Assembly: GCA_964561585.1 (NCBI GenBank) | Contig: CAZLQB010000002.1 | Span: forward strand, 1 to 29,067 | DNA length: 29,067 nucleotides | Source: an uncultured Pseudomonadota bacterium | Lineage (GTDB): Bacteria > Babelota > Babeliae > Babelales > RVW-14 | Reading direction: 5' to 3' | Shown here: piece after piece, positions 1 to 29,067 of the stretch | Layout of the letters: the number at the start of each line of letters is the position of its first letter | How positions within the stretch are numbered: position 1 is the first letter of the stretch | The notes under the pieces: model-generated | The model's database searches: none | Told to the model about the DNA's origin: nothing | Seen by the model: the letters and a program-made list of their open reading frames with translations, nothing else | Translations under genes and position numbers: made by a program

Positions 1-99
1 AAGAATGGCCAGCTATAACAAACACCGGATATATTCTTCACAAGGGCTCCGTTGTTATGATTTTTGGGCTTGAGGGGAATAAATTAATCGTTCGATAAT

Positions 100-130
100 C
101 CTAGGGAGGTGCAGGAGGGAACGGCCTGCA
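100..130 (+). repeat. Short GC-rich palindromic repeat (copy A): cctagggaggtgcaggagggaacggcctgca. It contains the inverted repeat TGCAGG...CCTGCA.
   Basis: An exact 29-bp match to the reverse complement of 22678..22706. An expanded copy lies at 5636..5702. GC-rich against an AT-rich background. Confidence 0.8.
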
Positions 131-169
131 ATACATTAATTCTGCATTTTAAAAATATAAGGATTTTAT

Positions 170-1120
170 ATGTTAATGACCGCATTTCTTATCGCTTTTG
201 GCATTCTCGTTATTGTTTTGGCAAGCATTTTAATCAAATCAACTTTTCTGGTACGGCAAGCGGAAGTTGTTATTATCGAAAGACTTGGTAGCTTCCATCA
301 AATATTGCCTTCCGGCATGCATTTTATTATCCCATTTATGGATCAACCGCGTAAAATCCTTTGGACATTCACCAAAGAAGATCCTCGGGGTAAATCGTTG
401 TATCGTTATCATGAATTTGTTGAACGTATTGATTTGCGCGAAACGGTTTACGATTTTCCTAAGCAAAGCGTTATTACCAAAGACAACGTTACCATAGACC
501 TCAGCGCCCTTTTGTATTACCAAATAACTGATCCGCGCTCGGTCATGTACGAAGTTTCTAACCTTCCTCAGTCGATAGAAAAATTAACCCAAACAACCAT
601 GCGTAACATTATTGGTTCGTTGGACCTTGACGAAACGTTAACCTCACGCGACAAAATCAACGAACGTCTTCGCTTGGTATTAGATGATGCCAGCGAAAAA
701 TGGGGCGTTAAAATCAACCGTGTTGAATTACAAGAAATTCTTCCACCGGCCGATATTCGTGAAGCCATGGAAAAACAAATGCGTGCCGAACGTACCCGCC
801 GAGCCCAAATATTAGAAGCTGAAGGTAATAAAATGTCAGCAATATTGGAAGCCGAAGGCGATTATCAATCACGCGTCACCCGCGCAAAAGGTGAAGCAGA
901 ATCTCGTCGTATTTTTGCAGAAGCGGAATCGGACACAATTAAAATTATTAAAGATGCATTACCATCGGCCGATCCCCTTGCCTACCTTATCGCCATGAAT
1001 TACATCAAGGTATTGCCAGAAATGACAAAGGATAAATCGGGCAAAATGATTATTCTTCCTTACGAAGCATCAGCGCTCATGGGTTCATTGACCTCCATTA
1101 AAGAATTGTTTAAACAATAA
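170..1120 (+). CDS. SPFH/band-7 (stomatin/prohibitin-like) membrane protein
   Basis: N-terminal TM helix. The stomatin core is recognisable (VIIERLG...IIPFMD...QSVITKDNVTIDLSALLYYQITDP...) followed by a coiled-coil Glu/Ala-rich tail (ILEAEGNKMSAILEAEGDYQ). An SD-like AAGGA lies 11 nt upstream of the ATG. Confidence 0.8.
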   Translation: MLMTAFLIAFGILVIVLASILIKSTFLVRQAEVVIIERLGSFHQILPSGMHFIIPFMDQPRKILWTFTKEDPRGKSLYRYHEFVERIDLRETVYDFPKQSVITKDNVTIDLSALLYYQITDPRSVMYEVSNLPQSIEKLTQTTMRNIIGSLDLDETLTSRDKINERLRLVLDDASEKWGVKINRVELQEILPPADIREAMEKQMRAERTRRAQILEAEGNKMSAILEAEGDYQSRVTRAKGEAESRRIFAEAESDTIKIIKDALPSADPLAYLIAMNYIKVLPEMTKDKSGKMIILPYEASALMGSLTSIKELFKQ

Positions 1121-1135
1121 AACGGGGTTTAGAAC

Positions 1136-3043
1136 TTGTTGCGCCGCCTAGTCATTATAATCTTATTTTTCTGTTGCACCGGAATAGGGGCTCTTTTTTA
1201 TTTATTTGAAAAAGAGTGGGTTGATTTTTCGGCGCTCGGCTATTATTCAAATGCAAAACCATCCATTGTCCTTGACGAAGAAGGACGAGAAATAGGCCGG
1301 TTTGAACTTGATCGCCGAGACCCGGTAACCTATGATAAAATACCGGATATTCTCATTAAAGCATTTGTTGCGACCGAAGATCATCACTTTTTTGAGCACA
1401 CAGGAATTTCTATTAAAGGTATTGTTCGATCATTCTTGGTCAATATATATCATGGACGCGTTGTACAAGGCGCAAGTACCATAACCCAACAACTTGCCAG
1501 AACCATGTTTTTGTACCATGATCGTACCGTTTGGCGCAAAATCCAAGAAATTTTTATCGCATTCCAACTCGAGCGCCAACTCAGCAAAGAACAAATTATG
1601 GAGCTCTACCTTAATAACATATATTTTGGCCGCGGCACCTATGGCGTTGAAGCTGCCTGCAGAAGATTTTGGAACAAAACGCTTGATCAAATTACAACGG
1701 CCGACGCAGCCACCTTGGCGGCCGTTGCGGCATCAGCACGTCTCTATTCGCCGCTTAATGCACCATGTTCGGCTAAAAAACGACGCAACATTATTATTAC
1801 CGCAATGCTTAAACAGGGCTTTATCACCTTAAAAGAAAGTGAGCATGCAAGAAAAGAAAAGCTAACAGTCCTTGATTTTGTTCAAGGCAACCCAATCCGG
1901 CTTTATATTCTTGAATGGATAAGAACATGGGCCGAAAGCATTTGGGGCAAGGACGCGCTTTACCGCAAAGGCCTGCGCATCCAAACATCAATAAATCTTG
2001 AGGTCCAGGCGGCGGCAGAAAAATCTTTTGCCAATATCGCAACTCTTTTACGCAAACAAGTTGGCGAAAACCTCAATGGAGGACTCGTTTCGATGGAACC
2101 ATCAACGGGACAAGTAAAGGCTTTTGTTGGTGGTATTAATTTTAAGGAATCACAATTTAACCGCGCGTTTCAAGCTCACCGCCAAATGGGATCATCGTTC
2201 AAGCCGTATATCTATGCTTATGCACTTGAGCGCGGCCAGGAACTTGATCAAATTATGGTTGATGAACCGGTCGAACTAACCATGCCCAACGGCCAAACAT
2301 GGACACCAAAAAACTGGAATAACACCTTCGAAGGCCCTATGACGCTTGCACGAGCACTCACCATGTCCAATAACATTATTACAATCAAATTATTCCTCGA
2401 CCAAGGAATCAAAGATATGGTGGCATGGGCTAAACGTTTTGGATTTAAAAATAGCGTTCCCCCATATCCATCGGCAGCACTTGGCACAACCGAGGTTACG
2501 GTCGAAGAAAATTGCGCAGCGTTTAACGTTTTTGCAACCAACGGCATGTTTGTAAAACCTTATCTCATCGACTGGGTAAAGGATGAATGGGGCGCAAAAC
2601 TGTGGGAATATGAACCGGTTAAATACCGCGTCATTTCAAGCAAAATAGCATCTAAAATGATTAACGCCCTTTCGCACCGCATGGCAATCAATAAACAGCA
2701 ATCACGATTCGGTTGGTTCGATGCCGATAGCATTGGAAAAACGGGATCAACTAATGGTGCGGCAACTACCTGGTTTGTTGGCGCTACACCTGGTTTGACA
2801 ACGGCTATATACCTTGGCCGCGATGACAATAAGCCAATGGGATCACAGATATTTGCAAGCGCAACGGCTTTCCCTGTCTGGCTTGGACTCTATAATGCAA
2901 TTCCTCACCATAAAAAACATTTCTATACCGATCCTGGTTTACACGAAGTCTCAATTGATTGGGTAACCGGATTATCAAGCTCGTACGAACCAATGCTTAA
3001 TGCTCAGGATTCGGCACAGACGATAAAGATATTAAAGGGATAG
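1136..3043 (+). CDS. Class A penicillin-binding protein, a bifunctional peptidoglycan glycosyltransferase/transpeptidase (PBP1A-like). It starts with TTG.
   Basis: GT51 motifs are present: ATEDHHFFEHTG, GASTITQQLAR and RKIQE...LER. Transpeptidase motifs are present: SSFKP (SxxK), SNN (SxN) and KTGS (KTG). N-terminal TM anchor. Confidence 0.85.
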   Translation: MLRRLVIIILFFCCTGIGALFYLFEKEWVDFSALGYYSNAKPSIVLDEEGREIGRFELDRRDPVTYDKIPDILIKAFVATEDHHFFEHTGISIKGIVRSFLVNIYHGRVVQGASTITQQLARTMFLYHDRTVWRKIQEIFIAFQLERQLSKEQIMELYLNNIYFGRGTYGVEAACRRFWNKTLDQITTADAATLAAVAASARLYSPLNAPCSAKKRRNIIITAMLKQGFITLKESEHARKEKLTVLDFVQGNPIRLYILEWIRTWAESIWGKDALYRKGLRIQTSINLEVQAAAEKSFANIATLLRKQVGENLNGGLVSMEPSTGQVKAFVGGINFKESQFNRAFQAHRQMGSSFKPYIYAYALERGQELDQIMVDEPVELTMPNGQTWTPKNWNNTFEGPMTLARALTMSNNIITIKLFLDQGIKDMVAWAKRFGFKNSVPPYPSAALGTTEVTVEENCAAFNVFATNGMFVKPYLIDWVKDEWGAKLWEYEPVKYRVISSKIASKMINALSHRMAINKQQSRFGWFDADSIGKTGSTNGAATTWFVGATPGLTTAIYLGRDDNKPMGSQIFASATAFPVWLGLYNAIPHHKKHFYTDPGLHEVSIDWVTGLSSSYEPMLNAQDSAQTIKILKG

Positions 3044-3250
3044 GCTCGAGCGCCGTTCGTACCCATTCGACTACGCTCAGGGCGAACGGCGGATTAATAT
3101 CCTGCACCGCGTCGAAGGACGCCCTGTAATTGCTATGGCGGACAGGCAGAACGAACGAGTAAAATTTCGTTCGTGGTGAGCGAAGCCCCTTTGGGCGAAG
3201 TCGAATCCACATGAAATTTTGAGCATATCGAACCACCGCCCAAAAGAGCG
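3044..3250. repeat. GC-rich, multi-hairpin intergenic element between convergent genes. It may be a composite palindromic repeat or a small structured RNA.
   Basis: Several perfect stems are visible: CGCCGTTCG/CGAACGGCG (3051-3059/3083-3091), ACGAACG/CGTTCGT (about 3150-3175) and CCACCGC/GCGGTGG (about 3234-3253). It contains the module ggcggacaggc shared with the uvrC insertion (reverse complement gcctgtccgcc). Confidence 0.6.
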
Positions 3251-3285
3251 GTGGACAAACATCATATTATAAAAACAGAAAGCTA

Positions 3286-4830
3286 TTATCGATTCAGAAA
3301 ATAAACATCAAGCTTGAAAAGCTTACGCGTTAGATACAACCCGGCCATAACAATCAAAGCCCAGGTAGATGCAAATACCCAGAACCCAAGCCAATGCTTT
3401 ACCCATACCAAATGCATATGTGCCGTATAATAACCAACGACAAAAATTAAGCTGGCAAGCAACAACTGGACAACATAGCGGCCCAAGAAATTGAAGTAAT
3501 TGCCCGAATAAAAGGTAAATCCATGCTTGGTGCGCAAGAAATAGAAACACATAAAGGTCATCGTAATGCCAGACCATACAACGGCAGCGGCGATACCATA
3601 AGAACCCCACAAATACATACCGGCCGCATCACCACCCAAATTGACCAACGCAGAAACGCCAGCGGCAATTGTTGTTGATGTGGTATCTTTCATTGAATAA
3701 AAAACACTCAATAAAATCTTGTTTAAGCACAAAAACAACAACGCACAAAGATAAATCATGAGGATAAAACCGGCCTCAGAAACTTGTGCTGCCGTTTGTT
3801 TTTTGGAAAATAAAATCATTTCATAGATTGGTTTTGATAAGAAAATCATGGCCAACGTTACCGGAATAACTACCCATGTCACCAATTTTGCCGACTCAAG
3901 AATATAGAAATTAAGACGACGTGGCGCATATAAAACAACGCGTGAAAAGTGAGGCAATAAGACGCTCGTTAACGCTACGGCAACAACGCCCAATGGAATG
4001 TTCATAAAGCGGCTACCATAATGCAACAAGGTCACCGAACCCTTGGGCAGATATGAAGCAAAAATACCACTCACCAAAAGATTTATCTCAACAATACTAA
4101 CCCCGAATAAGCAGGGGAAAAACTTGGTCAAAACATTTCTAAATAAAACCTTAACCTGCGGGGTTATGGCACCAAACTTGAAGTTCAATTTAAAGTAAAA
4201 ATAAATATGCAAAAGTAATTGAACGGCCGCCCCGGCCAAAACGCCTCCACAAATAAACATGGGCGTCAGGTTATAATTCAGCGCAAGCAACAAAGCCCCG
4301 ATATAAACCATATTCCACAGCGGCGTGCCAAATGCCGGAGCAAAAAAGTGATTAACCGATTGCAATGCACCAGCAAATAATGAGCTGCTTGAAACAAACA
4401 ATAAAAATGGAAATAAGACGCGTAAAAAGGGGATAGCGTACGTCACCTGTTCTTCTGAAAATCCGGGAGCAAAGAGCCAAACAACAAGGTCGGCCTTAAA
4501 AAAAACAAAAATACACAGCAATAAGACTAACCCCTCAAAAAACAAAAGGGCGATGGTCATTAATCCATTCGATGTTTCCCGATCCCCTTCCTTTACACTT
4601 TTCACAAATTCGGGAACAAAGGATGCGCTCATGGCACCTTCGGCAAATACATGGCGAAAAAGATTAGGCAATTTAAATGCCGCCAAATAAGCATCAGAAA
4701 CCGCACCAACACCAAAAAATCTTACGATAAAAACTTCTCGAATAATTCCCAGAAGGCGACTAAAAAAAGTAATGCCACCAACCTTGGCCGCATTTTTTAC
4801 AATGACACTTTTATGCAGATGAAGGCTCAT
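3286..4830 (-). CDS. murJ: Lipid II flippase MurJ (MviN)
   Basis: The N-terminus FFSRLLGIIREVFIVRFFGVGAVSDAYLAAFKLPNLFRHVFAEGAMSASFVPEF matches the MurJ signature region. A multi-TM protein of 514 aa. SD AAGGAAA lies 5 nt upstream. Confidence 0.9.
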   Translation of the reverse strand: MSLHLHKSVIVKNAAKVGGITFFSRLLGIIREVFIVRFFGVGAVSDAYLAAFKLPNLFRHVFAEGAMSASFVPEFVKSVKEGDRETSNGLMTIALLFFEGLVLLLCIFVFFKADLVVWLFAPGFSEEQVTYAIPFLRVLFPFLLFVSSSSLFAGALQSVNHFFAPAFGTPLWNMVYIGALLLALNYNLTPMFICGGVLAGAAVQLLLHIYFYFKLNFKFGAITPQVKVLFRNVLTKFFPCLFGVSIVEINLLVSGIFASYLPKGSVTLLHYGSRFMNIPLGVVAVALTSVLLPHFSRVVLYAPRRLNFYILESAKLVTWVVIPVTLAMIFLSKPIYEMILFSKKQTAAQVSEAGFILMIYLCALLFLCLNKILLSVFYSMKDTTSTTIAAGVSALVNLGGDAAGMYLWGSYGIAAAVVWSGITMTFMCFYFLRTKHGFTFYSGNYFNFLGRYVVQLLLASLIFVVGYYTAHMHLVWVKHWLGFWVFASTWALIVMAGLYLTRKLFKLDVYFLNR

Positions 4831-4890
4831 GTATTTCCTTGTTTTTTTTACCCGAAATTTAAACTATTTATTCGCCCCAGCTTATACAAA

Positions 4891-6573
4891 TCATACACCA
4901 TTATCAAGGCCTTTTCGCGCTATTTTACGGTGAAAACTAATGGCAAAGTGGTGAGTATAGTCACGCAGGGCAATCAATAGCTGGCCGGCAAAGGTCATTT
5001 TATCAAGACGACGCCCCTCTGGAAGCCGATCGGCGTAAACAGTTTCTTCGCGTTTTGCCAAACTGATAACATCAACCCCGTCCGGTATTAGTGGCCGCGT
5101 AGCCGATAACTGCCCTTTCCCACCATCAATTACCACAAGATCGGGTAAATCTTCCCCATCACGGTACCGCCGCCCAACAATCTCGGCCAAACTGGCATAA
5201 TCGTCCTGCCCTTTAACCGTTTTTATATGAAAATGGCGAAACATTTTTTTGTCAGGCTGGCCATCGGTAAACCGCACACAAGACCCAACCATAAACATCC
5301 CTTGCTTGTGAGAGATATCAAAACAATCGATTTTGCGCGGCTCTTTGGCCAATTTAAGGAGTCGTTTAAGGGATTGGCCCAACGTTGCCTTTTTGATAAG
5401 TTCCTGCGCAACCTGGACCGTTGCATAGCGTATTAATGACAATTCATGGCCAATAGTAGGCTGCATAATGGTCACCGGTTGGTCAAGGTGGTGCCATTGA
5501 GTTAAAAACTGTTGGTACAAATCTCGTTCGGCCGGCGCAAGGTCAAAATTGACGAGTATTCTGATGGCTGGTCTAAAGGTTCGGTAATAACCTATAAAGT
5601 ATTCTTCTAAATTTTGCGGCTCATAAGGGGGTTCTCCAAGGGAGGTGCAGGAGGGCCTGTCCGCCGTAGCCACGCCAGGGCGAAGGCTGGAAACGGCCTG
5701 CATTAAATCAATATCAACAAAAGGAAAATAGAAACTTTGTTTAAGCCTCAGCACATTTTGCTGCTCAATCAAAACATGAAGCGACCTTTTATCATCGGCC
5801 AAAATCCAAATATCATGCCCAACCCGCCCGCCAACACTCATAGGCTTAATATCTAAATACGAAAAAACCTTATGGCACGCTGTGTAATACCCGTGTAATT
5901 CACGCGCACGCTCAAATTCTTCCCGCTTATTGCATGCCTGTATTTGCGCCATAAGGTCATCAAGAAAAACTTTATGCCCCTGCGACATCACCCGCCGCGC
6001 GAGATTAAGCCGTTCGGTATATGCTGCTTCATCAAAATCAGGCCGGCATTTTCCAGCGCAAATGCCAAGGTGATAGTCCAAGCACCCATTTTCAATCTTT
6101 TTTTTACATAACTTAAGGCGAAATGTTTTTATCAAAAAATCATAAACTTGGCGCGCCGCAGCCTTTTCAAGAAACGGTCCTAAATAGGTCCCCTTTTGCT
6201 TACGATTTCGCACCAATTTAAGCTCAGGCAATTTATTGGCCGTAAAAAGCAGGAATATAAACGGCTGGCCGGTCTTGAGTAAAACGTTAAATTTTGGCTG
6301 GTTGCTTTGAATAAGTTGAGCCTCAAGCAACATCGCCTCAAGTTCAGTTCCGGTTATCTGGTGGTCAAGGTGGTCACTTTCTTGCAATAAACTATCAACC
6401 TTTACATCTCGCCCAGCGCGCTGCAAATAATTGGCTCCGCGCTTTTTGAGGTTTTTCGCCTTGCCTATATAAAGAATATGGCCTTCGGCATCCTTAAAAA
6501 GATAAACGCCTGGCTTAGCGGGCAACTTTTTGATATCGGCAGCAACTTTTTCATGTTCAGTTAAAAGAATCAT
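4891..6573 (-). CDS. uvrC: Excinuclease ABC subunit C (UvrC), carrying an in-frame repeat insertion
   Basis: N-terminal GIY-YIG domain (PGVYLFKDAEGHILYIGKAKNLKKR). Endonuclease-domain motif IDCFDISHKQG. SD AGGAGAGG upstream. The repeat at 5636..5702 is translated in-frame (QAVSSLRPGVATADRPSCTSLG) in the linker before the endonuclease domain. Confidence 0.85.
   Translation of the reverse strand: MILLTEHEKVAADIKKLPAKPGVYLFKDAEGHILYIGKAKNLKKRGANYLQRAGRDVKVDSLLQESDHLDHQITGTELEAMLLEAQLIQSNQPKFNVLLKTGQPFIFLLFTANKLPELKLVRNRKQKGTYLGPFLEKAAARQVYDFLIKTFRLKLCKKKIENGCLDYHLGICAGKCRPDFDEAAYTERLNLARRVMSQGHKVFLDDLMAQIQACNKREEFERARELHGYYTACHKVFSYLDIKPMSVGGRVGHDIWILADDKRSLHVLIEQQNVLRLKQSFYFPFVDIDLMQAVSSLRPGVATADRPSCTSLGEPPYEPQNLEEYFIGYYRTFRPAIRILVNFDLAPAERDLYQQFLTQWHHLDQPVTIMQPTIGHELSLIRYATVQVAQELIKKATLGQSLKRLLKLAKEPRKIDCFDISHKQGMFMVGSCVRFTDGQPDKKMFRHFHIKTVKGQDDYASLAEIVGRRYRDGEDLPDLVVIDGGKGQLSATRPLIPDGVDVISLAKREETVYADRLPEGRRLDKMTFAGQLLIALRDYTHHFAISFHRKIARKGLDNGV
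5636..5702. repeat. Expanded copy (B) of the palindromic repeat, with a 35-bp internal module, sitting inside the uvrC coding sequence
   Basis: ccaagggaggtgcaggaggg + cctgtccgccgtagccacgccagggcgaaggctgg + aaacggcctgca. The flanks are identical to copies A and C. The internal module is related to 3100..3146 (reverse complement). Confidence 0.8.
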
Positions 6574-6584
6574 TATAGCCTCTC

Positions 6585-7454
6585 CTAAAATTCTGGCGGC
6601 GAATCAAGCAAATTACAGGAAGGTAATGGTTGCACAATCACAATAAGATCAATAATTCGAGGATCCAGGTAATCATAAACACTATTCGTAAGCACCCCAC
6701 CGTCAAAACATCGTAGCAAATCTACCAATTTTGGCATCAAATGGGTCGGTTTATTATAATCATCGTCATCCAGAAAAGCATATGCTTTGGGGTGAGCTGG
6801 AGTTTCAAGAATATGATCAATAATCGACCGCTTCCAACCACCAACAAGTCCACCCATTTTTTCACGATCCATTTCTTTGCGAACCTCAAGAACCTCCTGG
6901 TACATGTCCCTGGGCATGGCAAATAAATTTTCAGATGTAAGCCCGCACAGCCCATAAAAACGAAGCTCTTCAACCAAAAAGGACTTATGATCAATCACAT
7001 TACCAGACTCGTCAATAAAACTTTCTGGCCGAGCCGTTATGATATAAATAGGGACTCCAAGCTCATGCAATTCATTAAAAAAACTTATTACCGAGGGAAT
7101 AAAAGACATCGTTGCCCCGGGGAGCTTATCAATAGCCTTAAAATCTTCACCTGTCCTAATTAATACGCCATCAATATCAAAAGCCACAAAAAACGAAATT
7201 TTACCGAAGTTATTATGTTCATATACTTTTGCACGAACGTCTCTAATTTGCGCCCGCATAAGCTGCAACCATACCGTATAAGCGGCCCTTATCTTTTTGA
7301 TTTCACGTTCACCGTCCAATGAAGCGGTGGCCAAATCAGGGGAAGCTTCAACAGGAGCATCAGGCAGTTTCATTGCACTTAAATAGCGACCCCCGTATAT
7401 ACATGTTGTTAAAAACATAGCAGCAATTAAAAGTTTTTTTTTGATAAAAGACAT
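6585..7454 (-). CDS. Secreted lipoprotein of the HAD/DDDD phosphohydrolase superfamily (class B/C acid-phosphatase-like)
   Basis: The likely start is MSFIKKK at 7454, with a GAGGGGG SD. Signal peptide with a lipobox-like LTTC. HAD motif I FDIDGVL, then IITARPE, and an acidic FLDDDDYN cluster. 11 nt upstream of uvrC on the same strand. Confidence 0.5.
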   Translation of the reverse strand: MSFIKKKLLIAAMFLTTCIYGGRYLSAMKLPDAPVEASPDLATASLDGEREIKKIRAAYTVWLQLMRAQIRDVRAKVYEHNNFGKISFFVAFDIDGVLIRTGEDFKAIDKLPGATMSFIPSVISFFNELHELGVPIYIITARPESFIDESGNVIDHKSFLVEELRFYGLCGLTSENLFAMPRDMYQEVLEVRKEMDREKMGGLVGGWKRSIIDHILETPAHPKAYAFLDDDDYNKPTHLMPKLVDLLRCFDGGVLTNSVYDYLDPRIIDLIVIVQPLPSCNLLDSPPEF

Positions 7455-7656
7455 CACGCCCCCTCTAAAAAATATCACACCAAAAAGCTACCAAGATTTC
7501 TTATCATAACAAAAAACAGTGCGCCTGATAATTTATGACTGCAATTTATTTCTTGTTCCAAGCAAATTTATTGTACTTTTGTTTACTGACACAAAAAAAC
7601 AGGTATATTTATAGCACGTTTTAGTAGTTAATTAATCATTATATTGCGAGTTTATC

Positions 7657-8868
7657 ATGTTTTTCAGATTCAGGGCGTTCGTAATCACCATCGTTATTGG
7701 TTATGCAGTTTGGTTTGTGGGCAAAACAACCTACCGTTACCTCACGCACAACCAACCACCAGTTGTTACCATGGCAAAACTGGAAAACGAGGGAACATAC
7801 AATAAAGACCTCCGTTGCTCAATAACGGCCAACAATGAATATAAAATTTCTCAGATCAAAGCAATTCTTGATAATAGAGAAATAGACCTAGGTCGTGCTG
7901 GAAATGTTAGCGCAAAACAATTCGAAGTTCCGCTCAATATTGATACAACCCATATGTCCGATGGAAAACACACCTTGAATATTGAAGCGGTCGATTCAAG
8001 CTATCATCATAATGCATCAGAAAAAAAATGGACTTTCTATGTTGATAACAAACCCCTTCGGGCAATGTTCATAGAATCAAATTACAAGGTAGATCAAGGC
8101 AAAACGCTTCACCTCAAAATCCAGGCCAACAAAAAATTGGGTCCTGTTAACGTGCAATTTTTGGCAAAAACGTATGATTGTACCCCAATTAACGATGCCT
8201 CAACAATCTATGAATGTTTTATCCCTATCGAAATTGAAGAAAATGCCCAAGAAATGCCGGTAGCTGCTAATATCGAAGATTTGGTCAAAAACACAATGAT
8301 CATTTCAACTAATGTACAAATTCTTCCGTTTGCCTTTAAAAAGCAAAAGGGCTTTACCGTTTCTGTCGAAAAATTACAAGAGGAAGGCGAAGTCAGCTCA
8401 AGCCATAAAGTACTTGAAGAAGCTATGGCAAAATGGGCAAAAGAATCACCAAAGAAAAAAATGTGGTCCGGACCGTTTGAAATGCCAATCGAAGTTCAAC
8501 GCGTCGCAACGCCATTTGGCGAAATCCGCGTCACACCAGAACGTGGCCGCCACATGCATAAAGGCGTTGACCTTATCAACCGACCTCGCTGCAGTGTTTG
8601 GGCAGCACAAACGGGTAAAGTTATTATCAAAGACCGTTTCTACCTTACGGGTAACACCATAGTAATCGACCATGGACTTGGCGTATTTACACTCTATGGA
8701 CACCTTGAAGAATTTGCCGATATTCAAGTTGGCGACATTATCAAAAAAGGTAATCCTGTGGGCAAATTAGGTATGACGGGATACGCAACCGGTTACCATT
8801 TGCATTGGGAAGTCCGCATAAACAATATAGCGGTCGAACCTACAGAATGGACAACAACCATCTATTAA
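7657..8868 (+). CDS. Membrane-anchored M23 (LytM-type) metallopeptidase
   Basis: C-terminal HxxxD...HxH signature (HKGVDLINRP...IVIDHGLGVFTLYGHL...GYATGYHLHWEVR). N-terminal TM helix. Confidence 0.8.
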   Translation: MFFRFRAFVITIVIGYAVWFVGKTTYRYLTHNQPPVVTMAKLENEGTYNKDLRCSITANNEYKISQIKAILDNREIDLGRAGNVSAKQFEVPLNIDTTHMSDGKHTLNIEAVDSSYHHNASEKKWTFYVDNKPLRAMFIESNYKVDQGKTLHLKIQANKKLGPVNVQFLAKTYDCTPINDASTIYECFIPIEIEENAQEMPVAANIEDLVKNTMIISTNVQILPFAFKKQKGFTVSVEKLQEEGEVSSSHKVLEEAMAKWAKESPKKKMWSGPFEMPIEVQRVATPFGEIRVTPERGRHMHKGVDLINRPRCSVWAAQTGKVIIKDRFYLTGNTIVIDHGLGVFTLYGHLEEFADIQVGDIIKKGNPVGKLGMTGYATGYHLHWEVRINNIAVEPTEWTTTIY

Positions 8869-8889
8869 AAACCATTTGTTAAGAATAAG

Positions 8890-8919
8890 AAAAAGGCCTG
8901 AATATTTTCGGGCCTTTTT
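8890..8919. terminator. Bidirectional rho-independent terminator between convergent genes
   Basis: A 9-bp stem AAAAAGGCC/GGCCTTTTT with a 12-nt loop, flanked by A-runs and T-runs on both strands. It abuts the GspE-like stop codon. Confidence 0.7.
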
Positions 8920-10151
8920 TATTGTCCAATGACACACAAAAAATCTTCAAATGAAATCAAGCCGGCATTAACCTTTGCAATGCCATCCTGAGCTAAAGTA
9001 AACATGCCACCATCAATTGCCCGCTGCCGTATGAGCTCACACGATGCTTTTTGAATAACTAATTCACGAATTTGATCGTCAAAAACAAGGAGTTCAAAAA
9101 GCCCCATCCGCCCTTTATAACCAGCTTGTCTGCAATGCACACAACCGCGCGGCTGAAATATTTTTTCTAGTTTTGCGTTATAACGCTGAGCGAGGTTAAG
9201 CGCATATTCATGCGGTTTGGTTTCGACTTTACAATGAGGACACAAAACACGTACAAGCCGTTGGGCGAGTACTCCTGTTACCGTTGCGTTAATCAAAAAC
9301 GGCTCAACATCCATATCTAAAAGCCTTATAACCGCACCCGCCGCATCATTGGTATGTAAAGTACTTACCACACGATGCCCGGTTAACGAAGCCTCGATGG
9401 CAATTTGCACCGTTGTTTTGTCACGAATTTCACCGATCATAATAACATCGGGATCCTGCCGCAACAAACAACGCAATCCACTATTAAAATTAAAACCAGA
9501 AAGCAGATTAACCTGGCTCTGCATAATGCCTGGGATATTATATTCAACCGGATCTTCCATGGTCACAATATTGCGCTCGGCACTATTTAAGTTTGCCAAC
9601 AATGCATAGAGCGTTGTTGATTTTCCTGAACCGGTTGGCCCAGTCAGTAAAAAAAAACCATGCGGATTGCCAATAATCTCTTTAAGTTTATCCAACGGAT
9701 CTTGAGAAAGACCAAGTTCTTGCAACGTCCGAACACCTTGGGAACGATCAAGAATTCTAATAACCATTTTCTCGCCAAACATTGATGGAAAAGTTGATAT
9801 ACGTAGATCGATTGCCGAACCATGGTTGCGTTCCTTGCTTGAAATATCAACACGAATTTTACCATCTTGGGGTAACCGCGATTGGGCAATATCAAGTGCC
9901 GCAAGAACCTTTAAACGCGAAATCGTTGGCGCATAATGCTCATAAGATATTTTTTCTTGATCGTAAAGAATGCCATCGATTCGATAGCGAACTCGTACAT
10001 GGTGCTCTTCTGGCTGAATATGGATATCTGATGCACAAAGTATAATTGCTTTATGCATCAGCACATCAACAAGCGCAATAGTTTTGTCTTCTATAATATT
10101 TTTGCGTAGCTTTTCTTCGTGACTCAGTAAACGATACACAAGCTCCCCCAC
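8919..10151 (-). CDS. GspE/PilB-family secretion ATPase (type II secretion / type IV pilus assembly ATPase core). It lacks the N1 domain and starts with GTG.
   Basis: Walker A LLTGPTGSGKST, Asp box, His box and a tetracysteine zinc motif (CPHCK...CVHC). 410 aa. SD GAGGGGG before the GTG. Confidence 0.8.
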   Translation of the reverse strand: MGELVYRLLSHEEKLRKNIIEDKTIALVDVLMHKAIILCASDIHIQPEEHHVRVRYRIDGILYDQEKISYEHYAPTISRLKVLAALDIAQSRLPQDGKIRVDISSKERNHGSAIDLRISTFPSMFGEKMVIRILDRSQGVRTLQELGLSQDPLDKLKEIIGNPHGFFLLTGPTGSGKSTTLYALLANLNSAERNIVTMEDPVEYNIPGIMQSQVNLLSGFNFNSGLRCLLRQDPDVIMIGEIRDKTTVQIAIEASLTGHRVVSTLHTNDAAGAVIRLLDMDVEPFLINATVTGVLAQRLVRVLCPHCKVETKPHEYALNLAQRYNAKLEKIFQPRGCVHCRQAGYKGRMGLFELLVFDDQIRELVIQKASCELIRQRAIDGGMFTLAQDGIAKVNAGLISFEDFLCVIGQ

Positions 10152-10170
10152 ATTTCCCCCTCAAACAAGA

Positions 10171-10581
10171 TCAACCCAATCGATAACCAACGAAAAAGCC
10201 AACCACCGATGAAATAAAGAACAACATATTATCGCGCACCCAATCAAAAAAACGATTGATAAACGCATTCATATCGCCACCACCGACAACACCATCACCC
10301 ATACCAACAAGCGCCTTGATTGCCTTAATATCGACAATAACTAATTTATTATAATGCAAAAGAAAAATAACAAATGTCGTAATAACAAGACTCATGAATA
10401 AAAATCTAAAATATTTTTTAAATAAAAAACCGATCGCAAAGCTTAGCCCAAAATATACGGCGGCTTGAACAGCCTGCGCCGAAGAACCCCCAATTCCCTC
10501 TGCCCATTGTTTCAAATCAAATTGCTGCCAAAAAACTTTTAGACTATCGACGGCAGAATTTACGTTAGAAGTAATTGACAT
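10171..10581 (-). CDS. Small hypothetical membrane protein co-transcribed with the GspE-like ATPase
   Basis: The probable start is ATG at 10581 (MSITSNV) behind the SD GAGGAGGGG. Three or four hydrophobic helices, a glycine-rich GMGDGVVGGGDM segment and no prepilin motif. A 19-nt gap separates it from the ATPase. Confidence 0.45.
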   Translation of the reverse strand: MSITSNVNSAVDSLKVFWQQFDLKQWAEGIGGSSAQAVQAAVYFGLSFAIGFLFKKYFRFLFMSLVITTFVIFLLHYNKLVIVDIKAIKALVGMGDGVVGGGDMNAFINRFFDWVRDNMLFFISSVVGFFVGYRLG

Positions 10582-10702
10582 ATCCCCTCCTCGTTTCCTT
10601 TTTTTTAATCCACCAACACGCCTCAATAGCATGTTAACGAATATAGTCTAGCACAGAGGGTTGTCTTATTGCGATAATCGACCAAAACATTCACCGATGC
10701 CC

Positions 10703-10740
10703 AATAAAAAAGGGCGCTAGCGCTTACGCTACCGCCCTTA
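10703..10740 (-). terminator. Rho-independent terminator downstream of the HU gene
   Basis: On the minus strand it reads AAGGGCG-GTAGCGTAAGCGCTAG-CGCCCTT followed by TTTTTTATT. Confidence 0.65.
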
Positions 10741-10762
10741 AAAATCAATTTTTCGCTAAAGA

Positions 10763-11035
10763 CTAGAGGACGATGTCCTTCAATCTCTTGCCAGGCTTGA
10801 ATTTTGGAACTCTCTTGCTTGGGATCTTCATCTTTTGGCCAGTTGCAGGATTGATACCAAGACGTTCTTTTCTTTTCATAACAGCGAAGGTTCCGAAGCC
10901 TGTTAAGACAACGGTTTTGCCTTTCTTGAGTGTGCCTTCAACGGCCTTGATAAAGGATTCTAAGGCACTTTTGCAAGTTGTTTTAGGCAACTTGGTTTCT
11001 TTTGCCATGTGTTCAATCAACGCAGCTTTATTCAT
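10763..11035 (-). CDS. hup: DNA-binding protein HU (HU/IHF family)
   Basis: A 90-aa protein, MNKAALIEHMAKETKL...GFGTFAVMKRKERLGINPATGQKMKIP...KPGKRLKD. This is the canonical HU fold sequence with the beta-arm. Confidence 0.9.
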   Translation of the reverse strand: MNKAALIEHMAKETKLPKTTCKSALESFIKAVEGTLKKGKTVVLTGFGTFAVMKRKERLGINPATGQKMKIPSKRVPKFKPGKRLKDIVL

Positions 11036-11295
11036 GGAAATCTCCTCTTTTAAAGAGCAGGTTAGACTATAACCATTTTTAACAACACCACCTACAACAT
11101 CAATCAGTGATCACTTATCACAGGATCGTTCATCAAATAACTTTTGTCAAGTATTCTTTATTAAAATTTTTGATCAAACACAAGACGCTGAGCGAACAAT
11201 TTTATGTTGGACTAAAAAACCAAAAAAAAATGAATCGTAAAAAAAGGACTTTTGCTTGGAAATAAAAGATTGTTTTTAGATGAGAGATAATAAAA

Positions 11296-11384
11296 ATGGT
11301 GCCGAGGGCCGGACTCGAACCGGCACGGGTTGTTCACCCGAGGGATTTTAAGTCCCTTGCGTCTACCAATTCCGCCACCCCGGC
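11296..11384 (-). tRNA. tRNA-Leu (anticodon UAA)
   Basis: The reverse complement folds as a cloverleaf: acceptor GCCGGGG/CCTCGGC, anticodon loop CTTAAAA, a long variable arm, T-loop TTCGAGT and an encoded CCA. Positions A36-A37-A38 make it an i6A37/ms2i6A37 substrate. Confidence 0.85.
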
Positions 11385-11395
11385 AACCATATATG

Positions 11396-11469
11396 TGGAG
11401 GCGGCACCCGGATTTGAACCGGGGGTCGCGGATTTGCAGTCCACTGCCTTACCACTTGGCTATGCCGCC
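11396..11469 (-). tRNA. tRNA-Cys (anticodon GCA)
   Basis: Reverse complement GGCGGCATAGCCAAGTGGTAAGGCAGTGGACTGCAAATCCGCGACCCCCGGTTCAAATCCGGGTGCCGCCTCCA. Anticodon loop CTGCAAA, T-loop TTCAAAT and an encoded CCA. Confidence 0.85.
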
Positions 11470-11482
11470 ACACAATTTTTTT

Positions 11483-12922
11483 TCAAGGAACAATAACTGC
11501 TGACATATTGGCTGGGCCAACGTGTTCAATCCGCACCGTCACAAACTGACCTATAAGGTCGTCATTTCCATCAAGAAGCACGCGGATATTTCCTTCAGTT
11601 CTTGATAAAAGTTTACCACGAGCTAGCCGTTTTTCAACAAGAACTTTAAAGTTTTTACCAATATGAGCAGAATTTACCGCTGCAGCAATCTCAATTTGTC
11701 GTTTTTGCAAAAATTCAAGCCGCCTTGTTTTTTCGGCCAAAGAACAATTATCCTCCATAGAACACGCTTTGGTATGGCGACGCGGCGAATAGATAAAGGA
11801 ATAAATCAAATCAAATCGTACGTTTTCTATCGCCTGCATAGTCTCCAAAAATTCTTGTTCGGTTTCGCCCGGAAATCCAACAATAAGATCGGTTGATATG
11901 CTTGCGCCGGGTAATTTTTCTCGAATCCACCCAATTTTTTCCATATATTCTTTGATGGTGTAATTTCTATTCATAAGCTGCAAAATTCTATCGCACCCAG
12001 ACTGCAGGGGAAAATGTATAGCGGCCGTTATTTTAGGCCGGTGCGCGGCAATAACGTCAAAAAGATCAAGGGTCATATCCTGAGGATGAGGACTGATAAA
12101 TCGAATCCAAAACGATCCAGGGATTTTGGCAACACGGTCAAGTAATTCAGGAAATTGCGCACCTGTTTCCAGGTCTCGGTATGAATTAACATTTTGACCA
12201 ATCAACGTTACTTCACGTGAACCCATGGCGACATCCTTGGTAACCGCGTCAATAATATCACGCATTGGATAACTGATCTCGCGCCCTCGGGTAAAAGGCA
12301 CAATGCAATATGAGCAATACTTGTTGCACCCGGTCATAATATTGATAAACGAGCGCTTAATTTCATCGGCTTTATTGCTTGCAACGCCATCATGTACATG
12401 TTTTTTTAGATTAAATTCACTGATATTGACCGGCAATATTTTGGTGCCTTTAAGCAGTGCCCGCCGCTCAACAACATTTTTAACGTCACGGTCTTGCCTA
12501 TTTTTTCCACCAATGTGGCTTTGAGGATCTTGTTCATGCAATTGTTTGAGGGTGCTTATTTTTTCTATGGCGTCGGCAAGATATGCTTGTAACGTCTGAA
12601 TCTCATCTCGTGCTCCATAAACAAAAGCAATGTGATCAAACGATTGATATATCTCAAGTTTACGATAACTGGCAACACACCCAATAACACCGATTTTTAC
12701 ATACGGTTTTGCTTTTTTTAATGGCGCTAGTTCACCAATATACGAATACAGCTTCTGCTCTGCCTTATCACGAATTGCACACGTATTGATAAGAATAAGA
12801 TCGGCCTCATGCAATGTATTTACCTGCTCACATCCAAGATCAAGCAAATACCGAGCAAGCCCTTCTGAATCGGCAACATTTGCCTGACATCCATATGTTT
12901 TTATAAAAAAAGAAACCACCAC
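11483..12922 (-). CDS. miaB: Radical-SAM tRNA methylthiotransferase of the MiaB family. It starts with GTG.
   Basis: N-terminal MTTase domain (IKTYGCQANVADSE), radical-SAM CxxxCxxC (CNKYCSYC) and a C-terminal TRAM-like region. Its stop lies 14 nt upstream of tRNA-Cys on the same strand. Confidence 0.8.
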   Translation of the reverse strand: MVVSFFIKTYGCQANVADSEGLARYLLDLGCEQVNTLHEADLILINTCAIRDKAEQKLYSYIGELAPLKKAKPYVKIGVIGCVASYRKLEIYQSFDHIAFVYGARDEIQTLQAYLADAIEKISTLKQLHEQDPQSHIGGKNRQDRDVKNVVERRALLKGTKILPVNISEFNLKKHVHDGVASNKADEIKRSFINIMTGCNKYCSYCIVPFTRGREISYPMRDIIDAVTKDVAMGSREVTLIGQNVNSYRDLETGAQFPELLDRVAKIPGSFWIRFISPHPQDMTLDLFDVIAAHRPKITAAIHFPLQSGCDRILQLMNRNYTIKEYMEKIGWIREKLPGASISTDLIVGFPGETEQEFLETMQAIENVRFDLIYSFIYSPRRHTKACSMEDNCSLAEKTRRLEFLQKRQIEIAAAVNSAHIGKNFKVLVEKRLARGKLLSRTEGNIRVLLDGNDDLIGQFVTVRIEHVGPANMSAVIVP

Positions 12923-13100
12923 AGCACCTCATGTTTTAGCCGCTAATTTTCCCTAAGTATAAACAACCCAACGCGATACTCAAGCACAAGCAAAAAACGC
13001 CATTAAAACCAGCAAAAAACACCGTGTAATTCTTTTCCTTGCTCATTAAAAAACACAACGAGTAGACTAATATAGTTTTTCAAACAAGAAAGGATTTTAA

Positions 13101-14078
13101 ATGAAAACCAAAAAACGCACAATTTCCCCTTTATCTAAGCTCATTTTAGGCGCAACACTTCTCTTTGCAACGGCACAAAATTGCACAGGAATGCAAGCCC
13201 CAGCGTCGCCAAAAAAAATGAGTTTTCCCCGCTCATTAACACCAGCCGCTCCCTTTGGTAGCCCTCGCCATTACCAACTCCGCCACAAGCGCTTCGAGCA
13301 TATAATTTTTGACCTTTTTGGGGTGTTGCTTTATGTCGATAAACCATTAGCAACAAAAACAATAGGAGCGAAATATGCATGTGATTTTGATCCCGAGGCG
13401 GTTATGAGTTGCCCCACCTGGCCGCGATTAGACTTAGGAATGGCAACAGCAGAAGACGTTGCCGCAGATCCAACCCACCACCAAAATCCAGCCGCTGTTG
13501 CTGAATATATTCATACAATAGGCCGATTTATTAAACCTATAAAAGTTGGCATTGAAATTTATAAAAAAATCAAAGCCCAGAATTATTATGTATATATTCT
13601 TTCAAACTTATCAGTCGACTGCTACAGCAACATTATTTATCAACCCTATTTTGACCGCGTATCGCGAACCATTGGCTGGGACTGTCCAAACATTTTTGAC
13701 GGCATTGCTGGTGGCGCGTACTCTTTTTTTCTAAGACTTGGCAAGCCAGCTCTCGATATTTATAAGCTTTTTCTCGACACCTTCCACCAAGCGTGGCATA
13801 AATCATCAGAAGATTTTGCACAAGAATGCCTTTTTATCGACGATTCTCCACGCAACCTCATTGGTGCTCAACAAGCTGGCATTGCTACCACAAGCTGCCA
13901 AACGCACGCCATTACGTATCTATTTTGTGTAAAAAACGGCATATTTCCACCAGATGAAGAGATAGAACGCCAATTGGACCCGCGTGAACTTGAAATTTTT
14001 GGAACATGGAGCATCGAAGAATTAGGCGACTACGACCGCATCAAAGAAGTTCTCAACGAACTACGCCCCGCAATATAA
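13101..14078 (+). CDS. Secreted HAD-like hydrolase with a degenerate motif I
   Basis: Signal peptide (LILGATLLFATAQNC, possible lipobox). Motif I is IIFDLFGVL, where the D+2 residue is Phe rather than Asp. Motif II ILSN, motif III GKP and motif IV FIDDSPRN. Confidence 0.45.
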   Translation: MKTKKRTISPLSKLILGATLLFATAQNCTGMQAPASPKKMSFPRSLTPAAPFGSPRHYQLRHKRFEHIIFDLFGVLLYVDKPLATKTIGAKYACDFDPEAVMSCPTWPRLDLGMATAEDVAADPTHHQNPAAVAEYIHTIGRFIKPIKVGIEIYKKIKAQNYYVYILSNLSVDCYSNIIYQPYFDRVSRTIGWDCPNIFDGIAGGAYSFFLRLGKPALDIYKLFLDTFHQAWHKSSEDFAQECLFIDDSPRNLIGAQQAGIATTSCQTHAITYLFCVKNGIFPPDEEIERQLDPRELEIFGTWSIEELGDYDRIKEVLNELRPAI

Positions 14079-14246
14079 TTTTCAAAATAAAGCCATTCAC
14101 TTTGCGCTCCTGCAAGATGGGTGGCTTTAAAAATGACATTTTTCGTGTTTCCTGCTAGGATTGGTGCACGGGGCTTTAATTATACAGCCAAGTCGTTCCC
14201 CCTTGGCAAACCCCCCTAAGAAATTGAATAATAACGAAAGGTTTGC

Positions 14247-15368
14247 ATGGCTATTCAAGCAGGACTCGTTGGACTTCCAAACGTAGGAAAATCAACACTA
14301 TTTAACGCATTGACCAATTCAAGCATCCCCGCAGAAAATTACCCTTTTTGCACCGTTGACCCAAATCTTGCCATCACCAACGTTCCTGATGAACGGCTTG
14401 AGCGGCTGGCCAAAATATTCAAATCGGGCAAACTCATCCCCGCAACGGTAAAGTTTGTTGATATCGCAGGCTTGGTTAAAGGAGCGGCCGAAGGCGAAGG
14501 CCTTGGAAACCAATTTCTTTCACATATTATGGAAGTCGACCTTATCCTCCATGTTTTGCGATGCTTTGAAGATGGAAATGTAACCCATGTCCATAACACC
14601 ATAAACCCTATCGATGACTTTGAAACAATTTGTGCCGAACTCATGCTTAAAGACCTTGAATCGGTTACCAAACGCGAAGAACGCTTGGCGGGCGTCATGA
14701 AAAAACATGGCAATACCCCACAGCAAATGAAAGAATATGAAGCAGAAAAAGCCTTCTTAACAAATGCCAAGGCGGCCCTTAATGCTGGCGATGGCGCAAA
14801 GGTCCAAGCAATTTTCGCCCAAGCCAAAGAAGCGGGCGTAGCAAGTATTCCACTCCTTGCCGGCAAAAATTATCTTATTATCGCTAACGTATCTGAAGAC
14901 GATTATGCCGGGAATAATTATCAATCAAACCATCAATACAAAATGCTTGTCGAAAAATTTGGCAAAGATAAAGTCATCCCCGTTTCGGCCAAAATTGAAT
15001 CAGAATTAGCTCAAATGAGCCCCGCAGACGCTGCCGAAATGATGGAGTCACTCAATATCACCGAAAAAGGGTTAGACAATATTATTGCTAAGGCGTACAC
15101 CAATCTCGGACTTATATCCTACTTTACCTGCGGTCCCAAAGAAATTCATGCATGGAGTATTCATTCAGGCACCAAATGCCCTAAAGCGGCCGGAGAAATT
15201 CACTCCGACCTTGAACGCGGCTTTATTTGCGCCGAAGTATATAACTGTGAGGATATTTTTGCAGCAGGCAGCGAACAACAACTCAAAGCTCAAGGTAAAC
15301 TTCGTATCGAAGGTAAAGAATATATTGTTCAAGACGGCGATTTGTTGAACATTAGATTTAATGTGTAA
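14247..15368 (+). CDS. ychF: Ribosome-binding ATPase YchF (Obg-family GTPase)
   Basis: G1 motif GLVGLPNVGKSTLFNALT, an inserted coiled-coil domain and a C-terminal TGS domain (GPKEIHAWSIHSGTKCPKAAGEIHSDLERGFI). Confidence 0.9.
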   Translation: MAIQAGLVGLPNVGKSTLFNALTNSSIPAENYPFCTVDPNLAITNVPDERLERLAKIFKSGKLIPATVKFVDIAGLVKGAAEGEGLGNQFLSHIMEVDLILHVLRCFEDGNVTHVHNTINPIDDFETICAELMLKDLESVTKREERLAGVMKKHGNTPQQMKEYEAEKAFLTNAKAALNAGDGAKVQAIFAQAKEAGVASIPLLAGKNYLIIANVSEDDYAGNNYQSNHQYKMLVEKFGKDKVIPVSAKIESELAQMSPADAAEMMESLNITEKGLDNIIAKAYTNLGLISYFTCGPKEIHAWSIHSGTKCPKAAGEIHSDLERGFICAEVYNCEDIFAAGSEQQLKAQGKLRIEGKEYIVQDGDLLNIRFNV

Positions 15369-15382
15369 ATAAGAGAGAAGAA

Positions 15383-15402
15383 TCCCGGATCATAGTCCGG
15401 GA
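15383..15402 (+). other. Intergenic hairpin between ychF and hisS
   Basis: TCCCGGA-tcatag-TCCGGGA: a perfect 7-bp stem with a 6-nt loop and no following T-run. It could be an RNA processing or stability element or a partial attenuator. Confidence 0.4.
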
Positions 15403-15421
15403 CGACAAAGAAGGAAAAGCG

Positions 15422-16732
15422 ATGACGAAAATCAATACGCAAGTTATGTCCGGGTTTATGGAATTACTTCCCGCCGACCAACTCCTCTTTAATAAGATGC
15501 TCGATACAATTAAAACAACTTACGAACGCTTTGGCTTTATACCACTTGATACCCCAGTAATTGAACGGGCGGAAGTGTTATTTACTAAGGCCGGCGAAGA
15601 AACAGAAAAACAAATTTATCGCATCGATAAAGGCGAAACCCCACAAGCATTGCGCTTTGATTTAACCGTCCCCCTTGCCCGTTATGTAAGCGAACACATG
15701 AATGAATTAGCGTTCCCATTTCGTCGTTATCACATTGGCAAGGTGTATCGTGGTGAACGGGCACAAAAGGGCCGCTACCGCGAATTTTACCAGTGCGATA
15801 TTGATATTATTGGTAATGAACACCTTCACTTGATCAATGATGCTGAAATTTTGAGCGTTATTAACGCAACATTTACAGCGCTTAATGTTGGTGATTTTAC
15901 CATCCGCATCAATAACCGCAAAATCCTTAATGGCTTTTTTGCCGGCCTTGGCGTTGGCGAGCAAATGACCCCCATTCTCCGTATTATCGATAAACTAGAA
16001 AAAATTGGTCGCGATAAAGTAATTGCCGAACTTGAAATTGCAGGAATTACCGGACCTATTATCGAAAAGATTTTAACCTTGGTCGCCCTTCGTGGCACAT
16101 CAACCTCAGTAATTGCAACGCTCAATAACCTCGCGATATCAAACGACCTATTTACACTCGGCGTCCAAGAAATGACCGCAGTTACCAAACACCTTGAAGA
16201 ACTTGGCGTTCCGACATCAAATTATGAACTTGATCTTTCAATTGCACGCGGCCTAGATTATTACACCGGCACCGTTTACGAAACAATGTTAAATGCCCTG
16301 CCTCAAATCGGGTCGGTTTGTTCGGGCGGCCGTTATGATAATTTGGCCGAATCATTTTCTAACAAAAAACTACCGGGCGTTGGCATATCAATTGGCCTCA
16401 CCCGCCTTTTTTCACAACTTAAAGAACATGCGCTTATCAGCTCAAATACAAGCACCCCAACAAAAGTAATGGTTATCCCGTTAATCGAAACGCTTACCAT
16501 TCCACTCGAAATAGCCACCAAATTACGTACCGCAGGAATTAACACCGAAGTCTATTTAGAAACCGGAAAAATGAAGAAAAAACTCGATTACGCCAATAAG
16601 TTGGGCATCGCTTTTGTTATTTTGGTCGGTGAAGATGAAATTAAGGCCGATAAATATACGGTCAAAGATATGAAAACCGGCGAACAAAAAACAGTAGGCC
16701 GCGACACTTTAATACAAAGCATCACGGCCTAA
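15422..16732 (+). CDS. hisS: Histidine--tRNA ligase
   Basis: Class II motif 2 with the HisRS signature (YHIGKVYRGERAQKGRYREFYQCDIDIIG), the histidine-binding GGRYDNL motif and a C-terminal anticodon-binding domain. Confidence 0.9.
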   Translation: MTKINTQVMSGFMELLPADQLLFNKMLDTIKTTYERFGFIPLDTPVIERAEVLFTKAGEETEKQIYRIDKGETPQALRFDLTVPLARYVSEHMNELAFPFRRYHIGKVYRGERAQKGRYREFYQCDIDIIGNEHLHLINDAEILSVINATFTALNVGDFTIRINNRKILNGFFAGLGVGEQMTPILRIIDKLEKIGRDKVIAELEIAGITGPIIEKILTLVALRGTSTSVIATLNNLAISNDLFTLGVQEMTAVTKHLEELGVPTSNYELDLSIARGLDYYTGTVYETMLNALPQIGSVCSGGRYDNLAESFSNKKLPGVGISIGLTRLFSQLKEHALISSNTSTPTKVMVIPLIETLTIPLEIATKLRTAGINTEVYLETGKMKKKLDYANKLGIAFVILVGEDEIKADKYTVKDMKTGEQKTVGRDTLIQSITA

Positions 16733-16749
16733 TTTAACGTATTATTTAA

Positions 16750-19332
16750 TTATTGCTCCATAAGCATATCATCGCTTGGAGAAGGCTCTCGACCAACAGG
16801 AGTTACCACGGCCTGACGTCCTCCATCATTCACAGGCGTCTTAGTTGCCGGCAAAATATCCATAGCTGCTGCCCCAACCGCTATGTTAGCCACATCAGTA
16901 AAATGTCTAACATAAACATAGGGCATAACCTCTACTAATTGACACTCTTGCTTAACGCCAACACGGGCATACGCCTCTGGTTCCTTTAAGACGCGTATTT
17001 GCTTAAGTATTTCTTCATGATTTAGAGTTTTTTCTTCATACTCGACATCCTTTGCCATAATTGCAGCTCTCTTCGCAATTAGCTCATCCTTCTGTTGCGT
17101 AAGAATATTAAGCTTTGTTGTTTGCTCTTTGCTCCAAATAAACTTGTCTAATAAAACAGCATTAACGTCAATTTCTCCTAAATTTTGAAATTTCTTTTTT
17201 GCTTTTTTAGATAGACCCGAATCGGATACAATGCTAACACAAAGGGCAATTACCTGAGCATTAATCTCACTAATTTGTTTATCAACAACCTTAATATCTA
17301 ATTCTTTTTTATTCAATTTACGTACAAACCTAAAATCTGCCTGTATATTTTCTTCATCAAAAATAATCAACGGGAAAACAGAATGTATCGTTGTAACATA
17401 AACTGTATGCTCCGCAGGACCTCCAAAATTAATATCAATCTTATCGATATGCTTAAAAAGGTTTACGTACATAAAACCATCACCTTCACACCCAGGCTTT
17501 AACAACTTGGGATGTTTTATAAGAAAAACAGAAGACTCCGGCGTATTGGTTGGATTTGCATAAACCTCAGCAGAAACAGGTTTCTTAATTTCATTATGCA
17601 ATTTTGCCACATAGGCTAAAAAATTATCCCTATAACATTTTGGAAAAATTCCAGAGACTTTATAGGCTTCGCTTCCTGGCGTGCTCTGTTTCTCTCGAAT
17701 AAGCCATTCAACTAATTTAACCCCTGATGATTCATTATTCGCTAATTCGGTCGAGCCATAAACAAAGAGAGGCTTAGCCTTACGCGCTTCATCATTAAGA
17801 TCCAACGCTTTATAAACAGGGAAAGGGATTTTCCCAACTTTTGGCAAGTAAAAATGGCCACCGGCCGCATTTGGAGCCGTAGCTTTTTCAATTGAAGGCT
17901 GATAAATATGATCATCCTTTATGAAAACTATTTTTTCAAAATCTAACTTAGGATTTTGAAGCAAGCCAATCGCAAGTTCTATCTTTTTTGCTAATATCAA
18001 CAAATTCTTATAAGCAAACGAAATAACATCGACATCAAATTCATCATGATGAATACCCATAAGATGCTTGTAATCAAGAATACGTTCGTATGCCTTCTGA
18101 AGCCTTAACTTTATTTCTTCTTTTTTTTCTCCTGCTGCCGCTGCATTGAAACCAACAATAGCCGTGGCAATCTGTTGATCTGCTTGAAAAGATAATCGAA
18201 TTATTTCGTTATAAAAAAACTCGGTTTGATTTACCAAATAAGGATCCAAAAGCGCTGCCTTATAACAATGAATATTAAAAACAAGATGACGCACAAGAGC
18301 GGACAATCTATCGGTTTTTTCTAAGTCAAAATGAATAAGCTGGATTAAATCAGATGAATATAAAGCTTTAAAAAAATCTACCTTATAAGAAGGCTCCAAC
18401 ATTGCATTATCTTTATTTAAGGTTCCATTAAAATACAATTCTATGTCATGACCAATAAGCTTTAAATCTCTACTTTTATTCAATAAACCAGAATCGTCGT
18501 CCTGGAGTTCAAACCCCGCAAAATCCTCTTTTGTTTTTTTTGTAACCGTACGTGTTTTTTCATCAAACTCGTAAAAACGCATGACATGGTTCCGTAGGTC
18601 CTCATCAACACACTCCGACGGTGCAACTAAAAGAGCAAATATCAATCTTTCCATTGCTACTTCAATGGATATATTGAAATCAATTTCCACAATAGAATCG
18701 CTTTCTAAATTAGCCTTCGCATGAGGCACCTGAGGAGACTTCATAGGAAAAGGCTTCATTATCCCTCGCGCAGGAGACCCTGGAACCATTGGCGACACCA
18801 AAGAACGAACAGCAGAAGGTTTTCTAGATAGCGGCAGTACCCTTGGATGATCATCAGCATGCCCTACACTATTTGATTCAACGCCAACAGCATCCGTTCG
18901 TAAAACCTTATCAAGATTCGCCAAAAACCCAAATCTAATATACTTCTTAAATATTTCATCCAGAGATCCCAAAACCTTGTCCTTATCCAATAGTCCACCC
19001 TCAGAATCGTCAAGTAAACTCATTTTACTCAATTGTTTCACTAAAGACTCGGCATCAGCTTTTTTTAAACTATCAAAATACGACGTGATCTGATCTTCGG
19101 TAAAGCCAAGCCTCCTTAAAAAACTCATCAAAACAGTGTTAACATTTTCAGCATCTGGGGCTCTAACTCGTTGCTCTTTTAGTGCCGGCCCCTGATCGTC
19201 CACACCAACATATTCCCCAACAGGAATTTTTCTTTTTGGTGCCCTTGGCGGAGTTCCGCCCATGCTAAATAAAGACAAGGTAAAAATAGAAATTAATATC
19301 GATAATGATAGCGAAAAAGCTTTTTTCATCAT
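16750..19332 (-). CDS. Large secreted hypothetical protein (860 aa) with a Sec signal peptide and no recognisable domains
   Basis: N-terminus MMKKAFSLSLSILISIFTLSLFS. A proline-rich, low-complexity linker (PRVLPLSRKPSAVRSLVSPMVPGSPARG). Strong SD AAGGAG. No catalytic motifs were recognised. Confidence 0.55.
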   Translation of the reverse strand: MMKKAFSLSLSILISIFTLSLFSMGGTPPRAPKRKIPVGEYVGVDDQGPALKEQRVRAPDAENVNTVLMSFLRRLGFTEDQITSYFDSLKKADAESLVKQLSKMSLLDDSEGGLLDKDKVLGSLDEIFKKYIRFGFLANLDKVLRTDAVGVESNSVGHADDHPRVLPLSRKPSAVRSLVSPMVPGSPARGIMKPFPMKSPQVPHAKANLESDSIVEIDFNISIEVAMERLIFALLVAPSECVDEDLRNHVMRFYEFDEKTRTVTKKTKEDFAGFELQDDDSGLLNKSRDLKLIGHDIELYFNGTLNKDNAMLEPSYKVDFFKALYSSDLIQLIHFDLEKTDRLSALVRHLVFNIHCYKAALLDPYLVNQTEFFYNEIIRLSFQADQQIATAIVGFNAAAAGEKKEEIKLRLQKAYERILDYKHLMGIHHDEFDVDVISFAYKNLLILAKKIELAIGLLQNPKLDFEKIVFIKDDHIYQPSIEKATAPNAAGGHFYLPKVGKIPFPVYKALDLNDEARKAKPLFVYGSTELANNESSGVKLVEWLIREKQSTPGSEAYKVSGIFPKCYRDNFLAYVAKLHNEIKKPVSAEVYANPTNTPESSVFLIKHPKLLKPGCEGDGFMYVNLFKHIDKIDINFGGPAEHTVYVTTIHSVFPLIIFDEENIQADFRFVRKLNKKELDIKVVDKQISEINAQVIALCVSIVSDSGLSKKAKKKFQNLGEIDVNAVLLDKFIWSKEQTTKLNILTQQKDELIAKRAAIMAKDVEYEEKTLNHEEILKQIRVLKEPEAYARVGVKQECQLVEVMPYVYVRHFTDVANIAVGAAAMDILPATKTPVNDGGRQAVVTPVGREPSPSDDMLMEQ

Positions 19333-19439
19333 AACACCCCGGACTCCTTAATAGAAATAGGCCGAAATACACAAAACACAAATTTAGGCTATCAAATAAC
19401 TATTCGGTTTTGCAAATTCAGCAAAAAAATAAGGGACGG

Positions 19440-19705
19440 TGAAGAACCACTCATCCTACCTTGTCGTGCTGGGCCCTGTCCGGAACTTGATTCAGAAGTG
19501 ATTCAGCATCCATCTTTCAGCTTATTCAATTGATTTTATGATGGATCCTCGATCCCAGCCGTCGCCAAGGCTATCATCCGTCGCTCTACGTAGCTATGGA
19601 TGACAGGTGGCGGGCAGGCACGTCGAGGATGACAAAGCAGAAAAAACGCACATTTTAAACAACTTCGGACGGTTATGAAACAAGTTCAGGATGACAAGGC
19701 GGCTG
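19440..19705. repeat. GC-rich intergenic island of degenerate repeat modules
   Basis: The module GGATGACARG occurs three times (19593, 19627, 19689). ggccctgtccgg (19468) and ctatggatgacagg (19590) are variants of the gcctgtccgcc / ctatggcggacagg modules seen at 5656 and 3133. Confidence 0.55.
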
Positions 19706-19714
19706 ATGAAAAAT

Positions 19715-20899
19715 TCAAATCCCAATGCCCTTTTTTTTGATACTTTTAGGCGACATAAAGACGCGGCGTTGGTGCTCAAGGCTACGTTTGCTCATAACAT
19801 GATAAAAGAAATCGCGATCTGCCCCGCGAATAACGGCCTGCTCGTGCGCCTCGGCCAAAGCGACCGGGTATCCCCGCCCCTTATTGGCCTGGTCAAGGGC
19901 AACGGCACACACTAAATCAATCGCCGAAGGATCGTTAGCAACCCATGCCGGAATCTCGATACGAACAACCTCGCTGCCAACATCAAGATAAAAAAATGCT
20001 GGTTTGAGGTGTGGTGGATAATGTTCAATAATTTTTGACGTGCTATAAAAAATGGTCGTCCGCCCAAATTCGGGCAATAATAATTTGCACAACTGAGCAT
20101 CAATTACTTGATCAACGGCCTTGCAGGGGAAATCGGCAAAAGCACTGTAGCACCCAATACAATTTGCTTTTTCAAAGCGGCACAAACCAATGCGTGTTAA
20201 ATTTACCAGTTCTTTGCTTTTGGGCATGCTAATATACCCTGCCATCACAATTGCGTTATCATAAAACTTTTGTAAATAGTCCATATACACACGCAAAAAG
20301 GCATCGCAAACTTCCTGCGGCTTGCCTTCCAAGTGCCAAAAAATCAGACTGCCATCAAATAAAAAAACAAATGGTGGGCGTTGCCCAACTGCTGGAGGAT
20401 TTTTCCATGTGTTAATGACATGCATTGCTTTTTCAAAAGCGGTTTCAAATTCACAAGCTTCACGTTTTAGGTCAACCATATCGAGTGAAAAATGGCCAAG
20501 ATCTTCGATAAATTTTTCTGGGGTAAAAACCTGCGGAACTGAAAAAAATTCAACCGAACTTTGCTGCCCATAACGCAACAAACAACCTCCCGTATTGACC
20601 ACAAAACAGCCAACCCCGCTCAAATGGCGCTCGGGGTATACTTGCGACCCGTCAACACCCAAAACGGTGTACTCAGCCAAAGGAGCAGGCGCCTCAAACA
20701 CATCCGATAAATTACCCTGCCACCGCGGCAACAAAAAAGAGCTTTCGCTATCGGTCACGCGATTAACAAAGCATTGATCAGTAGTAATTGCTTCCCACGT
20801 TTTAAGCGCCAATAACGACTGATTTTCTTCTTGGCCCGAAAATAGCTGTGATGAAATTTGATCTAAAAGATGCACAAGTTTATTGCGGTCAAGCACCAA
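19715..20899 (-). CDS. Hypothetical NurA-like nuclease-domain protein. The start is TTG at 20899, or more likely GTG at 20896.
   Basis: There are two DGS motifs (LGVDGSQVYP and VFLFDGSLIF) and a C-terminal YPVALAEAHEQAVIRG motif reminiscent of NurA catalytic motifs. The assignment is from memory of the family rather than a search. It is translationally coupled to the upstream PQ-loop gene. Confidence 0.4.
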   Translation of the reverse strand: MVLDRNKLVHLLDQISSQLFSGQEENQSLLALKTWEAITTDQCFVNRVTDSESSFLLPRWQGNLSDVFEAPAPLAEYTVLGVDGSQVYPERHLSGVGCFVVNTGGCLLRYGQQSSVEFFSVPQVFTPEKFIEDLGHFSLDMVDLKREACEFETAFEKAMHVINTWKNPPAVGQRPPFVFLFDGSLIFWHLEGKPQEVCDAFLRVYMDYLQKFYDNAIVMAGYISMPKSKELVNLTRIGLCRFEKANCIGCYSAFADFPCKAVDQVIDAQLCKLLLPEFGRTTIFYSTSKIIEHYPPHLKPAFFYLDVGSEVVRIEIPAWVANDPSAIDLVCAVALDQANKGRGYPVALAEAHEQAVIRGADRDFFYHVMSKRSLEHQRRVFMSPKSIKKKGIGI

Positions 20900-20905
20900 G
20901 GCTCC

Positions 20906-21526
20906 TTATTCGCTATATAACCAAAATTGTCCAAACCAAATAGCCCCTATAACAATACCACGGAGCGCACTTAATAAGGTTTGTATGGGCAAACCAACAA
21001 ACCAAGCCGTTGCAAGTTCGACAAGCGCTGCCATAAAAGAAAAGCCGGCAAAGAAAAAACTAAACCCGACAACGCTTTTATGCTTAAATATTTTAACTAC
21101 CTGCGGCAATTGGTTAACAAGCGAAAAGGCAAACATAGTCCACCCGGCAAAACACCCAACACCAATTGGATCTTGAATGGTTAATGGAATAAAGAACAGC
21201 GATGCCATCATATTCCCGCTATATAAAAACCAAAATGGTTTTGCTTGTTTAAAATCATCGTAATATAATCTTTGCCCAATCAAAACAATAAGCGCAAAAA
21301 TCTGTAATGGACAGCAAATTTTGTATGCCATTGGCAAGTTGCTTGCAAACACATAATAGAGCACAGCAACCATGGTATTAAAGTAGGCAAAGATCATGAG
21401 CTCGCTCAAGCCTTTACCCGATTTTTGCTTAAAATTGGTGATGATTTGTGGAATATAGACGAGCACATAACAAATTTGCGCCGCCCACATACCAATAAAA
21501 CTTATAAGTCCTAGCGAAATATTCAT
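20906..21526 (-). CDS. PQ-loop repeat 7TM membrane protein (cystinosin/LCT-like or SemiSWEET-related fold)
   Basis: Two PQ-loop motifs (YIPQIITNFKQKSGKGLS and QLPQVVKIFKHKSVVGFS). Seven predicted TM helices in 206 aa. Confidence 0.6.
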   Translation of the reverse strand: MNISLGLISFIGMWAAQICYVLVYIPQIITNFKQKSGKGLSELMIFAYFNTMVAVLYYVFASNLPMAYKICCPLQIFALIVLIGQRLYYDDFKQAKPFWFLYSGNMMASLFFIPLTIQDPIGVGCFAGWTMFAFSLVNQLPQVVKIFKHKSVVGFSFFFAGFSFMAALVELATAWFVGLPIQTLLSALRGIVIGAIWFGQFWLYSE

Positions 21527-21874
21527 AAAGCCCCCTTTGCCCCTGCGTTACATTTTTATGATAAAAACCCCAAACCATCCTATTTAATCTTATCAACAAG
21601 CCTTGCGACCTGCAATAAAACACCTATTGCTGTACCCTTATTTCCATAAATGAATAAAAATATGAATAAAAAGTTTTTGTGAATGGCTGAATAATCTTGC
21701 TGTTTTTTCATAAAAAGAATTTAATCTGCGCGCGTATTTTTACGATGGTAATACGCAAATATCACCTCAAGACTACCATATAAAAGCCATTTTGCCTATT
21801 CCTGCCGCTTTTTATTGGTTTTTTAGCCTTTTCGCGTTTTTACCCAAAAATGAACTCTTAAGCTCTGTCCGCAA

Positions 21875-22666
21875 TCACAAATCAATCAATTGAACATTTG
21901 CAACAATGTCCCCAATCAACCGACGAGCAATAAACTGAAATTGCTTCGCATCCTTGGTCGCATAAAATTGATAATTTGGTATATCAACCAGAGCATTTTG
22001 CAGCAAAACACGTTTAACCTGCCGCGCAACAGGATCATTTGAATCAAGAATGGTCACCGAAGGGCCAACGATGCTTTGTAATTGTGCACGCACAAAGGGA
22101 TAATGGGTGCTACATAAACCAATAACGTCCGCATTATTATCTATTGCTGGAGCAATAAGCGTGCGTAGTAATATTTCCATTTCAGGTGTATTAATCTTGC
22201 CCGCTTCAACCAAATCGGCAAGGCCCGGACACCCAATACTCAAAACCTGTGCACCATGAGCAAACTTATTAATAAGATCCTGGATATAATTACCACTGGC
22301 CGTTAATGGCGTAGATAAAATAGCAACACAGCCTGTTTTTGTTTGTTCACAAGCGGGTTTGACAACCGGAACCACCCCGACAAATGGGATGGAGAATTTT
22401 GAGCGCAAATAGTCGATGCTTGCAACCGTTGCCGTATTGCAAGCAATAACAACTAATTTTACGTCATGTTTATCGATCAAAAATTGTACAATTTTTTCTG
22501 AAATTTGCTGGATCTGTTCGGTGGTTTTTTGACCAAACGGCATGTATTTATTGCCCGCAACATACACAATATCTTCGTTGGGCAATAAACGCGTAATTGA
22601 TTGGAAAATGCCGAGGCCGCCAACCCCAGAATCAAACATGCCGATAGGTTTATTTAATAAAGGCAT
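21875..22666 (-). CDS. murI: Glutamate racemase
   Basis: IGMFDSGVGGLGIF N-terminal motif, with the conserved Cys-containing motifs (VIACNTA and GCTHYP). Confidence 0.9.
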   Translation of the reverse strand: MPLLNKPIGMFDSGVGGLGIFQSITRLLPNEDIVYVAGNKYMPFGQKTTEQIQQISEKIVQFLIDKHDVKLVVIACNTATVASIDYLRSKFSIPFVGVVPVVKPACEQTKTGCVAILSTPLTASGNYIQDLINKFAHGAQVLSIGCPGLADLVEAGKINTPEMEILLRTLIAPAIDNNADVIGLCSTHYPFVRAQLQSIVGPSVTILDSNDPVARQVKRVLLQNALVDIPNYQFYATKDAKQFQFIARRLIGDIVANVQLIDL

Positions 22667-22677
22667 TGTTAATTATA

Positions 22678-22706
22678 TGCAGGCCGTTCCCTCCTGCACC
22701 TCCCTA
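22678..22706 (-). repeat. Palindromic repeat copy C (an exact inverted copy of 102..130), lying in the 44-bp secA-murI spacer
   Basis: tgcaggccgttccctcctgcacctcccta is the reverse complement of tagggaggtgcaggagggaacggcctgca. Confidence 0.8.
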
Positions 22707-22710
22707 ATAC

Positions 22711-25269
22711 TTAATTTTTGCCGCAACAGTGCTTGTATTTTTTGCCCGAACCGCATGGGCAAAGTTCATTTCGCCCAACTTTAGGTTGCACGCGCTTAAC
22801 CGTTTTGGCATCAGCCTTACCGGTTCCATCGCCACCTAATTGTAACGTTGCTAATTCTTGTTCTTTTTCTTCTTCAATTTCTTCAAGAGCATCAATTGAA
22901 TAATCTTCTGGGCGCATGTGAAAAACACGTTGAAGAATATCCCACTTAATTTGTTCCATCATACGCTCAAACTCAAAATATGATTCGCGCTTATACTCAA
23001 TTAATGGATTTTTTGAGCCGTAACCGCGCCAACCAATACCTTCTTTAAGATGATCAATATTCAAAAGGTGCAAACGCCATGCGTGATCAATTGTCTCGAG
23101 TAAAACCCATTTTTCAGCACGGGCAACAAAATCTGGCTGATCGGGCATTTTTGCCGCCATTGCCATACGAATTTGTTCATATTGATAAATGAGAAACTCT
23201 GCAACAGCAATCTCAAAGCTCGTTTGATTTTTTGGCAACTGAATACGGTCAAAAAATTCGCTTGGCATCCCGGTCACTTTTTCAAGGGACTGGATAACCG
23301 CTGCGCGCTCCTCATGCGTTCCTCCACCATGTGGGCAATAAATATCAAACAACTTATGCACCACATCGGTCGCCATTTCTTTGATAAGGCCAACAATGAG
23401 CTCGCCACCCTCCAAAATATCACGGCGATATTGGTAAATAATGGCACGTTGTTGGTTAAGCACATCGTCATATTCGATCAAATGCTTACGAATATCAAAA
23501 TTATGTTTTTCAACGCGTTCCTGTGCCTTTTCGATGCTACGGGAAACCATACGATGCTCAATGCTTTCGCCGGGAAGCATGCCAATCCGCTCCATGGTCT
23601 TTTTGAGTCGTTCGCCACCAAAAATGCGCATCAAATCGTCTTCTAATGATAGATAAAACTTTGATGACCCAGGGTCACCTTGCCGCCCAGCGCGTCCACG
23701 CAATTGGTTATCAATACGACGACTTTCATGCCGCTCGGTACCAATAATACGTAACCCTCCAGCCGCAACAACCCCTTGCCCAAGCTTAATATCGGTACCA
23801 CGACCGGCCATATTGGTTGCAATAGTCACCTTGCCGGCCTCGCCCGCTTCCTTAATAATCTCAGCTTCACGCTCATGCTGCTTTGCATTCAAAACATTAT
23901 GCATAAGCCCTTGTTGCGCCAACAAATAACTCAAATATTCTGATGTTTCGATAGAAACGGTACCAACAAGCACCGGCTGTCCGCGCTTATTGCAATCTTT
24001 TATATCTTGAGCAACGGCTGCAAACTTATCCTCACGCGTCAAAAACACGATATCGGCTTCGTCATTTCTAACCATTGGACGATTTGTTGGAATTACGATA
24101 ACGCCCAGCTTATAAATTTTCCAAAACTCGGCCGCTTCGGTCTCGGCCGTTCCGGTCATACCGGCAAGTTTTTTGTACATTCTGAAGTAATTTTGTAGCG
24201 TAATGGATGCTAATGTCTGGTTTTCACGCTCAACTTTAACCTTTTCTTTGGCTTCAAGTGCTTGATGCAACCCATCGCTGTAGCGACGACCGGGCAATAT
24301 ACGACCAGTAAATTCGTCTACAATTAAAACTTCGCCTTCGCGTACTACATAATCAACGTCAACCTTAAAAAGGGTATGAGCGCGCAATGCTTGCGACGTA
24401 TGGTGAAGCGCCAAAATATTTTCTGGTGCGTAAAGATTATCTATCTTAAAGTAGTCCTCAATTTTATCGGTTCCAGCCTCACTCAAATGTACCGACCTGG
24501 CCTTTTCATCAACATCATAATCTTCTTTGCGCAGGGTTAAAACGGCTCGATCGGCCTCTTGATATAAGTTGCTCCCTTTTTCACTTGGCCCTGAAATAAT
24601 GAGCGGCGTACGCGCCTCATCGACCAAAATCGAGTCAACTTCGTCAACGATACAGAAGTTAAGTTCCCTTTGAACAAGGTCCTTTTTATCAAATTTCATG
24701 TTATCACGCAGGTAATCAAAACCAAATTCACTATTGGTTCCATACGTAATATCTGCACCGTAAACAAGCTTGCGTTCGGCATCTTCCATGCTGTTTTGTA
24801 GCACGCCAACCTCAAGCCCTAAATTTTTGTAAACGAGATTCATCCACTCGGCGTCGCGGCGAGCCAAATAGTCGTTAACCGTAATAAGATGGGCCCCCTT
24901 GCCTGACAATGCATTCAAATATAATGGCAAAGTAGCGACAAGTGTTTTCCCCTCACCGGTTTTCATTTCAGCGATTTTGCCTTCGTGTAAAACAATACCA
25001 CCAACCAACTGAACATCGTAATGGCGTTCATTACGAAAACGGTGACTTGTTTCACGCACAACGGCAAAAGCTTCAAATAAAATACTATCCAGCGGTTCAC
25101 CGCGGGATATGCGCTCTCTAAATATGTTGGTTTTGGCCATCAACTCGGCATTTGATAGCTCTTTTATTGCGGCCTCAAATGAGTTGATTTTTTCAACCAT
25201 TGGGTGAAGGCGCTTTAAATCGCGTTCATTTTTTGTTCCAAATACTTTTGCTAAAATTTTTGCAATCAT
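22711..25269 (-). CDS. secA: Preprotein translocase ATPase SecA
   Basis: Canonical N-terminus (KVFGTKNERDLKRL), the DEAD-like motor motifs, and a C-terminal zinc-binding CPCGSGKKYKHCCG. Confidence 0.95.
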   Translation of the reverse strand: MIAKILAKVFGTKNERDLKRLHPMVEKINSFEAAIKELSNAELMAKTNIFRERISRGEPLDSILFEAFAVVRETSHRFRNERHYDVQLVGGIVLHEGKIAEMKTGEGKTLVATLPLYLNALSGKGAHLITVNDYLARRDAEWMNLVYKNLGLEVGVLQNSMEDAERKLVYGADITYGTNSEFGFDYLRDNMKFDKKDLVQRELNFCIVDEVDSILVDEARTPLIISGPSEKGSNLYQEADRAVLTLRKEDYDVDEKARSVHLSEAGTDKIEDYFKIDNLYAPENILALHHTSQALRAHTLFKVDVDYVVREGEVLIVDEFTGRILPGRRYSDGLHQALEAKEKVKVERENQTLASITLQNYFRMYKKLAGMTGTAETEAAEFWKIYKLGVIVIPTNRPMVRNDEADIVFLTREDKFAAVAQDIKDCNKRGQPVLVGTVSIETSEYLSYLLAQQGLMHNVLNAKQHEREAEIIKEAGEAGKVTIATNMAGRGTDIKLGQGVVAAGGLRIIGTERHESRRIDNQLRGRAGRQGDPGSSKFYLSLEDDLMRIFGGERLKKTMERIGMLPGESIEHRMVSRSIEKAQERVEKHNFDIRKHLIEYDDVLNQQRAIIYQYRRDILEGGELIVGLIKEMATDVVHKLFDIYCPHGGGTHEERAAVIQSLEKVTGMPSEFFDRIQLPKNQTSFEIAVAEFLIYQYEQIRMAMAAKMPDQPDFVARAEKWVLLETIDHAWRLHLLNIDHLKEGIGWRGYGSKNPLIEYKRESYFEFERMMEQIKWDILQRVFHMRPEDYSIDALEEIEEEKEQELATLQLGGDGTGKADAKTVKRVQPKVGRNELCPCGSGKKYKHCCGKN

Positions 25270-25408
25270 TGGGCGATCCTAACCATTTTAAACTTTTTCG
25301 ACTCCCCCAGACCATGATCTCATGGCCACCTTTTTTTACGGAAAAAGCTTTTGATAAACATCTTAAAGTAACGTCAGCTTACCACAAATGTCTAAAGTAT
25401 TGGAAGAA

Positions 25409-25441
25409 AAATGATTCTCAAATGATTCTCAAATGATTCTC
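25409..25441. repeat. Perfect 11-bp tandem repeat (AAATGATTCTC) x3 in the secA/atpD divergent promoter region
   Basis: Direct reading: gaaaaatgattctcaaatgattctcaaatgattctcatt. Confidence 0.85.
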
Positions 25442-25528
25442 ATTATGAAGCATTAAAACGGTAATTTCTTTTTTGTTTTATCTTATTAATATAAAAAAAC
25501 CCTTGTGCTATGCTCATCGCTGAGCTAA

Positions 25529-27051
<1,523 letters not shown>

Positions 27052-27052
<1 letters not shown>

Positions 27053-27312
27053 TGGCAACAGAATCTTTTGTTCTTGAAATCATTAGCCCAACAAGTAATC
27101 AGCGCCTAACGGTTGAATGGGTTGAGATTGAAAGCCCAACCGGAAGCTTTTTTGTTGGCCACCAACACACTCCCCTTGTTTCGCTGATTAAAAAGAAAAG
27201 CTCGTTTTCCTACAAACAAGTTGGTGAAAAAATACCACACAGCTTTATTGTCCACGAAGGCTTTTTTCGCATAAATTCCGATAACAACGCTGCCGTTATT
27301 TTGACATCTTAA
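27052..27312 (+). CDS. atpC: F-type ATP synthase epsilon subunit. Only the N-terminal beta-sandwich domain is present (86 aa).
   Basis: The ATG overlaps the atpD stop (TAATG). The N-terminal pattern (LEIISPTSNQRLTVEWVEIESPTGSFFVGHQHTPLVSLIKK) fits the epsilon beta-sandwich. There are no C-terminal helices. Confidence 0.65.
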
Positions 27313-27370
27313 TTTTGCTTATAAAAAAGCCAATAATTCCTAAACCAGGAGTGCTTTTAGTGTTTTATCA

Positions 27371-27398
27371 ATTGACTATCAGGCGACTTCTGCTAGAC
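27371..27398 (+). promoter_or_regulatory. Candidate sigma70-type promoter for the NTT gene (TTGACT-16-TAGACT)
   Basis: -35-like TTGACT at 27371-27376 and -10-like TAGACT at 27393-27398, in a 229-bp AT-rich leader. Further downstream there is a direct repeat GTGTTTTATTT x2 (27512 and 27530). Confidence 0.3.
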
Positions 27399-27541
27399 TT
27401 TGATCTTTCTTAGTTGACGTAAACGTATCTTTAAAAAACTTTCACAGATTGTAATATTTAAAGCAAAGCAAAGCATTTTTCAAAGGAATCTACCAAGATA
27501 ATTCGAAAAGTGTTTTATTTTTCTTTTTAGGTGTTTTATTT

Positions 27542-28876
27542 ATGGGACATAGAATTATTCGGGCATTGTGGGGCAATCTCAAGGGCAAAGAGCTCATCAA
27601 ATTTGTCTTACTTGCCATAGGTTTCTTTTTTCTTATTGGTTCTTATTGGCCGCTAAAAACGCTCAAGGACAGCATATTTATTAATATGGTCGGCCCGCTC
27701 TATTTGCCGCAGGCGAAGCTTGCCTCCCTCGCTTTATTTTTCCCCCTTGTGCTACTTTATTCAAAACTAGTCGACATTTTCTCCAAAGAAAAAATGATCT
27801 ACATGCTTGTTGGTTTTTATAGCGTTATAGGGCTCGTTCTCGTTTATTATCTTCACCACCCAACGATTGGCCTACAAAACACAACTATTAGCAACACCCG
27901 CTATATTGGCTGGGCGTTTTACCTATTTGTAGAAAGCTATATTTCGTTAATGGTTTCGCTGTATTGGTCGTTTATCAATGATGTAACCACACCAGAATCT
28001 GCCCAAAAAGGGTATGGGCTTATTATCTTTGGTACACAATTTGGCGGCGTTTTATTCACCTTGCTCGGCAGTTATTTATCTTATGACACGACTAAATATG
28101 CCCACAGGGCGCCCATTATCGCACTTATTTCGGTTGCCATGTTTTTCATGATTGCCGTTATCGTCTTTATTTTGAAACACTTTGTTGGCGACGAACATCT
28201 TGAAGGTTATCAAACAAATACACCAATCGAAAAAGGGAGCGATATCGCAACGGTTGGCTTTCTTGATGGACTTAAAGTATTACTAACACGCCCCTACGTT
28301 TCTGGCATTTTTGTTCTTATTTTCTTTCAAGAACTGCTAACGACCATTATGAGCTTTCAAATGTCACTCATGGTAAAAAATACTTATGCAGACCCTGGAA
28401 TGGTCAATAAGTTTTTGTTCGAGTTTGCCTTAGCCATACAGGTTATTGCCTGCTTATTCGGGCTTTTCGGCACATCATATTTCCAACGTACATTTGGAAT
28501 AAAATTTTGCTTAATCGCCTTCCCACTGCTTATTGGCGTGTCGCTTATTGGGTATATTATTCATCCATCCCTTGCAACAATCTTCTGTGTGGTACTTATT
28601 GCAAAAGCCCTAAATTATGCACTTTATCAACCAGCTAAAGAAGTCCTTTATATTCCAACCTCAAAAAGCATAAAGTATAAATCTAAAGCATGGATTGACA
28701 TGTTCGGCATGCGTTTTGCAAAAGCAACAGGGTCAGGCATTAGCAGTCTTATTGGACCCGCAACAGGTCTTGTTGGTGGAACATGCATAGGAATTATTTC
28801 GGTCTGGGTATTTTTGGCAAGTTTGATTGGCAATGTATATAAAAAAGTCATCACCAATAAAACGCTTATTGATTAA
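27542..28876 (+). CDS. Nucleotide (ATP/ADP) translocase of the NTT/Tlc family
   Basis: The N-terminal region (ELIKFVLLAIGFFFLIGSYWPLKTLKDSIFINMVG...LFFPLVLLYSKLVDIFSKEKMIYMLVGFY) follows the conserved TLC-family pattern (...ILRDTKD...LYTKL.N..SKEKLFY...). About 12 TM helices in 444 aa. Confidence 0.75.
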   Translation: MGHRIIRALWGNLKGKELIKFVLLAIGFFFLIGSYWPLKTLKDSIFINMVGPLYLPQAKLASLALFFPLVLLYSKLVDIFSKEKMIYMLVGFYSVIGLVLVYYLHHPTIGLQNTTISNTRYIGWAFYLFVESYISLMVSLYWSFINDVTTPESAQKGYGLIIFGTQFGGVLFTLLGSYLSYDTTKYAHRAPIIALISVAMFFMIAVIVFILKHFVGDEHLEGYQTNTPIEKGSDIATVGFLDGLKVLLTRPYVSGIFVLIFFQELLTTIMSFQMSLMVKNTYADPGMVNKFLFEFALAIQVIACLFGLFGTSYFQRTFGIKFCLIAFPLLIGVSLIGYIIHPSLATIFCVVLIAKALNYALYQPAKEVLYIPTSKSIKYKSKAWIDMFGMRFAKATGSGISSLIGPATGLVGGTCIGIISVWVFLASLIGNVYKKVITNKTLID

Positions 28877-29021
28877 TAATCGCATTATTTTGTTGGGGGT
28901 ACTTTCCGGTTATGCTATACTAAACGAAGTTGTGGGGATTTCCCTTTTTTTGATATTACAATTTTTGATGTTAAAATGTCTGTGGTAAAACTTATTATTT
29001 CTTTTTTAGAAAGGTTTTTTT

Positions 29022-29067
29022 ATGGCCTGCAAGGTTGTCCGTTGGTTATGGGGTGATTTATCAACAG
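29022..29067 (+). CDS. 5' end of a second NTT-like paralog, truncated by the window edge
   Basis: MACKVVRWLWGDLST resembles the start of the upstream NTT (MGHRIIRALWGNLKGKE). It is preceded by an AT-rich spacer and a GAAAGG SD. Confidence 0.35.
   Translation, partial: MACKVVRWLWGDLST

Follow-up and report, generated by a model that had tools for sequence, protein, structure and literature searches.

The locus analysed here raises the question of what a GC-rich palindromic 29-mer, TAGGGAGGTGCAGGAGGGAACGGCCTGCA, represents when it recurs, letter for letter and in opposite orientation, at two gene junctions of a 29,067-nt stretch of bacterial DNA (hereafter the window). An earlier note, made from the sequence alone, had taken the repeat for a protein-binding site or an RNA hairpin, possibly acting on translation or as an intercistronic stabiliser, and had also pointed to REP-like sequences as a possible relation. 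The answer depends on how many such repeats exist and in which genomes, on what is conserved in them, and on how the same sites look in relatives; these aspects are treated in turn, before the possible explanations are weighed against each other.

Two identical hairpins at gene junctions

Both copies match the 29-mer exactly and lie on opposite strands of the window:

102..130, forward strand: copy 1, a type-A singlet; exact match, covariance model score 52.9 bits at 97-133
22678..22706, reverse strand: copy 2, a type-A singlet identical to copy 1; exact match, covariance model score 51.7 bits

No third match was found within the window, even when up to 3 mismatches were allowed, and 100 shuffled sequences contained none, in agreement with none being expected by chance. 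The two exact inverted copies had been correctly noticed in the earlier note, where only the first coordinate was set 2 nt early, at 100 instead of 102. ORF positions also bear out the locations given there, upstream of an SPFH gene and within the 44-nt secA-murI spacer, while the background, described as AT-rich, is only moderately so, the GC content of the window being about 42%. Copy 1 lies in the NfeD-SPFH spacer, 4 nt past the stop codon of an NfeD-like ORF (TAA 95-97), the ATG (170) of the SPFH/HflK-like ORF (170-1120) being found 39 nt 3' of it. Copy 2 starts 4 nt after the secA stop codon (22711-22713) and occupies most of the spacer which separates it from the murI ATG (22666). Both copies are on the same strand as their flanking genes.

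Folding predicts a moderately stable hairpin with a 6-bp stem, TGCAGG/CCTGCA, and a 9-nt loop, the energy being -8.5 kcal/mol for RNA and -5.3 kcal/mol for DNA. In copy 1 the stem is preceded by a 5' box, (T)AGGGAGGT, and closed by the loop AGGGAACGG; GGAGG and AGGAGG motifs are both contained within the 29-mer. Rfam 15, searched at the gathering threshold, returned two tRNAs only, and permissive scans of the two loci gave nothing but chance-level matches (E > 0.6).

Size and host range of the family

The census of the element was based on an exact scan with a 19-nt core against one genome per species (GTDB) and on a covariance model, built from the alignment of 34 copies. The exact-core scan gave the following counts:

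MAG CAZGPI01: 19 exact-core copies; 11 contigs, 944 kb scanned
MAG CAZBUZ01: 8 exact-core copies; 7 contigs, 146 kb scanned
L004: 1 exact-core copy, at the end of a GC-rich contig
Other GC-rich genomes: 14 isolated exact-core matches, with neither flank similarity nor 5' box, taken as chance

A dispersed, multi-copy family, such as the earlier note had envisaged, was thus found in two MAGs, where all exact-core copies share a 5' box, (A/G)GGGAGGT, and occur at a density of about 1 per 20-50 kb. When the covariance model was run on 203 kb of MAG loci, 42 matches were obtained, with a bimodal distribution of scores: about 30 are near-perfect and few are diverged. In the 29-kb window the model recognizes 4 members, namely the two 29-mers, a copy at 14184-14220 on the reverse strand and a copy split within uvrC (5638-5706). 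The last two had been overlooked in the earlier note.

The window represents a third genome, which shares 78-82% of its DNA sequence with CAZGPI, as measured over orthologous stretches, and about 70-74% with CAZBUZ. The named protein relatives of UvrC, MurE and MurI belong to Babeliales, Dependentiae or TM6, which contradicts the label 'Pseudomonadota' found in the MAG records. A degenerate scan of metagenomes identified further members: among the matches listed (at least 120 stretches), five low-GC contigs (L047, L063, L069, L097 and L156) contain true ones, and nearly all the remaining listed matches, located in GC-rich contigs, are due to chance. Viral contigs gave no match to the family. 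The repeats occur in NCBI MAGs, in JGI metagenomes and in Logan assemblies, which are independent of each other, and relatives other than the two rich MAGs carry variants of them. All in all, the carriers of the family form a narrow clade within the uncultured Babeliales (Dependentiae/TM6). Little is known of the phylum Dependentiae (TM6), whose members are associated with protists and have small genomes; no earlier description of such repeats in this phylum turned up in full-text literature searches.

Structure of the repeat

The unit consists of an unpaired, G-rich 5' box, RGGGAGGT, of a 5-6 bp stem and of the conserved loop already seen in copy 1, often followed by a tail of the ATTAA type; in the alignment of the 34 copies, the conserved unpaired end reads RGGGAGG(T). 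The stem is found in several variants: GCAGG/CCTGC, GCGGG/CCCGC, GCCGG/CCGGC, CGCAGG/CCTGCG, GGCGG/CTGCC and CCAAGG/CCTTGG, as well as GCTGG/CCAGC and GGAGG/CCTCC, the last two being contributed by the low-GC metagenome members. Compensatory changes are observed in 4 out of 6 pairs, and 95.6% of the alignment cells are paired; the observed covariation was matched by none of 500 shuffles, and in controls in which the alignment was slid, pairing falls to 23-44%. Covariation exceeding both shuffles and controls indicates that the hairpin itself is selected, either on single-stranded DNA or on RNA, and the stem on which the earlier note had based its RNA hairpin is real. Wobbles of the G·U type occur in two variants, on the G-rich strand only. 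As read from the sequence, none of the six frames of the element contains a stop codon.

A sister type, named B, features the box AGGGGGTTT, the stem CCAAGG/CCTTGG and the loop GGGAACG. One copy of this type is present in the window, next to a possible partner:

14185..14220, reverse strand: type-B copy; regex match, covariance model score 34.1 bits, E = 1.9e-7
14157..14184, forward strand: candidate decayed type-A partner, TAGGATTGGTGCACGGGGCTTTAATTATA, recognized by reading of the sequence, without detection by the covariance model

The type-B copy (box AGGGGGGTTT, stem GCCAAG/CTTGGC, loop GGGGAACGA) is found 27 nt upstream of ychF (14247) and is inverted with respect to the gene, as it is in doublets of type A and inverted type B found in relatives; together with the sequence at 14157..14184 it would form, tentatively, a degenerate doublet. 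A type-A copy is often followed by an inverted type-B one, in an arrangement resembling REPINs or MITEs. Nine doublets of type A and inverted type B were collected, all of them intergenic, with a length of 75-100 nt and an AT-rich spacer (ATTAA...) of 13-35 nt. Their predicted folds include a pair of separate hairpins and a single long one, of the kind expected for REPINs, the energy of the latter being no better than that of shuffled sequence, and their ends are imperfectly inverted (AGGGRGGT.../...ACCYCCCT).

Occupied and empty sites

Both junctions of the window are found without the element in relatives. The NfeD-SPFH spacer, 72 nt long in the window, measures 42 nt in the empty relative L044: the latter reads TAA TCC, followed by 39 nt and ATG, the former TAA TCC, followed by the 29-nt element, 40 nt and ATG. 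This corresponds to a clean insertion of 29-30 nt, without target duplication, between the flanks TAATCC and ATACAT. In CAZGPI the same spacer is 330 nt long and is filled with other GC-rich hairpin families.

The secA-murI junction is empty in three relatives (L165, L166 and L167), whose MurI proteins are 64-74% identical. Here the two genes overlap or abut as TAATG, TGATG and TAA-GTG, the junctions reading AAT TAATG ATC GGT, AGT TGATG ATT GGT and AAT TAA GTG. No family member was found in the 45.8 kb of these three contigs, nor in another 19.5 kb of empty-site relatives. In the window and in CAZGPI (L008), the secA stop codon is separated from the ancestral ATC/ATT GGT codons by about 60-65 nt, and the L008 spacer carries the same element, identical in spite of a DNA identity of about 80%. 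Alignment of the filled and empty junctions also delimits a tail:

22646..22677, reverse strand: AT-rich tail of copy 2, TATAATTAACA ATG CCT TTA TTA AAT AAA CCT, from the alignment of filled and empty junctions

Within the tail lie the start codon annotated for murI (22664-22666) and an N-terminal extension of 7 codons, which relatives lack and which reads MPLLNKP in the window and MSLFVKP in CAZGPI. According to the alignment, both the annotated ATG and the 7-residue extension thus come from inserted DNA; an alternative start, an in-frame ATG (22642), is located 24 nt downstream. AT-rich tails resembling AATTAAT.ATGCC.TT are also found 3' of other copies of the repeat.

A Shine-Dalgarno (SD)-like motif is present at -6 to -17, mostly at -8 to -13, in 12 of the 20 genes of the window, while those of murI are found solely at -27 to -37, within the element. 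The AGGAGG-like motif had been rightly recognized in the earlier note; the distance of about 22 nt assigned there to the murI start was not, the 3' end of the element being 11 nt from the ATG. We infer that the element broke the ancestral stop/start overlap of secA and murI, and that it supplies the spacer, the sole SD-like sequences and, by way of its tail, the annotated start codon. The lost coupling may perhaps be offset by the GGGAGG box, by analogy with hairpin-bridged ribosome binding sites, as the box is set beside a hairpin which ends 11 nt short of the murI ATG; a local effect of the element on murI translation may exist as a secondary, co-opted feature.

Copies within coding regions

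About half of the copies lie within long ORFs, in both orientations, and the frame stays open through the element; out of about 17 coding copies, about 10 run antisense to their gene. That the hosts are genuine genes is confirmed by Pfam domains on either side of the element, in MutS, IleRS, MurE, GatA, iPGM and UppP as well as in a GT1 glycosyltransferase, a GHMP kinase, a CCA/poly(A) polymerase and a FabG-like SDR; UvrC is also among the hosts verified in this way. Sense copies are translated as ..EVQEGTAC.., antisense ones as ..QAVPSCTS.., ..RPFPPAPP.. or ..AGRSLLHL..

The boundaries of coding copies were searched by comparing the FabG-like protein and iPGM with PDB homologues, MurE with its relatives, and uvrC by DNA alignment, and none of these comparisons defined an exact insertion boundary. 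Net length changes amount to -6 aa in MurE, with respect to relatives, to about +3 codons in UvrC, as judged by DNA alignment, and to about +4 aa in FabG. These changes do not equal the length of the element; therefore, either the coding insertions were coupled to, or followed by, the loss of neighbouring codons, or the loops cannot be reliably aligned. A clean insertion was seen at the NfeD-SPFH copy only.

In the window, uvrC (4891-6573) carries an antisense type-A copy, at 5638-5706, which is split in its loop by a different GC-rich hairpin. The latter defines a second family, C, a further member of which stands alone in the same window:

5638..5655, forward strand: left half of the uvrC copy (5' box, 5' stem arm and start of the loop), antisense to the gene; translated as ..MQAVSS..CTS..
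5656..5688, forward strand: nested family C GC-rich hairpin, within the loop of the uvrC copy
5689..5706, forward strand: right half of the uvrC copy (rest of the loop, 3' stem arm and ATTAA tail), with one substitution, GGGAAC to GGAAAC
3120..3147, forward strand: stand-alone family C element, CGCCCTGTAATTGCTATGGCGGACAGGC, an inverted repeat in the convergent PBP1A/MurJ spacer

Through the nested insertion the gene has gained 36 nt in frame, made up of 33 nt of hairpin and of a 3-nt CCC/TCC repeat; on the C-rich strand, the copy is broken between GTT(T)CC and CCTCC. Intact copies are found in the same uvrC linker in CAZGPI (L011) and CAZBUZ (L026), a fourth genome (L042) features a variant copy within uvrC in the opposite orientation, and two further relatives compared have none. 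In L097, an unrelated metagenome contig, family C interrupts a type-B copy at the identical loop position. Since the same position was used twice, the loop shared by types A and B appears to be a specific target for a second small element.

Orientation and uniformity of the copies

In intergenic type-A copies, ORF-based calls place the G-rich strand in sense with the downstream gene in about 14 cases, versus 2-3 in the opposite orientation. This bias points to selection acting on the mRNA, perhaps against antisense copies, which are rich in CCUCC and could pair with SD sequences. The orientation of the element shows no bias with respect to the local GC skew (18 vs 17). The lagging-strand model of IS200/IS605 transposition would predict such a bias.

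The master sequence is identical across genomes in which the flanking DNA is just 70-80% identical, the neutral chance of such an identity over 27-29 nt being about 0.002 or less; more distant relatives have each a stem variant of their own. Orthologous copies are identical and undecayed, in uvrC in three genomes and at the secA-murI junction in two. By analogy with what has been argued for REPINs, this uniformity fits the action of a trans-acting recogniser or a continuing turnover of copies; uniformity and the low number of degenerate copies would also fit a strong functional constraint, acting site by site.

Origin of the family

We consider it probable that the 29-mers belong to a non-autonomous family of mobile hairpins of the Dependentiae, comparable to REP/REPIN and RPE sequences, and selfish rather than purpose-built for regulation. 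Copies have inserted at new places, both in intergenic positions and, in frame, in housekeeping genes. Mobility is further indicated by the dispersion of the repeats in a subclade, by the existence of empty sites, by the different elements found at the same spacer and by nesting, as well as by the occupation of CDSs in both orientations, by the doublets, and by the selection of a hairpin provided with a conserved unpaired tag. Spread would take place through a single-stranded hairpin intermediate, with a trans-acting enzyme recognising box and loop; the same enzyme would also prevent the master sequence from diverging between species, a role that has been proposed in REP/REPIN-RAYT systems. 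At the two sites which raised the question, the element would be a passenger that reshaped the junctions, in the NfeD-SPFH case by merely lengthening the spacer by 29-30 nt. The RAYT or IS200-like gene indicated by the earlier note as a possible companion was not detected: in about 300 kb of low-GC, element-centred loci, neither phmmer searches with IS200 TnpA and E. coli YafM (approximate queries) nor a regular expression for the HUH...Y motif revealed any such ORF or motif, and an all-vs-all comparison of ORFs found no multi-copy gene adjoining the elements. Besides this negative result, the preferred explanation has against it the lack of orientation bias relative to GC skew, the net length changes within genes, which differ from the length of the element, the undecayed identity of orthologous copies, the sense bias of intergenic type-A copies, which hints at a role of the RNA, and the folding energy of the doublets.

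Could the repeat be primarily a cis-regulatory element of the mRNA, whose GGGAGG box and GGA-containing loop bind the ribosome or a CsrA-like regulator? It might act as a long-range or 'split' Shine-Dalgarno sequence, as a standby site or as an intercistronic stabiliser, and the sense orientation of most intergenic type-A copies (about 14 vs 2-3), the combination of constant box and loop with covarying stems, typical of structured RNAs, and the restriction of G·U-type wobbles to the G-rich strand in two variants are all in its favour; so are the lack of any other SD-like sequence in front of murI and the identity of the secA-murI copy in two genomes sharing about 80% of their DNA sequence. We nevertheless hold it to be unlikely. 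About half of the copies are located in housekeeping CDSs, in both orientations and in several frames, with about 10 out of about 17 in antisense; the next start codon lies anywhere between 0 and about 98 nt away, at no favoured spacing; the ancestral secA-murI junction managed without the element, and relatives have empty sites at both positions; the loop of one copy holds another element, and no Rfam match was found. For the same reasons, the dedicated protein-binding or RNA-regulatory site put forward in the earlier note does not stand as the main explanation, and neither does an SD mimic or intercistronic stabiliser, as the motifs, at -27 to -37, are too distant from the murI start when compared to the -8 to -13 of other genes.

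A signal acting at the DNA level, such as a USS/DUS-like uptake sequence or a parS-like site, with molecular drive or a DNA-binding protein ensuring its uniformity, would account for a master sequence which is perfect across genomes 70-80% identical, for the presence of both orientations within genes and of inverted pairs between them; the window also contains a gene for a type II/IV secretion (pilus-type) ATPase. However, the stems vary within one genome and yet stay paired, which is unexpected for double-stranded recognition, and close relatives are devoid of copies. USS/DUS sequences, moreover, have a density of about 1 per kb, an invariant core and no need of a hairpin, against about 1 per 20-50 kb and stem positions varying with compensation in the present family, so that we regard an explanation of this kind as highly improbable. 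As to a local duplication, or an artefact of assembly or co-assembly of this contig, it may be noted that the two richest MAGs, like the window itself, are apparently metagenome assemblies from NCBI, and that the GC-rich 'Oscillospiraceae' contig L004 has the element in its terminal 52 nt, possibly because of a chimeric join; yet the JGI and Logan assemblies, produced independently, also contain the family, copies are in frame in conserved genes, stems covary and positions are conserved between genomes, leaving a negligible chance to this explanation. The census refutes a duplication or artefact confined to the contig; neither of the outcomes that the earlier note had named as fatal, the existence of two copies only or their origin from faulty assembly, was found. 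Finally, a sigma-54/sigma-70 promoter, formed by the hairpin and a downstream TATAAT-like hexamer, was considered and rejected, as the box, examined by eye, does not fit the -24/-12 and -35 consensus, and AT-rich tails are absent from coding copies.

A bolder interpretation combines mobility and function, and describes the family as a self-propagating 'junction cassette', kept by a non-RAYT enzyme and rewiring translation initiation, the sequence being held identical across species because the same protein uses the copies as functional sites. We judge it distinctly doubtful. If it were true, the cassette would be a mobile ribosome-binding or regulatory module and not mere junk: a 29-nt hairpin, with its SD-like box and a tail that can carry a start codon, would spread by copying to the gene junctions and coding loops of the Dependentiae, the stop/start coupling of secA and murI would have been replaced by a cassette bringing in a new start codon, and the loop of the cassette would be the specific homing site of a second hairpin family.

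Under the preferred explanation, that of a selfish, non-autonomous mobile hairpin family, REP/RPE-like mini-elements would be extended to the Dependentiae (TM6). A unit as small as 29 nt is able to insert cleanly, is tolerated by essential enzymes as 9-11 extra or replaced residues, and can remodel operon junctions, as with the loss of translational coupling between secA and murI. Constant box and loop, free stem, species-specific stems and a second family targeting the loop would provide a compact model for cross-species identity and, at the same time, a handle for finding the responsible enzyme. In the annotation of these MAGs, the repeats make the murI start ambiguous, extend ORFs spuriously and give rise to unusual insertions in conserved proteins.

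Comparison with known repeats

Hairpin-bridged ('split') ribosome binding sites are known, for instance in gene 38 of phage T4. The murI copy resembles them in that the sole SD-like box of the gene lies just 5' of a stable hairpin, the 3' end of which is 11 nt from the ATG, and folding could, by analogy, bring the box near the start codon; the comparison applies to the murI copy alone and cannot explain the family. From MITEs the repeats differ in their imperfect inverted ends, in the absence of target-site duplication at the clean filled/empty pair, and in the absence of any parent IS from the about 300 kb searched.

Small GC-rich hairpins of a similar kind are the GC clusters of yeast mitochondria. 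In sponge mtDNA, the repetitive hairpin-forming elements (RHE) are also small GC-rich hairpins, which invade a genome of lower GC content (PMC2800124). Nested insertions, occasional presence in coding regions and the lack of an associated transposase are features that mitochondrial hairpins share with the present family; the former are, however, organellar rather than bacterial, there is no shared sequence, and the GC contrast is modest here (42% genome).

A parallel in bacteria is offered by the Rickettsia palindromic elements (RPE), selfish repeats which, in this intracellular host, occupy intergenic DNA as well as in-frame positions within genes, and which have proliferated in a lineage-specific manner (PMC1779305). 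The Babeliales repeats likewise lie in intergenic regions and in frame within protein-coding genes. RPE are longer, 100-150 bp versus 29 nt (75-100 nt for doublets), and belong to an unrelated phylum, the comparison being one of features and not of sequence.

GTAG/CGTC repeats are described, in the portions considered here of a dedicated survey (Di Nocera et al. 2013, PMC3733652), as short stem-loops with an unpaired tag, mostly located between unidirectional or convergent ORFs; some families are intragenic, notably in replication and repair genes, and CGTC repeats have no known dedicated transposase. In those portions Dependentiae/Babeliales (TM6) are not named (PMC3733652). With respect to what is described there, the occurrence of UvrC and MutS among the hosts of the present family is a point of similarity, while the absence of both tags, and a conserved loop sequence as an extra defining feature, set it apart.

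The closest analogy, as suggested by the lead given in the earlier note, is with the REP/REPIN-RAYT systems. Common to both is a GC-rich imperfect palindrome of 20-40 nt, one end of which bears a conserved motif that stays unpaired (PMC3116915, PMC3337134). So are the occurrence of tens of copies or more per genome, the inverted doublets with a short spacer, a lineage-persistent master sequence accompanied by lineage-specific variants, and the lack of target duplication, here observed at one clean site. REPs are known targets of insertion sequences, and the hairpins described here also act as insertion targets for other elements. On the other hand, the tag of the family is RGGGAGGT, and GTAG/CGTC, or its complement, is found at neither end in the 34 copies; copy number is in the tens and not in the hundreds; a cognate single-copy RAYT (HUH/Y1 transposase) gene, which in REP systems usually has repeats at its sides, was not found in about 300 kb; the hosts are Dependentiae and not Proteobacteria; and the partners of a doublet belong to two different subtypes. 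About half of the family is intragenic, whereas REPs are mostly extragenic by definition, even if, to judge from the short spacers between ORFs, intergenic DNA would be over-represented among the copies relative to its share of the genome. Because of the missing GTAG/CGTC tag, of the intragenic half and of the host phylum, the family falls outside the defined REP families, but, as far as the analogy goes, it would work as REPs do.

Coexisting hairpin families

The spacer between the convergent PBP1A and MurJ genes, at 3044-3285 of the window, is crowded with further GC-rich palindromes, as follows.

~3052-3092: hairpin CGCCGTTCG...CGAACGGCG
3120-3147: element of family C, a GC-rich mini-hairpin
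~3178-3210: palindrome CGTTCGTGGTGAGCG...GTCGAATCCAC

The motifs of this spacer were found again in two related repeat-bearing MAGs, CAZGPI (L011, 7240-7420) and CAZBUZ (L026, ~1100-1180), and several distinct families of mini-hairpins therefore coexist. Family C is also found nested within the dispersed hairpin repeats of the sister types A and B: family C inserts occupy an identical position, a C-run in the A/B loop, at two independent places, one at 5656-5688 of the window, within uvrC, and the other at ~140-175 of a metagenome contig (L097). This is a hint that one small element homes specifically into the loop of another.

The uvrC type-A copy is directly preceded, in the orientation of the element, by AGGGGGTTCTCC (window 5626-5637; L011 67-80), a sequence similar to the 5' box of type B. 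In many copies, the left boundary is spanned by a short CTCC(N2)GGAG inverted repeat, such as ACCTCC TA GGGAGGT in the repeat-bearing locus L031. This could be a further small hairpin, or else a sign that certain targets are preferred.

Upstream of ychF (14157-14220), a type-B copy is apparently partnered by a decayed type-A copy, TAGGATTGGTGCACGGGGCTTTAATTATA; the two would amount to a degenerate doublet whose members are oriented in the usual way.

Copies associated with coding regions

The start of murI is ambiguous (window 22640-22666), the candidates being an upstream ATG (22666), which sits within element-derived DNA, and an in-frame ATG 24 nt downstream. The MurI protein on record for the window (P0241, 263 aa) begins at the upstream ATG. 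In CAZGPI, the recorded protein (P0243) is 259 aa long, 9 residues shorter than the 268 aa ORF opened by the upstream ATG, implying that its annotation starts at the downstream one.

P0124, a relative of MurE, features an extra Pro/Gly/Ser-rich segment, HSPGSSPGQALRPLP (alignment columns ~300-320), at the position of the MurE loop which holds the element in CAZGPI; this segment may be a different GC-rich insertion into the same permissive site.

Taxonomic range

At 1-58 of a GC-rich contig (L004, 58% GC), labelled Oscillospiraceae, the terminal 52 nt hold a copy of type A and, after it, a B-like one. Either the contig could be a chimera that arose at a repeat during co-assembly, or the elements could genuinely occur beyond Babeliales.

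CAZGPI01 and CAZBUZ01 (loci L002-L040) bear the NCBI title 'uncultured Pseudomonadota', probably a misclassification. The named homologues of UvrC, MurE and MurI all belong to Babeliales, Dependentiae or TM6. Further genes of the window code for a TLC ATP/ADP translocase (27542-28876), NurA and a T2SSE ATPase.

Follow-up and report, generated by a model that had tools for sequence, protein, structure and literature searches.

A GC-rich spacer between convergent PBP1A and murJ genes of a Dependentiae bacterium as a likely mosaic of interspersed hairpin repeats

The DNA analysed here, called the window below, is a contig stretch of 29,067 nucleotides in which a PBP1A-family open reading frame (ORF; positions 1136-3043, + strand) and a MurJ ORF (3286-4830, - strand) face each other. 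The first matches TIGR02074 with 526 bits, reaching the cut-off of that family, and the second matches TIGR01695 with 306 bits. From the positions of these two ORFs, the stretch 3044-3285 is a convergent intergenic spacer of 242 bp, in line with the convergent setting given in the original prediction, which described a GC-rich, multi-hairpin island at this site and proposed that it was either a composite repeat or a structured small RNA. Further along the - strand lies a UvrC ORF (4891-6573), matched by its profile in two stretches. The closest named MurJ homologues, at 63% identity or less, come from MAGs of candidate division TM6, Dependentiae and Babeliales, and the MurJ proteins of further relatives are 83, 76, 73, 71 and 70% identical. 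Dependentiae are ATP-importing, host-dependent bacteria, and the gene content of the contig, which includes a TLC ATP/ADP translocase, SecA and T2SSE, fits this group.

The spacer is considerably richer in GC than its surroundings, in agreement with the prediction: its GC content is 0.55-0.60, with 100-nt windows at 3050-3199 reaching 0.56-0.60 against ~0.42 around them, and just 0.4% of the 150-nt windows of the contig (mean GC 0.415) match this richness. The predicted set of at least three perfect stems of 7-9 bp and a near-palindrome is likewise present, with inverted repeats of 9 bp (3051-3059/3083-3091), 8 bp (3151-3158/3167-3174) and 7 bp (3233-3239/3248-3254), and with GGATTAATATCC at 3091-3102. 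Long-range imperfect arms are formed by 3065-3088 and 3168-3206. When folded as RNA, the + strand of 3044-3285 reaches -86.5 kcal/mol compared with -64.3 ± 4.3 kcal/mol for shuffled sequences (z -5.18, 0/200), and the - strand gives a z of -3.09 against dinucleotide shuffles. Stable hairpins adjoin both genes. The first lies 8 nt 3′ of the PBP1A stop codon, within a 62-nt stretch that folds at -21.6 kcal/mol, and the terminal one lies 31 nt 3′ of the murJ stop codon, within a 61-nt stretch that folds at -19.4 kcal/mol (z -3.8).

The island can be divided into a series of recognisable parts. Module A (3050-3091, - strand) is a canonical single hairpin module, identified with the covariance model R1. 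Its outer stem pairs CGCCGTTCG (3051-3059) with CGAACGGCG (3083-3091) and is followed by a TA bulge and an inner stem of CCC (3062-3064) and GGG (3080-3082), with a conserved loop that reads TGAGCGTAGTCGAA on the - strand (3066-3079). R1 scores this module at 41.5 bits (E 4.7e-7), its sole strong match in the contig, and the module A pattern occurs once in the contig against an expectation of 0. The adjoining stretch 3091-3120 (+ strand), delimited by alignment to copies at loci L052, L076, L124 and L125, is the second part of a recurrent unit, U1, and contains a small hairpin, GGAT-TAAT-ATCC, together with a degenerate half-module, TCC-TGCACCGCGTCGAA-GGA (3100-3119). Module B (3120-3147), which reads GCCTGTCCGCCATAGCAATTACAGGGCG on the - strand, was recognised by its copy in a uvrC insert. 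It is followed by a junction hairpin (3149-3174) found by inverted-repeat search, GAACGAACGA / TCGTTCGT(TC) with an AT-rich loop, which is built from the GTTCG-type feet of two inverted modules; the same arrangement, cacgaacgagtgttttatgattcgttcg, is found in L052.

The second half of the island begins with module A3 (3168-3210, + strand), a loop-expanded half-module delimited by R1 matches and by its inverted repetition of 3065-3088. Its architecture is CGTTCG-TGG-TGAGCG[AAGCCCCTTTGGGCG]AAGTCGAAT-CCA-C, with a hairpin nested in the loop and the sequence GCGAAG repeated around that hairpin, and R1 matches it at 3167-3193 (16.7 bits, E 0.043) and again at 3195-3205. Modules of this loop-expanded subtype are also present near L001 16470-16483, L052 309-322 and L125 596-609. 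An AT-rich filler (3211-3232), delimited by inspection of the sequence, ends in a second TCGAA-CCAC motif that is a local duplication of 3202-3210, and the stretch 3228-3241 matches L003 4824-4837. The last part is the terminal hairpin CCACCGC-ccaaaaga-GCGGTGG (3233-3254), detected both by inverted-repeat search and by folding, which corresponds to the CCACCGCCC...GGGCG hairpin found behind A2-type modules in L001 and L003. The anatomy of the island is thus that of an inverted pair of one family, with A located on the - strand and A3 on the + strand, and the two form a dimer since A3 is inverted relative to A. Both members lie 80 nt apart in the window, where they are split by the rest of U1, a copy of module B, the hairpin nested in the A3 loop and the small duplication.

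A strong fold of this kind (z -5.2 and -3.1 for the two strands) would be expected of an independent small-RNA gene located between the convergent genes and possibly built from repeat modules. Small RNAs derived from MITEs have been reported in Coxiella (PMC5896051). The covariance search of both strands that had been suggested for the island yielded no Rfam family above threshold. A scan of the whole window at the gathering thresholds returned only two tRNAs (11300-11469), and a permissive scan of 2950-3350 gave chance-level partial matches only (S15 leader, GcvB and others), located around the last hairpin. ARAGORN found neither a tRNA nor a tmRNA in the island, and an Rfam scan of ten loci with canonical module copies returned nothing relevant. 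The two ORFs on the minus strand of the island (79 and 62 amino acids) have no match in Pfam or NCBIfam.

Signals for an independent transcript were also missing, as a pattern scan of 3044-3285 detected neither a sigma-70-like promoter nor a hairpin followed by a T-run. The island resembles an intrinsic bidirectional terminator in that stable GC-rich hairpins stand right after both stop codons. Such a terminator carries a U-tract, however, whereas the island hairpins lack one, and the island is far larger than a terminator needs to be. On the murJ strand, the hairpin 3233-3254 is followed by UUCGAUAU, which is not a U-tract. Over the scanned part of the contig, positions 1-20000, terminator-like patterns were at chance level. 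Since the hairpins are devoid of U-tracts and terminator patterns are not enriched, a role in termination is weakly supported.

The orthologous murJ/PBP1A regions of relatives were retrieved through their MurJ proteins. In L001, whose MurJ is 83% identical, the junction spans 452 bp and is mostly filled with different repeats, whereas it measures 22 bp in L127 (76%) and 3 bp in both L004 and GCA_041443025 (71%). The junction of L003 (73%) holds a PDDEXK_9 gene and a repeat dimer, that of L126 (70%) holds an unrelated ORF of 328 amino acids, and in L128 (63%) the region is not syntenic. No colinear similarity was detected between the island and the junction spacers of L001 or L126. The L001 junction shares with the island just a B-like module (11940-11955, 3 mismatches), which is located on the same side, so that part of the island may be inherited rather than newly inserted. 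The remaining L001 junction sequence includes three hairpins built as TGTCACCCTGAACGTGATTCAGGGTCCA, in agreement with the CGTC-type format of REPs (PMC3733652). A reverse case is provided by the NfeD/Band_7 spacer, which is 71 nt long in the window (99-169) and is occupied by a 297-nt GC-rich mosaic in L001. Reciprocal presence and absence at a MurJ identity of 83% is the pattern of interspersed repeats and not that of a conserved RNA gene. These comparisons argue strongly against an ancestral origin of the whole island.

Five relatives either lack the island at the orthologous junction or carry something else there, and its pieces turn up at loci and in phyla that are unrelated. Together with the empty Rfam, promoter and terminator searches, this lack of orthologous conservation makes the structured small-RNA gene of the original prediction very unlikely. 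Structural conservation among copies, which had been put forward as a test, does extend to the hairpin of the module, where the stem covaries as described below, but it does not reach the level of an RNA gene.

In two of the relatives precisely this junction is occupied by an additional gene, and the repeat dimer of L003 adjoins its extra gene. The island could thus be viewed as the decayed remnant of a larger occupant, which might have been a gene (for instance the PDDEXK_9 gene seen in L003 or the 328-amino-acid ORF seen in L126) or an insertion sequence of which the ends are left. Against such an origin, tblastn of the L003 and L126 proteins found nothing in 2990-3330, the 79- and 62-amino-acid ORFs of the island belong to no recognised family, and the modules are found at other loci far from any such gene, which leaves this origin highly improbable. 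In L003 the dimer follows directly after the murJ stop codon, in the opposite orientation relative to murJ, and is compact, so that modules A and A2 and the hairpin fold into one long hairpin. The island of the window is an expanded form of this compact A + A2 + hairpin dimer.

Copies of the island parts are found at many other sites. A core of 35 nt (3054-3088) is 100% identical to L001 16532-16566, which lies in the NfeD/Band_7 mosaic described above. The stretch 3050-3122 is 94.5% identical over 73 nt to the end of contig L052, from the relative whose MurJ is 73% identical, and 3050-3095 matches L076. A metagenome scan with a pattern made of the first hairpin and the following half-module recovered two more copies, L124 and L125, both in AT-rich contigs. 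These alignments define the extent of U1 as window positions 3050-3120, or ~70 nt, with similarity ending after TCGAAGG and with the left end cut off in the window at the PBP1A stop codon. The comparison of copies that had been proposed in order to delimit the element and any target-site duplication gave this extent for U1. For the island it defined neither the ends of an element nor, to the nucleotide, a pair of empty and filled sites, and no flanking duplication was found either at the island or at U1. In L076, U1 is located between 13-nt inverted repeats, CCAGGAGGGAGGG / CCCTCCCTCCTGG.

The distribution of the module core is wider still. The core 23-mer TTCGACTAYGCTCAGGGCGAACG has exact matches at at least 118 genome loci, compared with ~0.03 expected by chance, which is our own estimate for the 596 Gb scanned. 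Among the matches listed, Sphingomonas and Sphingobium account for about half of the loci, and the other hosts include Chloroflexota/Dehalococcoidia/Herpetosiphon, Tectomicrobia, Thiobacillus, Propionivibrio and other Proteobacteria. The same listed matches also include Betaproteobacteria and Dependentiae/TM6 MAGs of 27-30% GC. All ten Dependentiae-type sites with genes to their left and right are intergenic, between convergent genes or genes in the same direction, and none is divergent. In L055, a TM6 copy, an A-run stands on one side and a T-run on the other, as in a bidirectional terminator. The R1 scan found one island of the module family in the 29-kb contig, and relatives have 1-3 module sites per 2-22 kb of retrieved sequence.

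Identity of the 23-mer with sequences of unrelated GC-rich taxa might suggest faulty assembly or binning, with GC-rich reads of foreign origin (from Sphingomonas or Chloroflexota, for instance) ending up in a Dependentiae contig; in some MAGs the repeats do lie at the ends of contigs (L052, L002). However, the island comprises only ~210 bp with syntenic genes on both sides, and at least five independent Dependentiae-type genomes or metagenomes carry these modules in spacers of their own. In addition, lineage-specific subtypes (the TA bulge and U1) are common to Dependentiae-type genomes and not to GC-rich taxa. An artefact is accordingly barely credible as an explanation.

Across 222 distinct instances, the core of the module is a 14-nt sequence, TGAGC-NNN-GTCGAA, usually preceded by CCGTTCG. 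In each half-module a short stem, which covaries, closes the conserved loop of 14 nt, TGAGCGNAGTCGAA, and the complementary stem triplets come as CCC/GGG, TGC/GCA, GGC/GCC, TCC/GGA or TGG/CCA. These triplets pair in 90-92% of the 222 instances compared with 55-63% in shuffles, and in a formal count of 64 distinct copies 86.3% of cells are paired compared with 68.1% in shuffles (0/500), with a covariation score of 0.543 against 0.236 in shuffles (0/500) and at most 0.166 for slid partner columns; all of these figures count sequences and not independent events, with at least five stem types involved. Because the flanking triplets covary around a conserved core, the unit is a covarying stem and loop inside a GTTCG...CGAAC outer stem, and beyond CCGTTCG/CGAACGG this outer stem has a weak excess of pairing only. 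The covariation fits a function at the level of RNA as well as one at the level of DNA. The GTTCG/CGAAC feet do not seem to fit the core-site consensus of integron attC sites. There may be a partial resemblance to the inverted repeat of the Tn3 family (ACGCTCAG...GAACG), although the window modules lack a GGGG start of the Tn3 kind and no target duplication was found.

A conserved 14-nt loop on a covarying stem is also what could be seen if a host protein, be it a nucleoid, gyrase/IHF-like or recombination protein, bound a group of sites in the DNA here, as has been proposed for BIMEs; the loop would then serve for recognition and be kept by selection rather than by mobility. Consistent with this, GC-rich modules persist in genomes of 27-30% GC (L015, L062, L079, L055), and ~17 Sphingomonas species keep the dimer at one orthologous locus. 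The presence or absence of modules nevertheless differs between close relatives at two junctions, there is one island in 29 kb, and no candidate protein was found. An all-against-all BLAST of the ORFs from the 118 loci identified no protein family recurring beside the modules across phyla and recovered the Sphingomonas synteny only. An insertion into the coding sequence of uvrC, moreover, resembles mobility and not site selection, and on balance a binding-site cluster is improbable.

This uvrC insertion involves module B, which was predicted to be shared between the island and an expansion of a repeat copy in uvrC. Indeed, 3120-3147 and 5655-5682 are inverted copies with 82% identity over 28 nt. 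Alignment of UvrC proteins delimits an in-frame insert of 36 nt (5656-5691, + strand) that carries the module-B copy and adds 12 amino acids, SSLRPGVATADR, to UvrC; it is present in the window alone and missing from the orthologues in L001 and L003. The insert is located in the loop of a 27-nt S repeat, which it splits. The S repeat occupies the same position, a variable UvrC linker, in the window, L001 and L003, and it is found in the window at 104-130, 5640-5702 and 22678-22704. The insert appears to be lineage-specific, and the alignment points to recent change. Repeats inserted in frame into DNA-repair genes, including excinuclease genes, have been reported as a habit of REP sequences (PMC3733652). 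The island itself contains no copy of the 27-nt S repeat, and the element common to both sites is the module that splits the uvrC copy. The island is not a nested cluster of the uvrC repeat family, as had been considered, and is built instead from GTTCG-NNN-TGAGCGNAGTCGAA-N′N′N′ hairpins.

Every recognisable piece of the island recurs, whether in the contig, at non-orthologous sites in relatives or in other phyla, and relatives have either nothing or other sequence at the junction. Both observations support the composite-repeat alternative of the original prediction. We therefore regard the island, with a probability of roughly 0.8, as an intergenic mosaic of GC-rich interspersed hairpin repeats in one Dependentiae lineage, REP/REPIN-like in kind and clustered in the manner of BIMEs and NIMEs.

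The modules share several properties with the REP and BIME sequences of Enterobacteria and with the GTAG/CGTC-tagged REP super-families (Di Nocera et al., 2013, PMC3733652). All are short GC-rich palindromic units, found alone, as inverted dimers or in clusters, and all are intergenic, lying mainly between convergent or same-direction genes near 3′ ends, and sometimes in frame in DNA-repair genes. The bias of REPs towards spacers of convergent or same-direction genes (PMC3733652) is matched by the location of the module sites and by the inverted A/A3 pair. The formats differ, however. A REP has a stem of 6-13 bp and usually a loop of 2-5 nt, whereas the modules have a loop-proximal stem of 3-4 bp and a conserved 14-mer loop; module A, which is 42 nt long, does not have the short-loop format, as its outer stem of 9 bp, its bulge and its inner stem of 3 bp enclose a loop of 14 nt. 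REPs also carry an unpaired terminal GTAG or CGTC tag, whereas GTAG lies inside the loop of module A. No CGTC or TGTC tag is present in the window modules, and CGTC-like units were seen in the L001 junction only. As the short loop and the terminal tag are both missing, the island is not a REP proper and is filed under general interspersed-palindrome mosaics. It belongs to the short interspersed palindromic repeats that form intergenic mosaics, and not to the tagged REP families.

Other systems provide closer parallels for individual aspects. REPINs (Bertels and Rainey, 2011, PMC3116915) consist of two inverted units with a short spacer that form one long hairpin, as does the dimer of L003, but their units differ from the island modules in sequence and architecture. 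The inverted pair of REPINs is found in the compact L003 form, and the pair in the window is expanded. NIMEs with dRS3 repeats (PMC1797815, PMC3733652) combine several short repeat families in variable order that differ between relatives, and the island is similar in this respect. It combines A, U1, B, A3 and the terminal hairpin, as in BIME and NIME mosaics, and other combinations of modules are found in the spacers of L001, L003, L052, L124 and L125. NIMEs have boundaries of the dRS3 type (ATTCCC-N8-GGGAAT), which the island of the window lacks. Rickettsia palindromic elements (RPEs) and Coxiella QMITEs (PMC5896051) also inhabit host-associated bacteria and occur both in spacers and in frame in genes. 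They are longer, defined elements, however, and QMITEs have terminal inverted repeats.

The modules would be non-autonomous repeat DNA, landing beside or inside other copies and in 3′ junctions free of genes. They probably spread through a hairpin- or single-strand-specific enzyme acting in trans, RAYT/HUH-like or other, or through recombination between copies. By analogy with known repeats, the obvious candidate would be a RAYT-type single-strand transposase specific for hairpins (PMC3116915, PMC3337134). The genes of the window include no transposase, RAYT enzymes among them, and the BLAST comparison of ORFs from the 118 loci brought up no mobilising enzyme. A viral vector was considered and dropped, as the module A 23-mer has 0 matches in IMG/VR and the 75 matches of the module B 16-mer are almost all in unrelated contexts, at about chance by our own rough estimate. 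Modules may survive where their insertion is harmless, such as at the 3′ junctions of genes and in variable protein linkers. The island would probably be transcribed as the 3′ UTR of murJ and PBP1A, where its stable hairpins could plausibly limit read-through and 3′ decay by exonucleases between the convergent genes, and it would encode no RNA or protein product of its own.

For annotation, the region is best masked as an interspersed repeat, with neither the 79- and 62-amino-acid minus-strand ORFs called nor a small RNA predicted. For the biology of Dependentiae, the island shows that GC-rich repeat mosaics still come and go at the gene junctions of these reduced, host-dependent genomes, and even within uvrC, on the timescale of species divergence. 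The island is fairly ordinary bacterial repeat DNA of the junk or terminator type, and the curious point is the module that crosses phyla. That near-identical modules exist in Dependentiae (27-44% GC), Sphingomonas, Chloroflexota, Tectomicrobia and Betaproteobacteria would mean either horizontal spread or a shared function, and repeated horizontal spread would need a very sequence-specific mobilising or binding protein.

It is conceivable, but doubtful at present, that the module represents an undescribed pan-bacterial hairpin family, defined by CCGTTCG, a covarying stem of 3-4 bp and the 14-nt loop TGAGCGNAGTCGAA, with either repeated horizontal spread or a shared host function. Literature searches for the module DNA, or for the peptides that it would encode, returned no relevant paper, and none was found that links Dependentiae with REP or MITE terms; the searchable literature is incomplete, so that missing papers are weak evidence of novelty. 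Were the module truly undescribed, it would be a candidate for a widespread hairpin that is either mobile or recognised by a protein, and if the family is indeed pan-bacterial, the Dependentiae islands would offer a tractable window on it. Within the family, units commonly occur in inverted pairs. Head-to-head pairing of units is frequent, and the loop of a unit sometimes harbours another module.

A small repeat of 27 nt (the S repeat, GGGAGGTGCAGGAGGGAACGGCCTGCA), separate from the modules of the GC-rich hairpin island, forms a 6-bp stem (TGCAGG/CCTGCA) and is found in the window at 102-130 on the forward strand, at 5640-5702 inside uvrC on the same strand, and at 22678-22706 on the reverse strand. 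Further copies are present in two relatives whose MurJ proteins are 83% and 73% identical to that of the window, namely L001 (9164-9190) and L003 (2255-2281 and 11495-11521). Start codons lie 14-40 nt downstream of sense-oriented copies at Band_7 (ATG at 170), murI (ATG at 22666) and an L003 gene, and the uvrC-internal copy is 100% identical and occupies the same position in three species with MurJ identities of 73-83%. The S repeat may be a 5′-UTR element or a second repeat family. In the window, its uvrC copy is split by a 36-nt in-frame insert (5656-5691) corresponding to module B, the 28-nt piece shared with the island, by which the variable linker of UvrC gains SSLRPGVATADR; the UvrC proteins of the closest relatives are without this insert.

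The NfeD/Band_7 spacer measures 71 nt in the window (99-169), whereas in L001 it is a 297-nt GC-rich repeat mosaic (16280-16576), a contrast forming the mirror-image counterpart of the murJ/PBP1A junction. The murJ/PBP1A spacer of L001 (11546-11997) contains three CGTC-type REP-format hairpins (TGTCACCCTGAACGTGATTCAGGGTCCA and variants), as well as a canonical terminator of hairpin and T-run 3′ of murJ. In a scan of positions 1-20000 of the window contig, only one canonical terminator was convincing: where hisS and an 860-aa ORF converge, the reverse strand (16695-16731) carries a 17-bp hairpin and, after it, a T-run.

The assemblies of the closest relatives, CAZGPI (L001/L017) and CAZBUZ (L003/L052/L068/L076), are labelled 'uncultured Pseudomonadota'. 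This label is probably wrong, since on sequence grouping their MurJ proteins, like that of the window, fall with TM6/Dependentiae/Babeliales proteins.

Two contigs of one metagenome, L124 (near 4860-5080) and L125 (near 7330-7540), have in common a composite of ∼200 nt comprising several modules and their flanks, and therefore entire mosaics, beyond single modules, can be duplicated. In about 17 Sphingomonas species (L010, L016, L032, L041, L045 and about 12 more loci), a module dimer is present at apparently one orthologous locus with conserved flanks, which suggests long retention and not recent insertion. In three Dehalococcoidia loci (L008, L014 and L021), modules are nested, one within another's loop (GTTCGTGGTGAGC[...CCCTGAGCGAAGCCGAAGGG]AACCAC), and these nested modules alternate with dRS3-like GGATTCCCGC...GCGGGAATGAC hairpins.

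Follow-up and report, generated by a model that had tools for sequence, protein, structure and literature searches.

The GC-rich segment of uvrC at positions 5640-5702 of the window (the whole 29,067-nt stretch of DNA that was analysed) is made up of a 27-nt hairpin repeat and, in the loop of this repeat, a second, separate hairpin of 36 nt, here called the core. We consider it probable, at roughly 75%, that this segment preserves the trace of two or more insertions, one after the other, of small GC-rich hairpin repeats, similar to REPs and to the Rickettsia palindromic elements (RPEs), that populate Dependentiae genomes. On this reading the comparisons show that the 27-nt repeat was gained in a surface loop of the UvrC RNase H-like domain no later than in an ancestor shared with two related species. 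In the window lineage alone, a core from a different and far more widespread hairpin family then inserted precisely into the single-stranded loop of the 27-mer, with neither terminal inverted repeats nor a target-site duplication. The uvrC gene stays open because 27 and 36 nt are multiples of three, stop-free in the frame that is used, and placed in a low-confidence loop, and the 20-26 extra UvrC residues are probably a neutral passenger. The parts are as follows.

4891..6573, minus strand: uvrC coding sequence, host gene of the insertion, 560 aa (from the open reading frame list).
5627..5639, plus strand: neighbouring piece GGGGGTTCTCCAA of a related hairpin repeat, encoding the peptide GEPP, with 16 nt, GGGGGTTCTCCAAGGG, common to locus L041.
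5640..5655, plus strand: left part of the 27-mer, made up of the unpaired tag GGGAGG, the 5' stem TGCAGG and the first four loop bases AGGG; an exact 16-mer that abuts the right part in all other copies.
5656..5691, plus strand: 36-nt core hairpin in the 27-mer loop, encoding UvrC S295-R306 (SSLRPGVATADR) on the minus strand.
5692..5702, plus strand: right part of the 27-mer, loop bases AACGG and 3' stem CCTGCA; an 11-mer delimited by comparison of copies.
104..130, plus strand: bare 27-mer, intergenic, between the NfeD stop codon and the downstream Band_7 gene.
22678..22704, minus strand: bare 27-mer, intergenic, about 7 nt after the stop codon of a SecA-like gene and upstream of murI.

The 27-nt repeat consists of the tag GGGAGG and the stem TGCAGG/CCTGCA around the loop AGGGAACGG. 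Its 16-mer, GGGAGGTGCAGGAGGG, occurs exactly three times in the window against an expectation of 0.07, flanked by the 11-mer AACGGCCTGCA in all three copies. At 104-130 and 22678-22704 the two are directly contiguous, and the 36 nt at 5656-5691 are absent from these bare 27-mers as well as from the uvrC genes of L001 and L002. The original prediction had described one 67-bp element with two further intergenic copies. This holds for the 27-nt shell and fails for the whole, whose 36-nt core is missing from the intergenic copies; rather than one element we see two nested events, with the shell shared with UvrC homologues P0002 and P0003, the core confined to the window and no second copy of the 27-mer and core composite found among the matches listed. 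The uvrC core fits the core pattern and is also a hit of covariance model R1 (54.4 bits, E = 3.7e-10). In folding energy the uvrC copy does not stand out (z = -0.6 to -1.8), so that the hairpin claim rests on covariation; judged by energy it is a weak case of the palindrome it had been called, while both of its hairpins do have compensatory changes across copies. The full form of the fragment at 5627..5639 is found in L041 (CTCCAAGG-GGGAACG-CCTTGGAG), where GGGGGTTCTCCAAGGG adjoins a 27-mer copy, and the fragment is also present in the L001 uvrC. The idea that the repeat is purpose-built to be stop-free in six frames was rejected: 42% of 27-mer shuffles lack stops as well, and one frame of the long form contains a stop.

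The segment 5627-5702 is the longest GC-rich island of the window (70% GC versus 41.5% overall), and the repeat is translated in frame as ..MQAVSSLRPGVATADRPSCTSLGEPP.. without breaking the frame, as had been predicted. The 560-aa UvrC passes the TIGR00194 cutoff (320.8 bits versus 285), contains the Pfam domains GIY-YIG, UvrC_RNaseH and UvrC_RNaseH_dom, and keeps all columns that do not vary among 75 homologues. The site had been placed in a linker between domains and instead proves to lie in a loop within the UvrC RNase H-like domain PF22920; in the insert-free homologue P0024 this domain covers residues 250-364, and in the window UvrC its match resumes only at residue 314, profile position 38. 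In the AlphaFold2 model, pLDDT across residues 281-320 is 65, 52, 44 and 51 by block, compared with 86-87 on either side, and residues 301-314, between a well-modelled strand and helix, fall below 50. This low confidence is consistent with a disordered loop, and the surface loop is a fold-compatible site of the kind described for RPEs. Inserts of at least 8 aa occur at this site in 16 of 120 Dependentiae homologues, far above any other internal site, and in about 100 of the 120 the loop is 18-28 aa long with no trace of an insert. These data support a repeat-derived, clean in-frame insertion relative to most orthologues that left UvrC intact.

Empty, filled and doubly filled alleles of this one site allow the order of events to be read directly. 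In the two closest UvrCs, P0002 (82% identity) and P0003 (75%), the site reads exactly ATGCAGGCCGTTCCCTCCTGCACCTCCC, which corresponds to the 27-mer only; the site is empty in P0004 and P0009, P0005 has a related copy in opposite orientation, and further orthologues hold different repeats. Among the orthologues compared, the 36-nt core at this site is specific to the window genome. The clean insertion expected from the alignment is therefore seen against most orthologues, with the 27-mer part shared by the two closest species. In a neighbour-joining tree with short branches P0003 falls outside the group of P0001, P0002, P0004 and P0005, so with a single ancestral insertion of the 27-mer P0004 must have lost it, and in P0005 it must have been inverted or replaced; independent insertions are the alternative. 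The loop is a recurrent sink for at least four repeat types, reminiscent of the still unexplained overrepresentation of REPs in Uvr and Rec genes reported in 2013.

The placement of one hairpin in the loop of another is seen again in a second region of the window.

19574..19607, minus strand: second intact core copy, intergenic, within the loop of a short-loop core (R1 37.1 bits, E = 3.5e-6).
19543..19633, minus strand: three-level nest, in which an outer hairpin GTCATCCTCGA ... TCGAGGATCC encloses a short-loop core, CCTGCCCGCCA and TAGCCTTGGCGACGGCTGG, which in turn encloses the inner core at 19574-19607.

This nest folds as one long hairpin (-44.2 kcal/mol, z = -4.6, with none of 200 shuffles as good), and uninterrupted short-loop cores are found in L125 (16655-16684) and L152 (11990-12019). 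Three filled-versus-empty comparisons are available: the window uvrC against those of L001 and L002, the uvrC of L158 (P0067) against that of L157 (P0078), and the nest at 19543-19633 against the uninterrupted short-loop cores. In each the insert is precise, lies in a hairpin loop, lacks inverted-repeat ends and has produced no target duplication, so that neither of the two hallmarks of classical MITEs, terminal inverted repeats and target-site duplications, is found in the three pairs. The left flanks of the core insertions (AGGG, GTGG and GCCA) show no evident conserved target tetranucleotide.

The 27-mer family comprises at least nine copies in five genomes, at least eight of them, in four genomes, uninterrupted. 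Of its stem cells 94% are paired, with compensatory changes from AU to GC or CG and two pairs with double changes; its copy number and its ratio of genic to intergenic copies both rest on nine copies. The 27-mer is identical at 27 of 27 positions in three species between which only 47-56% of the uvrC third-codon positions agree. The matches listed from a 16-mer scan of genome contigs were mostly chance ones in GC-rich genomes, with useful ones in L041 and L080, and a degenerate 27-mer pattern scanned against viral contigs gave no matches. One reading frame of the 27-mer, QAVPSCTS, is reused in uvrC, in an AMP-ligase gene (L041), where the repeat is likewise in frame, and in an epimerase-like open reading frame (L080), where it forms a C-terminal extension. 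Related in-frame inserts are found in an acetyl-CoA synthetase (L125, 30 aa) and in MiaB (L158, about 40 aa); a P0021-type element lies in frame in both uvrC and acs, and a core composite occurs in uvrC and MiaB. One repeat in frame in several unrelated protein genes is a feature of RPEs, and the RPE-like behaviour proposed for this element is thus borne out by related repeats in other genes of related genomes. Such repeats account for differences in length and for low-complexity segments among Dependentiae proteins, and in MAGs they give rise to artefacts of annotation and alignment.

The core is represented at 31 metagenome loci, nearly all of them low-GC, Dependentiae-like contigs, and model R1 gave 58 hits in 234 kb of metagenome loci. 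Most cores are 30-36 nt long, long-loop variants reach about 60 nt, and GTAG occurs twice inside the loop rather than at a terminus. Of the core stem cells 92% are paired, compared with 84% in shuffles, none of 500 of which reached that level, and with 37-56% when the partner is slid; the covariation score is 0.289 against a shuffle value of 0.146, again unmatched in 500 shuffles. Four of the stem columns fall outside the search pattern, three pairs have double changes, and pair 8-32 is GC and UA in 11 copies each. Flanking sequences are unrelated across dozens of independent contexts. Among the 35 copies found by the model and not by the pattern, 29 (about 83%) are intergenic and six lie in long open frames, and seven of eight cores in long open frames are oriented such that three frames are free of the TAG stops that arise from the GTAG motifs. 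This pattern suggests that selection may act as a filter on the copies that survive within genes. A tandem core array is present in L127 and an inverted dimer in L137. Core landing in a hairpin loop is frequent and is not a rule: a significant outer inverted repeat surrounds only about 9 of 33 cores, and the proposal that the core always lies within an outer hairpin was dropped on that count.

One alternative, that the segment is an ancestral UvrC linker lost in the relatives that now lack it, could draw on the 27-mer peptide MQAVPSCTS common to P0002 and P0003 and on P0008 and P0021 (58% identical overall), whose inserts begin with GCCGTT at the same offset past the FYFP motif. It is largely refuted and very improbable, given that some 100 of 120 homologues have the short loop, that P0011, the sister of P0008, is empty, that identical DNA is found in intergenic spacers and unrelated genes, and that 27 nt are identical between species with silent sites near saturation. 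Still harder to credit is an assembly or binning artefact behind the 36-nt insert. The window is one whole MAG contig, its UvrC is a singleton protein cluster and mis-joins are possible at short repeats; against this, the insert is exactly 36 nt, in frame, between intact halves of the 27-mer and in a syntenic, otherwise colinear gene, and analogous nested inserts occur in other assemblies (P0067 versus P0078, and the P0008 uvrC).

Hairpins are prone to deletion, and the 27-mer with its core could accordingly be the original form, with no nesting and with bare 27-mers as deletion products, for instance of hairpin excision by replication slippage. REP families in which short and long self-complementary loops coexist are known (PMC3733652), which adds to this reading, and we nevertheless find it quite improbable: the lone composite among the matches listed faces the uninterrupted copies counted above, the core stands independently among unrelated flanks, the same precise deletion would be required in P0002, P0003 and each intergenic copy, and the junctions lack direct repeats that could yield GGAGGG|AACGG by slippage. 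Somewhat better placed, though still improbable, is the view that the hairpins are selected host elements, stabilising or terminating RNA or binding protein, that spread by recombination or gene conversion, with genic copies accidental or regulatory. Stem covariation with conserved loops would fit such a role, as would the perfect conservation of the 27-mer between species, the core of L155 that sits in a terminator-like hairpin (AAAAAAGGGCAC...GTGCCCTTTTTT), and the position of both intergenic 27-mers, each between two co-directional genes and no more than about 8 nt past the stop of the upstream one, which is typical of REPs (PMC3733652). Yet the repeats occur in both orientations relative to transcription, also where they lie within open reading frames, and the orthologous spacers of sister genomes are empty or hold different repeats, which argues against a locus-specific function. 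Nor do they match a known structured RNA: the window has no Rfam hits at the gathering threshold, and the core positions in seven loci have none at E <= 1.

A conserved, covarying hairpin, the lack of inverted repeats and target duplications, and repeated landing in loops together suggest a mechanism, supplied in trans, that recognises structure in single-stranded DNA, and mobility may therefore be comparable to that driven by RAYT or by HUH enzymes of the IS200/IS605 type. An insensitive tblastn search of about 0.4 Mb of flanks with an approximate IS200 TnpA query turned up neither a transposase nor a RAYT or IS200-like gene, and clustering of all open reading frames in these flanks showed no recurrent family near core copies. 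IS1397 and ISKpn1 insert into the loops of REP palindromic units, and IS200/IS605 and RAYT systems use single-strand 'peel and paste' with recognition of DNA hairpins and without terminal inverted repeats or target-site duplication. The core resembles the former in entering the single-stranded loop of a pre-existing palindromic repeat and the HUH family in lacking both terminal inverted repeats and a target-site duplication. It differs from both in that the inserted unit is a 34-36-nt non-coding hairpin rather than an IS, and in the absence of an evident target tetranucleotide. The mobile GC clusters of yeast mitochondria are also short, GC-rich and palindromic in an AT-rich genome and occasionally lie in frame in coding sequence, but they are organellar and eukaryotic and their sequences are unrelated. 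A bolder hypothesis is that the core is an autonomous-looking, ultra-small mobile hairpin that targets the single-stranded loops of other hairpins, including those of its own family, and so builds recursive hairpin-in-hairpin mosaics, such as the three levels at 19543-19633. The UvrC loop would then be hit repeatedly and independently across Dependentiae through targeting preference, not mere tolerance, with the uvrC 27-mer as a landing pad that turned a coding loop into a hot spot. We regard this as unlikely.

REPs are 20-40 nt long, with an unpaired tag (GTAG or CGTC) and a stem-loop with compensatory stem changes, and are found singly, as inverted dimers or in tandem clusters, for the most part in intergenic DNA near the 3' ends of open reading frames (PMC3733652). 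A minority are wholly intragenic and add about 10-30 aa in frame, presumably in flexible loops, also in polymerase genes (PMC3733652). The repeats described here are similar in size (27 nt for the 27-mer, mostly 30-36 nt for the core), in the compensatory stem changes of both families and in being predominantly intergenic near 3' ends (29 of 35 cores, and both intergenic 27-mers no more than about 8 nt from a stop); some REP families likewise have short- and long-loop variants (PMC3733652). They differ in their terminal motifs, GGGAGG for the 27-mer and CCTG for the core, in being nested in one another's loops to three levels, and in that RAYT was not found with them in the insensitive search of the 0.4-Mb flanks. 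RPEs were described as selfish palindromic repeats of an obligate intracellular bacterium, in frame in unrelated housekeeping genes (Ogata et al. 2000, 2002; PMC10969869, PMC3733652); RPE-1-type elements measure about 100-150 bp, and nearly half of the RPE copies of R. conorii are genic (PMC10969869, PMC3733652). As with RPEs, the added peptide lies at fold-compatible positions and one reading frame is reused across genes. Unlike RPEs, the units are 27 and 34-36 nt long, occur in a different phylum and, for the core, are about 83% intergenic, so they fall outside the Rickettsia families RPE-1 to RPE-10 (about 100-150 bp), a separation made on size and host. The host counts as Dependentiae/Babeliales-like by the names that its UvrC homologues bear. 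The original prediction of an independent instance outside Rickettsia overstated the novelty, as in-frame REPs outside Rickettsia, notably in the excinuclease ABC (UvrABCD) and RecBCD genes, were already described by Di Nocera et al. 2013 (PMC3733652). These authors also put forward a mutator speculation, to which the neutral-passenger view is the alternative. The uvrC repeats are a new example, in a new phylum, of behaviour already known for REPs and RPEs, and they extend the phenomenon to the Dependentiae (TM6, Babelota), obligate intracellular parasites of protists that appear to lie outside the eight phyla covered by the REP survey (PMC3733652). In the Dependentiae genome papers searched, one of them by term alone, no mention of such repeats was found.

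The 29-kb window holds three 27-mers, two intact cores, one interrupted core and one degenerate core, the last of which lies as follows.

3120..3147, minus strand: degenerate core copy, an 82% match to 5655-5682, within the GC-rich repeat mosaic 3044-3285.

This mosaic forms the spacer between the PBP gene and murJ, which is only 7 nt long in L123, and L001 has a better-preserved core (34.3 bits) at the spot orthologous to 3120..3147. The copy at 104..130 follows the NfeD stop codon with a conserved TA lead-in at 6 nt and the 27-mer itself at 8 nt; the orthologous spacer is 11 nt long and empty in L002, and in L001 it is filled by other repeats. We also considered the GC-rich islands within window genes (e.g. 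1693-1742 in the PBP gene) as inserts, but PBP orthologues are equally long (634-635 aa), and these islands are ordinary coding sequence. ARAGORN placed the only two tRNAs of the window at 11297-11469.

Small selfish hairpin repeats ride in frame in the uvrC gene of the window, and the case is genuine and well documented. The gene (4891-6573, minus strand; window of 29,067 nt, GC 41.5%) encodes a 560-aa protein that passes the TIGR00194 cutoff and whose homologues are named as Candidatus Babeliales or Dependentiae. The original reading of an in-frame insertion that keeps uvrC open is borne out. The longest GC-rich island of the window, at 5627-5702 (70% GC), translates in the uvrC frame as ..DLMQAVSSLRPGVATADRPSCTSLGEPPYEP... 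The insert had been placed in an inter-domain linker, but Pfam puts the site inside the UvrC RNase H-like domain, PF22920. In an AlphaFold2 model of the protein (mean pLDDT 87), confidence over residues 281-320 runs 65, 52, 44 and 51, with residues 301-314 below 50; the strand before this loop (274-282) and the helix after it (320-332) are both modelled confidently. The loop, bounded by the conserved motifs FYFP and EYF..YY, measures 18-28 aa in about 100 of 120 Dependentiae UvrC homologues; 16 of the 120 have inserts of at least 8 aa here, against at most 4 at any other internal site. Several of these inserts are translations of other GC-rich repeats, such as the peptide TLRQAQGER, which resembles the translation of a ..CGCTCAGGGCGAACG.. 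module also present in the window spacer at 3054-3088.

A second, minor insertion hot spot at UvrC residues 242-247 (alignment consensus columns 259-261) is the only other loop with pLDDT below 50, and the insert there in one homologue, P0043, contains QGERSE, similar to the translation of a CTCAGGGCGAACG repeat module. These Dependentiae UvrCs, about 525 aa long without inserts, stop about 15 aa past the PF08459 endonuclease domain (window residues 545-560), so that the DNA-binding (HhH)2 domain at the C-terminus of canonical UvrC appears to be absent.

The insert was originally described as a single 67-bp palindromic element with two further intergenic copies. A triplicate repeat is indeed present: the 16-mer GGGAGGTGCAGGAGGG has three exact occurrences in the window versus 0.07 expected, each accompanied by the 11-mer AACGGCCTGCA. 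Joined, the two form a 27-nt hairpin repeat (the 27-mer), GGGAGG-TGCAGG-AGGGAACGG-CCTGCA, which in uvrC is interrupted by a separate hairpin repeat (the core).

104-130, plus strand: intergenic 27-mer, 16-mer and 11-mer abutting
22678-22704, minus strand: intergenic 27-mer, 16-mer and 11-mer abutting
5656-5691, in uvrC: 36-nt core, CCTGTCCGCCGTAGCCACGCCAGGGCGAAGGCTGGA, splitting the 16-mer from the 11-mer at this copy only

What had been described as a 67-bp element is thus a 27-mer whose loop holds a foreign piece. Only the 27-nt unit recurs intergenically, the 36 nt being missing from 104-130 and 22678-22704, and no further copy of the composite turned up. Upstream of murI (window 22666-22704, minus strand), the 27-mer is directly followed by TATAAT and, 5 nt on, by the murI ATG; this TATAAT could be the -10 box of a near-leaderless transcript, or else chance.

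Judged from their alignments, the 27-mer and the core are both real hairpin families, maintained by compensatory change. Among nine copies of the 27-mer from five genomes the tag and loop are invariant, and the 6-bp stem varies as TGCAGG/CCTGCA, TGCGGG/CCCGCA and GGCGGG/CCCGCA; 94% of its stem cells are paired, versus 24-44% with the partner column slid. Searched with a degenerate pattern, JGI metagenomes gave 31 core loci, almost all from low-GC contigs, with the consensus CCTG-YCCKYC-GTAGCCACGWAGGGCGWA-GGMKGG, in which columns 5-10 pair with 30-35 (11 GC and 11 UA at pair 8-32; CG, UG or UA at pair 5-35). Core stem cells are paired in 92% of cases versus 84% in shuffles (none of 500 shuffles reached this value), and four stem columns lie outside the search pattern, so this pairing is not an ascertainment effect. 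A covariance model of the core, R1, detected 58 copies in 234 kb of metagenome loci, and more in the window and its relatives; loops vary between copies, and units are mostly 30, 33-35 or 42-60 nt long. No Rfam family matched, either at the gathering threshold in the window or at E <= 1 at core positions in seven loci. In one metagenome locus, L127, four or more identical core units are arrayed head to tail at 11034-11170 (period 34 nt); behind this tandem array come related modules in a patchwork and, about 300 nt further downstream, an inverted copy. A near-perfect hairpin of about 100 nt in L143 (7457-7560) has sub-threshold Rfam matches on both strands to precursor families of plant miRNAs and is probably nothing more than a long palindrome, without relation to the core.

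We compared the loop DNA of the closest relatives and of several more distant homologues.

State of the uvrC loop in homologues (identity to the window UvrC)
P0002 (locus L001), 82%: bare 27-mer, ATGCAGGCCGTTCCCTCCTGCACCTCCC, peptide MQAVPSCTS
P0003 (L002), 75%: bare 27-mer, sequence and position as in P0002
P0004 and P0009, 72% and 65%: loop empty
P0005 (L123), 71%: related copy, inverted, GGGAGGTGGCGGAGGGAACGGCTGCC (EVAEGTAA)
P0008 (L124), 58%: core-family copy in the window orientation, within a different palindromic shell
P0021 (L125), 56%: a further, different hairpin repeat

These loop states indicate that the 36-nt core is a clean 12-aa insertion in this genome only, and that the 27-mer is an older one common to the window genome and two species. 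The expected clean insertion of about 22 aa thus holds in that most orthologues lack the repeat insert, but it has two layers, the 27-mer being kept in P0002 and P0003 and only the 12-aa core being specific. A neighbour-joining (NJ) tree computed with the loop left out has short branches and the topology (P3,((P1,P2),(P4,P5))), where P1-P5 are P0001 (the window UvrC) to P0005; set against the loop states, it therefore calls for at least two or three separate events within this clade. Three species with uvrC genes 72-78% identical overall and only 47-56% at third codon positions share all 27 nt unchanged, which points to DNA- or RNA-level constraint, homogenisation against other copies, or recent re-insertion.

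Repeat units have inserted nested, precisely and in frame into this tolerant loop. In each of three filled-versus-empty comparisons the core occupies exactly the loop of a hairpin that was already there; target-site duplications and inverted-repeat ends are absent in all three.

Window uvrC versus L001 and L002: junction GGAGGG^AACGG
P0067 versus P0078 uvrC: 36-nt core-like hairpin in the loop of GCTCGTGG^TGAGC
Window 19543-19633, intergenic, between 860-aa and 394-aa genes: outer hairpin around a short-loop core, with an inner core (19574-19607) inside the latter

The last nest folds as a whole at -44.2 kcal/mol (z = -4.6), and uninterrupted short-loop cores occur elsewhere. The host-plus-core composite of P0067 uvrC was also found in MiaB of the same genome (L158). 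Landing in a hairpin loop is common, not obligatory; a significant outer inverted repeat surrounds only about 9 of 33 core copies. In L158 the host hairpin CGCTCGTGG..GAGCTTGTCGAACC carries the core in frame both in MiaB (2560-2700, insert about 40 aa) and in uvrC (10930-11000), and uvrC of the sister genome L157 has this host hairpin without the core.

Leaving aside copies retrieved by the ascertaining pattern, 35 cores were found with the model: 29 intergenic, and 6 inside open frames of at least 150 aa. Bacterial genomes are usually mostly coding, and if this holds here, cores are strongly depleted from genes. Of 8 core copies in long open frames, 7 run antisense to their ORF; the sole sense-orientation exception is the copy in uvrC of L158, where GTAG motifs are absent. 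By direct reading, TAG falls in two of three frames of the forward core consensus and in none of the reverse; we attribute the antisense bias to this stop-codon filter. Four of 10 copies of the 27-mer are plainly intergenic, and the two in the window begin about 8 nt or less from the NfeD and SecA-like stop codons. Within genes, the 27-mer is read as QAVPSCTS in uvrC of three genomes, in an AMP-ligase ORF (L041) and in the C-terminal extension of an epimerase-like ORF (L080), and as EVAEGTAA in the inverted copy of P0005 uvrC. Acetyl-CoA synthetase likewise contains the P0021-type element in frame, within a 30-aa insert. There, a 43-nt hairpin repeat (L125 17405-17447), 42/43 identical to the copy in L125 uvrC, lies in the opposite orientation and forms part of the insertion relative to the L002 orthologue.

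The stop-free, in-frame loop copies would be those that selection has spared. More speculatively, the repeats may be moved by a single-strand, hairpin-recognising HUH-type enzyme supplied in trans. Loop preference and the absence of both inverted repeats and target duplications fit such an enzyme, and we give this speculative route roughly one chance in three; an insensitive search of about 0.4 Mb of flanking DNA found no gene for one. Gene conversion may possibly spread the repeats instead. Having neither inverted repeats nor target duplications, the repeats are not classical MITEs.

Rickettsia palindromic elements (RPEs; PMC10969869) share the behaviour of the present repeats and differ from them in size and host. 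The proposed RPE-like selfish repeat outside Rickettsia thus holds as to behaviour, but it is not a new phenomenon, intragenic repetitive extragenic palindromes (REPs) having been known since 2013 and being a nearer match (Di Nocera et al. 2013, PMC3733652). That paper describes REPs as 20-40-nt tagged stem-loops, mainly intergenic and near ORF 3' ends, of which a minority lie in frame; among the host genes, those for excinuclease ABC, RecBCD and polymerases stand out. Its authors explain the tolerance of intragenic copies by flexible loops, and within some of the families short and long loops both occur. The terminal GTAG or CGTC tag that defines the REP superfamilies there is absent from the present repeats, and whereas REPs are associated with RAYT transposases, none was found in about 0.4 Mb of flanks; we therefore keep our repeats out of those superfamilies. 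Literature searches, including term searches of Dependentiae genome papers, turned up no account of repeats of this kind in the phylum. They are a further case of a known phenomenon, with an unusually readable nested history in uvrC.

Finally, between the PBP gene and murJ (window 3044-3285) other GC-rich hairpin modules make up a 242-nt mosaic spacer, whose orthologue is 452 nt long in L001 but just 7 nt in L123. Positions 3054-3088 (CGTTCGTACCCATTCGACTACGCTCAGGGCGAACG) are 35/35 identical to L001 18240-18274, a different spacer in another species. In L002 alone, an extra PDDEXK_9 nuclease-family gene (4859-6067), flanked by GC-rich repeat modules, lies between murJ and the PBP gene and may be a mobile insertion.
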